Source: Chitinophaga pinensis (lineage in GTDB: Bacteria; Bacteroidota; Bacteroidia; NS11-12g; UBA955). Taken from it: DNA of 49,472 nt. The position numbers and the translations under genes are program-made. The notes under the pieces were generated by a model. That model did no database searches. It saw only the letters and a list, made by a program, of their open reading frames with translations, and had not been told where the DNA came from. The stretch spans positions 1 through 49,472 of the forward strand of contig CAMBBZ010000002.1 in assembly GCA_945863965.1 (NCBI GenBank). Direction: 5' to 3'. Positions 1-49,472 of the stretch are shown one piece after another (position 1 is the first letter of the stretch; each line of letters starts with the position of its first letter).

Positions 1-702
1 CCGACCTATAACGAAATCGAAAACATCGAACGGATGGTCCAAACCGTGATGGCGCTTCCCAAGAGAATAGATTTATTAATAGTAGATGATGGTTCTCCAG
101 ACGGCACGGGTTCTAAGGTAAAAGAAATGCAATCCGATTTCGCGGACCGACTTTATATATTGGAGCGGACCGAGAAAAACGGATTGGGCACGGCCTATAT
201 TGCGGGTTTTCATTGGGCTTTGGATAGGCATTATGACTTTATTTGCGAAATGGACTGCGATTTTTCGCATCCCGTTGATCAATTACCCAAACTAATTGAA
301 AAATGCGAAGCTGAAGCCGACGTGTGCGTGGGTTCGCGCTATGTTGGAGGCGTTGTTAATGTGGTGAACTGGCCTATGGGCCGCGTTCTTATGAGCTATT
401 ATGCGTCTAAATATGTGCAATTTGTAACCGGATTGGACATTGCCGATACGACTGCGGGATTCGTTTGTTATCGCAGAAAAGTCCTAGAAACTATTGATAT
501 CGATGCGATTAAATTTAGGGGATATGCGTTCCAAATTGAAATGAAATTTCGCTCGAAACGCAAAGGTTTTACGATTGCGGAACACCCTATTATTTTTACC
601 GATCGCACCGCGGGTACGTCTAAAATGAGCACTAAAATCTTTAGGGAAGCCCTATTCGGGGTATTGGAATTGAAGATCAAAAGTATTGTCGGAAAGCTGT
701 AA
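1..702 (+). CDS. Polyprenol/dolichol-phosphate mannosyltransferase-like family 2 glycosyltransferase; the 5' end is cut by the window edge
   Basis: The frame is open from nt 1 (PTYNEIENIER precedes the listed Met). GT2 motifs are present: LLIVDDGSPDGT, DCDFSHP, VGSRY and a GYAFQIE-type C-terminal region typical of Dpm1/PpmS-like enzymes. Confidence 0.85.
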   Translation, partial: PTYNEIENIERMVQTVMALPKRIDLLIVDDGSPDGTGSKVKEMQSDFADRLYILERTEKNGLGTAYIAGFHWALDRHYDFICEMDCDFSHPVDQLPKLIEKCEAEADVCVGSRYVGGVVNVVNWPMGRVLMSYYASKYVQFVTGLDIADTTAGFVCYRRKVLETIDIDAIKFRGYAFQIEMKFRSKRKGFTIAEHPIIFTDRTAGTSKMSTKIFREALFGVLELKIKSIVGKL

Positions 703-882
703 CCGATTTCCCATTCCCTGTTTCAAATTTCCAATAGCCACAAACATTCGTTTGGATTCAATTCTTTATGAGGTAAAAATCCACTATCGTCCATCATTTT
801 AAATCCTCTTAAATTTCTTTTGAGTCGAAATTGAATTTTACAAAAAAAAATCTATCTTTCCAATTCAATAATAATAAATAAG

Positions 883-1530
883 ATGAAAAAACAATTACTC
901 ATGTACACAATTGCCGGATTGTTTCTGGCTTCATGTTCCAGCACAATGGAAAGAAATGCCACTGCCTTCGGCGGAGGCTGGGGAATGTCTGAAAAGAAGG
1001 AAACGTATGCAAAAAACCAAAACGGATCGGTGAATGCGACCCCTTCGGTAGCGGAAAAAACAAATTCCCTTGAAAGTGGTTCCGCAAACACGGAATATCA
1101 ACACGCTGCGAAATCTTGCAACGTAGTTAATACGGCTAAACTTCAAACCTTGAAAGTGGATCCACGAATTTGGAAGACCAACACGCAGCAAAATCAATCC
1201 ATCACAGTAAATAATAAAAGTCTATCAAAAAGGGCTAATCAAGTTATTAAATCAATCCCCTCTCAATTTAAAAAGAAAGCTGAAAAAATTAGAAAACATG
1301 CACGTCAGGCAGGTTCATCAAGTGGAGGAAGCGGGTTTTCGATAGCTTCATTAGTTTTTGGTATTTTAGGATTGTTCTTTTTAGGGATTTTATTTGGCCC
1401 TCTAGCGATTGTTTTCGGTGCACTTGGTTTAAGTAGAGAAGGCAAAGGCATGGCAGTGGCTGGCATGATTCTGGGAATTATTGATCTATTGATATGGGTT
1501 CTTTTAGTATTAGCATTTTTCACCCTTTAA
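883..1530 (+). CDS. Lipoprotein with a C-terminal Gly/Leu-rich double-TM region (DUF4190-like)
   Basis: Lipoprotein-type signal peptide (MKKQLLMYTIAGLFLASCSS). It has a polar, low-complexity middle. The C-terminus reads SLVFGILGLFFLGILFGPLAIVFGALGL...GMILGIIDLLIWVLLVLAFF. Confidence 0.6.
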   Translation: MKKQLLMYTIAGLFLASCSSTMERNATAFGGGWGMSEKKETYAKNQNGSVNATPSVAEKTNSLESGSANTEYQHAAKSCNVVNTAKLQTLKVDPRIWKTNTQQNQSITVNNKSLSKRANQVIKSIPSQFKKKAEKIRKHARQAGSSSGGSGFSIASLVFGILGLFFLGILFGPLAIVFGALGLSREGKGMAVAGMILGIIDLLIWVLLVLAFFTL

Positions 1531-1577
1531 TTTTACATATAATAAAAAATTAATAATTTATTAAAAACAAGGCAAAC

Positions 1578-1612
1578 AACAAGAACCCTTTACCGGGTTC
1601 TTGTTGTTTTTA
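1578..1612 (+). terminator. Rho-independent terminator after the lipoprotein gene
   Basis: Perfect 11-bp stem: aacaagaaccc (1578-1588) pairs with gggttcttgtt (1595-1605). The loop is 6 nt and gttttt follows. Confidence 0.6.
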
Positions 1613-1620
1613 TACCGCTC

Positions 1621-1902
1621 GTGTTGTTGCTATTACCCGCCACTATTTTTGATTCGGGTCCAACCATTTGCATCTCTAAACTCATTACCGATATCGATTG
1701 TCCCGGTTGCGGCATTACCCGCGCCGTCCAACACGCCTTGCACCTCGACTTTCAAAAGGCCTGGGATTACAACAAAATCATTATCGTTATCGCTCCTTTA
1801 CTTATTTGGGTTTATTTTCAAGAAGTCAAAACGTCATACACTTATTTCTTCCGCCCAAACATCCATAATGGGCGCACTACCGAAAATTGGATTTCCCCAT
1901 AA
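1621..1902 (+). CDS. DUF2752-like small membrane protein
   Basis: Contains the CPGCGITRA motif followed by hydrophobic helices. The start is probably GTG/TTG at 1621-1627. The overlapping ORF 1601..1927 in another frame has no recognisable motif. Confidence 0.65.
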   Translation: MLLLLPATIFDSGPTICISKLITDIDCPGCGITRAVQHALHLDFQKAWDYNKIIIVIAPLLIWVYFQEVKTSYTYFFRPNIHNGRTTENWISP

Positions 1903-1945
1903 AAATAACGATTGCCTAGGGTTGTGAACCCATCTAAAAGTGCAT

Positions 1946-2027
1946 GGATGAGGTCATCGAAATCGGGTTAAATCTCAAAAGTTTGCGAATCTGAAAGTCC
2001 AAGGATGAGGTCGTCGAAGATTGGTTA
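1946..2027. repeat. Two imperfect 25-nt direct repeats, 57 bp apart
   Basis: ggatgaggtcatcgaaatcgggtta (1946-1970) versus ggatgaggtcgtcgaagattggtta (2003-2027). The region is non-coding and lies upstream of corA. Confidence 0.7.
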
Positions 2028-2116
2028 GTTATAAGCATTTCACCAATCAGACCGTGGCTTAAAAGCAGCCAACCCCATTCAGGCAAGGTCAAAATAACCA
2101 ATGACCATTAACAACT

Positions 2117-2144
2117 GACAATTAACCATTGACAATTAACCATT
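2117..2144. repeat. Perfect tandem duplication of a 14-mer
   Basis: gacaattaaccatt occurs twice in tandem (2117-2130 and 2131-2144). It sits inside a longer ccatt/aaca-rich tract at about 2098-2148. Confidence 0.8.
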
Positions 2145-2150
2145 AAACCC

Positions 2151-2158
2151 TATTTTTG
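2151..2158 (+). promoter_or_regulatory. Putative Bacteroidota -7 promoter box (TAnnTTTG) for corA
   Basis: TATTTTTG lies 45 nt upstream of the corA ATG and matches the established Bacteroidetes sigma-A -7 consensus. Confidence 0.4.
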
Positions 2159-2202
2159 CGCCTCATTGTCTATGGACTCCGAACCTCGAAGTTGTAAAAA
2201 TC

Positions 2203-3153
2203 ATGATGCGCGTTTACCACAAACGACAAACCCGTGTGCTCAAGGTACAAACGTTGTCTCAGTTAGAGACTACCGAGGGATTGGTATGGATTGACCTCCA
2301 AAACCCAAGTCCGGCTGAAATTGCCGATGTAGAAGCCCATTTCGAATTCAAATTCCAATCGCGTCAAGAGCAACTCGAGATCGAGAGCTCATCCCGTTAT
2401 TTTGAGACCGACGACGAAATTATCGCCAATAGCAACTTTTTACAGTTCAGTTCTGAACATAACGAATTCATTTCCAATGCCGTTTCCTTTATTCTGCAGG
2501 ACGATATTCTTTTTACCTATCGCGATGCTGATTTAACGGCCTTTTCGGATTGCGTTAAAAAAATCAAGGGAACAGGGCGCTTCTTCCACAGTGGTAAGCA
2601 AATTTTGGCTACCCTACTCGAAGTAGGTGTAGACAACGATGCAGACTTTTTAGAAACCCTTTCTCGACAAGTAGCCGAATTATCTAAAGTTGTTTCTTTT
2701 GGGGGAAATCCAGACGAACAACTCATCCTGAAAATTTCGAGAACCCAAGAAATGACCATGGAAATCCGCCAAAATGCCGTAGATAAACAACGGGTACTTT
2801 CCGCCATCTTAAAAAGCAAAGAATTTGAGGGGGAAGATTATGAACGGCTGCGCATTGTTATTAAAGACATTAACTCGTTAATCGATCATGCCAATTTTAC
2901 CTTTCAGCGTTTGGAATATTTACAAAACACGTTTTTAGGTTTAGTAAATATCGAACAAAATAAAATCATCAAAATTTTTACCCTTGCCAGCGTGATTTTC
3001 ATGCCCCCAACCCTGATAGCGAGTGTTTACGGTATGAATTTTGAATTCATCAACGCCTTTAAGTGGGAATATGGCTTTGCGTATGCTATGGTACTAATGG
3101 TATTTTCATCGATTGGTACCTTGTACTTTTTCAGGCGTAAAAGGTGGTTATAA
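2203..3153 (+). CDS. corA: CorA-family magnesium/cobalt transporter
   Basis: YGMNFE signature (SVYGMNFEF) between two C-terminal TM helices. The size (316 aa) and the soluble N-terminal domain are typical. Confidence 0.85.
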   Translation: MMRVYHKRQTRVLKVQTLSQLETTEGLVWIDLQNPSPAEIADVEAHFEFKFQSRQEQLEIESSSRYFETDDEIIANSNFLQFSSEHNEFISNAVSFILQDDILFTYRDADLTAFSDCVKKIKGTGRFFHSGKQILATLLEVGVDNDADFLETLSRQVAELSKVVSFGGNPDEQLILKISRTQEMTMEIRQNAVDKQRVLSAILKSKEFEGEDYERLRIVIKDINSLIDHANFTFQRLEYLQNTFLGLVNIEQNKIIKIFTLASVIFMPPTLIASVYGMNFEFINAFKWEYGFAYAMVLMVFSSIGTLYFFRRKRWL

Positions 3154-3183
3154 CCATTCGCGATTTGGTTTGTTTATTAAATT

Positions 3184-3678
3184 ATGAGGTTCTGGACGTG
3201 CTGTGTATTGAGTTGGATTTTATTTAGTGGGTTAACGCATTCAAAAAATGCAGATCCCATACGCGATGCCTATAGAAAAGCCCTAAAAGAGGAGTCTTCC
3301 ATAAAAGAATTAAAGTCCCTAACCAAGCAACGTCAAAATGCACTATCAACCGCGTTCTATGCCATGGCTTTGGCATTAGAAGCGCGCGATGCGAGCTGGG
3401 TTCCTACAAAAATGAGTCTAGCTAAGGAGGCCTATGCCGACCTTAACAAAGCCGTTTCCTTAGATCCTAATAATTTTGAGATCCGTTACCTGCGCTTTAG
3501 TTTTTCATGTGAAGTGCCCGGTATGCTTGGGTTGAGTGCACATGTTCAAGAAGATAAAACTTACCTACTCAAACACGCGCACAAACGTGAACCCTTAGCC
3601 GACGTGATGAAAAAATACTTTCAAAAATCGTCTTGCTTGAATACCTCAGAAAAAAACCAAATCAATTCCCGCTTATAA
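3184..3678 (+). CDS. Hypothetical secreted helical protein
   Basis: Signal-peptide-like N-terminus (MRFWTCCVLSWILFSGLTHS). No family motif recognised. Confidence 0.5.
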   Translation: MRFWTCCVLSWILFSGLTHSKNADPIRDAYRKALKEESSIKELKSLTKQRQNALSTAFYAMALALEARDASWVPTKMSLAKEAYADLNKAVSLDPNNFEIRYLRFSFSCEVPGMLGLSAHVQEDKTYLLKHAHKREPLADVMKKYFQKSSCLNTSEKNQINSRL

Positions 3679-3684
3679 GGGCAA

Positions 3685-4881
3685 TTAGGCTTGGTTAATC
3701 GCTGCAATTCCTGGAAGTACTTTTCCTTCGAAATATTCCAATAACGCGCCGCCGCCGGTGCTGATATACGTAACTTGTTGGTCAAATCCGAATTTATAAA
3801 CGGCCGCCGCACTATCGCCCCCACCGATTAAACTAAATGCCCCTGCAGCCGTAGCATCGGCTACCGCCTGGGCCACTAATTTGGTTCCATTTTCAAACGC
3901 TGGCATTTCAAAAACACCCATAGGACCGTTCCACAATATAGTTTTGCTATTTAACAGCACCTCTCTAAACTCCAAAACAGCTGCATTTCCGATGTCTAAG
4001 CCCATCCAGTTTTCAGCAATTTCATTGCTGGGTACATTCTGGGTATTGGCATCTGCTTTGAAAGCATCGGCCATTATGGAATCCGCAGGCAAGTAAATCT
4101 TAACCTCTTTTTCTTTGGCCTTTTGCATGATTTCCAAACACGTTTCCAAACGGTCCATCTCGCATAAAGAAGAGCCAATATGTCCGCCTTGGGCCTTGAA
4201 GAACGTATAAGCCATACCGCCACCAATAATGATGTTATCGGCCACATTCAATAAGTTTTCTACGATTAAAATCTTATCGGAAACCTTGGCGCCCCCAACA
4301 ATAGCGGTTAAAGGCCGCTGTGGCGATTTCATTACTTTTTCCGCATTAATTATTTCAGCCGCCATCAACATCCCAAAAGATTTTTTGCCCGGAAAAAACT
4401 GTGCAATCACCGATGTAGAGGCATGGGCTCGGTGAGCCGTTCCAAACGCATCGTTGACATAAAAGGTTCCCAAAGCGGCTAATTTTGATGCAAATTCAAT
4501 ATCTCCAGCAGTTTCTTCGGGATAAAAGCGCAAATTTTCCAAGACCAATACAGAACCGGACTTTAATTCACCCGCTTTTCCGATGGCTTCTTCTCCAATG
4601 CAGTCGGAGGCAAAATCAACCGGAACGTGCAATAGGTCCGACAGATGTTGAACAATATGACGTAAGGAAAATTCGTCATTAGGTCCATTTTTAGGTCGGC
4701 CTAAATGACTCATAATAATAACAGAGCCACCGGTATTTAGAATGTGTTGAATACTCGGAACGGCAGCGCGCATGCGCGAGTCGTCCGTAATTTCAAACGC
4801 CGCGTTTAAAGGCACGTTAAAGTCAACGCGCATCAATACTTTTTCATTCTCAAATTGCAAATCAATTAATGGGGTGCTCAT
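3685..4881 (-). CDS. pgk: Phosphoglycerate kinase
   Basis: Full-length PGK. Motifs: RVDFNVPL, SHLGRP, AIVGGAKVSDKI, GGGMAYTF, WNGPMGVFE and STGGGA. Confidence 0.95.
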   Translation of the reverse strand: MSTPLIDLQFENEKVLMRVDFNVPLNAAFEITDDSRMRAAVPSIQHILNTGGSVIIMSHLGRPKNGPNDEFSLRHIVQHLSDLLHVPVDFASDCIGEEAIGKAGELKSGSVLVLENLRFYPEETAGDIEFASKLAALGTFYVNDAFGTAHRAHASTSVIAQFFPGKKSFGMLMAAEIINAEKVMKSPQRPLTAIVGGAKVSDKILIVENLLNVADNIIIGGGMAYTFFKAQGGHIGSSLCEMDRLETCLEIMQKAKEKEVKIYLPADSIMADAFKADANTQNVPSNEIAENWMGLDIGNAAVLEFREVLLNSKTILWNGPMGVFEMPAFENGTKLVAQAVADATAAGAFSLIGGGDSAAAVYKFGFDQQVTYISTGGGALLEYFEGKVLPGIAAINQA

Positions 4882-4883
4882 AA

Positions 4884-6419
4884 TTATATTTGTTTTAATA
4901 GGGTTTTCATGGAGGTAGCGGCTTCAATAATTTCACGCAACGAATCGATGGGAACGCGTTCTTGTTCCATTGTATCGCGATAACGGATGGTTACATCGCC
5001 TTGGGTAAGACTGTCGTGGTCTACGGTAACGCAGAAAGGCGTACCGATAGCGTCCATACGGCGGTAACGCTTGCCAATACTGTCTTTATCTTCGATAAAC
5101 GTATTGAAATCAAAACGCAACGCTTCGTAAATCTTTTCAGCCAATTCGGGCAACCCGTCTTTTTTTACTAAAGGGAGAATGGCACATTTAATCGGGGCAA
5201 GGGCGGGTGGTAATTTAAGAACGGTACGTGTATCGCCGTTTACCTCTTCTTCTTGCAGCGCTTCTGACATAACCACTAAGAACAAACGATCCAATCCGAT
5301 TGACGTTTCAACCACATACGGAATGTAACTCTCGTTCGCTTCTGCATCGAAATACCGCAATTTTTTACCGCTAAATTGTTCGTGTTGTGATAAATCAAAA
5401 TCGGTTCGTGAATGGATGCCTTCCACCTCTTTAAAACCAAAGGGGAAATCGTATTCAATATCAACGGCGGCATTGGCATAATGGGCCAATTTAACGTGGT
5501 CGTGAAAACGCAATTTTTTCTCATCGGTTCCTAATACTCCATGCCAACGCATGCGCCATTGCTTCCAATATTCGTACCACTGAAGTTCGGTCCCTGGCTT
5601 ACAAAAAAACTGCATTTCCATTTGTTCGAACTCTTTCATACGCATGATAAACTGACGGGCTACAATTTCATTGCGGAATGCTTTTCCGGTTTGCGCAATT
5701 CCAAAAGGCAATTTCATTCGACCCGTTTTTTGAACGTTCAAGAAATTAACAAAAATACCTTGTGCCGTTTCTGGTCTCAAATATAAATCCTCATCGGCGC
5801 CTTCTAACGCATTCATCTGGGTAGAGTACATAAGATTGAACTGCCTAACGTCGGTCCAGTTCTTGGAGCCACTGATAGGACAAACGATACCTTCGGATTC
5901 AATTAATTCTTTAATTTGATTTAGGTCGCCCGACTCAAGCGCCGTTTTCAAAATACCGTTCATGGTATCGATACGCTCTTGATATTCCATTACGCGGGGG
6001 TTGGTTTGACGGAACTGGGTTTCATCGAAACTATCTCCGAAGCGCGTGGCCGCTTTGGTAACTTCTTTGGCTATTTTCTGACGAATTTTCTCTTGGTGTT
6101 CTTCGATTAGCACATCGGCACGATACCGTTTTTTACTGTCTTTGTTATCAATCATGGGATCGTTAAACCCATCTACATGTCCGCTGGCCTTCCAAATTTT
6201 GGGATGCATGAAAATAGAGGAATCCAATCCTACGATATTGGCATGCAAACGGGTCATGGATAAATACCAAAACTGTCGCAAATTATTGCGCAGCTCTACC
6301 CCATTTTGACCATAGTCATAAACCGCTGCCAACCCGCCATAGATATCGCTACTTGGAAATACAAAGCCATATTCTTTAGCGTGAGAAATGATTTTTTCAA
6401 ATAAATTATTGTCAGACAT
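4884..6419 (-). CDS. glyQS: Glycine--tRNA ligase (class II, alpha2 type)
   Basis: The protein from MSDNNLFEKIISHAKEYGFVFPSSDIYGG has class II GlyRS motifs (RPETAQG, GLDRL). I prefer the Met at 6419 over the ORF-track start at 6497, because the 26 extra residues are not GlyRS-like. Confidence 0.92.
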   Translation of the reverse strand: MSDNNLFEKIISHAKEYGFVFPSSDIYGGLAAVYDYGQNGVELRNNLRQFWYLSMTRLHANIVGLDSSIFMHPKIWKASGHVDGFNDPMIDNKDSKKRYRADVLIEEHQEKIRQKIAKEVTKAATRFGDSFDETQFRQTNPRVMEYQERIDTMNGILKTALESGDLNQIKELIESEGIVCPISGSKNWTDVRQFNLMYSTQMNALEGADEDLYLRPETAQGIFVNFLNVQKTGRMKLPFGIAQTGKAFRNEIVARQFIMRMKEFEQMEMQFFCKPGTELQWYEYWKQWRMRWHGVLGTDEKKLRFHDHVKLAHYANAAVDIEYDFPFGFKEVEGIHSRTDFDLSQHEQFSGKKLRYFDAEANESYIPYVVETSIGLDRLFLVVMSEALQEEEVNGDTRTVLKLPPALAPIKCAILPLVKKDGLPELAEKIYEALRFDFNTFIEDKDSIGKRYRRMDAIGTPFCVTVDHDSLTQGDVTIRYRDTMEQERVPIDSLREIIEAATSMKTLLKQI

Positions 6420-6487
6420 AAATTGTACGCTGCAAAGATAGTTTTTTGTATTCGAAGCGTTTGTACGGGCTGTGAAAAGTCGTATTT

Positions 6488-7441
6488 TTGATTTCAACTA
6501 TGGCATTTGCCGAATATATCATCACCCACCCTATTACAGTAGCGGCATTCAGCTTTTCACTAGGAATTGGAATTTCATCCTTAATATGGAGAGCGCGAAA
6601 ACGAAAAGTATTAAAAAACTTAGAACGGCTCATTAGTCATGAAGAAGCCGATTACACGACCGCTATAAATCCAAAAGCCCAAGACATTGAGGACGGCTTT
6701 AGAACGTTGTTCATAGCCCGAAAAAAGGAATTACAGCGTTTGCAACAACTAGAAACGTATCGCCGCGATTACCTTGGAAACGTAGCGCATGAATTAAAAA
6801 CCCCCTTATTTTCCATACAGGGGTATATCGAAGCTGTAATGGAAGACCCCGACTTGAGTCCCAAAGAAATTAATAATTTCTTAAAGAAAGCCAATAAAAA
6901 CGCCAATCGACTTGGTCAGTTGGTCAATGATTTAGACGCTATCACGAAATACGAAAGCGGCGTTTTAAGCATCGATAAACAACCTTTTAATATTTCAGAA
7001 CTCATACGAGAGGTTATCGACGAGCTCGAAATTCAGGCTTCCCAAAAAGAAATTCGGTTGTTGGTACAAAGCAAAAGTGATACCAACAAGGTATTGGCTG
7101 ATCGCACCCGTATCCGACAAGTCTTGGTTAATTTAGGCTATAATTCGATTAAATACGGTATCGACAAGGGTACCACCAATTATATGATTTTTGACACGGG
7201 CACCAAACTCATCATCGAAGTGGCCGACAATGGCATTGGGATTCCCCCAGAACACGTAGGACGGATTTTTGAGCGCTTTTACCGGGTAGATGCCCACCGA
7301 AACCGTGAAACGGGCGGCAGTGGTTTGGGCTTGAGTATTTGCAAACACATCGTGGAAGCCCATGGCGAACAAATTAAAGTAATGAGTACGGTTGGCGCTG
7401 GATCCTCGTTCACATTTGCATTGGTAAAACCCTTGCCGTAG
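6488..7441 (+). CDS. Sensor histidine kinase (HisKA + HATPase_c, PhoR/BaeS-like); no adjacent response regulator
   Basis: One N-terminal TM helix. H-box YLGNVAHELKTPL, N-box LVNLGYNSIKY, G1 VADNGIGIP and G2 GGSGLGLSI. Confidence 0.85.
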   Translation: MISTMAFAEYIITHPITVAAFSFSLGIGISSLIWRARKRKVLKNLERLISHEEADYTTAINPKAQDIEDGFRTLFIARKKELQRLQQLETYRRDYLGNVAHELKTPLFSIQGYIEAVMEDPDLSPKEINNFLKKANKNANRLGQLVNDLDAITKYESGVLSIDKQPFNISELIREVIDELEIQASQKEIRLLVQSKSDTNKVLADRTRIRQVLVNLGYNSIKYGIDKGTTNYMIFDTGTKLIIEVADNGIGIPPEHVGRIFERFYRVDAHRNRETGGSGLGLSICKHIVEAHGEQIKVMSTVGAGSSFTFALVKPLP

Positions 7442-7496
7442 CACAAAATGTTGATATTTTAGAACCCTGAGAAATCCGCAGCGGGCGTATGTTTGT

Positions 7497-9800
7497 ATGA
7501 TGATGCCCTGGCCCGATCAACGACCCGCTGACGATATTCCCCCTTTTATAGATTCCCTAAATCCCAGCCAACGCGCGGCCGCTTTGAACACCGACGGTCC
7601 CGTTATGATTATTGCCGGCGCCGGATCTGGAAAAACGCGCGTACTCACCTACCGCATTGCTTACATCATGCATAAAGGCACCGATCCTTTTAATATACTT
7701 TCCCTAACCTTTACCAATAAAGCGGCCAAGGAAATGCGCATCCGAATCGAAAAATTAGTCGGTACGGAAGCCAAAAACTTATGGATGGGTACCTTCCATA
7801 GTGTTTTTGCCCGCATTTTACGTCAAGAAGCTGATAAAATCGGATATCCCAGCAGCTTTACTATTTACGATTCCGACGATTCCAAAAGTTTGATAAAAGC
7901 CATTCTTAAGGAAATGCAAATCGACGATAAAGTTTATAAGCCTTCGTTGGTTTTAAGTCGGATTTCATTGGCTAAAAATAATTTAATGGCAGCAAAGGAT
8001 TACCTACAAAATGACGAATTAACGAATTCTGATAAAGTAGCAGGCCGACCCAAATTTGGAGAGATTTTCCAGCAATATACCAGCCGTTGTTTCAAAGCTG
8101 GGGCCATGGATTTCGACGATATCCTTATCAACACGTACCACCTTTTACAAAATCAACCCAATGTACTGAACAAATGGCAACATCGATTCAAATACATTAT
8201 GGTCGACGAGTATCAGGATACCAATCATGTTCAGTACATGATTACCAAATTATTGGCAGCGGTAAATCACAATATTTGCGTGGTTGGCGACGATGCGCAA
8301 AGTATCTATGCGTTCCGAGGTGCCAATATTCAAAATATTTTAAACTACGAACGCGATTATCCAGAGGTTGCCACCTTTAAATTGGAACAAAACTACCGCA
8401 GTACCAAGAACATCGTAAATGCGGCTTCGAGTTTAATCAAACACAACAAACATCAGCTAGAAAAAGAGGTTTGGACAGCCAATGAGGAGGGCGAAAAGAT
8501 TAAGGTATCGCGCAATCCCTCTGATTCCGATGAAGGGCGTCGTGTGGCCCAATTAATATTTGAAGATAAGCACCAGTTGCATTTGCCGAATAAAGCATTC
8601 GCCATTCTTTACCGAACGAATGCCCAAAGTCGTTCTATGGAAGAGGCCTTGCGAAAGCAAGGTGTCGAATACCGTATCTATGGCGGGGTAAGCTTTTACC
8701 AACGGAAAGAAATCAAGGATATGCTGGCTTATTTGCGGTTGGTTATTAATCCGCAAGACGAGGAAGCGCTCAAACGCATCATTAATTTCCCAGTTAGGGG
8801 CATTGGAAATACAACGGTTACCCGGTTGATCTACTTGGCTAATGAACACAATTGCTCGGTTTTTGATATTATCAAACAAATCCGCCAATATCCGGAAATC
8901 GGAGCAAGCGCCGGCAAAGTGGAACAATTTGGAATGCTCATTGACAGTTTTAGGCCTCAAAGCGAACCTAAAAATGCCTACGACATTGCCGCTGATGTGG
9001 CCAAGCGCACGGGATTATTAAAGACCTTATTTGATGACAAATCGCCCGAGGGTCTTTCTAAATATGAGAATATTACAGAGTTTTTAAATTCCGTACAAGA
9101 GTTTGTCGAAGATGATGAAAATGAGTCTGAAAAAACACTTCCGATGTTCTTAGAAAATGTGGCTTTGTATACCGACGAGGATAGAACCAACGATCCCAAT
9201 AGAGATTGTGTATCGCTCATGACAATTCATGCCTCGAAAGGACTTGAATTTCCGATTGTGCATATTGTGGGTTTGGAGGAAAACCTATTCCCTTCGCAAA
9301 TGGCCTTAATGAATCGGAATGAGATTGAGGAAGAACGCCGTTTATTTTACGTGGCCATAACCCGCGCGGAGCAGCGTTTGTATTTAAGTTTTGCCACGAG
9401 CCGGTTTCGACATGGCAATTTATTGCATTGCGAACCTTCGCGTTTTTTGCAAGAAATAGACCCGCGTTATTTGGACATGTCGGCCAATAGCATGGCGGCA
9501 CCCTCAATGTCGCAGCGGTTTCACCGCGAACCGAGTGTAAGCAGCAAAGAGCCGTTGCAAAAGCCCAAAGTTTACACGACGCCTAGACCCCCACAAGCCT
9601 TGCCCCCTGAGGATCCCAATTTCACGCCCGGCGATATTAGCCATTTAGCGGTGGGCGATCGTGTTCAGCATCAGCGATTTGGCATGGGTACGGTTACCAC
9701 AATTGAAGGCGAAGGAAACAACCAAAAGGCGAATGTCTTGTTTGATCAAATTGGAACAAAGACCTTGGTATTGAAATTTGCTAAAATGCGCATTCTTTAA
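7497..9800 (+). CDS. UvrD/PcrA/Rep-family ATP-dependent DNA helicase
   Basis: Walker A AGAGSGKT, motif II VDEYQDTN, and the VGDDAQSIYAFRGA and TIHASKGLEF motifs. The C-terminal Tudor-like tail (GDRVQHQRFGMGTV) is typical of PcrA/UvrD. Confidence 0.9.
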   Translation: MMMPWPDQRPADDIPPFIDSLNPSQRAAALNTDGPVMIIAGAGSGKTRVLTYRIAYIMHKGTDPFNILSLTFTNKAAKEMRIRIEKLVGTEAKNLWMGTFHSVFARILRQEADKIGYPSSFTIYDSDDSKSLIKAILKEMQIDDKVYKPSLVLSRISLAKNNLMAAKDYLQNDELTNSDKVAGRPKFGEIFQQYTSRCFKAGAMDFDDILINTYHLLQNQPNVLNKWQHRFKYIMVDEYQDTNHVQYMITKLLAAVNHNICVVGDDAQSIYAFRGANIQNILNYERDYPEVATFKLEQNYRSTKNIVNAASSLIKHNKHQLEKEVWTANEEGEKIKVSRNPSDSDEGRRVAQLIFEDKHQLHLPNKAFAILYRTNAQSRSMEEALRKQGVEYRIYGGVSFYQRKEIKDMLAYLRLVINPQDEEALKRIINFPVRGIGNTTVTRLIYLANEHNCSVFDIIKQIRQYPEIGASAGKVEQFGMLIDSFRPQSEPKNAYDIAADVAKRTGLLKTLFDDKSPEGLSKYENITEFLNSVQEFVEDDENESEKTLPMFLENVALYTDEDRTNDPNRDCVSLMTIHASKGLEFPIVHIVGLEENLFPSQMALMNRNEIEEERRLFYVAITRAEQRLYLSFATSRFRHGNLLHCEPSRFLQEIDPRYLDMSANSMAAPSMSQRFHREPSVSSKEPLQKPKVYTTPRPPQALPPEDPNFTPGDISHLAVGDRVQHQRFGMGTVTTIEGEGNNQKANVLFDQIGTKTLVLKFAKMRIL

Positions 9801-11599
9801 TTTTGGGGAAGCCCAATATTCCATTTTACGCCTGAACCAAGGGTACTGCTTATTTCAAGCGCCCCCCCTAGAATTTGAACGCGATTTTTTGCGGATTGCG
9901 TTCCCAGTCCTGAAATGGTTTCGTTAACATTATATCCAATTCCATTATCGCGCAAATCAATTTGCAGGATCCCGTTTTGCTGTTCTATGACCACGTGCAC
10001 TGCAGTTGCCTTTCCATGGGTAGCCGCATTTTTAATAAATTCTTGAAGCAAGCGAAATACATGAAGTTTCACCGCCGTTGAAAGATCTATTCTTTGCGGC
10101 CCACTATCGAACGTAAGATCTAATCCGCTTACTAAAGCCCACGGTCGTATATTTTCCCTTAAAAGTATTTCAATACTATCTTCATCTACCCAAACAGGAT
10201 AAATCCCAAGCGCATAATGCGCCATATCATCAGAAATTCGCCTAAGTATATCGGAGTAGGCTTGGCTTGAAATTACGCGATCTCGAAACATCGACAGGGA
10301 CATTGACAACCGATTTAGCACATCATCGTGAAGTTCACTGGCAATGCGCTGCCGTTCTTTTTCACGTACTTCAAAGCCAATAACCCGGGCCTCTTTTTGC
10401 AACTGTGCGCGGGTGAGATTGAGTTTAATACGCTTTTTTTGTTCTTGAACCGTATAAATACCAATACCAAGCGCTATGACCAGTATCTCAAAAAACAGAA
10501 ACCAAATAGTGCTAAAGATATAGCGATTAAAATCCAATTCTTCCAATACAACGGTTTGGTAGATGTACACGAAAAAATTCACCGTCGAAAAGAGAATAAT
10601 AAAGGTTAAATAAGTAACCTTAGCGGTCTTTCGATAATGTTGGTAGGGCAAATAAATCTGAATAGACAATAAAACCAAAACCAAAATCCGCACCAATAAA
10701 ATTAATTCCTTTTCGAATCCTTCGTGAATATTACGACCCGTTATAAAGTTATAAGCACTAATGGATAGCATTACAACCAACCAAAAATTCCAGAAGAACT
10801 TGACATACCAGAGTCGTTTCTCTTGTCCATAATGCAACAGACTAAAGGCATTCATAGCATACAATCCCAAAAAAGCCAATGAAACGCGTATGGTACTGTA
10901 TACGCCTTCTAAATCGACCGAAAAGTAGTATTTAAAATGTCCTGAACTCATGAAGAAATAACCAAAGTATACAAATATCCAAAGTCCCAAGAAAAAATAT
11001 TGCCGATTTCTGCTGTAAACGGTTAGTATTACAATCAAGATCAGATAGACGAGAATCAAACCATAAATAAATCCAAATTTTTGCTCAATAGTATACCAAT
11101 AAGATGGGTAAATGGCGGGGTCGTGGAGGTTAATTAAAAACTGGGGTCTGTTGCCAGGTCTGGAGTAATAGACCACGAAGGTATAGGGTGTATTGGCTTT
11201 GAATTTAAATAGTGTGTGGCAGTTCCGATTGCGATGTGTCCATTGATTTATTGGCATTTCATCTCCAAACTGCAATATTTTATCGGGTTTTTTTGAATCC
11301 TTTAAAAACACAAAAACCCTAAGGTAATTAATTTGATAATCGGGAATTTCAATTATTTTAGTGGTTTCTAATTTGAAGGCAGGAATTTCATAAACCAACC
11401 AATGGTGATGGCTGTTTTCGTTATATTGATTTAACTCTAGATTTTCCCTTTTTAGGGAATCATACACCTGTAGTGCGACTGTTGCGTGGATTTCCGTTTT
11501 AGTTGGAAACATGGCATTCCTTGTGGGCTGCATAATGGCCTCCAAGGGGATAAAAAGCCAGAAGGTCCAGAACAAAAGCCCCCATTTAACGTTCCACAT
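9797..11599 (-). CDS. 7TM-receptor (7TMR-DISM-like) sensor histidine kinase, HisKA_3 class
   Basis: Signal peptide plus an extracytoplasmic domain of about 150 aa, then about 7 TM helices. H-box ERQRIASELHDDVLNRLS, N-box LLQEFIKNAATHG, G1 LRDNGIGY and G2 GLGTQS. Confidence 0.8.
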   Translation of the reverse strand: MWNVKWGLLFWTFWLFIPLEAIMQPTRNAMFPTKTEIHATVALQVYDSLKRENLELNQYNENSHHHWLVYEIPAFKLETTKIIEIPDYQINYLRVFVFLKDSKKPDKILQFGDEMPINQWTHRNRNCHTLFKFKANTPYTFVVYYSRPGNRPQFLINLHDPAIYPSYWYTIEQKFGFIYGLILVYLILIVILTVYSRNRQYFFLGLWIFVYFGYFFMSSGHFKYYFSVDLEGVYSTIRVSLAFLGLYAMNAFSLLHYGQEKRLWYVKFFWNFWLVVMLSISAYNFITGRNIHEGFEKELILLVRILVLVLLSIQIYLPYQHYRKTAKVTYLTFIILFSTVNFFVYIYQTVVLEELDFNRYIFSTIWFLFFEILVIALGIGIYTVQEQKKRIKLNLTRAQLQKEARVIGFEVREKERQRIASELHDDVLNRLSMSLSMFRDRVISSQAYSDILRRISDDMAHYALGIYPVWVDEDSIEILLRENIRPWALVSGLDLTFDSGPQRIDLSTAVKLHVFRLLQEFIKNAATHGKATAVHVVIEQQNGILQIDLRDNGIGYNVNETISGLGTQSAKNRVQILGGALEISSTLGSGVKWNIGLPQN

Positions 11600-13271
11600 A
11601 AGGTAATTGCGCCTCCTTCTCTACTTTATTTGATTCTTTTAAAAACCGCCACCCTTTTTGAAATTCATTATCAATTTCTTCAAAAACAGCGCCATAATAC
11701 TCCGTATAAATTTCAATTTCAGCGCTCTGTGTTTTGAACGACGCGGCTGCGTCTTGTATTTGATGTGAAATGCGCAATTCCCAGTGAAGATTGGATGTGA
11801 AATCGAGATAAAGATGCAGTTTTTGGGGATTAGGGGTTTTATGAAAAACCCATAAATACTCTTTAAATACGCGGTATACCCATAATTTAAAAACCGGTTC
11901 AAAGTGATTAGCTTCCAATTCGATAATTTCTATTACCGCCCCTGACTCAAAGTTCGCGAACCTATCAAGTTCCCGCTGCAGCACATTTTTTAAGGATAAT
12001 TGTTCCAGGTAAGGTGGGTATAAAGAATAGGAATAATCGCGAATTGATTTGAGCGCGGCATTGGACTCCGTTTCTATACGAGTATAATCTAATGAATCGT
12101 GGTTAGATCGATTCGCGAGGCTTACCACTCTGGTAATTACATCTTGGTGTAGGTCTTGAACCATACGTTTTCGTTCGTTTTCAACCGATAGGATTTGACG
12201 CGCCCCTAATGCTAACTCCAACTGCAAGTTTTCTAAATTCAACGCTATACTGTTATTGAACTCACTCAATATTTGATTGGCTATGAAACCGGCTAGCACA
12301 ATATAATAAACGAGAATGGACGCATCTAATAACATAGATTGATTCGATGAAAAATCCAAAACGAGGGTACTCCAATAAACCATAGAAAGCGGTATGCCCA
12401 AATTAATCAATAGTTTAAATGACCAAGAAAAACCATTGGTAAATCGGAATATGTTGATATACGCATAGACCCAGAAGGCCAACAGCAGCGTCATTTGAAA
12501 GAGGTCAACCCACTCCGATGAAGTGAGTACCATTGAGGCGAACAAGAGCAACAAGCCTACAACCCATGGACCCATTGGATTTACAAAAAATAGTTGATGA
12601 TTGGATTTTAGTTTATGCAGGTAGTTTAACAATACAAGAAGCATACCTATCTGGAGATAGAGAACGAATGTGGCCAAATCTATACCAGACATTTGCTTAT
12701 AAAAAGGCACATGAAACTGTTTAATGGTTAAGGTATATAAAGCAATTCCAGAAAACCCACTAAAGAGGTAGAGTAAATCAATCTTTGCTATTATGGCCAT
12801 TATGGATGAAAAAGCAAAGAGGAAAGTCAAGCCTCCTATAAAAAGGGTTCCAAGGAAAAAATATATGTCGTAAGCGCTAAAATATTGAAAGATATCGTTG
12901 AAAAACCGCGTGTTCAGGACCTGGTACTTGGGTAATCCTTTGATATTATATGCATGCAAAGAATCAGTATGGGTTCTTTGCACACCATCGGGAATATTGA
13001 TTAAAGCACTTGAATTATTGAGGTACTCAAAGGTTTCGGATTTATACAATCGCTCACCCGACGCACTGCGCAATACAAAGGAATCGGCGTGCTGCAGCTT
13101 CCCCAAAACAATAACATGCGCATGTTTGGGCACAAAAATCGCTTGATTGTGTACGATTAAATCTGGAGAACCCGTTAGTAATTCGATGAAGAAAATAATG
13201 ATGATTACCCCTACATACATCCATGAACGCATATTCCAAAGGTATCTATTTGATATTATAATCGATGGCAA
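11586..13271 (-). CDS. 7TM sensor protein with a HisKA_3-like H-box but a degenerate ATP-binding domain (pseudo-kinase candidate)
   Basis: Overall layout matches the downstream kinase. The H-box is kept (ERKRMVQDLHQDVITRVVS). I found no N-box Asn, no DxGxG and no GxG box in the last ~130 aa. The true start may be an internal Met (about 13232), since 13271 overlaps the regulator gene by 26 nt. Confidence 0.65.
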   Translation of the reverse strand: MPSIIISNRYLWNMRSWMYVGVIIIIFFIELLTGSPDLIVHNQAIFVPKHAHVIVLGKLQHADSFVLRSASGERLYKSETFEYLNNSSALINIPDGVQRTHTDSLHAYNIKGLPKYQVLNTRFFNDIFQYFSAYDIYFFLGTLFIGGLTFLFAFSSIMAIIAKIDLLYLFSGFSGIALYTLTIKQFHVPFYKQMSGIDLATFVLYLQIGMLLVLLNYLHKLKSNHQLFFVNPMGPWVVGLLLLFASMVLTSSEWVDLFQMTLLLAFWVYAYINIFRFTNGFSWSFKLLINLGIPLSMVYWSTLVLDFSSNQSMLLDASILVYYIVLAGFIANQILSEFNNSIALNLENLQLELALGARQILSVENERKRMVQDLHQDVITRVVSLANRSNHDSLDYTRIETESNAALKSIRDYSYSLYPPYLEQLSLKNVLQRELDRFANFESGAVIEIIELEANHFEPVFKLWVYRVFKEYLWVFHKTPNPQKLHLYLDFTSNLHWELRISHQIQDAAASFKTQSAEIEIYTEYYGAVFEEIDNEFQKGWRFLKESNKVEKEAQLPYVER

Positions 13272-13890
13272 TTCGCATTAATTCGTTGGTGCTATTAATA
13301 TCAAATTTGCGGAAAATATTTTTTTTGTGGGTTTCAAAAGTATAGACGCTAATATGCAATGTATTGGCACTATCTTTAGCTCCCGCGCCTGTTAAAATCA
13401 TACCCATAACTTCTAATTCTCTTTTGGTAAGATTGGCTTTAGCTTCAAGAACCATTTCCATATTCCGTTTTAACTTTTCGTCGGATGGAAATGGCGGATG
13501 GCAAACAAAATTTGAATTATTATCTAATAAGACACTGACTAAAACACTTAAGGGTACCTCTTTTGAAAGACAGGCTTGAAAGCCAGATTTTTCTGCCTGG
13601 AAAACAAGGTATTTATCGACGTAAGAGGAAAATAAAATCCATCGATATTTTTTAAACTCAGGCACATTCAATAAAACATCTAACCCGTTTACATTATTGC
13701 CCAAATGCGCATCTAAAATAATGACATCGGGAGGAGAATCTGTATGCAAAAGGAACTCCATTAAACTTTTTGGCGTATCAAATAGCCCAACCAAAAATAT
13801 ATTTTCCAACTGGTCTAATATCAAGCGTAAACCTTCTAAGACGACCTGATGATCGTCACAAACAGCTACTTTTATGGACTTAGTTTTCAT
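13246..13890 (-). CDS. NarL/FixJ (LuxR)-family response regulator
   Basis: Receiver domain (IKVAVCDDHQVV...VIILDAHLG) plus a C-terminal LuxR HTH (LTKRELEVMGMILTGAGAKDSANTLHISVYTFETHKKNIFRKF). The start was chosen at MKTKS (13890); the ORF-track start at 13944 adds a non-receiver extension. Confidence 0.85.
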   Translation of the reverse strand: MKTKSIKVAVCDDHQVVLEGLRLILDQLENIFLVGLFDTPKSLMEFLLHTDSPPDVIILDAHLGNNVNGLDVLLNVPEFKKYRWILFSSYVDKYLVFQAEKSGFQACLSKEVPLSVLVSVLLDNNSNFVCHPPFPSDEKLKRNMEMVLEAKANLTKRELEVMGMILTGAGAKDSANTLHISVYTFETHKKNIFRKFDINSTNELMRIAIDYNIK

Positions 13891-13957
13891 ATGAATCTGA
13901 TTGTTCATCGAAGGTATATCAAATAAGGACCAAACACATACCAAGAATTAGGTATTC

Positions 13958-13987
13958 ATTCGGCATTTATACTCATAAATACCGAAT
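13958..13987. promoter_or_regulatory. 13-bp imperfect palindrome in the divergent intergenic region
   Basis: attcggcatttat (13958-13970), 4-nt spacer, ataaataccgaat (13975-13987), with one mismatch. It lies between the regulator gene and the 617-aa acidic protein gene. Confidence 0.3.
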
Positions 13988-14014
13988 TATAGGTATACAA
14001 TATATGCGGTACAT

Positions 14015-14039
14015 CTGACATATTTGTAGGATATGTCAG
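14015..14039 (+). promoter_or_regulatory. Perfect 9-bp inverted repeat that includes the start codon of the 617-aa gene
   Basis: ctgacatat (14015-14023), 7-nt loop, atatgtcag (14031-14039). The ATG at 14033 sits inside the right arm. Confidence 0.3.
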
Positions 14040-15886
14040 GTGCTCCAACAAATTTCGAAGAATTCCAAGAATGGGTTTCAGACCAACAAAGTGAAATAAA
14101 AAATTTAGTTAGTTCTTTCCGAAATGAAATCGACGAGGTTATACAAGAGATGAAGCGTGAAATCGACGATAAATTCGATAAGGTATCCGAAGAAATTTTG
14201 GTTGGCAAAACGGAAATAACCACTACTATTTCCAACTATCTAGATGAGATTAAAAGTGATAGAGAAGATTTCAAAGAGCGTATAAGCGAATATTTAAAGG
14301 AGGGGGAAACCAAACTTGAAAATATTGAATCATTATTCACGAAGAGTGAAGAAATACATGAAAATATTACCGAACAGCAAAAAGAAGTAACCCAGAAGCT
14401 TGAGGAAATCATAGACAATCAAAAAAACAGCGAAGAATTATTTAAAGAAATAGAGGCCCTTAAAGAAAACGCTGTAAATGAGAAGGAATTGATTGAAGGA
14501 ATTCATGAAAAAAGTAAAGAAATAGAACAAGAAATTCGTGAGTTATTTCAAGAGACCAAAACCCATGAGCAAGCTGCCGAGGATAGTTTACAAAAAACCA
14601 AAGAAATAGAATCGAAGAGTACCGACTTATTAGGAGAAATTACAGAAAAAGATAAATCCGCGGGTGAATTCCTTGATTCAATTGAGAAAAAAGAAAATGA
14701 ATCCCAAACCCGATTGGAGTCTATTGTCAATATTCAAGAAAAGTCAGAAGAACTGCTCGAATCTACCAGAGAGCATGAAAAAATCACGTCTAATTTATTG
14801 ACCTCTGTTGAGAAAATGGAAGATGAATGCGAAACGCGCTTAGGCGTTTTGAGGAAAATCGAAGAAGACGCCCACGACTCTTATGAGCATACCTTAAAAC
14901 ACGAAACCGACGCCCACGATCAGCTTACGGTTATCATTAACCACGAAACTGTAGCCAATACTAATTTGAATCTCACGATTCAACACGAGCACGACTGTAT
15001 ACCGCCGCGCGACTTGATTATCAAATACGAACAAGAATTACTTACGTTACTTCAACAATCGCAAGCTCACGAAAAAGAAGCTTCTGAATCAAATGAAGCC
15101 GCAAATAAGTATGAAGCCGATGCGCAGCAATCTGCACAATTATCGAACCAATATGAAGCGGAGGCACAGCAATCTGCGCAAGCCGCTAACCAATATGAAT
15201 CTGCAGCGCAGCAATCTGCGCAAGCCGCTAACCAATACGAAGGGGATGCGCTACAATCTGCCGAACAAGCAAAATCTAATGCCGACATCGTAGCTGAAAT
15301 TAAATCGTTCGCAGAATCTACTAAAACCCAAATCGACGATTATCTCGAACAAATAATTGCCCAAAGTAACAGCGCAAATCAATATATAGGCGACCTATCC
15401 GAAATCCTCAAGGAAGCCAATACCTATATATCAGAATTAGACACTATTATCGGCGCTGCAAATGACTCATTAAAAGAGGCCACAGACATTCTAACAGAAT
15501 TGCATACAATAATAGATAAAATCAATACTATAACAACCAGTATTAGTGATTGTCAAACACAATGTGAATCTAGCCAGATAAAATGTGAAACCATCGAAAA
15601 TGAGCTTACGGCAATTAAAACTGAACTGACCGAGCTAAAATCGACAACGGAAACAGAAACGGACAAATTTATATCCGATTTAGAACAAAAAATAGATGAT
15701 TTCCTAGGTCAATTAAATACACAGGAGAAAATGGTAGCCGAATTGGTAGACGGCATAACCAATAATTCTAAAGATGCGGAAGATGCAAAAAACAAGGCAG
15801 AAGATCATGAAGATGATGCCAAAAAAGCAGCAGATGATGCCGATAGATACGCCGATTTGGCTAAAGCCGCTTATGATCGATTGTAA
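14033..15886 (+). CDS. Hyper-acidic, predicted all-helical coiled-coil protein of 617 aa with no recognisable family
   Basis: Long ORF with coherent Glu/Lys/Ile/Thr-rich composition and no signal peptide. It has internal 14-aa tandem repeats and an Ala/Asp-rich C-terminal tail. Confidence 0.75.
   Translation: MSGAPTNFEEFQEWVSDQQSEIKNLVSSFRNEIDEVIQEMKREIDDKFDKVSEEILVGKTEITTTISNYLDEIKSDREDFKERISEYLKEGETKLENIESLFTKSEEIHENITEQQKEVTQKLEEIIDNQKNSEELFKEIEALKENAVNEKELIEGIHEKSKEIEQEIRELFQETKTHEQAAEDSLQKTKEIESKSTDLLGEITEKDKSAGEFLDSIEKKENESQTRLESIVNIQEKSEELLESTREHEKITSNLLTSVEKMEDECETRLGVLRKIEEDAHDSYEHTLKHETDAHDQLTVIINHETVANTNLNLTIQHEHDCIPPRDLIIKYEQELLTLLQQSQAHEKEASESNEAANKYEADAQQSAQLSNQYEAEAQQSAQAANQYESAAQQSAQAANQYEGDALQSAEQAKSNADIVAEIKSFAESTKTQIDDYLEQIIAQSNSANQYIGDLSEILKEANTYISELDTIIGAANDSLKEATDILTELHTIIDKINTITTSISDCQTQCESSQIKCETIENELTAIKTELTELKSTTETETDKFISDLEQKIDDFLGQLNTQEKMVAELVDGITNNSKDAEDAKNKAEDHEDDAKKAADDADRYADLAKAAYDRL
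15101..15268 (+). repeat. Four tandem 42-bp (14-aa) coding repeats
   Basis: The units are ANKYEADAQQSAQL, SNQYEAEAQQSAQA, ANQYESAAQQSAQA and ANQYEGDALQSAEQ. Units 2 and 3 are nearly identical at the DNA level. Confidence 0.9.
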
Positions 15887-15905
15887 TTAAATCGCAGGTT
15901 ATAGA

Positions 15906-17405
15906 TTAGATGCCACTAATTTTAAAACCTGCGATAAAAAATATTCCTTTTGCCGCTTCTGCACCAAAAGTAGCTTCCAATCCTATCATAATACTTTGAT
16001 CGACGTACATGAACCTGCCACCGAAGCTCATACCATAATCCCAAATTGCATATTCAGTAGCCTCCCCAAATGTAGCCGGTTCGATATACTTCTCATTCGT
16101 TTGCTGGGCTCCAAAACCTATGGTTAGTCCCCCTTGAAAAGACCCATCAATAGGAAACGACATACAATTATGAACTTGAATCTTTTTTAAATCATTGTCT
16201 GATGAAAAATAACGCATTCCGAACATATTACCCAAATGACGGGAATCTAGAACTCCCATTTCAATACCTAAGGGCAAACTACCTGCAATAAAAATGCCTT
16301 CTCTTTTATTCTCTATCTTCCACAACAATTCTCGAGATTTCCTCTCGCTTTCCGCAATGGCTGCTTCTTCTTGTTCCTTTTTTACCCTTGCCTGCCGCTC
16401 AAGTTCAATTCGTTGTGCCTCTTCAACACGACGTTTTTCTTCTGCCGCTTTAATGCGTTCCCAGTTCGCATTCGTTTCGGATACCTTTTTTGAAAATGCC
16501 TCTTTATTGGGTGGAAAGTACCCTAGTTGAGTCTCAATGGAATTAAGGTAATCGGTTATACGGGTAATAAAAAAGGTCGAATATGAATACTCCCTCCAAA
16601 GATTTTCCATTTGTGTAAGATGTTGTCTTACACTTTTAAAATCCGCGCGGGCATGGCTGATAAGAATATAATTGTCATTTGACCTATAAAATTCGGCCGC
16701 ACTAGCTTTTATTTTAACTTGGCTATATGTTTGTTGCAAGCTAACCAAGGAATTTACCAATATTTCTCCTTGCTTTTGCGTTTTTGCATCGATAAAATTA
16801 TTCGCTTTTAAACGATTTAGCGCTTGAATAAAAATATCAGAATCTACTCTTGAATAGTCTAGTGAGCCCACACATGTAGATAGTGTTGAAACGATCTCAT
16901 TTGCCGCGTCTTTTTCTCGAATTCGTTTTTCTTCCTTTATCTGGCCATTGGTTTTGGTTATTACGGATATTTCATTATTTGATAATAAAGTTATATCCAT
17001 AGTAGCAATATCAGGGTCTATCGAAAGAAATTGATTATATCGATATGATTTACCATTAGGTAGTTTTAACTCTAACGTTGCATCACCTGAATAAATAGAA
17101 TGACTCTGATAACTACCCGCTTCAGAAGCAGATACAATAAAATCACTCGTAAGCCTTTTATCATCTACCTCAACAATGAGAATGACTTTTGCTGAAATAT
17201 TTACGTTAATGCTTACTTCATGCTGTTTATAGGTTTTTACTGGTGCCGCTGCCGGCTTGTATGATTTTATTGGAGCTTTCTTAACTTTAGGTTGCGACCC
17301 AGGCAGGTTAATTGCTTGGGCTTTAAGGTAAATAGGGGTAAAAAAAAGAAAAACAGAACACACGACAATGAAACGGCAGAAAAATAAAACTTTTTTTGTT
17401 ACCAT
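15906..17405 (-). CDS. Secreted protein of 499 aa with a charged ER/K-type helix and a Gly/aromatic beta-rich C-terminal domain
   Basis: Signal peptide (…FTPIYLKAQA). Central segment EEKRRVEEAQRIELERQARVKKEQEEAAIAESERK. The last ~130 aa alternate Gly, aromatic and hydrophobic residues (possible membrane anchor or beta-barrel). Confidence 0.65.
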   Translation of the reverse strand: MVTKKVLFFCRFIVVCSVFLFFTPIYLKAQAINLPGSQPKVKKAPIKSYKPAAAPVKTYKQHEVSINVNISAKVILIVEVDDKRLTSDFIVSASEAGSYQSHSIYSGDATLELKLPNGKSYRYNQFLSIDPDIATMDITLLSNNEISVITKTNGQIKEEKRIREKDAANEIVSTLSTCVGSLDYSRVDSDIFIQALNRLKANNFIDAKTQKQGEILVNSLVSLQQTYSQVKIKASAAEFYRSNDNYILISHARADFKSVRQHLTQMENLWREYSYSTFFITRITDYLNSIETQLGYFPPNKEAFSKKVSETNANWERIKAAEEKRRVEEAQRIELERQARVKKEQEEAAIAESERKSRELLWKIENKREGIFIAGSLPLGIEMGVLDSRHLGNMFGMRYFSSDNDLKKIQVHNCMSFPIDGSFQGGLTIGFGAQQTNEKYIEPATFGEATEYAIWDYGMSFGGRFMYVDQSIMIGLEATFGAEAAKGIFFIAGFKISGI

Positions 17406-17615
17406 GATAATTTTTTTTTAATAGCTATGATTTTAAATAATGAATATATAATTACCGAATTACAAAAGCCCCCAATCCCAATATATAAGAACAATTCGAA
17501 ATACCAATTAATTGGTTATGGCTTTCCGTTTTACAGTTAAGATTATAAACTTCCCACATTTAAAATAATTCTTAGTTCATTATTTAAAACACACTATTAG
17601 ATTTCAAACACTCGA

Positions 17616-18527
17616 TCAAAATAAATCGCTGAATGCATCGGGATCAGCCATGAGAACAAGTAGAATGGAAAACAAAAAGATTCCGAATAAAAAACCCCAA
17701 AAACCAAAGACAGAATCCATGAAAAGGGTTCCTTCAATTAAAAGAACTAAGCCAACCAATCCCATTATTCCCAAATAAATAGAGGATAGCACGATATTGA
17801 TCATATATATCCCATTGTCATCTTCCCCAAAAATTAACGTGGTAATTAACAATGCGGCTGCTAATAGAAGTGAAACGTCGGTAAAAAGTGTAAGAGAAGG
17901 TACTCCGAAATTAGTTAATCCAAGGATTAATATAGCTCCCACAAAAAATAACAACAATCCAAATTGAACAATTGATAATCGTATATCCCCATCATAATAA
18001 CCCGTACTTTTTTCTAATAGCAGCGTTCGAAAACGGCTAAGTGCATTTGATCTTTTTACATTTAGATCTTTATATTTTGTATTTAGTTTTGCAAGAGGTC
18101 CAATTGATTTTTTATTTGAATGCGACTTTTTAGTTATATCCTTTATCAGAGTATGTTTCAGGCCCAATAACGTGTTATTATCTAATGACTTTACACTTAA
18201 ATTAGGGACCGATTGAATTAGCCATTCATTGATAGAATTTCTACTATCGAGAACGGTATCCGGTATTAAATTGAATTCTCGTAGGGACCGATTCTCATTA
18301 TTGAGTTTGTTTGACGCACTGATTTTAGCATAATTAAAACCCTTCGAAGGTTTTGATTTACTACAATCCGATGTTGATGAATGTTTTTGATATGTGTGAG
18401 TTACATCCCAATTACCCCGATTCCCTAAAATTCGATGCTTTTGTGGTAAACCACAAGAAAAAATCCCCAAGGTGATCATTATAAGCAAAACCCCGATTCG
18501 ATTGAACTTGTTTTTTCTCATAAACAC
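17616..18527 (-). CDS. Membrane protein of 303 aa: lipoprotein-like signal, polar Ser/Asn/Lys-rich region, four C-terminal TM helices
   Basis: N-terminus RIGVLLIMITLGIFSCG. C-terminal hydrophobic segments IVQFGLLLFFVGAILILGL, VSLLLAAALLITTLIF, IVLSSIYLGIMGLVGLVLLI and GFWGFLFGIFLFSILLVLM. Confidence 0.65.
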   Translation of the reverse strand: MFMRKNKFNRIGVLLIMITLGIFSCGLPQKHRILGNRGNWDVTHTYQKHSSTSDCSKSKPSKGFNYAKISASNKLNNENRSLREFNLIPDTVLDSRNSINEWLIQSVPNLSVKSLDNNTLLGLKHTLIKDITKKSHSNKKSIGPLAKLNTKYKDLNVKRSNALSRFRTLLLEKSTGYYDGDIRLSIVQFGLLLFFVGAILILGLTNFGVPSLTLFTDVSLLLAAALLITTLIFGEDDNGIYMINIVLSSIYLGIMGLVGLVLLIEGTLFMDSVFGFWGFLFGIFLFSILLVLMADPDAFSDLF

Positions 18528-18633
18528 TTATAGGAACAAATTTACAATTCAGATGACCAATCGACGTTGCCCCTACGAAATATACCAATATATTGGTAGT
18601 CGCTAGCCTTGAATAAAGCGCGAATTTTGTATC

Positions 18634-19512
18634 ATGTCAAAATCACGAATTGAATATCTCGAAATTCTAAATTTAGATGAATCTGCCACAATTAATGAAA
18701 TAGAGGCTCGGTTTAATGAATTGTACAGTGATTTTCAGATCCGATTGACTAATGCGCCCACCCCTAATTTGAAGAAACTTTATCAAAAAAACTTACAAGA
18801 ATTAGAGGAGACTTATGCCTTACTAACGAATCAGAAAGTCACAAGCCAACCCAAAACCGATTTGCCTTCATCAAAACCTGTCCAAAATTTTCAAAACGGG
18901 CCTAGCGAATCGAGCAACAAAAGTGATGCAAGTGATAACAAACGCCAGAGTAACCCTCAAGTCATTGCGGGAAGAGGTGCTAGAACTCCCATCCCAAATA
19001 ACAACAACGATAAGGTTCTGAAATCTTCAGGAATTTCTTTTAATATATTCGTCATTACCGTAGTTGTCGCCGTGGCCGGAATTGCGCTGCTCACAACACT
19101 TTACTTTGACGGGAAGAACGAAGTCGTTGAAATGCAAAAAGAAGCGGCAAAGGACCAAGATTTTCTAAAATTCAAAGACATCTTCAAAAATGGCAAGTTT
19201 AAGGTTGAGAATCGCACGAACCAAACCGTTACCGTTTTGATAACCCACATTACCTTCTTTGACAATCAAGGACAACTTAAAGAGTATAAATTTCTTGGGA
19301 CCGATGGAAATCCGAAATCGGTTCAAGTGGTTATCGAGCCTGGTAAAAATGTGAGCATTAACCAGTATGACGGACCAGTGAAATGGGATGGGTCGGTGGT
19401 ATCATATGCTATGCTAGTTTACGGAAACGGAAATTCAAGCCAGCCATCGGCTGTTTACAGTGGGATTTGGCTCCACGAATGGCCTGAAAATAAACTTGTA
19501 ATTACCCTTTAA
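18634..19512 (+). CDS. Single-pass membrane protein with an N-terminal J-domain-like helical module lacking HPD and a beta-rich C-terminal domain
   Basis: Residues 1-67 follow the J-domain helix I-III pattern (YLEILNLDESATINEIEARFNELY … LKKLYQKNLQELEETYALL), but the loop reads IRLTNAPTPN. A polar linker follows, then a TM helix (FNIFVITVVVAVAGIALLTTLYF) and a C-domain of about 130 aa. Confidence 0.7.
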   Translation: MSKSRIEYLEILNLDESATINEIEARFNELYSDFQIRLTNAPTPNLKKLYQKNLQELEETYALLTNQKVTSQPKTDLPSSKPVQNFQNGPSESSNKSDASDNKRQSNPQVIAGRGARTPIPNNNNDKVLKSSGISFNIFVITVVVAVAGIALLTTLYFDGKNEVVEMQKEAAKDQDFLKFKDIFKNGKFKVENRTNQTVTVLITHITFFDNQGQLKEYKFLGTDGNPKSVQVVIEPGKNVSINQYDGPVKWDGSVVSYAMLVYGNGNSSQPSAVYSGIWLHEWPENKLVITL

Positions 19513-19517
19513 TTATC

Positions 19518-21308
19518 ATGAGAATCAAAAACTTGGAACATGGCACATTTGCCAAAATCCAACAAGAGGTTGTAACAACTATTGCAGATGTTGGATTACC
19601 CGCATTGTTTGTCAACACCTTAGGGGATATTGAAAAAATCACCCGTCAAAATGAATTCCTTAATCAAGACATACGCATATGGATAATTGGTGAGTTACCC
19701 GATATTGACTGGGTAAACGTTGCTCATTGCGACCTTTCAAAAGATAAAGAGCTCATCGAGAAGGGCGAAATTGTTCATCATGATTTTCAGATCAATAACC
19801 AACATATTAATCTGTCTGCATCCAAAATTGAACATTATCAACCGGGTTTAATCAGTAGTATTCAACCCTTATTTACCGTAATATGCATATATAAACCCGA
19901 CGTCGATTCTTCTTTTGAAACGCTAAGATTATTAGCCGATGACCTACCGTGGGTTCATTTGATTGATTTTGACCATTGTTTGCCCGCATCATTAAAAAAA
20001 GAGTTATCACAAAAACTCATTCAGTTTGAGTACACGGAGATTACAGATAATATCGAAGTTCCAAACTTAGTGATGCTATTCAATCAAAATTCGCAAGAAA
20101 AACAAAGTATACACACGAATTATTTGAGCATCAATCAACTAAAAAAGACGGTAAAAACGATATCATTAATTGCAGGAAAAGAGCTAAACAACATCATTTC
20201 CAAAAAAGCAATTACCCAACAAAAGATATTACAAATCCCTGATTCGCGAAACAGCAATGTCAACGATTGCATTGCTAAATTAAAACAAATAATTCAACAA
20301 TATTCAGTAAATTACGAGAAAAGCACCATTACATCAACCGAATTATTTATTCAGTCTGAATCACATAGGGGCATCAAACAGACACTTTCCGAATTGGAAA
20401 ACCAAACCATTATTTTTAAAGAAACGCCCAAAACGAAAAACATAGAACTCTCTTTAGAAACAAAATTCGAGAACCAATTAAAAGGCGATTTACACCAAAA
20501 AATATCAAAAAAATGTGCCACTGATGTCCAAATTTTCATTGACACCATCAATGTCTTAGAGAAAGAAATCGAACAATTGTTAGATTCACAAGGCATTGTA
20601 TTCCAGAGAACCAATATGAAATATATCACCCAAAATGATATTGATTATTTCTTAAGTCAATGCTTTAATCGGAAAATCGATTATAGCGGCACCGCGCCAA
20701 ATAAAGGATTGTACGAATACTTCTCGGCAGCACGAAAGTTTCAAATGGTATTTTTCATGATGGCTTCGATATTTGGGGTTTCTGGATTGATAAAAAAATA
20801 TCAATTTGTATCCATACCCCTTTCCATTGTTCTTCTTGGATACGGAATCATAAATGTGTCGAAATCTGTTGCAAAAGAACGGGTCGAAAACGAAGAAAAG
20901 GAGACTAAATCAGCAATGGAAGCTATTGAGCGTTGGTTAAAAGATATCGGTAGCGACATGTCGAGAACTTGGACTAAAATTTTATTAGATACGTTTAAGT
21001 CGCAATTGAACATCCTCAATAGCGAGACTGAAACAGCGTTGAAAATTAATTTAACACAGCGAAATACTGAAACAGAAGATGAACGCAGAAAACAACAGAA
21101 AAGTCTTCAAACTTTTGAACTTAGCGAAAGAAAAATCGAAAACGTGCACCGCAGTGTCCAAACTATGGATCGCAATATTCAACGATTGCTATCAGATTCA
21201 AGAACTGGTTACAACCAGATATTGCGCGCTGAAAGAGATGGATCAAGAGATACAACTTCCGCAACAGAACGTAGGATTAGCAGATCTGAAAGACGATCAG
21301 ATACCTAG
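19518..21308 (+). CDS. Protein of 596 aa with no recognisable family: alpha/beta N-domain, helical middle, TM hairpin, C-terminal coiled coil and Arg/Ser/Asp/Glu tail
   Basis: Starts 5 nt after the previous stop. The hydrophobic hairpin MVFFMMASIFGVSGLIKKYQFVSIPLSIVLLGYGIINV spans nt 20745-20858. No P-loop (GxxxxGK[ST]) found. Confidence 0.8.
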   Translation: MRIKNLEHGTFAKIQQEVVTTIADVGLPALFVNTLGDIEKITRQNEFLNQDIRIWIIGELPDIDWVNVAHCDLSKDKELIEKGEIVHHDFQINNQHINLSASKIEHYQPGLISSIQPLFTVICIYKPDVDSSFETLRLLADDLPWVHLIDFDHCLPASLKKELSQKLIQFEYTEITDNIEVPNLVMLFNQNSQEKQSIHTNYLSINQLKKTVKTISLIAGKELNNIISKKAITQQKILQIPDSRNSNVNDCIAKLKQIIQQYSVNYEKSTITSTELFIQSESHRGIKQTLSELENQTIIFKETPKTKNIELSLETKFENQLKGDLHQKISKKCATDVQIFIDTINVLEKEIEQLLDSQGIVFQRTNMKYITQNDIDYFLSQCFNRKIDYSGTAPNKGLYEYFSAARKFQMVFFMMASIFGVSGLIKKYQFVSIPLSIVLLGYGIINVSKSVAKERVENEEKETKSAMEAIERWLKDIGSDMSRTWTKILLDTFKSQLNILNSETETALKINLTQRNTETEDERRKQQKSLQTFELSERKIENVHRSVQTMDRNIQRLLSDSRTGYNQILRAERDGSRDTTSATERRISRSERRSDT

Positions 21309-21331
21309 TTTCAGATCGATTTAACATATTT

Positions 21332-22858
21332 ATGAGAGTTGGTATAGATTTAGGTACTACCTATTCACTTATTACAGTTTTAGGCCATGATGGAAGACCT
21401 TATTTGATCCCCGATTCAGATAATCCAGAACTTTTTGCTACGCCGTCTGTGCTCAGTATTGCTGAAGGTTCCGCATTTGTAGGACATATAGTTGAAACAT
21501 TAATAGAGCATAATCCAGATTTATCTGTTCAGCGCTTTTTCAAGAGAAGTTTTGGAAAAACAAAACCTTTGTATTTCGATAAGAATGGAGCTCCATGGTA
21601 TCCTGAAGCGATGGCTGCATTGGTCTTAAAAAAGCTGAAATATGATGCTGAAATGTATTCAAATGAAAAAGTTGACGGCGCCGTAATCACAGTCCCCGCT
21701 CACTTTGACGATGCCCAGCGCAAGTGCGTTTTAAACGCCGCTGCATTAGCCGATATTCCAGTATTAGGTCTTGTCGAAGAACCCGTAGCCGCTGCGTTGC
21801 ACTACACCGTATCTCAAAAAGTATACGATAAAGTTGTATTAGTCTATGATTTAGGTGGGGGCACTTTTGATTCTACCTTATTGAGCATCGATGAAAATGG
21901 CACTTATGTGCTATCAAAAGAAGGTATTTCAGATTTAGGAGGTAAGGAGTTTGATGAGCAAATTGCCGCATATATAATCGAACAATTTGAAAAACTTAGC
22001 GGCAATAGCCTCAGCCTAAACGCTATTACACTTCTTCAATTGCGTAAACTTTCTGAGGAAGTAAAAATTGAGCTTTCCATTCCCATGCTTCCGTCAATCA
22101 AAAAAACTGTTTTTTTAGACAATCAAATGATTGAGATTGTATTTAGTCGCAAAATATTCGAAAACAGCATCGCAAATGCCATTGATAGTACTATAGACGC
22201 GACCCGTAAATGCATTCAAGGCGCTCATATGAAGCTAGAGGATGTAAATACAATACTCTTAGTCGGTGGCTCCTCAATGATTCCTCTTATCAGAGAAAAG
22301 CTGCGCACTATTTTCTCCAACTCCGATCAGAATATTATATTTCACGAACCCATGAAAGCAGTAGCTTTCGGGGCAAGTATTTATGCTGCACAAATTGCGG
22401 GAGACGCATCTATATACAATATCCCACCGGAATTCATGGGAATAACTGGATATAACATCGGTATAAAAACATACAACAACGATACAAAAAACGAAGAAAT
22501 CGATACTATAATTAGAAAAAATCTTCCTCTTCCGGTGAAGGCAACACGGACATATTATACAAGTTCTAACGAACAAAACAACATACGTTTACAAGTGGTG
22601 CAATTCAACGAAAAAGGAACTGATATTCATGCCATTGGAACGTTGAATATAGGTCCTATAAGTAACCCTAAGGCCAATTATCCGATAGAAATAACCTTAG
22701 AAAATACGGAAGATGGAATTATTCAAATTACGGCCTATGATCCGAATACAGGAATTGAAATAGAGCAAACATTCGGTTCAGAAGATGGTGAAGATAATTA
22801 CCTAACCAAACAAAAGCGACTAGTCGATAAAACCATAATTAACAACCTGCAGAAATAA
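21332..22858 (+). CDS. Hsp70-family ATPase paralogue, 508 aa, without the helical lid
   Basis: Motifs GIDLGTTYS, ITVPAHFDDAQRK, LVEEPVAAALHY, VYDLGGGTFD and LLVGGSSMIPLI. About 140 aa follow the nucleotide-binding domain, which fits a substrate-binding beta domain alone. There is no lid and no EEVD-type tail. Confidence 0.9.
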   Translation: MRVGIDLGTTYSLITVLGHDGRPYLIPDSDNPELFATPSVLSIAEGSAFVGHIVETLIEHNPDLSVQRFFKRSFGKTKPLYFDKNGAPWYPEAMAALVLKKLKYDAEMYSNEKVDGAVITVPAHFDDAQRKCVLNAAALADIPVLGLVEEPVAAALHYTVSQKVYDKVVLVYDLGGGTFDSTLLSIDENGTYVLSKEGISDLGGKEFDEQIAAYIIEQFEKLSGNSLSLNAITLLQLRKLSEEVKIELSIPMLPSIKKTVFLDNQMIEIVFSRKIFENSIANAIDSTIDATRKCIQGAHMKLEDVNTILLVGGSSMIPLIREKLRTIFSNSDQNIIFHEPMKAVAFGASIYAAQIAGDASIYNIPPEFMGITGYNIGIKTYNNDTKNEEIDTIIRKNLPLPVKATRTYYTSSNEQNNIRLQVVQFNEKGTDIHAIGTLNIGPISNPKANYPIEITLENTEDGIIQITAYDPNTGIEIEQTFGSEDGEDNYLTKQKRLVDKTIINNLQK

Positions 22859-22933
22859 TTATCAAAATACCTAAATTTAGTTAAGTCAAAATTTAAAATT
22901 GTAAATAAATTCGAGTAAATAAATTTTATATCT

Positions 22934-23797
22934 ATGGAAAACAATGAATCCCTGATGGAAGAAGCTCAATCTAGACTAGAAGAACTAAATCGATTGACTG
23001 AAGTTGCCCAAGAGCGCTTCGATAATGAATCACAGGAGCTAGAAAACCTAAGAACGAACTTAAGTGCTGATTTCGAATCATTTGTTGAATCTAGCAAATC
23101 CTCACTTCAGGAAATCGAAGAATACAAATCGCAGGTACAAGAGGTACAATCCGAAATTGAACAAATGAAATCAGATGCGGAGGAATTAAAATCGCAAACT
23201 GAAAATTTCAGAATGGAAACCGAAGATTTTAGAAATGCGGCGGAGGAATTCAAATCTCAAAGCGAGGATTTACGAGACGAAACAAACACCCTCAAATCTG
23301 ACACCGAAACCCTGAAAAGCGAAACCGAACAGTTACGCACAGAAACGGAAGAATTAAAGACTGATACGTCCGAGTTGCGCAACGAAACCGAACAACTACG
23401 AAACGAAAGCGATACATTAACTCAGGAAATTCAAGGTTTACGCGATGAGAGCAATAAACTGATGGACGAAACGACGCAATTAAGAAATGAAACTGAAGAG
23501 CTCAAAAATATCAGTTTGGAATTGAAAAATGATATTGAGAATCTTAAATCCCTCTCAGAACAATTGAGAGATGATATTGAAAACTTAAGAACGGAAAGTG
23601 AGCAAAAAAATCGTGAGATTTCTGATTTTAGAGACGATTCTGATAGTTTAAATAAAGAAACTATCGATTTGCGAGACGATGCTCGGGAAAGTGCGGATGA
23701 TGCAAATTCATATGCCCGCGATGCTGAGAACCACGAACAACGTGCGGATAGTGCTGCCGACCGCGCAGAAGCAGCTGCTGCTAGAGTAGGGTTTTAA
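22934..23797 (+). CDS. Hyper-acidic heptad-repeat protein of 287 aa
   Basis: Long ORF with no signal peptide. Leu or Phe recurs every 7th residue from residue 78 to 246 (one exception, K225), and the same register extends towards both termini. My hand count is about 82 Asp+Glu versus about 36 Lys+Arg. Confidence 0.8.
   Translation: MENNESLMEEAQSRLEELNRLTEVAQERFDNESQELENLRTNLSADFESFVESSKSSLQEIEEYKSQVQEVQSEIEQMKSDAEELKSQTENFRMETEDFRNAAEEFKSQSEDLRDETNTLKSDTETLKSETEQLRTETEELKTDTSELRNETEQLRNESDTLTQEIQGLRDESNKLMDETTQLRNETEELKNISLELKNDIENLKSLSEQLRDDIENLRTESEQKNREISDFRDDSDSLNKETIDLRDDARESADDANSYARDAENHEQRADSAADRAEAAAARVGF
23156..23680 (+). repeat. Twenty-five consecutive 21-bp (heptad) coding repeat units
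   Basis: Units include TETLKSE, TEQLRTE, TEELKTD, TSELRNE, TEQLRNE, SDTLTQE, IQGLRDE and SNKLMDE. The consensus is [TSI]-x-x-[LF]-[KR]-x-[ED]. Confidence 0.85.
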
Positions 23798-23812
23798 TGT
23801 GTTATTTTAGTT

Positions 23813-23839
23813 AAATAGGCTTAATTAGAAAGCCTATTT
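23813..23839 (+). terminator. Possible weak terminator hairpin after the heptad-protein gene
   Basis: aaataggct (23813-23821), 9-nt loop, agcctattt (23831-23839), followed by an A/T-rich tract. The stem is AT-rich, so it may be weak. Confidence 0.35.
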
Positions 23840-23852
23840 AATTTAATTAGAT

Positions 23853-25187
23853 ATGAAATTAATCAAAATCATCTCGGTTATTATCTTATTGAGTGCTAAA
23901 TTACCGGCAACCGCTCAAAGTATGACCGATAAGTGGGTAAAAACTGCATCAAGACAACTTAAGGCGACTATCTACCTGGATAGTATAAATGAAGACTATA
24001 CCTTTTTTGCCCAATCTAAACGCTCGAAGCTTTGGGGTTACGGACAATACACCGAAAAAAAAGCGATTTTATATATTCCAATTGGTTACCAAGAATTAAC
24101 GCCTATACAATCAGATGTATTTATGGCCAAGTACCAGAATGCCTATGGGTTAATTAAATCTAATTTCTCCGAAAATAACGCTATTTTAGTTCCATTTCTT
24201 TTCACTAGTTTTCTTTACGATGACCAATGTAAAGTTATGCAATCCGTGAAAATGAAAAATTCCCAAGGGAAATGGGGTATGTTCAACTTAAGAAACGGAA
24301 TGCTAATGGCGCCATTTTGGTTCGGAGTACCCGAAAATATTCCAAACGTATATTTACAACCAGACGACTCAATCAACATCGAACAAAAAGAACTATGGAA
24401 TCGCATACTTAATCAAAACAGCACCATTAAACTCTTGAATTTAAGTGGAGAACGACTTTTGCTTTTACATCCAGAATTGGATAAATTTTCTAAAATCACA
24501 GAAATCAATTTAAACGGTAATAATCTATCCCAAATACCCGATTGGTTTGACCAATTAAAATTAACATCACTCAATTTATTCGGAAACACCCACATAAGAT
24601 TTATACCACACACCATCAATCGGTTTCAAACTTTAAAAATATTGAAATTTGGTTGGCACACTTTGCCCGGAAGCTGGCCGGTTCGCAGTTGGTATGAAAC
24701 GTTGGAGTTTGACACCCTGCTTTTCGGAAGTCCTAGTATTACAGAAATTCACTGTAACCACTACTGCACAAGTCAGGAAAACCAAAATCACATTTTTACA
24801 TTCTTAAAGTCACTGCCTAATCTAAAACACATTCATTTTTATCGGGAATCTTCACTACCTCTCCCTTTAATACATACATGGGCATCAGCCGATTCCATTT
24901 CGACGGTCATTTTTGATGCTTTAATTACGGACACTAGCGCAACATCTATTGTCGAAGATATCGGTAAATTGACCCACCTTAAACACGTCCAGTTTAGTGG
25001 TATCGACTCTTTGGATCTTAAACCGTTGCGTTCCTTAACCAATCCACGCTTTATTCAAATCAAATTTTATAAAAAAATAGAGGGAAATCGTTACGGTTTT
25101 CTGAGAGAATTCAGGTACGATAACACGATGGAAAACAAAACGCATCAAGATTTTATAGACGCCCTTGATAATTATTCCTTAAATTAG
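23853..25187 (+). CDS. Secreted protein with WG-type repeats followed by leucine-rich repeats
   Basis: Signal peptide (ILLSAKLPATAQS). KLWGY and GKWGMFNLRNG motifs sit in the N-terminal half. LRR units include LNLSGERLLLLHPELDKFSKITEINLNGNNLSQIPDWFDQLKLTSLNLFGN. Confidence 0.8.
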   Translation: MKLIKIISVIILLSAKLPATAQSMTDKWVKTASRQLKATIYLDSINEDYTFFAQSKRSKLWGYGQYTEKKAILYIPIGYQELTPIQSDVFMAKYQNAYGLIKSNFSENNAILVPFLFTSFLYDDQCKVMQSVKMKNSQGKWGMFNLRNGMLMAPFWFGVPENIPNVYLQPDDSINIEQKELWNRILNQNSTIKLLNLSGERLLLLHPELDKFSKITEINLNGNNLSQIPDWFDQLKLTSLNLFGNTHIRFIPHTINRFQTLKILKFGWHTLPGSWPVRSWYETLEFDTLLFGSPSITEIHCNHYCTSQENQNHIFTFLKSLPNLKHIHFYRESSLPLPLIHTWASADSISTVIFDALITDTSATSIVEDIGKLTHLKHVQFSGIDSLDLKPLRSLTNPRFIQIKFYKKIEGNRYGFLREFRYDNTMENKTHQDFIDALDNYSLN

Positions 25188-25195
25188 TATCTTTG
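25188..25195 (+). promoter_or_regulatory. Putative Bacteroidota -7 box (TAnnTTTG) for the rpsP operon
   Basis: TATCTTTG lies 57 nt upstream of the rpsP ATG. Confidence 0.45.
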
Positions 25196-25251
25196 CACTC
25201 CGTTTTGGAGAAACGGAACCTCCTAGTGAGGTAAATAGTTAAATAAAAAAC

Positions 25252-25818
25252 ATGGCTACAAAAATCAGATTACAAAGACAAGGTAGAAAGAAAAGACCTT
25301 TCTATCACATTGTGGTGGCGGATTCGCGTGCTCCGAGGGATGGCCGTTTCATTGAAAAAATTGGAACCTACAACCCCATCACCAATCCTGCAACCATCGA
25401 ACTAGATGTGGACAAAGCAACCCAATGGTTATTAAAGGGAGCTGAACCCACAGACACCGCCGCGGCGATTCTATCGTACAAGGGCGCTAAGTACAAAAAA
25501 CACCTCCAAATCGGTGTTAACAAAGGAGCCATTACCCAAGAAGTAGCAGATCAAAAATTTGCCCTTTGGATGGCCGAAAAAGACAACAAAGTGCAATCTA
25601 AAGTAGACGTTTTAACCAAAGCACGCGAAGATCAACGCACTGCCGCATTTAAAGCCGAAGAAGCTAAGAAAGAGGCCATCGCTGCTAAGATTCAAGATCG
25701 TTTGATCGCTGAAGCTGCTGCTAATGCCCCTGTCGTTGAAGCTACTGAAGAAGTAACCGAAGCACCCGCTGATGAAGCCGGTACCGAAGAAGCTCCTGCT
25801 GAAGAAAGCGCTGAATAA
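25252..25818 (+). CDS. rpsP: 30S ribosomal protein S16 with a long Ala/Glu/Lys-rich C-terminal extension
   Basis: The N-terminal ~85 aa ([42 protein letters not shown]) are canonical S16. About 100 extra low-complexity residues follow. Confidence 0.95.
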
Positions 25819-26342
25819 TGCGCAAACTCCCTCCACCAGTGCACATCATTGGAAGCATCACTTCCAAACACGGGTACAAGGGAACCATACACATTCGCTG
25901 GGAAGATGAAGATCTTATCCCAGAAGAAGGGGATTTCCTTTTTGTCGTTATCGACCAAAAGGGAGTCCCCTTTCGAATTTTAAAAATGAATGGAACCGCA
26001 GAGCTCGTTGACCTAGAATTCATTGATTCCGATGAAAAAGCCAAAGAAATTATTGGCAAACCCGTCGGACTCGATCAATCTCTTATCCCTGAAAATCACT
26101 TCCATACCGCCTTAGAACACTTTAGCCTACAAGATTCTAGAAGCTCGTTCACAGGCGTCATTACCAAAATGCTCGAATACCCCGGACAGCTCATGCTGCA
26201 CGTGTCTTGCAATAATCGCGAATATTTAATTCCCTATGTGGAAGAATGGATTCGGGAAACCAATATTAAAACCCGAACTTTGATTATGGATTTGCCCGAA
26301 GGATTGATTGACTCGGACACCCAGAGTACCCATGAGGATTGA
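25818..26342 (+). CDS. rimM: 16S rRNA processing protein RimM
   Basis: Sits between rpsP and trmD. It has the GSITSKHGYKGTI motif and a PRC-barrel-sized C-terminus. Its start overlaps the rpsP stop (TAATG). Confidence 0.85.
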   Translation: MRKLPPPVHIIGSITSKHGYKGTIHIRWEDEDLIPEEGDFLFVVIDQKGVPFRILKMNGTAELVDLEFIDSDEKAKEIIGKPVGLDQSLIPENHFHTALEHFSLQDSRSSFTGVITKMLEYPGQLMLHVSCNNREYLIPYVEEWIRETNIKTRTLIMDLPEGLIDSDTQSTHED

Positions 26343-27015
26343 TATCATCAGCGCCGTTCCCGAATTGCTCGTTGGTCCCTTAAACCACAGCATTCCTAAA
26401 AGAGCCCAAGATAAAGGCCTTTTGCAACTACATATTCATAACCTACACGAATATGGTCTCGGCAAATACAAACAAATAGACGATTATCCCTTTGGAGGCG
26501 GTGCCGGTATGGTGCTAAAACCAGAGCCCCTTGCTGCCGTTATAGAAATGCTGCAAGCCCAAAGATCCTACCAACATATCATTTATACCAGTCCCGATGG
26601 ACTCCATCTGAACCAATCGACTGCTAATCAGCTGTCTTTATTGGAGAATATCATCATCATTTGCGGACATTACAAAGGCATTGACCATCGCATACGCGAT
26701 GAATATGTAACCCTAGAAATTTCACTAGGAGATTTCGTATTGAGCGGCGGAGAAATTGCAGCTTGTGCTATTACCGATGCAATCGTGCGTTTATTGCCCG
26801 GCGTAATTGGCAACGAAGAAAGTGCCCTCAACGACTCCTTCCAAGATCAATTATTGGCACCCCCCCTCTATACCCGTCCTGAAGTTTTTCACGACAGGCG
26901 CGTGCCGGAAATATTGCTTAGCGGCAATCACAGTAAAATTGAAAACTGGCGATTAGAGCAATCTATCGAACGTACCCAACTATTAAGACCCGACTTACTC
27001 AATCCAAACGAATGA
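26332..27015 (+). CDS. trmD: tRNA (guanine37-N1)-methyltransferase
   Basis: MRIDIISAVPELL…DDYPFGGGAGMVL…CGHYKGIDHR…SLGDFVLSGGE. I prefer the Met at 26332 over 26308. Confidence 0.93.
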   Translation: MRIDIISAVPELLVGPLNHSIPKRAQDKGLLQLHIHNLHEYGLGKYKQIDDYPFGGGAGMVLKPEPLAAVIEMLQAQRSYQHIIYTSPDGLHLNQSTANQLSLLENIIIICGHYKGIDHRIRDEYVTLEISLGDFVLSGGEIAACAITDAIVRLLPGVIGNEESALNDSFQDQLLAPPLYTRPEVFHDRRVPEILLSGNHSKIENWRLEQSIERTQLLRPDLLNPNE

Positions 27016-27779
27016 ATCTAACCCTTACACGTCCCCTCGTAGTTTTCGATATAGAAACCACCGGCATCAACACCCAGCGCGATCGTATCGTTGAAATTAG
27101 TATGCTCAAAGCGTTTCCCAATGGCGACGAAGAATTGCGCACCTATCGGATCAATCCCACCATTCCCATCCCAAAAGACGCCAGTCAGATACACGGAATT
27201 TATGATACCGACGTTGCCGATAAACCCACCTTTAAAGAACTGGCCAAAGAAATTGAACACTTCGTACATTTATGCGATTTCGGGGGCTTCAATTCCAATA
27301 AGTTCGACTTCCCATTATTAGTTGAAGAGTTTTACAGGGCCGAAATTGAAATTGATATCGACAACCGAAAGTTCATCGATGTTCAACGCATTTTTCACAC
27401 GATGGAACCCCGGAATTTATCGGCCGCCTATCAATTTTACTGCAATCAAACTCTGGAAGATGCGCATTCTGCAGAAGCCGATACCATTGCCACTTGGAAT
27501 ATCCTCAAAGCCCAATTGGATCGATATCCCCAATTACCTAAAGATGTGAAAGGCCTCCACGAATTTTCGGGACAAGGCAATAATGTGGATTTAGCCGGAA
27601 GATTGGTTTACGATAAGAATAAAGTCGCGGTTTTCAATTTCGGAAAACACCGCGGAAAGCCTGTAGAATGGGTCCTCAAGCAAGAACCTAGCTACTACAA
27701 CTGGATGATGGACGGCGATTTTCCCCAGCAAACCAAACGGGTACTCACCCGCATACGTTTACAAATGATGAAACACTAA
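27012..27779 (+). CDS. DEDD-family 3'-5' exonuclease (DnaQ/epsilon-like)
   Basis: ExoI VVFDIETTG, ExoII FNSNKFDFPLL and ExoIII HSAEADT. The start overlaps the trmD stop (ATGA). Confidence 0.8.
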   Translation: MNLTLTRPLVVFDIETTGINTQRDRIVEISMLKAFPNGDEELRTYRINPTIPIPKDASQIHGIYDTDVADKPTFKELAKEIEHFVHLCDFGGFNSNKFDFPLLVEEFYRAEIEIDIDNRKFIDVQRIFHTMEPRNLSAAYQFYCNQTLEDAHSAEADTIATWNILKAQLDRYPQLPKDVKGLHEFSGQGNNVDLAGRLVYDKNKVAVFNFGKHRGKPVEWVLKQEPSYYNWMMDGDFPQQTKRVLTRIRLQMMKH

Positions 27780-28480
27780 TGAAGCCCGCCCCCATTACCA
27801 TTATAGAAGAAACCAACGATTGGGTTTGTGTATACAAACCCCCTTATGTACCTAGCATGCCCGAAAGAGGCAAATACACCGCGCAACCCGTAATTGAGTG
27901 GGCCCAAAATCGATACGAAACCGCTATTTTATGCCACCGGATTGACCGCGAAACATCGGGGATAATGATTTTGGCGAAAACCCCTGAAGCCCATCGGCAT
28001 ATTTCAATGCAGTTCGAGCATCGCCAAATTGAAAAACGCTATCATGCCCTTGTAGATGGACCTGTAAACTTCGATAATTTCGAGGTAGATTTACCCATCA
28101 ATACCAACGATTTAAACCATATCCGCATCGATAGGAAAAATGGGAAACAAGCCCTCACCCGTTTTCATACATTGCACGAATACAAACACTTTAGTTTAAT
28201 TGAGTGTATGCCCAAAACCGGTCGTTTGCACCAGATTCGGGTGCATCTGGCCTCGCAAAATGCCAAAATTGCCGGAGATATTTTATACGGAAGTCAAATC
28301 CCCATGCTCAGCAAAATCAAACGCAAGCTTTCCGGAGAAGACAGACCCCTTATCGAGCGGTTTGCATTGCATGCCTATCAATTGGGATTCGCCGATCTTA
28401 ATGGCGATATGAAAACCATCACCGCACCCTATGCCAAAGATTTTGATGTATTTGTAAAATTGCTCAATAAATACGATTAG
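27779..28480 (+). CDS. RluA-family pseudouridine synthase
   Basis: Catalytic motif HRIDRETSGIMILAK plus the KTGRLHQIRVHL motif. There is no S4 domain. The start overlaps the previous stop (TAATG). Confidence 0.85.
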   Translation: MKPAPITIIEETNDWVCVYKPPYVPSMPERGKYTAQPVIEWAQNRYETAILCHRIDRETSGIMILAKTPEAHRHISMQFEHRQIEKRYHALVDGPVNFDNFEVDLPINTNDLNHIRIDRKNGKQALTRFHTLHEYKHFSLIECMPKTGRLHQIRVHLASQNAKIAGDILYGSQIPMLSKIKRKLSGEDRPLIERFALHAYQLGFADLNGDMKTITAPYAKDFDVFVKLLNKYD

Positions 28481-28499
28481 GCCTGGGCGAAGGGTGTTT

Positions 28500-29036
28500 T
28501 TAAAAGGTGTTCTTCCACATCATGCTTTCGACCGGCCGATTCGGCTGTCCGCTGTATTTGGCGTTCTTCTTAGTGTTGTAAGGAACCAATATTTCACCGT
28601 CAACCGGGAAGTAAATCAACTGTCCGATAGGCATTCCTGCATATACCCGCACAGGCATTTTAACGGATATTTCGAGCGTCCAATTGCCACAAAATCCAAC
28701 ATCACCTTTCCCTGCGGTAGCGTGAATGTCGATTCCCAATCGACCCGTACTGCTTTTACCTTCTAAAAAAGGCACATGCGCATGCGTTTCGGTGTATTCT
28801 AAGGTAACCCCCAAATACAGGGTATCGGGTTGCAAAACAAATCCGCCCTCCTGTATTTCAAAATGACGAATCGTATTATGCAATTTAGCATCGAGTTCCG
28901 CGGCTTCATAAACCGCCAAATGGGCTCCTAAATGTACGTCGTAGCTGTTACTACCTAACGCATTTCGATCGTAGGGCGCAATTACAATATTGCCCTTTTC
29001 TATTTCTTCTAGGATTCGAGAATCGCTCAAAATCAT
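28500..29036 (-). CDS. dcd: dCTP deaminase
   Basis: MILSDSRILEEIEKG…, SSTGRLGI, and the size (178 aa) are typical of Dcd. Confidence 0.88.
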   Translation of the reverse strand: MILSDSRILEEIEKGNIVIAPYDRNALGSNSYDVHLGAHLAVYEAAELDAKLHNTIRHFEIQEGGFVLQPDTLYLGVTLEYTETHAHVPFLEGKSSTGRLGIDIHATAGKGDVGFCGNWTLEISVKMPVRVYAGMPIGQLIYFPVDGEILVPYNTKKNAKYSGQPNRPVESMMWKNTF

Positions 29037-29078
29037 TCCACAAAGATAGTGGAATTGAATAATTTGCGTGGGCCTAAT

Positions 29079-30017
29079 TTATCTGCCCAATTCCAAATAG
29101 GCAGGACGTATGGGTAACTGCGGCGGGCGGAAATCAGCAATTCTCTGAATAAAACTAACACTGGGCATGGGCAAAACAAAAACATTATTGAGCTTACGAA
29201 CCTCCCCAAAAGGGCCTTGTTCCTCGTACGTACCACCCCAATTGGCAAAGTACATAAGTCCAAAAGACCAGCTTTTATTACTGTTTTTGGTACTGATCAA
29301 CCGCAACTGCAAGTTGGCGTACAAGGTGTGTCGATCCATCAATTTATTTACGTATTTGATTTTATACGGACTTCCCAAAGGATTGGTCGGATCTTGTAAT
29401 TGGGGCTTACCCGCGCCGTCCAATACCCACGCCGATACGCCTTTTTGTTCTTGATATCCATTTGAATACCAAAATTCCCCCATCACATAAATTCCTTTTG
29501 TCAGTTTTTTACAGCCGCCCAATTGAAGGAACAAATTACTAGAGGGCAACAAATTGGTGGTTAATAAACCGATGGCGACAGTCGCATGGTTGTCTGAAGT
29601 GCCATACGTATATCCCCCGTACAATAAATTGGCGCTAAAGGCCGCATCACCATCTAGAAACAAACTGCTGGCCATAACATCCCCAATTACCAAGCGCTGC
29701 AAAGGAGCCACTTCTTTGGTATATTGCGGGGCGATGTAAGCATAAAAGGGAAGCACTAAGCCGGCAGAAACCGAAAAATCGTTTAATAGTCCATACTGCA
29801 CATCGTTGAGCAACCCATTGAGATTTTGGTATTGCAATGTTTTTTTCTCTACGGGGAAGCCCGATTGCATGAAAATATACCTTCCGCCAATAAGCTTCCT
29901 TTCCTCAAATGTATCTTCCGTGCTGTCTGCTAACGCTTTCGTATCAAGTGGCCGCTGTGCGTTTAGAGAATTTCCCCAAAGAAGCAAAATAAGCCCAGCC
30001 GAACGTAATAGAAGCAT
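29079..30017 (-). CDS. Hypothetical secreted, beta-rich protein (possible outer-membrane protein)
   Basis: Signal peptide MLLLRSAGLILLLWGNSLNAQ. Gly/Tyr/aromatic-rich alternating segments. No named family recognised. Confidence 0.55.
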   Translation of the reverse strand: MLLLRSAGLILLLWGNSLNAQRPLDTKALADSTEDTFEERKLIGGRYIFMQSGFPVEKKTLQYQNLNGLLNDVQYGLLNDFSVSAGLVLPFYAYIAPQYTKEVAPLQRLVIGDVMASSLFLDGDAAFSANLLYGGYTYGTSDNHATVAIGLLTTNLLPSSNLFLQLGGCKKLTKGIYVMGEFWYSNGYQEQKGVSAWVLDGAGKPQLQDPTNPLGSPYKIKYVNKLMDRHTLYANLQLRLISTKNSNKSWSFGLMYFANWGGTYEEQGPFGEVRKLNNVFVLPMPSVSFIQRIADFRPPQLPIRPAYLELGR

Positions 30018-30043
30018 GGCTTCAAAGTTACAAACTTTGTGAA

Positions 30044-30925
30044 TTATTTAGCCACCATAAGTTTCCAACAGCGCACCGAAGCGTCGTCGGATACAGAAAT
30101 AAATATTTCTGTGTCGAGCCATAGTATATCATTGACCGAGCTTTTATGGCCGTTTTCATGATCGGGGAAAATACTCCCCAGAGGCTCTAGGGTTTTAACA
30201 TCCCACAACCGAATGCTTTTATCCATGCTGCCCGTAGCCAAAATGCGCAAGTCGGGCGACAGGGCTAAGCCGTGAATGCTATACCAATGGGCATCTTGAA
30301 TATTGTGATCGAGAAACAGGTGATTCCAGCGGTGCAACTTGGCATCGCGCCCAACGGCAAAAACCCAATCTGGTGTATGCACTAATTTGAACCAAGAGGC
30401 GTCTCCCAAGCGATGTGAAGCGCGCAGGTCGAGGTCGATAGTTAGTTCCCACATGCGGCCTTCGCTCCCTGTAAACCACCAATTATCACCTACTTTATTG
30501 CCCCACCTGAGCGATTGTGTAGAAAGTTTAATACGTTTTTTTATCGTTCCTTGGGAATCCCAAGCGGCCACATCGCCCTTCTCAGAACAACTCAGGTAAA
30601 ATCCCTGGCCTGCACCCACCCAAAAAACAGAACCTTCGTGAATTTTTACAATTTTTGGCGACTGATTTTTTTGCAATATGTACACATTGCCGTATTGACC
30701 TCCGGCCAAGATTCGATCGGCTGGCAAATCGTAATACATGGAAAATACGGCTTCGGGGACCCGCGCAAATACAACTCCGTCATCGCTATTGGGGTCTTCC
30801 CAGTGCACAATAAATCCATCGCTACCGGCTGTAAAAAAACCGGAATGACCGTCGGAGATCACACAATACACGGATTGTTTATGACCTTTGAATTCCCGTT
30901 GGTGGAAAATGGCTACTTTTGACAT
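30044..30925 (-). CDS. WD40-repeat beta-propeller protein
   Basis: Repeated GH…WD-type units (GHKQSVYCV, SIRLWDV, DASVRCWKL). Confidence 0.75.
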   Translation of the reverse strand: MSKVAIFHQREFKGHKQSVYCVISDGHSGFFTAGSDGFIVHWEDPNSDDGVVFARVPEAVFSMYYDLPADRILAGGQYGNVYILQKNQSPKIVKIHEGSVFWVGAGQGFYLSCSEKGDVAAWDSQGTIKKRIKLSTQSLRWGNKVGDNWWFTGSEGRMWELTIDLDLRASHRLGDASWFKLVHTPDWVFAVGRDAKLHRWNHLFLDHNIQDAHWYSIHGLALSPDLRILATGSMDKSIRLWDVKTLEPLGSIFPDHENGHKSSVNDILWLDTEIFISVSDDASVRCWKLMVAK

Positions 30926-31519
30926 ATGTCTTGGTTACACGAATGGCAAGATTTACAAGGAACACGGTTGTTCTTGGGTCCTCTAAATCATGAGATACAA
31001 ATTTACGACTTAGACCCCTCAATATCGACCTCTCGCAGTCGAGAAAAATTCGCGTTACAACGCATTATCGACGACAAGTATCCAGAATTGGTTATAACCA
31101 AAGACGTTCACGGAAAACCGTACTTCCCCCAAAAAGAATTACACATTAATTACAGTCATTCCGCCACCCATCTGTTTTGGGGGGAGCACGAAAAATATGC
31201 GCTTGGCGTTGACGTAGAAATAGCGCGTATTCAGTTGCAGCGCGTGGCGCATAAATATTGCAATGAAACCGAGTTGAACTACACAGATAATGGCGTGAAC
31301 ACAGCACTTTTAGTGGCTATATGGTCGGCCAAAGAGGCTATGTTTAAAGCCTATGGCAAAGGGGCCATCGACTTCAGGACTGACATGCAAATTTCGCCAT
31401 TCACGGTTCAAGAAGAAGGCACCTTGATTGGCTTTTTCGGGGCGGGAATTAATGTAAGTTTAAACATTTCCTATCGCAGATTCAACAATATGATTTGTAC
31501 ATGGGTATTATGGGTCTGA
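30926..31519 (+). CDS. 4'-phosphopantetheinyl transferase (Sfp-type)
   Basis: GVDVE and WSAKEAMFKAYGKG motifs with an Sfp-like two-half layout. Confidence 0.75.
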   Translation: MSWLHEWQDLQGTRLFLGPLNHEIQIYDLDPSISTSRSREKFALQRIIDDKYPELVITKDVHGKPYFPQKELHINYSHSATHLFWGEHEKYALGVDVEIARIQLQRVAHKYCNETELNYTDNGVNTALLVAIWSAKEAMFKAYGKGAIDFRTDMQISPFTVQEEGTLIGFFGAGINVSLNISYRRFNNMICTWVLWV

Positions 31520-31547
31520 AGGGGGCGTAAACGGGCGGTTATTTGAC

Positions 31548-31555
31548 TATATTTG
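31548..31555 (+). promoter_or_regulatory. Putative Bacteroidota -7 box for lepA
   Basis: TATATTTG lies 16 nt upstream of the lepA ATG, which implies a very short leader. Confidence 0.4.
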
Positions 31556-31570
31556 CACTCGTTATAACGT

Positions 31571-33361
31571 ATGAAAAACATCCGCAATTTTTGCATCATT
31601 GCCCATATTGATCACGGCAAAAGTACGCTTGCCGACCGCTTGTTGGAGTATACCAAAACTATCGATAAGCGTCAGATGCAAGCCCAGTTGCTCGATGACA
31701 TGGATTTGGAGCGCGAACGCGGTATCACCATTAAAAGTCATGCCATTCAAATGGAATATGAACTTGATGGTGAGAAGTATATCCTTAATTTAATTGACAC
31801 CCCCGGTCACGTCGATTTCAGTTACGAAGTGAGTCGCTCTATTGCGGCCTGTGAAGGGGCTTTATTAATCGTAGATGCGGCACAAGGTATTGAAGCCCAA
31901 ACGATCAGTAATTTATTCATGGCTTTGGACCATGGTTTGGAAATTATTCCGGTTTTGAATAAGATTGACCTACCCGGTGCCATGCAGGAAGAGGTTAAGG
32001 ATGAAATCGTAGAACTGTTGGGTTGTGAACGCGATGCCATTATACCGGCAAGTGGTAAAACGGGATTGGGCGTATTTGATATTTTACGGGCTATTATTGA
32101 ACGTGTTCCGGCTCCAAAAGGAGATCCTACCGCTCCCTTTAAAGCCCTTATTTTTGATTCCGTGTTTAATTCCTTTCGCGGCATCATTGCGTATTTCCGC
32201 GTAATCGATGGCGAAATCAGAAAAGGACAGCACGTGAAATTCATGAATACCGGCATGGATTATCGGGCCGATGAAATTGGCGTATTGAAATTAACACCAA
32301 CTCCCAAAGACGTAGTAAGAGCGGGTGATGTAGGTTTTATTATTTCTGGAATAAAAGAAGCCAAAGAAGTTAAAGTGGGCGATACCATCACCGACTTTAA
32401 CAATCCGGCACTCCAATCCATTCAAGGTTTCGAAGAAGTAAAACCGATGGTATTTGCGGGCTTATATCCTGTCGATACCGAAGATTACGAAGATTTGCGC
32501 GATGCCATGGGCAAACTGCAATTAAACGATGCCAGTATTGTCTTTGAACCCGAAAGTTCAGCAGCTTTGGGTTTCGGATTCCGCTGCGGTTTCTTGGGTA
32601 TGTTGCATTTAGAAATCATTCAAGAACGTTTGGAACGCGAATTCAATATGACCGTTATTACCACCGTTCCCAACGTGAGCTATATTGCCTATACCACGAA
32701 AGGCGAAGTGCTTCCCGTTAATAACCCCAGCGACTTACCCTCGCCGGATAAGATTAAATTTGTGGAAGAACCTTATATAAGTGCGTCTATAATAACCAAA
32801 TCAGACTGGGTTGGTCCCGTGATGAGTTTGTGTTTAGACAAGCGTGGTATATTGAAGAACCAAGTATATTTGACTTCCGACCGGGTAGAATTAAGTTTTG
32901 AAATGCCCTTGGCGGAAATTGTTTTTGACTTTTACGATCGATTGAAAACCATATCCAGAGGCTATGCCAGTTTTGATTACTCCCCTATAGGATTTAAAGA
33001 ATCGCACCTCGTAAAAATGGATATCATGCTTAATGCCAATCAAGTCGATGCATTAAGTGCTATTATACACCGCGACAGTGCGTTCGATTTAGGGAAAAAG
33101 ATTTGCAAAAAACTCAAGGAGCTAATTCCAAAACAACAATTTGAAATTGCCATTCAAGCGGGTATTGGCGCAAAAATTATTGCTCGAGAAACGATTTCTG
33201 CCCTTCGTAAAGACGTGACTGCCAAGTGTTATGGTGGTGATATTTCTAGAAAGCGTAAATTGTTAGAAAAGCAAAAAGCGGGTAAAAAACGCATGAGATC
33301 GGTAGGAAACGTAGACATTCCTCAGAGTGCCTTCATGGCTGTATTAAAGCTCAACGACTAG
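31571..33361 (+). CDS. lepA: Elongation factor 4 (LepA)
   Basis: [35 protein letters not shown] and the LepA-specific C-terminal domain (…[24 protein letters not shown]). Confidence 0.96.
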
Positions 33362-33386
33362 TAACTTTGGGAGAAATAAGCTCCCA

Positions 33387-34490
33387 ATGAACGAAAATTA
33401 CGCGCTATTGCTCCTAGGCCGATGCAAAGGTATCGGTCCCATTCACGCCAAAAACGCACTCAACTATTACGGAACGGCTGCCCAAATTTTTGCCCAACCT
33501 GGCATCGATTTGTCTCAGTCATGCGGTTGGAATGCGGCTCAAGTAGCAGAATTCAAAAGCGCCCCCACCCAATACGGCTCGCTCGTATCGCGTGATATGG
33601 CGTTTCTAGAATCGCACCACATTCAACTACTCCCCTACTATAAAGACAGTTATCCCCTGCGACTCAAGCAAATAATAGATGCGCCAATCTGTCTTTATTA
33701 TAAAGGGAAACCCGCCCTTAATCCTTCGCGTACCTTGGCCATTGTGGGTACCCGCAAACCCAGCGCACACAGCCTATTTTTAACCCAACAACTAGTGGAG
33801 CATGCCCAACAATACGGCGTACAAATCATTAGCGGTCTTGCTTATGGGATAGACATTACGGCGCACCGGTGTGCATTGAAACAACATATTTCCACAGTGG
33901 GCGTTCTGGCCCATGGATTGGATCAAATGTATCCTAAAGCCCACCTACAAACAGCTGTTGACATGCAAAAAGAGGGGGGAATACTTACAGAAATGCCCTT
34001 ATTTTCGGCCTTGCACCCCGATTTGTTTCCCAGAAGAAATCGACTGATTGCCGGCATGAGCGATGCGGTTTTGGTTATCGAAAGTAAACGCATTGGCGGC
34101 AGTATGTCGACCGCCCAAATAGCCCGCAGCTACGATCGAGATGTTTTTGCTTTTCCTGGCAATCCAGCCCAGGGACATAATTCAGGTTGCAATGCCCTGA
34201 TTAAACGCCAAGTGGCTGAGCTTGTTGAAGACTTTAGTGACATTGTCAAGGCCATGAATTGGCAAGACCTACAGCCGGGTAAATCGAAGACGCAAACCGA
34301 CCTATTTCCGCAGTTTAGCCCCGATGAACAAACTTTCTTGCAAGCCCTAACGGGAAAGCGATTGCACATCGATGAACTGATACAGTTTTCAGGGCTACCC
34401 CTACATAAAATAACGTTGTGCGCCTTGGAGTTGGAACTTAAGGGGGCGGTAAAAGTGCTACCCGGTAAATTTTATCAGCGCATTGTGTAG
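33387..34490 (+). CDS. dprA: DNA-processing protein DprA (Smf)
   Basis: Rossmann-like DprA core (IVGTRKPS…SGLAYGIDITAHR…FPRRNRLIAG…VIES) and a C-terminal winged-helix region. Confidence 0.9.
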   Translation: MNENYALLLLGRCKGIGPIHAKNALNYYGTAAQIFAQPGIDLSQSCGWNAAQVAEFKSAPTQYGSLVSRDMAFLESHHIQLLPYYKDSYPLRLKQIIDAPICLYYKGKPALNPSRTLAIVGTRKPSAHSLFLTQQLVEHAQQYGVQIISGLAYGIDITAHRCALKQHISTVGVLAHGLDQMYPKAHLQTAVDMQKEGGILTEMPLFSALHPDLFPRRNRLIAGMSDAVLVIESKRIGGSMSTAQIARSYDRDVFAFPGNPAQGHNSGCNALIKRQVAELVEDFSDIVKAMNWQDLQPGKSKTQTDLFPQFSPDEQTFLQALTGKRLHIDELIQFSGLPLHKITLCALELELKGAVKVLPGKFYQRIV

Positions 34491-34562
34491 CAAAGGGGAG
34501 GTTCGTTAACCAAGAATAAAAGACTGAATAACCTGCAACGGTTATTCCTATAGATTTCTGTT

Positions 34563-34598
34563 AAAAAAAAATCTGGCTGTTGGATATAACAGCCAGAT
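34563..34598 (-). terminator. Rho-independent terminator downstream of yidC
   Basis: Perfect 11-bp stem: atctggctgtt (34571-34581) pairs with aacagccagat (34588-34598). The loop is 6 nt. The 8-nt A-run at 34563-34570 reads as a T-run on the minus strand. Confidence 0.65.
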
Positions 34599-34626
34599 TA
34601 GATTGGAAATATAAAAAGTGGTTGGT

Positions 34627-36474
34627 TTACTTCCGGTTTGACCCCTTAGAGCGGCTTTGACTGGCTTTCATAGCCAATTCCATACGTTCTTGGAATTTCG
34701 TTTTGGTAACCGGTTTCTTCCTAGCATTGGCGATTTGGTCTAGAAGCTTTTTATCGTCGACCGTTTTACGAATAACAAATTGTTGACCAAAGGTGACCAT
34801 ATTACTTACGAAATAATACCAGGTTAATCCACTCGCATAATCATTTAAAACTCCTAAGAAAATAATCGGCATAAAGTATCCAATGTACTTCATTTGCCCG
34901 GTTACACCAGAAATCTGATTATTTAAATGGGTATAGATGAGCGTAGAAACAGTCATTAATAAGGTAAAGAAACTGACATGGTCGCCGTAAAACGGAATAC
35001 TGAAACCAAGTGAAGGTCCGTCGTATTGACTTAAATCGGTAGCCCATAAGAATGCTTTTTGACGGAGTTCAAAAGCCACTGGGAAAAACTGAAACATAGC
35101 AAAAAGTATGGGTAATTGTAACAACATGGGTACACAGCCACTAAGCGGACTGACCCCCGCTTTTTTGTACAAGGCCATATTTTCCTGTTGCGTTTTCTGC
35201 AAATCATTTCCGTGCTTTTCTTTGATTGCTTCGATTTCCGGCTTTAGAATTCGCATTTTAGCCGTAGAGATATACGATTTATACACCAAGGGCAACAGCA
35301 ATGTTTTGATGATGAGCGTGAGAATCATAATAAGAATACCGGTAGAACCGATAACTCCGTCGAGGGCTGAAAAAACCGGGATTACCACACCTCTATTTAC
35401 CCAACCAAAGATTCCCCAACCCAATGGGATAATGCGTTCTAGCTCGGAATTGGCGATACCTATATTGGTGCTTTCAAGGGTTTTATAGTGGTTCGGGCCG
35501 AAATAAAAGTGAAAATTCCCGTTGCGCTTTTCCTCTCCTTTGTATTCCATGAAGATACGCGCGCTCAAAGGCTTAATATCGGCAGAATCTGCCGTTGATC
35601 CTTTCATCTTCATTGCCAATTTTGCATCGGTGCTAATATCAGCATCGCTAGCAATTACGACAGAAAAATATTGTTGCTTAAAGGCTATCCATTTGAGAGG
35701 AGATTTTAAAAGTTCTTCGGCTTCTTCGGTGGTGGTTAAGGTAGTTGGCGTTTCGTCGGGCAGCTTGTATACGATAGCGGTTTGTTGTTCTTCCCACTTC
35801 ATGTCGCGTTCCTGCTTTTGTAAAGTGGCAGCCCAATCGAATCTGAAGTCCGAATTTCCTCGGCGCACAAAATCGCTCATCCCAACAACGTTTAAGGCGT
35901 AATTAACCACATAAGGGCGGTTGCTATAAAGGGTATATTTTTGCTCTACGTATTGATTTTCATTAACCGACAACCGAAAAGCAATCACCGTATCCGATTG
36001 TTCGGCAACTTCCCAAAGAAAATCTCGGCTATTAAGTTCTTGGCCTCTTTGATCGGTCCAAGTCCAAGCCATTTCATTTTTCCCTTCTATCAATAAATCA
36101 AGATCATCCTTGTTGGATCTTTTGAATTCATTGAGTTTTACAGAACTTATGCGCCCCCCTCTGGTATTAAACTGCAGGGAAAGGTGCTTATTTTTCATTA
36201 AAATCAAGGAATCCGTACCTGATTCAAAGGCGGCAAATTCTTGAGACTTTGTGATTTTCACACCAAGAGAATCGGTTTTTACGATTGGCACTTGCGCTTT
36301 GGCGCTGCCAACTGCTTGATTGACTGAGTCCTGAAAACGCTGATCTACCCGGGCGATACTATCGCGGAGGTTGTTGATACGCGCCTGCTCTTCGGGGGTC
36401 GGAGCAGTATACCAGTAATAACCGGCTAGAATGAGGAAAATCAGGGAGAACCCAATGACTGTATTACGATCCAT
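34627..36474 (-). CDS. yidC: Membrane protein insertase YidC (long, Bacteroidota type)
   Basis: N-terminal TM helix, large periplasmic domain, conserved C-terminal 5-TM core (…KMRILKPEIEAIKEK…SPLSGCVPMLLQLPILFAMF…) and a basic tail. I prefer the Met at 36474 (MDRNTVIGFSLIF). Confidence 0.9.
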   Translation of the reverse strand: MDRNTVIGFSLIFLILAGYYWYTAPTPEEQARINNLRDSIARVDQRFQDSVNQAVGSAKAQVPIVKTDSLGVKITKSQEFAAFESGTDSLILMKNKHLSLQFNTRGGRISSVKLNEFKRSNKDDLDLLIEGKNEMAWTWTDQRGQELNSRDFLWEVAEQSDTVIAFRLSVNENQYVEQKYTLYSNRPYVVNYALNVVGMSDFVRRGNSDFRFDWAATLQKQERDMKWEEQQTAIVYKLPDETPTTLTTTEEAEELLKSPLKWIAFKQQYFSVVIASDADISTDAKLAMKMKGSTADSADIKPLSARIFMEYKGEEKRNGNFHFYFGPNHYKTLESTNIGIANSELERIIPLGWGIFGWVNRGVVIPVFSALDGVIGSTGILIMILTLIIKTLLLPLVYKSYISTAKMRILKPEIEAIKEKHGNDLQKTQQENMALYKKAGVSPLSGCVPMLLQLPILFAMFQFFPVAFELRQKAFLWATDLSQYDGPSLGFSIPFYGDHVSFFTLLMTVSTLIYTHLNNQISGVTGQMKYIGYFMPIIFLGVLNDYASGLTWYYFVSNMVTFGQQFVIRKTVDDKKLLDQIANARKKPVTKTKFQERMELAMKASQSRSKGSNRK

Positions 36475-36544
36475 AATTGGCGGTGCAAAGGTACGATAAA
36501 GGCCGGATAACAAAAAGATGAAATTGTGGCTATGCAATCTATAA

Positions 36545-38086
<1,542 letters not shown>

Positions 38087-38096
38087 TACGTAAAAC

Positions 38097-38327
38097 ATGA
38101 AGGTTGAAATCTTAAGTCCAGACGCACACTTGTTTCAAGGTGAAGCAGAAATGGTAACCCTACCCGGCGTTGCAGGATCCTTTCAAATTAAGGAGAAACA
38201 CGCCGCGCTAATCAGTAGCCTCCAATCAGGCAATATCAGCGTGCATAACGGTTCCGAAGTTTTAAACTTTCCCATACAAGGTGGACTCATAGAAGTGATT
38301 CACAATAATGTTATCATCTTAGTTTAA
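38097..38327 (+). CDS. atpC: F1 ATP synthase epsilon subunit, beta-sandwich domain only (76 aa)
   Basis: Sits immediately after atpD. The N-terminal epsilon pattern is present (VEILSPD…F.GEAEMVTLPGVAGSFQI…H). The C-terminal helical hairpin is absent. Confidence 0.85.
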   Translation: MKVEILSPDAHLFQGEAEMVTLPGVAGSFQIKEKHAALISSLQSGNISVHNGSEVLNFPIQGGLIEVIHNNVIILV

Positions 38328-38346
38328 ACAAAACCTAATACCTTTC

Positions 38347-38383
38347 AAGAGCCCGCTTCCTAAAGAAGCGGGCTCTTTTGTTG
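38347..38383 (+). terminator. Rho-independent terminator after atpC
   Basis: Perfect 13-bp GC-rich stem: aagagcccgcttc (38347-38359) pairs with gaagcgggctctt (38365-38377). The loop is 5 nt and ttgttg follows. Confidence 0.75.
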
Positions 38384-38630
38384 ATTACCAATCTGTTGCA
38401 TTATCTCTACACAAACACGCCACTAAACTACCTAAATATTTGTTCAACGTTTATGACTAGTTGTGAAACAAAAATTTCATGATGAAAAACATCAAAACAA
38501 TTGATCTTCAATGAATTAAATGTAAAAACCTCCCAAAATGAAGAATAATGTTCACGTTTTGAAAGTAAATAACTAAACAAAATATGTTGTAATCTGCCAA
38601 AGCTGTCGCATATTTGTGTAAGGTATTGCT

Positions 38631-39170
38631 ATGAACGTTACACAAAACAACTTCGACAAAATGATGGAATTGGAAATAATTCCTTTGCGTAACTACGCAC
38701 TTTCTTTGACTCATGATATGGACGACACCAAGGATTTGGTACAAGATACCATTTTGAAGGCCTATCGGTACAAAGACCGGTTTCAAGCGGGAACCAATCT
38801 TCGCGGTTGGTTGTATACCATTTTGAAAAACTCGTTTATCAATAACTATCGGAGAGACCAAAAAAGGAATACATTTTTGGATACTACTGAGAATACCTAT
38901 TTCCTCGATATTCCAAGTCATCATATCGATAACGATGCGGAATTAAAATTCATACGCAAAGACTTGAATGAAGCGGTTGAAGCTTTACCCCTAGATCTAA
39001 AAGTAACCTTTCGCTTAAACGCCGAAGGATATAAGTATCACGAAATTGCCGAAGAGTTGGGCATTCCAATCGGTACCGTTAAAACGAGAATCTTTATCGC
39101 CCGTCGTATTCTGCGCGAAAAACTTAAAGACTACGCTCTAGAATTTGGTTACCAATTGCAACAAGCGTAA
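38631..39170 (+). CDS. ECF-type RNA polymerase sigma-70 family factor
   Basis: Region 2 (DLVQDTILKAYRYKDRFQAGTNLRGWLYTILKNSFINNYRR) and region 4 HTH (YKYHEIAEELGIPIGTVKTRIFIARRIL). Confidence 0.85.
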   Translation: MNVTQNNFDKMMELEIIPLRNYALSLTHDMDDTKDLVQDTILKAYRYKDRFQAGTNLRGWLYTILKNSFINNYRRDQKRNTFLDTTENTYFLDIPSHHIDNDAELKFIRKDLNEAVEALPLDLKVTFRLNAEGYKYHEIAEELGIPIGTVKTRIFIARRILREKLKDYALEFGYQLQQA

Positions 39171-39178
39171 ATTGCCGC

Positions 39179-39880
39179 ATGCCCGACGCGTACATGTATC
39201 TGCTCCTAGATGCGTTTACTATTATTGGACCTCTTGCCCTTTCGTTCGATAAAAAAGTAGCCTATTACAAGGATTGGAAATACCTATTCCCCTCACTCCT
39301 ACTCGTATCATTTTTTTACCTTTTGTGGGATGTTTGGTTCACCCGCACCGGCGTTTGGGAATTCAACTTCCAATATTTACTTGGTCTCACCCTCTTCCAA
39401 TTACCCCTCGAGGAATACGCGTTTTTCTTTGTTGTGCCGTTTTCCTGTGTCTTTATTTACCGCTGCCTTCAAGCATACTTCCCAAAGATAAATTTACCGA
39501 TACAAGTGCTGTACTATGGAATGTTGGGAATTTCTGTGGTTCTTACCCTTGTCTTTTGGGGGAAATTGTACACGACCGTTACCTTTGGATTAATAAGCGT
39601 TAGTATGATTGTCTTGCGTTTTTCTTCACTTTGGGAAACCCTAAGTTCCTATTTCAATCATTTATGGTTGGCTTGGGCCGTAAGTATGATACCCATGATT
39701 TATGTGAACGGAAAACTAACAGGATTGCCCGTACTTATTTACAATAATGCCGAAAACATGTTTGTACGTATTGGTACGATACCATTTGAAGACTTCTTTT
39801 ACAATTTTTTGTATATTCTGTGGGTTGTGATTTTGTTTGAATATCGCAAAGCAAAAGTAGGCAACACTTTACCCAATTGA
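39179..39880 (+). CDS. Lycopene cyclase domain protein (fused CrtYc/CrtYd type)
   Basis: Polytopic membrane protein with two copies of the PxE(E/D) motif context (QLPLEEYAFFFVVPF and TIPFEDFFYNFLYI). Confidence 0.65.
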   Translation: MPDAYMYLLLDAFTIIGPLALSFDKKVAYYKDWKYLFPSLLLVSFFYLLWDVWFTRTGVWEFNFQYLLGLTLFQLPLEEYAFFFVVPFSCVFIYRCLQAYFPKINLPIQVLYYGMLGISVVLTLVFWGKLYTTVTFGLISVSMIVLRFSSLWETLSSYFNHLWLAWAVSMIPMIYVNGKLTGLPVLIYNNAENMFVRIGTIPFEDFFYNFLYILWVVILFEYRKAKVGNTLPN

Positions 39881-40096
39881 AGATCACGTAACCTTCCAAA
39901 CGGGTGTAAAGCCCTCATAAATGAATCCTAATCTACCTGGGTTTAATTAATCATAATTGCCTCAATGTAAGGAAATTATAATCAAGTGCGTTGGCCAAAT
40001 TTAAGGCATATTGAAATCAGTGACCGCTGTTATCCCTTCCAAAATCAATTTAATCTAACCTCTAATTCATCTAAGACCAATTAATTTTAGAATCTA

Positions 40097-41080
40097 TTAC
40101 TTCCAGATTTCTGGATCTTTACTAGAGGCTTCTTTCGCTTTTTTCCGTTGCGATCTTGTAAGGGGCACCGGAACGTACTTCTCAGGATATTTTTTCAAAT
40201 CAAGTAAAATACGAGTCAGCTCTTCACTGGTTTCAACAACCGATTCGTGCAAAGAATCCGAGACAACCAATTTACCCAAACTTCCCTTACCTTGATTGAT
40301 ACCTTCAATCAACGTTTCTGTTTTCCCCAAAATACCATTGAGTTGTGTCATTGTTTCAGCAATATTTACCGTGTCCAAACCCGAAGTCGCCAAATTAATC
40401 CGTTTAAGGGTTTTACTGATATCCTGATGATAGGTATTCAAATTTTCCGTAAACCGCGCCACATTACCAGTAGATTGCACAATAGACGCTTCGTTGGAAA
40501 CGATAAGCTGCTGAACGCTCGATAATAACTCTTGTATGCGCACAATTGCGATGGGCAATTCGTTGAGCGCACGGTTAAGCCCTTTGTTTTGAAAAAAGCC
40601 ATTCATAGAGCCTAACAAAGAATCGGCTTTCGAAGCCAGAGGAACAATCTGTTCGTTTATCGCTGAAAACTGATCGTGAGCATAATCACCAATTAGGGTG
40701 TCTCCATCTCGAATAAAATCAGTTTGATTACCCATGACCAATCGTACTCGTTGTCCTCCAAGTATCTGACTTTGAATTTCCATTTTTGAGTCCTTGGGGA
40801 TATTCAAAGAAGATTTAATCTCAAAAATTGCCTGGATACGTTTTCCGTCGGCCGTAATGTCTAAATCCGACAATTGACCAATACGCAATCCATTGAACAT
40901 AACGGAGGTACCTATACCCAATCCCTGCGCACTGTCGTAAAATACATATACATCGGTGCCAGCTTTGAATGGATTGTCCTTGCCACGCATAAAATTATAC
41001 CCTAAGATAAGTACCGTTATCGCCATAGAGGTAAGGGCACCCACCTGAAATTCTTTGGAAAGACCTCTAAAAATGGACAT
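40097..41080 (-). CDS. MlaD/MCE-domain protein
   Basis: N-terminal TM helix (FQVGALTSMAITVLILGY), an MCE beta-barrel region (VMFNGLRIGQLSDLDI…) and a long helical C-terminus. I prefer the Met at 41080, because the ORF-track extension runs through the upstream terminator. Confidence 0.8.
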   Translation of the reverse strand: MSIFRGLSKEFQVGALTSMAITVLILGYNFMRGKDNPFKAGTDVYVFYDSAQGLGIGTSVMFNGLRIGQLSDLDITADGKRIQAIFEIKSSLNIPKDSKMEIQSQILGGQRVRLVMGNQTDFIRDGDTLIGDYAHDQFSAINEQIVPLASKADSLLGSMNGFFQNKGLNRALNELPIAIVRIQELLSSVQQLIVSNEASIVQSTGNVARFTENLNTYHQDISKTLKRINLATSGLDTVNIAETMTQLNGILGKTETLIEGINQGKGSLGKLVVSDSLHESVVETSEELTRILLDLKKYPEKYVPVPLTRSQRKKAKEASSKDPEIWK

Positions 41081-41130
41081 AATACAAAAATACGAATTAA
41101 AAATAAAGTATTTGTGAACTGAACATATAT

Positions 41131-41166
41131 AAAACAAAAAGTCCCGGCGCAAGCGCCGGGACTTTT
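41131..41166 (-). terminator. Rho-independent terminator downstream of the T9SS cargo gene
   Basis: GC-rich stem: gtcccggcg (41141-41149) pairs with cgccgggac (41154-41162). It is flanked by an A-run and a T-run, and on the minus strand ttttt follows the hairpin. Confidence 0.65.
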
Positions 41167-41187
41167 ATATGAAAATCAACTTAACTG

Positions 41188-44100
41188 TTAGTCTTTAACA
41201 ATTACTTTCTTAACTGTTGTTTGACCTTTATTGGTCATGCGTACCAAGTACATTCCGTTTCCAAAGTCACCCAAATTGAATTGAGTTTCTCCGAATCCGC
41301 CACCTACAACACGTTCGGTCATTACAGCGCCTACAGCGTTCATTACCGTGATATTCATAGGTTCGTTGTTGTTCAAGGCGTAAGCTACTGTTATCGCTCC
41401 CGTTGTAGGGTTAGGATTAACACTTACTGCATCTGACAAGTTCAAGTTTTCGTTGTTCAAGAACGTATTCATACAATTTGGAGGATACTGCACGTAAACG
41501 GTACGTGAGATAATTCCAGATTTGTTTCCACTTCCATCGATTGCTTGGTATTCTATAGAATAGATACCGGCCATATAGATGTTGATGTTATGACTGATAA
41601 CGTTTACTTTGATAGCTGTTTTAGAATAGTAGTTATCCGAAAGGATTAATCCACTTTCTGACCAGAAAGGTATTCCGATACAAGCAGCCACTGGAGGTGC
41701 TACCAATTGTGGAGACTCTATGTCTACCACGCGGATGTAACGATTCTTAGTTGTTTTGTTTCCACTTGCATCTGTAGCGATGAAAGTTTCTACATACGTT
41801 CCTAATGTGTAAGGATCTACTTTTCCTGTGCGCACTAAAGATACTTGCGAAGGTGCATAGTAGTTATCCGTTACCGTTACAGAACGTGAAGAATAAGGAT
41901 CGTTCACATTGTGCATTACCGTATCGTTGGTGTTCAACTCAATATTAGGAGCAATAAAGTCATCTACTACGTAGTTGATTACGAAACCGTCTTCTACTGC
42001 TTTGTTTCCAGATGGATCCGCTGCATTATAAACGATTGGGTATGTTGCACGCTCTTGATTGTTTACCACGCCGTTGTAACCTGCATTACGGAACAATGTA
42101 ATGTTACCATTGCAAGGATCTTGCGCATAGATATCGTCTACAAATGCTTGGTTAATTTGTACGTTGATGTTCATACCGTTGCTGATACGATTTCCCAAAC
42201 GATAAATACCTGGCTTTTCTGTGTCGCGAACCATTACAAAACGCTTTACTACGGTTTCATTTCCTTGTGCATCTTTTGCACGGTATACTAGGTTATAGTT
42301 TCCTACTATTGAAGCATCTACTGTACCTTCTACTTTTATTGCTGAAGTCAAGTCACCATCTACGGCGTCGTTAGCTACGGCTCCTGGATCGGTGAATGTA
42401 CCACACTGTTCAATCTTCATTGTATCAGAACCTTGTAAGGTTACTACCGGACCGGTACGGTCAAGTACTACAATAATTGTACGACTTCTAGTTTCTGCTT
42501 TGTTACCAGAGGCATCTTCAAGATCAAAATTGATGCTGTAAATACCCGCTGCTTGACAATCTAAATCGCTAGTTAGTACCACTTTGCTTGACAAATCACC
42601 TTCGGTAATATCAGACGCGGTGTAAGTAGTAGAAGCAACTTCTTGGTAGCAAGACTTAGCAGAAGCACCACGTTCTACACGTACTGTATCAGATCCAATT
42701 AAATTAATTACGGGCTTCAAGCCATCGTTAACCAATTTGATTGCATAATCTTCGTACTCTCCCACTTGGTTCACACCACATGAAAGGTTCGGGAATCCAT
42801 CATAAGATGCACCGATACGCATACGGGTAGTTCCTTCGAAAGACTCTTTCAAAGATGGAACTTTGATTGTTCCCGCAACTGTAGTTCCAGAAATTTTACC
42901 AGAGCTCATTACTTCCTCACCTGCATCGTCAAAGTCACCGTCGATATTCCAATCAATCCATACTTTGTAGTTAATGCTGTTCGCAGAAGTCAAACGTTTG
43001 ATTTCTACATCATAAGTAGCACCATACGTCATTTCAGCCGCTCTTTTGTCTGTACGATCTGTGTACATTTGGTTGTCCTCGTCTGAAGACTGAATTAAAA
43101 TATACTTGTTCTGATCTGTTACCATTACACTATTGATGGCAATATCTTTTGCAATCAAGTTGGTCAAAGGTGTACAGTAGTTCAAACAGATTACATATTT
43201 GTTCTTGATTACTTTTTTATCTGTGTTCGCTTTTGTACCAAAGGTATTCCAAGCGCTCAAGGTAAATGTGTAAGCACCACCGGCCAAAAATTCGATTTGT
43301 GGGTTTTGGCTGTTTTTAGTAGTTCCGTTTACAAACTTGAAAGAGGTCGGGAATATAGACCAATCGTAATTATTGGCATAATCCGTTACCGTTTGGAAGC
43401 GCACCACATTACCAATGTTAGGACGTACGTTATCAGCTTTAAAGTCTACGAAACCAGGAGTAGATGGAGTAATAATTCTGATTGTGCGAGACGCACTATC
43501 AAGACCAGTACATGTCTTAGCCAATAAAGTTACGCGATAGTTACCGTTAGTAAATAAGGTGGTTGAGAAGTCTTTGCTGAATCCTGTAGGACTTCCATCT
43601 ATACGCCATTCGTACTCAGGATCTCCTTTTGCATTAGAAGTAGTATTGGTACAGAAAAATTCTGCACCTACACCCATAGTCGTGTAAGGAGTAGTCCAAG
43701 AAGCTTTTGGAGGTGTTGGAGTTTCTAAATCAGATTCCCATTCGATTGCAAAACCACGACTTACGTCAGCACCATTGGTTTCGAAAGTCAAATAAGCCAC
43801 ACCATTCTTCAATCTTATAACAGTTGAATCCCATTTCACTTGATTGCTTTTATTAATAGTCGCAACTAAGTTATTTGGATTTTCTTCGCCTCCATCATAA
43901 ATACGCAAGATGTCTTTATCGTCGGCCAAGTTCAAATCGTTAAACTTTAAACGGATTTCTTTTGCTCCACAAGGTAGAATCTTGAAATAATCGATTGATA
44001 CTTTACGGTTGTTACCGTAGTTTCCAGATGGACCTCCGTGATCAAAAAGTCTACCGATACGCGTAGATGCTAATTTTTGGGGACCCATGTAATTATCTAG

Positions 44101-45237
44101 GGTAGGTAAACACTCAATGTATTTCTTCTTGCAATTTTTGGTTGAAAAACCTATTGCATTTTCTGAAGTCAAACATACTTCATACCAACCGTCTTCAAAA
44201 AAGTCGAACGTTGGGTTTTGATCTTTTGAAGTTTGATCACCAGCACCAGTTGGGGAAATCAATTCCCAATCCCAAGCGCGGGGTCCATTGGTACTTAAGT
44301 CAAATATTTTAGTTTGGTAACCCACTTCCACTTCATTGCTCTCAGCAATAAAGTCAGCTACGGGAACCGCAGTTGGCATTATAATACGAACTGATTTGGT
44401 ATTAGAATCTGCGATACCGCAGTAATCCACTTTCATTGATATGTTGTACGTGCCGGCCGCATTCCATTTCGCCTCTCCTACTGTAGTATTGTCAGATCTT
44501 ACAGCGTCTGCTTTGTCAAATTTCCATTTATAGGTAGCCCCTAAATTTGGATTTTTTGCAGGGAATTTATGGAAAGTTTCCTGCCAAGTATTGGTAGTAG
44601 GAACCACAAAATCAGCCACAGGAGCAGGTCCTAACTTATAGTTCACCGCAAAATCGATTACGTTACCATAGTTATTCACGTTACCACAACCGTTATTGTT
44701 AGTTGGTCTCGTTCCCAAGAAACTACCCCCACGAACACGCATAAAAGAAGAACCTGCTTTGGTAAAGCATGGTACTTTTACTTTAAACGATTGCATGGTT
44801 GTATTTACGGAATTAGCACCTGGATTGATTACGCACTCATCTTTCTCGAACTGTAGGTTCTGACTTACGTCTAACCAAGCGCCCACATACGTGTCGTAAC
44901 CCGCAATAGCCGTCCAAGAAGTTCCAGTGATTTCGATGGTAATTTCCTCACCTGCAGTTAAATCGAACGCGCTACCGGTATTTTGAACACCACGATACGT
45001 GCCCCCAGAGTTGGTGACCGTACAACCCAAACCGCTGTAGGAAGCTAAAACGGTACCTGCCTTGTTAATTACCTTTACATCGGTGACATCACCTCCGTAA
45101 CCATAAGCCCCCCCACACGCATAGGCGTTGGTTCCTGTGCACGGGGTTTGTGCTTCTAATCGGCCGGACTGGAATAAACCCCAGACCATGGCGCCGAAAA
45201 TCAGCACTCTTTTAAACATTGTAGTTGTTGATTTCAT
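41188..45237 (-). CDS. Large (1349 aa) T9SS-secreted multidomain surface protein: GEVED-like, PKD, CUB-like, DUF5011/HYR-type Ig repeats and a T9SS C-terminal sorting domain
   Basis: Signal peptide. PKD-like modules (ADFVVP…, ADFIAES…). A CUB-like segment (…KEIRLKFNDLNLADDKDILRIYDGG). GEVED motif (GEYEDYAIKL). Repeated PVxxLxGsD…DPGAxAxDxxDGDL units. The C-terminal ~80 aa (NPNPTTGAITVAY…GMYLVRMTNKGQTTVKKVIVKD) are typical of a type A T9SS CTD. Confidence 0.88.
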   Translation of the reverse strand: MKSTTTMFKRVLIFGAMVWGLFQSGRLEAQTPCTGTNAYACGGAYGYGGDVTDVKVINKAGTVLASYSGLGCTVTNSGGTYRGVQNTGSAFDLTAGEEITIEITGTSWTAIAGYDTYVGAWLDVSQNLQFEKDECVINPGANSVNTTMQSFKVKVPCFTKAGSSFMRVRGGSFLGTRPTNNNGCGNVNNYGNVIDFAVNYKLGPAPVADFVVPTTNTWQETFHKFPAKNPNLGATYKWKFDKADAVRSDNTTVGEAKWNAAGTYNISMKVDYCGIADSNTKSVRIIMPTAVPVADFIAESNEVEVGYQTKIFDLSTNGPRAWDWELISPTGAGDQTSKDQNPTFDFFEDGWYEVCLTSENAIGFSTKNCKKKYIECLPTLDNYMGPQKLASTRIGRLFDHGGPSGNYGNNRKVSIDYFKILPCGAKEIRLKFNDLNLADDKDILRIYDGGEENPNNLVATINKSNQVKWDSTVIRLKNGVAYLTFETNGADVSRGFAIEWESDLETPTPPKASWTTPYTTMGVGAEFFCTNTTSNAKGDPEYEWRIDGSPTGFSKDFSTTLFTNGNYRVTLLAKTCTGLDSASRTIRIITPSTPGFVDFKADNVRPNIGNVVRFQTVTDYANNYDWSIFPTSFKFVNGTTKNSQNPQIEFLAGGAYTFTLSAWNTFGTKANTDKKVIKNKYVICLNYCTPLTNLIAKDIAINSVMVTDQNKYILIQSSDEDNQMYTDRTDKRAAEMTYGATYDVEIKRLTSANSINYKVWIDWNIDGDFDDAGEEVMSSGKISGTTVAGTIKVPSLKESFEGTTRMRIGASYDGFPNLSCGVNQVGEYEDYAIKLVNDGLKPVINLIGSDTVRVERGASAKSCYQEVASTTYTASDITEGDLSSKVVLTSDLDCQAAGIYSINFDLEDASGNKAETRSRTIIVVLDRTGPVVTLQGSDTMKIEQCGTFTDPGAVANDAVDGDLTSAIKVEGTVDASIVGNYNLVYRAKDAQGNETVVKRFVMVRDTEKPGIYRLGNRISNGMNINVQINQAFVDDIYAQDPCNGNITLFRNAGYNGVVNNQERATYPIVYNAADPSGNKAVEDGFVINYVVDDFIAPNIELNTNDTVMHNVNDPYSSRSVTVTDNYYAPSQVSLVRTGKVDPYTLGTYVETFIATDASGNKTTKNRYIRVVDIESPQLVAPPVAACIGIPFWSESGLILSDNYYSKTAIKVNVISHNINIYMAGIYSIEYQAIDGSGNKSGIISRTVYVQYPPNCMNTFLNNENLNLSDAVSVNPNPTTGAITVAYALNNNEPMNITVMNAVGAVMTERVVGGGFGETQFNLGDFGNGMYLVRMTNKGQTTVKKVIVKD

Positions 45238-45725
45238 AAATATTTATTGTTGTTAAGTTGTTATCAAGACGCAAGAAACAAAAAAGGTTGCATTATTTCC
45301 TAATTTTCTAAAAAAAATTACAATAGAACATCTGTACGATTGACTCAAAAACCACACAAATACCCATTAACTAAATATTTAATCAACTGATTATATGTAA
45401 CTTATCCTTGGATTCACTTGTGCAAATTAATTTTGCTGTTTCGAATTTTAACTTACCCCTGCCGATTAACCACCCAAAACAATCGTCTAAAGCGCCCATT
45501 TAGCAAAAACAAAAACACCTACAGCAGAGCAACTGGTATCAGCACATTACTATTATGTGATGTTAAACTTAACAAAAGAAAGCTTTTGTTTGATGAGGCA
45601 ATTGCCATCACAATCCCCGTAAACGCTAAAGGAATTTATGATTTTATGCTAAAAAAAATCACTCTAACAGGTATTTTCACAATTTACTATCACGATTATT
45701 CATTCTCAAATCGAAGCAACTCGCA

Positions 45726-46592
45726 TTACTGAGGTGTTTTCTCTACGAAACTCTTATAGTTTTCAATAGCCTTGAAAATTCCATTGGCGATGGTGTTTCT
45801 ACCTTCATCAGAAGCGAGATATTTACGATCCTCTGGATTGGTAATAAAGCCTGTTTCGACCAAAATTGAGGGCATGGATGTTTTCCAGAGGACTAAAAAA
45901 CCTGCTTGTTTGACTCCCCTGCTTCGAATTTGGGATATTTTACCTGTCTCGGTTTCCACATAAGAAGAAAGTCGTAGGCTCTGATTCATGTAGGCATTTT
46001 GAACTAATGAAAAAATGATATGACTTTCAGGAGAGTTGGGATCAAAACCTCCATAGCGATCGTTATCCCGATAATCTGCCTCATAAGTGATGGCCGCATT
46101 CTCGCGCTTGGCTACATCTAAATTCCCCTCATTAACATGCAAACCCATGAAATAGGTTTCGCTGCCATGGGCTTTGGGATTATTATTGGCATTGCAATGA
46201 ATACTTATAAATAGATCCGCCTCATTGCGATTAGCAAAATTAGGCCGTTCCCAAAGTTTGACCGACTTATCCGACTTTCTCGTATACAAAACCCGTACCT
46301 CGGGCATTTTCTCTTCAATAATTTTGCCTAAACGCAATGCCAAATCCAACGTTACTTCTTTTTCGAGAAATTCCCGACTCCCTTTAATGCCGGGTGCACC
46401 CGTATCTTCTCCGCCATGACCTGCATCTAAAACTATCGTTTGAATCTTATCAATTTTACGTTGGGGAAATTTCGCAGCGGGCATAAAACACATTAATATT
46501 GCACCAACAAAAAAAGTGCTGAAAAATTTTACAGCCTTATTTTGCGTTAAACCCCAAGGAAATGAACTTTGTTTTTTGCGTTTTTCGTACAT
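45726..46592 (-). CDS. N-acetylmuramoyl-L-alanine amidase (Amidase_3)
   Basis: IVLDAGHGGEDTGAPG, FISIHCNA and ETGFITN motifs, with an N-terminal TM/signal segment. Confidence 0.9.
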   Translation of the reverse strand: MYEKRKKQSSFPWGLTQNKAVKFFSTFFVGAILMCFMPAAKFPQRKIDKIQTIVLDAGHGGEDTGAPGIKGSREFLEKEVTLDLALRLGKIIEEKMPEVRVLYTRKSDKSVKLWERPNFANRNEADLFISIHCNANNNPKAHGSETYFMGLHVNEGNLDVAKRENAAITYEADYRDNDRYGGFDPNSPESHIIFSLVQNAYMNQSLRLSSYVETETGKISQIRSRGVKQAGFLVLWKTSMPSILVETGFITNPEDRKYLASDEGRNTIANGIFKAIENYKSFVEKTPQ

Positions 46593-46654
46593 ATTGGTTA
46601 CTTACTATAGATGTATCAATATCCTTGCCGAAATTCGTGCTTTGTTTTAGATAA

Positions 46655-49243
46655 ATGACAAAAAGCATCCGAAATCATATCATCATTGCCCTGTGGATTC
46701 TTTTTTGTCCGGCAATCTATGCGCAAACGCTCCTAGATACATCCGTAAGCACCGCCGACACGTCTATTTTAATAGACAAGCTAGATTCCCTTCCAAACAA
46801 AAAAAATGGCTTTAACGAAATTGTTACGTTCGAAGCGGAAGATTCGATGGTATTATTATTCAACCAAAAGTACGTATACCTATATAACCAAGCCAAAATC
46901 AATTCCCCAAAAACGAACCTTGAGTCCTACCACATAGGAATTTCCCTAGAAACTAAAGAATTATTCGCAAAGGGGTATGTCGATTCCTTAAATCGATATA
47001 GAGATAAACCCCTTTTAAAGGATGAGGGTGAAAGTTACACCGCAGACAGTATGCACTACAATAGTAACACGGGAAAAGGTCGTGTGTATGGATTGCGCTT
47101 AGCACAAGAAGAGGCCCATATCCATTTGGGTAAAGTTTTGAAAGAAGCGAATGGTAATTTTACCGGTGTAAAAGGAAAAATTACTACCTGCGATGCCGAT
47201 CACCCCCACTTTTATCTCAACACATCTAAAGTAAAAGTGATACCCAACAACAAAGCGCTATTCGGAGCCGCTAACTTGGTTTTCTTAGGCATTCCAACAC
47301 CCATTGCCCTACCCTTCGGACTGGCCCCTTTGAAAAAAGGACAACGTGATGGCATTTTGTTTCCAAGCTTGGGATTCAACGCGATAAATAAAAGCTTTTA
47401 CCTACAAAACTTTGGCTACTACATCGGCTTGGGCGAACACTCCGACATTCAGATTAATTCAGACGCTTATTTAAATGGAGATTTTCGACTGGGCATGATG
47501 ACCCAGTATGTGAAGCGCTATGTTTTCCAAGGGAATTTAGGCTTACAATTTAGTCGGTTCTCCAATGGTTTTGAACGAACGTCACCGCAATTTGGCCGCA
47601 CCAATGACTTTGCCATTCGCTCACAATTCAACTTGGATCCCAAATACCTTCCTGGGGTACGTTTGGGAGGAAATATTAATGTCGTTACTTCCGGATATAA
47701 CCAAAGAAATAGTCGCGATTTAAATTCACTAAGCAACAATCAATTCACGAGCAGTATTAATTATGGCCAATCCTTTTTTAGTAATAAAGTCAACCTTTCG
47801 ATGGCGGCGCGACATACGCAAAATACCCAAACGCGCGATTTTAGATTGGAACTCCCCTCTGTCAATGTTGGTATTTCAAGCTTAACCCCTTTTGCCTCAA
47901 AAACAGGCAGCAACCAACGGTGGTATCAACAATTACGCTTAAGTTACAGCGGTAACATGGCCAATGTCATACAAACCAAAGACAGTATTTTGTTTTCACC
48001 GCGATATAAAGAAGCGTTACAAGATTTCAAATCTGGACTCAGTCATGCCATTCCTATTAGTACCAATATCAAAATGTTTAATGGCATATTAAATATTTCT
48101 CCTAGTTTAAGCTACCGCGAAAATTGGCATTTTAATGGACGAATTCAAGAAATAGATTCCCGCACCAATCGGGTCATCAACAGAGACACAACGGGCTTTT
48201 TCAGGCAATACGGCTACTCTTTTTCAGCAAGCGCCAAAACAAACATATACGGTACGCTCACCGACCTTAAATGGGGGAAAATTCAAGCCTTGAGACATAC
48301 AATTACACCTACTTTTGCCCTTTCGTACGCGCCTAACATTGATGCCATTGCCCGAGGTTGGACGCGCCGTTACACGGATACATCTGGAAGGATTATTAAT
48401 TACAACTTCTTTAGCAATAGCCCAATGGGTGGCATTGCCCAAAATCAATCGGGAAACATTAGTTTTGGAATAAACAACAACCTACAAGGTAAAAAAACTA
48501 TTTCTATTGATAGTAGTGGTAAAAGCAAATCCGAAAAATTTAATATAATTGACCAATTGAATATATCAGGAAACTATAATGTTTTTGCAGATAGTTTAAA
48601 ATTTTCCGACATACGTTTGAATTTCAATACGGTACTCTTTAAAATCATACGCATCAACGCCAATTCAAGCTACAGCCCTTATGTACGAACCAATTCGGGC
48701 GTAATGATTGATCGCTACTTGCTACAAGAGAATGGAAAATTAATGCGATTGAGGAGTGCCGGCATCAATTTAAATGCCACCCTAAATGCCAAAACATTTA
48801 GCAAAACACCGACTAAAAAACTAGAACCTAATAAAAAAATACGGGGCGAAGAACCTGAATTATTAGACATTCAAAATCAAATCGGAACCTTCTATGATTT
48901 TAATATTCCTTGGAATATTAATTTGGCCTATATGGCTAATTATAACGCCGAAAGCCCTGTACCCAATAACCGGATTTCAACCAATAGAATTCGGATTTCT
49001 GGCGATGTTTCTATTACGGAAAATTGGAAAATAGTATACGAAACGGGATACGATTTAAAAAGCAACATGCTCGACGGTTCAAGATTCTCCGTTGCTCGAA
49101 ACCTGCATTGTTGGCAATTAGAATTTAGTTGGATTCCTACTGGTTTTGGGCAGCAATGGTTGTTTACCTTGCGACCTGTAAGCCGCTTATTGCAAGATCT
49201 AAAACTGAACCGCAGGGTATATTCGAATCCAGCATTGATGTAA
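46655..49243 (+). CDS. LptD-like outer-membrane LPS-assembly protein (Bacteroidota long form)
   Basis: Signal peptide, an OstA/LptD_N-like jellyroll near the N-terminus, then about 600 aa of alternating beta-strand pattern. Divergent pairing with an amidase gene is common in Flavobacteriia. The family call is from memory, not from a search. Confidence 0.65.
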   Translation: MTKSIRNHIIIALWILFCPAIYAQTLLDTSVSTADTSILIDKLDSLPNKKNGFNEIVTFEAEDSMVLLFNQKYVYLYNQAKINSPKTNLESYHIGISLETKELFAKGYVDSLNRYRDKPLLKDEGESYTADSMHYNSNTGKGRVYGLRLAQEEAHIHLGKVLKEANGNFTGVKGKITTCDADHPHFYLNTSKVKVIPNNKALFGAANLVFLGIPTPIALPFGLAPLKKGQRDGILFPSLGFNAINKSFYLQNFGYYIGLGEHSDIQINSDAYLNGDFRLGMMTQYVKRYVFQGNLGLQFSRFSNGFERTSPQFGRTNDFAIRSQFNLDPKYLPGVRLGGNINVVTSGYNQRNSRDLNSLSNNQFTSSINYGQSFFSNKVNLSMAARHTQNTQTRDFRLELPSVNVGISSLTPFASKTGSNQRWYQQLRLSYSGNMANVIQTKDSILFSPRYKEALQDFKSGLSHAIPISTNIKMFNGILNISPSLSYRENWHFNGRIQEIDSRTNRVINRDTTGFFRQYGYSFSASAKTNIYGTLTDLKWGKIQALRHTITPTFALSYAPNIDAIARGWTRRYTDTSGRIINYNFFSNSPMGGIAQNQSGNISFGINNNLQGKKTISIDSSGKSKSEKFNIIDQLNISGNYNVFADSLKFSDIRLNFNTVLFKIIRINANSSYSPYVRTNSGVMIDRYLLQENGKLMRLRSAGINLNATLNAKTFSKTPTKKLEPNKKIRGEEPELLDIQNQIGTFYDFNIPWNINLAYMANYNAESPVPNNRISTNRIRISGDVSITENWKIVYETGYDLKSNMLDGSRFSVARNLHCWQLEFSWIPTGFGQQWLFTLRPVSRLLQDLKLNRRVYSNPALM

Positions 49244-49472
49244 TGAACTACTCAACGCATTATTTACACATCAACTAAAACATAGCCCTACACTTTTCCC
49301 TCAACCTCAGATGAACGAAGAGGAAGAACTTGGAGCTACTAACAATCCGATTGCCCCATAAAAACATCATTTCAAATCCCACTAGATCCAAAGATTTTTA
49401 GCTTATAGCTCCATAATAAAAGAGAAATAAAACGTATATTAGTTTGCCAAAATGAGATTTATTAGCCGTCAG

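Follow-up and report, generated by a model that had tools for sequence, protein, structure and literature searches.

Genes for a lid-less Hsp70, a membrane-anchored protein with a J-like domain and a protein with a predicted dynamin-like fold together make up a gene set that is conserved in Bacteroidota and Acidobacteriota and has no name as yet. In the window, by which we mean the whole stretch of 49,472 nucleotides that was analysed, the three genes lie on the forward strand as P1 (18634..19512, 292 aa), P2 (19518..21308, 596 aa) and P3, the Hsp70 gene (21332..22858, 508 aa), and the ORF coordinates confirm the spacings of 5 nt and 23 nt reported in the original prediction. Its remark that no canonical dnaJ, grpE or clpB lies nearby was also borne out: none of the larger ORFs in the 49-kb window matched DnaJ, GrpE or ClpB when scanned against Pfam.

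A P2-family gene was found directly upstream of a lid-less Hsp70 gene in every one of the 18 non-redundant loci that had space for one. These span Bacteroidia, Sphingobacteriia, Flavobacteriia, Cytophagia and Vicinamibacteria, and three of them were picked via the Hsp70 alone. The P2 stop and Hsp70 start codons overlap in L002, L008, L011, L031 and L032, and J-like genes, numbering from one to about seven per locus, adjoin the P2-Hsp70 pair or sit within 10 kb of it. Since this linkage of P1, P2 and P3 recurs in every related locus examined, it goes far beyond chance. Homologues of the 292-aa and 596-aa proteins are thus recurrently linked to an Hsp70 paralogue, and the idea of a self-contained, membrane-tethered and undescribed Hsp70 module is supported by this linkage and by partners that have no family in Pfam, NCBIfam or PADLOC, "undescribed" resting mainly on these databases with a narrow coverage of the literature. 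Some P1-like genes (L009, L023, L025 and L026) have no P2/Hsp70 pair in their examined flank. In three clades, the cluster has a kinase of the HisKA_3 type and a regulator of the LuxR type as neighbours.

All five Hsp70 ATPase motifs quoted earlier for P3 could be found, and the protein matched the Pfam HSP70 profile (E 1e-79) over positions 105-500 of 599. Against the NCBIfam DnaK model, it matched positions 5-490 of 625 with 274 bits versus a cut-off of 648, and it fell far short of the equivalog cut-offs of the NCBIfam models for DnaK, HscA and others. P3 contains a nucleotide-binding domain (about aa 1-358), an altered linker, a substrate-binding beta domain (SBD-beta, about aa 366-486) and a 22-aa tail. 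Its alignment to E. coli DnaK stops at DnaK residue 506 with these 22 aa remaining; P3 therefore retains SBD-beta but has none of lid helices B-E, as the original prediction had proposed. P3 belongs to a distinct Hsp70 subfamily with at least 119 clusters (504-511 aa, about 50% identity), which occurs in cultured Bacteroidota as proteins of about 505-511 aa. D8, E171, D194, T199, D201, P143 and R151 show no variation among 118-119 members of this subfamily, and the hydrophobic pocket residues of SBD-beta are retained. The putative catalytic lysine lies in an invariant K-R pair, which aligns with the BiP catalytic lysine in HMMER and matches by eye 'LFKRAMG' in E. coli HscC, in a register that is aligner-dependent, with a hydrophobic residue at K70 in MAFFT and hmmalign. 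Judged by its residues, P3 is an Hsp70 whose catalytic set is complete and whose SBD-beta is of the peptide-binding kind, but which lacks the lid.

The HscC-DjlB/DjlC system likewise consists of a specialised Hsp70 paralogue with membrane-anchored J-proteins, and P3 has indels of the HscC type: lobe I carries a deletion, the D211 loop and the GrpE-signature loop are missing, and loop L1,2 of SBD-beta has gained 5 aa. However, HscC (556 aa) retains R167 and a lid, albeit a shortened one, and has no dynamin-like partner, and P3 is 29% identical to it (142 bits), scoring below its match to DnaK (216 bits). DjlB and DjlC keep H-P-E, and the earlier statement that the known specialised pairs keep HPD stands only in part, failing for these J-domains of E. 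coli K-12. HscC and its dedicated J-proteins most likely have membrane-protein clients and are predicted not to need GrpE (Mayer 2021, PMC8215388).

The N-terminus of P1 (aa 1-68; 18634..18837, forward strand) is a true J-domain homologue in which HPD has been swapped for a TNAPT turn. A profile of this domain only placed about 35 J-domain structures on top in the PDB, with DNAJA3 as the best match (E 8.7e-6, full length), and hhalign against seven canonical J-domains gave a probability of 92% (E 5e-7). The domain shares helices I-II-III, profile homology and the helix III lysines with canonical J-domains (DnaJ/Hsp40, PF00226), and differs from them in having (T)NAPT for HPD, in a helix II that is about six residues longer and acidic instead of basic, and in lying below Pfam detection (no DnaJ match in P1 at E<=0.1). 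The IRLTNAPTPN previously read in place of the HPD loop was recovered, since 18742..18762 on the forward strand translates to RLTNAPT at the turn between helices II and III. This motif is invariant or at least 90% conserved across 41 P1-family members, and it is also found on paralogues in Tamlana, Cecembia, Neptunitalea and Vicinamibacteria. The HPD-equivalent position is alignment-dependent, being A-P-T with hhalign and in the AF2 model (loop A41-P42-T43) and Q-I-R with hmmsearch. The P1 model (pLDDT 76) contains helices at 5-11, 20-40 and 44-65, disorder at 76-132, a TM/long helix at 136-179 and a beta domain at 186-292, and a Kyte-Doolittle scan (score 2.72) located the single TM helix at aa 138-156 (19045..19101, forward strand). 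The predicted order of linker, one TM helix and beta domain is thereby confirmed, and the modelled C-terminal beta-sandwich is predicted to lie outside the cytoplasm, across the membrane from the J-like domain. This J–TM–C-terminal-domain layout is common to all P1-like proteins, and the P1 family comprises 71 clusters.

In canonical pairs, J-domain D35 touches DnaK R167 and Q378, the basic residues R22, K26 and R27 face DnaK E206, D211 and E217, and further contacts join P34 to P419 and K48 to D477 (Mayer 2021, PMC8215388). P3 lacks these receiving residues of DnaK, with G for R167 and E for N170. In its subfamily, R167 is replaced by G in 113 of 119 members and Q378 by H or Y, and the acidic patch is lost, with S/T at 206, the D211 loop deleted and Y/F at 217. 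On the other side, the J-like domain has E24, N28 and E29 in place of the canonical basic R22, K26 and R27. Both faces of the canonical J/Hsp70 interface have been altered together; the invariance of TNAPT and the matching changes in the Hsp70 had escaped the original prediction. The contacts P34-P419 and K48-D477 could persist in the TNAPT/P3 pair, as P42 and K47/K48 of the J-like domain and P419 and E477 of the Hsp70 are all conserved.

The middle ORF had been described as containing a hydrophobic hairpin and a long C-terminal coiled coil, and the analysis confirmed a hairpin at aa 404-447 and a C-terminal helix of 145 residues; its modelled dynamin fold with a dead G domain is the identity which that reading missed. 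The AF2 model of P2 (pLDDT 82) matched C. jejuni DLP1/2 best in a Foldseek search of the PDB (5oxf/5owv, E 6e-8), followed by Nostoc BDLP (2j69), IniA, OPA1, MxA/B, Mgm1 and Drp1. The length and flexibility of the proteins keep global TM-scores against dynamins low, at about 0.2, and P2 sequence profiles did not reach solved dynamins. Domain order and fold are as in Nostoc BDLP, C. jejuni DLP1/DLP2, M. smegmatis IniA and B. subtilis DynA, with N-terminal helices, a Ras-like domain, a helical stalk, a membrane hairpin and a C-terminal helix. The hairpin (20727..20858, forward strand), the best-conserved stretch of the family though of low pLDDT, is the equivalent of the dynamin-like 'paddle'. 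The Ras-like alpha/beta domain (aa 51-190; 19668..20087, forward strand) has the modelled order b1-a1-b2-b3-b4-a3-b5-a4-b6-a5 and by itself matches small GTPases (TM about 0.4). Its P-loop position reads GELPDIDW, and G1 P-loop and G4 NKxD motifs occur nowhere in the P2 family; G....GK[ST] appeared in one of 154 members, elsewhere in the sequence, as a chance match. At 50% identity, the P2 family comprises 295 clusters. The models thus point to a bacterial dynamin-like architecture in a family without GTP-binding motifs (pseudo-GTPase). P2 differs from bacterial dynamins in this loss, in a G-like domain of just about 140 aa, in having no sequence-level similarity to them, and in being partnered always with an Hsp70, not with a second dynamin.

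Given these features, we tentatively infer a dedicated inner-membrane Hsp70 machine, insulated from the housekeeping DnaK and acting on a GTPase-dead dynamin-like remodeller, a reading that we hold to be a real possibility. One or several single-pass proteins would attract the lid-less Hsp70 by their cytoplasmic J-like domains and switch on its ATPase; the interface between them would be rewired and private, neither needing nor accepting HPD-type J-proteins. The Hsp70 would then bind and remodel P2 (assembly, disassembly or an open/closed switch), so that ATP hydrolysis would replace GTP hydrolysis for dynamin-type membrane remodelling or repair. In many lineages, it would probably also act on acidic coiled-coil proteins whose tail reads ...RxGF. 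On the far side of the TM helix, the variable domains would report where or when to act on the envelope, and an exchange factor would be unnecessary, as with HscA and HscC. A role in membrane repair is suggested by analogy to other bacterial dynamin-like proteins and to HSP70B-CDJ2-VIPP1. In Hsc70-auxilin uncoating of dynamin-cut vesicles, in HSP70B-CDJ2-VIPP1 and in the PAM motor (Pam18/Pam16/Tim44), a membrane-recruited J or J-like protein steers Hsp70 onto a membrane-shaping polymer. These eukaryotic analogues work with full-length Hsp70s, with activators that bear HPD and with exchange factors; the partner proteins are not homologous, and the likeness is at the level of mechanism only.

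Acidic coiled-coil proteins recur as a frequent fourth component, which was missed by the earlier reading. P4 (22934..23797, forward strand, 287 aa), a coiled coil with 29% D+E and the conserved C-terminal tail ...HEQRADSAADRAEAAAARVGF, is likely the fourth operon gene in the window's clade, and its orthologues lie directly downstream of the Hsp70 gene in four clades (L001, L002, L005 and L018). The 617-aa acidic coiled-coil protein cc617 (14033..15886, forward strand), with 11-residue repeats, a weaker copy of the P4 C-terminal motif and orthologues in L001 and L017, is possibly a paralogous partner. Chloroplast HSP70B-CDJ2 carries out assembly and disassembly of VIPP1 oligomers, and by this precedent the client could be a cytoskeleton-like or lipid-binding polymer of P4, cc617 and relatives, assembled or disassembled by the Hsp70 and its J-like adaptor, with P2 a mere Tim44-like anchor or scaffold. 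We regard this as unlikely, though well short of far-fetched. It accords with the place of P4 directly 3' of the Hsp70, with the 11-residue repeats and weak apolipophorin-III-like matches among these proteins, and with the shared tail ...AADRAEAAAxR[IV]G(G)F, whose HMM matches acidic coiled-coil proteins at their very C-terminus in 12 loci (seen down to 35% P2 identity), even beside P1-like genes without a nearby Hsp70 (L009, L026). Nevertheless, that HMM was trained on 11 of its own matches, the coiled-coil similarity is partly compositional, and no coiled-coil gene was found in L013, L020, L022, L024 and L030-32, whereas P2 is invariable and often translationally coupled to the Hsp70.

A conflict or anti-phage role is quite improbable. 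In it, J-like–TM proteins with variable sensors (FGE-sulfatase/C-type-lectin-like and others) would spot an invader at the envelope, and the membrane would then be sealed or remodelled by Hsp70 together with the dynamin-like protein, aborting or delaying infection. It would suit the combination of a constant core with arrays of J-like–TM–variable-domain paralogues in Flavobacteriia and Cytophagia (Tamlana, Cecembia and Neptunitalea), and Bacillus DynA, which delays phage lysis, offers a precedent. However, zero relatives occurred on 2.9 million viral contigs, no locus carries a nuclease, TIR, protease or toxin effector, and PADLOC models matched neither P1 nor P2, the sole P3 match being PDC-M61B (E 5e-4). 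Unlike a defence island, the cluster in the window's clade keeps synteny with core genes, among them rpsP-rimM-trmD, at 35-100% identity (window 25252-28480 being assigned by synteny only), and the setting is core chromosome. Named P1 and P2 matches are confined to Bacteroidota and Acidobacteriota, and vertical inheritance of both families is likely. GTPase-centred DO-GTPase/GAP1-N2 conflict systems of Actinobacteria and Firmicutes do recruit HSP70, GrpE and DnaJ-FNIII fusions (Kaur et al. 2020, eLife, PMC7159879), which resembles the present neighbourhood of GTPase-fold protein, HSP70 and J-domain fusion, often membrane-proximal. Their identity with the present genes was rejected because the components differ: active TRAFAC GTPases (Walker B glutamate), GAP1, FNIII repeats, a canonical DnaJ domain and GrpE are all missing here.

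We give still less weight to energy coupling or export, by which tethered J-like proteins would place Hsp70 to pull, insert or energise single-pass proteins or an envelope machine (T9SS/gliding, TonB-type), as in Sec63-BiP or the PAM motor. The organism encodes T9SS cargo, and the domains past the TM helix (beta-sandwich, FGE-sulfatase/GldK-like, TonB_C or BatD) include types typical of periplasmic machines, FGE-sulfatase domains being those of GldJ/GldK; the PAM motor likewise has a J-like subunit without HPD, Pam16. However, the Hsp70 is on the cytoplasmic (cis) side and therefore unable to pull exported chains, no locus links translocon or T9SS/gliding genes, and the system is also carried by Acidobacteriota, which are not known to have gliding or T9SS. 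It is scarcely credible that the J-like domain has decayed, with three genes as mere neighbours and an Hsp70 served by ordinary DnaJ, for although HPD is held essential in every tested system (Mayer 2021, PMC8215388) and the Pfam DnaJ model is blind to P1, TNAPT is conserved better than any other part of the family, in two phyla and on many paralogues, indicating strong selection, while the Hsp70 has lost the R167 and acidic patch that DnaJ requires and gene order is conserved in all loci.

Membrane remodelling, coiled-coil handling and conflict, the roles listed in the original prediction, are still the right list. If the dedicated inner-membrane machine proposed above proves true, the lid-less Hsp70 and its partners may represent a new way to drive membrane work by a chaperone ATPase.

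The three open reading frames of the original prediction lie exactly where it had placed them, with P1 (a J-like membrane protein of 292 aa) at 18634-19512, P2 (596 aa) at 19518-21308 and P3 (an Hsp70 of 508 aa) at 21332-22858, all on the + strand and separated by only 5 nt (P1/P2) and 23 nt (P2/P3). P4, an acidic coiled-coil protein of 287 aa with 29% Asp+Glu, starts 75 nt after P3 (22934-23797, + strand). Pfam scans of the larger ORFs of the window indicated a core-chromosome setting, with neighbours including pgk, a class II aminoacyl-tRNA synthetase, uvrD/pcrA, lepA, dprA, yidC, an ATP synthase alpha/beta-family subunit, lptD and a type IX secretion cargo protein, and rpsP-rimM-trmD was assigned downstream of the cluster by synteny with related loci. 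The same scans found no DnaJ, GrpE or ClpB, in agreement with the original prediction, which had noted none near the cluster. The nearest genome record is an uncultured freshwater Bacteroidia MAG, in which P1 is 88% identical.

P3 is a member of the Hsp70 superfamily, matching Pfam HSP70 (PF00012) with an E value of 1e-79 and, in the PDB, BiP, Hsc70 and DnaK over both the NBD and SBD-beta. Its scores against the NCBIfam DnaK models TIGR02350 and NF001413 (272-274 bits, cut-offs 648-823) and against the DnaK and HscA equivalog models (242-274 bits, cut-offs 620-1019) are far under the equivalog cut-offs, so that P3 is an Hsp70 but an orthologue of neither DnaK nor HscA. It departs from DnaK orthologues further by having no lid, an R167G replacement, and deletions of the D211 loop and the GrpE-signature region. 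When P3 and 118 relatives were aligned to E. coli DnaK (from NC_000913.3), D8, E171, D194, T199, D201, P143, D148 and R151 were invariant (DnaK numbering), the SBD-beta pocket residues were conservatively kept, and the DnaK linker VLLLDV was replaced by a conserved P-x-E-[LF]-[RK]-G-[VI]. P3 ends 22 residues past the position of DnaK 506, hence lid helices B-E are absent and the lid-less form predicted for this protein is borne out. The subfamily comprises at least 119 clusters (504-511 aa, about 50% identity), with members in Tamlana flava, Cecembia lonarensis, Lunatimonas salinarum, Lishizhenia, Neptunitalea lumnitzerae and Vicinamibacteria.

Both MAFFT and hmmalign put a hydrophobic residue at the DnaK K70 position of this subfamily, which would mean a dead ATPase. 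This was rejected as a gap-placement artefact, since the same register misaligns the matching LFKRAMG stretch of E. coli HscC, HMMER pairs the invariant K71-R72-x-x-G75 with A-K-R-L-I-G of BiP, and the catalytic lysine is invariant in 118 of 118 relatives; the lysine is accordingly read as conserved.

Only three types of prokaryotic Hsp70 are recognised in a recent review, which also lists the indels of the HscC type (Mayer 2021, PMC8215388). P3 resembles HscC in its lobe-I deletion, its loss of the D211 loop and of the GrpE-signature region, and its 5-aa insertion in loop L1,2, but HscC (550-580 aa) keeps R167 and a shortened lid, both of which P3 lacks. P3 also scores higher against DnaK (216 bits, 30% identity) than against HscC (142 bits, 29%), and no HscC-specific model was among its NCBIfam matches. 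In logic, the nearest characterised relative is HscC with DjlB/DjlC, a system that differs from ours in having no dynamin-like partner and J-proteins that keep HPE. The original prediction had taken these partners to retain HPD, but the DjlB and DjlC J-domains of E. coli K-12 (NC_000913.3, 677415-681663) read H-P-E, so that the known HscC partners already carry a slight variant of the canonical motif.

P1 has no family in Pfam, NCBIfam or PADLOC, and the Pfam DnaJ model did not match it at E<=0.1. A profile of its N-terminal 68 residues, built from 17 diverse relatives, matched almost only J-domains in the PDB (best DNAJA3, E 8.7e-6, over the full length), and hhalign against seven canonical J-domains gave a probability of 92% (E 5e-7). 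By profile similarity and by its modelled three/four-helix fold, the N-terminal part of P1 is a J-domain (PF00226) homologue. The AF2 model (pLDDT 76) contains helix I (5-11), a long helix II (20-40) and helix III (44-65), with a helix II/III turn of three residues, A41-P42-T43, followed by a disordered linker (76-132), a TM helix and a beta-sandwich, which is the order of parts that the original prediction had proposed. The beta-sandwich had no significant structural match in Foldseek (best cytolysin domain 4 and VHL, E>=2e-3).

The replacement of HPD, already noted in the original prediction, holds across the family: the loop reads T-N-A-P-T instead of His-Pro-Asp in 41/41 aligned members and also in paralogues. 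D33, R37-L38-T39-N40-A41-P42-T43, L46-K47-K48, Y50-Q51-K52-N53 and E56 are invariant or at least 90% conserved among the 41 members, and RLTNAPT with its flanks is the best conserved part of P1, which indicates that a motif under selection stands in for HPD and that there was no decay. Aligners disagree on which position corresponds exactly to HPD; an apparent charge swap between R37 of the J-like domain and E149 of the Hsp70 was discarded, because it occurs only in the hmmsearch register and not in the hhalign or model register.

In the crystal structure of DnaK with DnaJ, H33 is bonded to the carbonyl of L391 and D35 to R167 and Q378, P34 is packed against P419, and the basic R22/K26/R27/K48/K51 of DnaJ lie opposite E206/D211/E217/D477 of DnaK (Mayer 2021, PMC8215388). 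In the P3 subfamily, position 167 is G in 113/119 and position 170 is E in 116/119, 378 is H or Y, 206 is S or T, 217 is Y or F and the D211 loop is absent; P419 and an acidic 477 are kept. The J-like domain carries E24/N28/E29 at the basic positions of helix II and a conserved acidic D33, and keeps P42 and K47/K48. Contacts lost on one side are therefore also lost on the other, and those that possibly persist are kept on both, which, judging from the alignments, would look like a co-evolved private J/Hsp70 pair having no cross-talk with DnaJ/DnaK.

P2 also has no sequence family in Pfam (including no Dynamin_N match), NCBIfam or PADLOC, and a profile of P2 found no dynamin among PDB sequences, so that any dynamin relation is at the fold level only. 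Its AF2 model (pLDDT 82, from a 7-sequence alignment) showed strands in Ras-like order, a stalk of helices, a hydrophobic hairpin at aa 404-447 and a C-terminal helix of 145 residues; the last two agree with the hairpin and the long C-terminal coiled coil named in the original prediction. In a Foldseek search of the PDB, 13 of the 16 top matches were dynamin-family proteins with full-length alignments, including C. jejuni DLP1/DLP2 (the best, E 6e-8), Nostoc BDLP, IniA, OPA1, MxA, MxB, Mgm1 and Drp1, and the N-terminal alpha/beta domain alone matched Ras/Rab/G-alpha proteins; global TM-scores of about 0.2 were low, in keeping with the length and the hinges of such proteins. By fold, P2 thus has the dynamin-like architecture of G domain, helical stalk and membrane paddle. 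A word-based search returned 7 relatives only, and an exhaustive profile search revealed a family of 295 clusters at 50% identity, the best conserved stretch being the hydrophobic hairpin. Of 154 family members, one has a G1 motif GxxxxGKS/T, and this lone P-loop-like string (in member P0280) was dismissed as lying off the homologous beta1-alpha1 position. P2 itself reads GELPDIDW after beta-1 and DHCLP after beta-5, and thus lacks the GTP-binding motifs G1 to G4 (N/TKxD). Together, the fold matches and the missing P-loop make P2, at the fold level, a dynamin-like protein whose whole family is devoid of nucleotide-binding motifs.

Related loci were gathered via P2 relatives, via P1 relatives and via the Hsp70 alone, and every ORF was scored by HMMs of the three families. 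A P2-like gene stood directly upstream of the lid-less Hsp70 in 18/18 non-redundant loci with room for it, often with overlapping stop and start codons, so the recurrent linkage on which the original prediction had staked itself was found. Next to the pair there is usually a J-like gene, of the P1 type or another; most loci have it upstream, L022, L024 and L030 have it downstream, in L008 it is divergent and in L001 it lies 4 kb off. Tamlana, Cecembia and Neptunitalea have two to six J-like genes near the pair, encoding proteins with one or two N-terminal J-like domains with R-[LI]-T-N-A-P-T, a single TM segment and a variable C-terminal domain (FGE-sulfatase, BatD, TonB_C, WG_beta_rep or Fib_succ_major). 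Many J-like proteins of L013 (Tamlana flava), L015 (Cecembia lonarensis) and L032 (Neptunitalea) have two tandem J-like domains, with TNAPT in the first and a far more divergent second, and in L013 and L015 several FGE-sulfatase (GldJ/GldK-like) paralogues follow one another. In Vicinamibacteria, FHA proteins carry the J-like domain, and the TM segment and beta-sandwich of P1 form a separate small gene right after the Hsp70.

A fourth component, frequent though not universal, is an acidic coiled-coil protein: such proteins (250-760 aa) recur in 12 loci with a conserved tail (...DAExHExRAxxAADRAEAAAxR[IV]G(G)F), and four clades retain a P4 orthologue immediately after the Hsp70 gene. The 617-aa acidic protein of the window (14033-15886) is a weaker relative, with tandem 11-residue repeats (AQQSAQAANQYE...) at about aa 340-420 and a weak ApoLp-III match (E 1e-3). 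Such repeats occur in apolipoproteins and other lipid-surface binders, and apolipoprotein matches of similar faintness were seen in Vicinamibacteria, on proteins encoded close to the system in L014 and L031.

For a few P1-like genes (L009, L023, L025 and L026), the available flank contained no such pair. At L009 (7974-13794) and L026 (4260-11924), a P1-like gene is followed by genes for a 494-aa protein, a TonB_C protein and an acidic coiled-coil protein of 740-760 aa with the same C-terminal tail as the P4 type. At these loci, the J-like protein may have a second use that does not involve Hsp70, or their pair may lie elsewhere in the genome.

Several genes beside the cluster recur in other loci. 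A two-component system (9797-13944, - strand) occurs there in three clades, including L001 (1-592) and L002 (1105-5020); it consists of a 600-aa kinase (7TMR-DISM_7TM, HisKA_3, HATPase_c), a 232-aa LuxR-type regulator (Response_reg+GerE) and a 561-aa protein of no named kind. The HisKA_3/LuxR-type class controls envelope-stress regulons such as LiaRS, a hint that the adjoining system may regulate the Hsp70 cluster. Just upstream of P1, two divergent genes without a Pfam family encode a 499-aa protein (15906-17405, - strand; hydrophobic N-terminal segment and charged central helix; kept in L001 in two copies, L005 and L017) and a 303-aa protein (17616-18527, - strand; about 5 TM segments; kept in L016), and both may be part of the same envelope module in this clade. 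Between P4 and rpsP, a 444-aa protein (23853-25187, + strand) has a signal-like N-terminus and weak leucine-rich-repeat matches resembling the LRRs of Xanthomonas XopL/XopAE, and is kept in L005 and L007 only. A 1349-aa surface protein (41188-45237, - strand) with GEVED, PKD and Ig-like domains bears a Por_Secre_tail, which shows that type IX secretion is in use in this organism.

What has been shown so far is a conserved module with three kinds of part: a cytoplasmic Hsp70 that has no lid but looks active, a dynamin-like protein that is inserted in the membrane and has no GTP site, and one or more membrane-anchored proteins with a rewired J-domain. We class it as an Hsp70/J-protein machine that lacks both the HPD of J-domains and the GTP motifs of dynamins, yet resembles the two folds. 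Our preferred reading, held tentatively and at somewhat under even odds, is a dedicated Hsp70 machine driving a GTPase-dead dynamin-like remodeller. The J-like domains would recruit and fire the P3-type Hsp70 at the membrane, and the Hsp70 would remodel the dynamin-like protein, with the coiled-coil protein as a further target in many lineages, its ATP hydrolysis supplying the energy that dynamins normally draw from GTP; the periplasmic domains of the J-like proteins could set where or when the machine acts. Analogies are membrane repair by IniA and DynA, Hsc70-auxilin and HSP70B-CDJ2-VIPP1.

Alternatively, the module might be a chaperone for a coiled-coil polymer with P2 as its anchor, which we consider unlikely.

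A conflict system is slightly less probable still. GTPase-fold proteins are combined with HSP70, GrpE and DnaJ-FNIII in DO-GTPase/GAP1-N2 systems (Kaur et al. 2020, PMC7159879), and resemble ours in joining GTPase-fold proteins with an Hsp70, but those systems have different, active components and a different phyletic range, and no active DO-GTPase pair, GAP1, FNIII component or GrpE was found in the window or related loci. P1 and P2 had no match in PADLOC-DB v2, which together with the core-chromosome setting and the lack of relatives on 2.9 million viral contigs weakens this explanation; P3 had a weak PDC-M61B match only (E 5e-4), and the coiled-coil matches were compositional. Given the absence of the Kaur et al. 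components and of any Pfam, NCBIfam or PADLOC family for P1 and P2, the module stands, as predicted, outside the systems already characterised; this novelty rests on those databases and limited literature, and an earlier description is possible. An envelope energy-coupling device seems improbable, and a decayed J-domain among unrelated neighbours can practically be set aside, TNAPT being a selected motif in the best conserved region of the P1 family.

We propose more cautiously that the lid-less P3 could represent a fourth prokaryotic Hsp70 class beside DnaK, HscA and HscC, activated via a J interface of the TNAPT type that does not depend on HPD, serving as the ATP motor of a GTP-free dynamin-like remodeller and steered by envelope-reading single-pass proteins with exchangeable periplasmic domains. 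The three-type view of prokaryotic Hsp70s would then be incomplete. The Hsp70 is obligatorily paired with a dynamin-like protein whose GTPase is dead, which suggests that energy for a dynamin-type membrane machine can come from a chaperone ATPase instead; as far as our limited literature check reached, such a link has not been recorded in bacteria. Among cultured Bacteroidota, Cecembia lonarensis, Tamlana flava, Lunatimonas salinarum and Neptunitalea lumnitzerae carry the system, which thus may be open to experiment. Furthermore, a strongly conserved natural J/Hsp70 pair, in which HPD and its receptor residues are replaced on both sides, provides a direct test of the real requirements for triggering ATP hydrolysis by Hsp70, and offers engineers an orthogonal chaperone pair that nature has already made.
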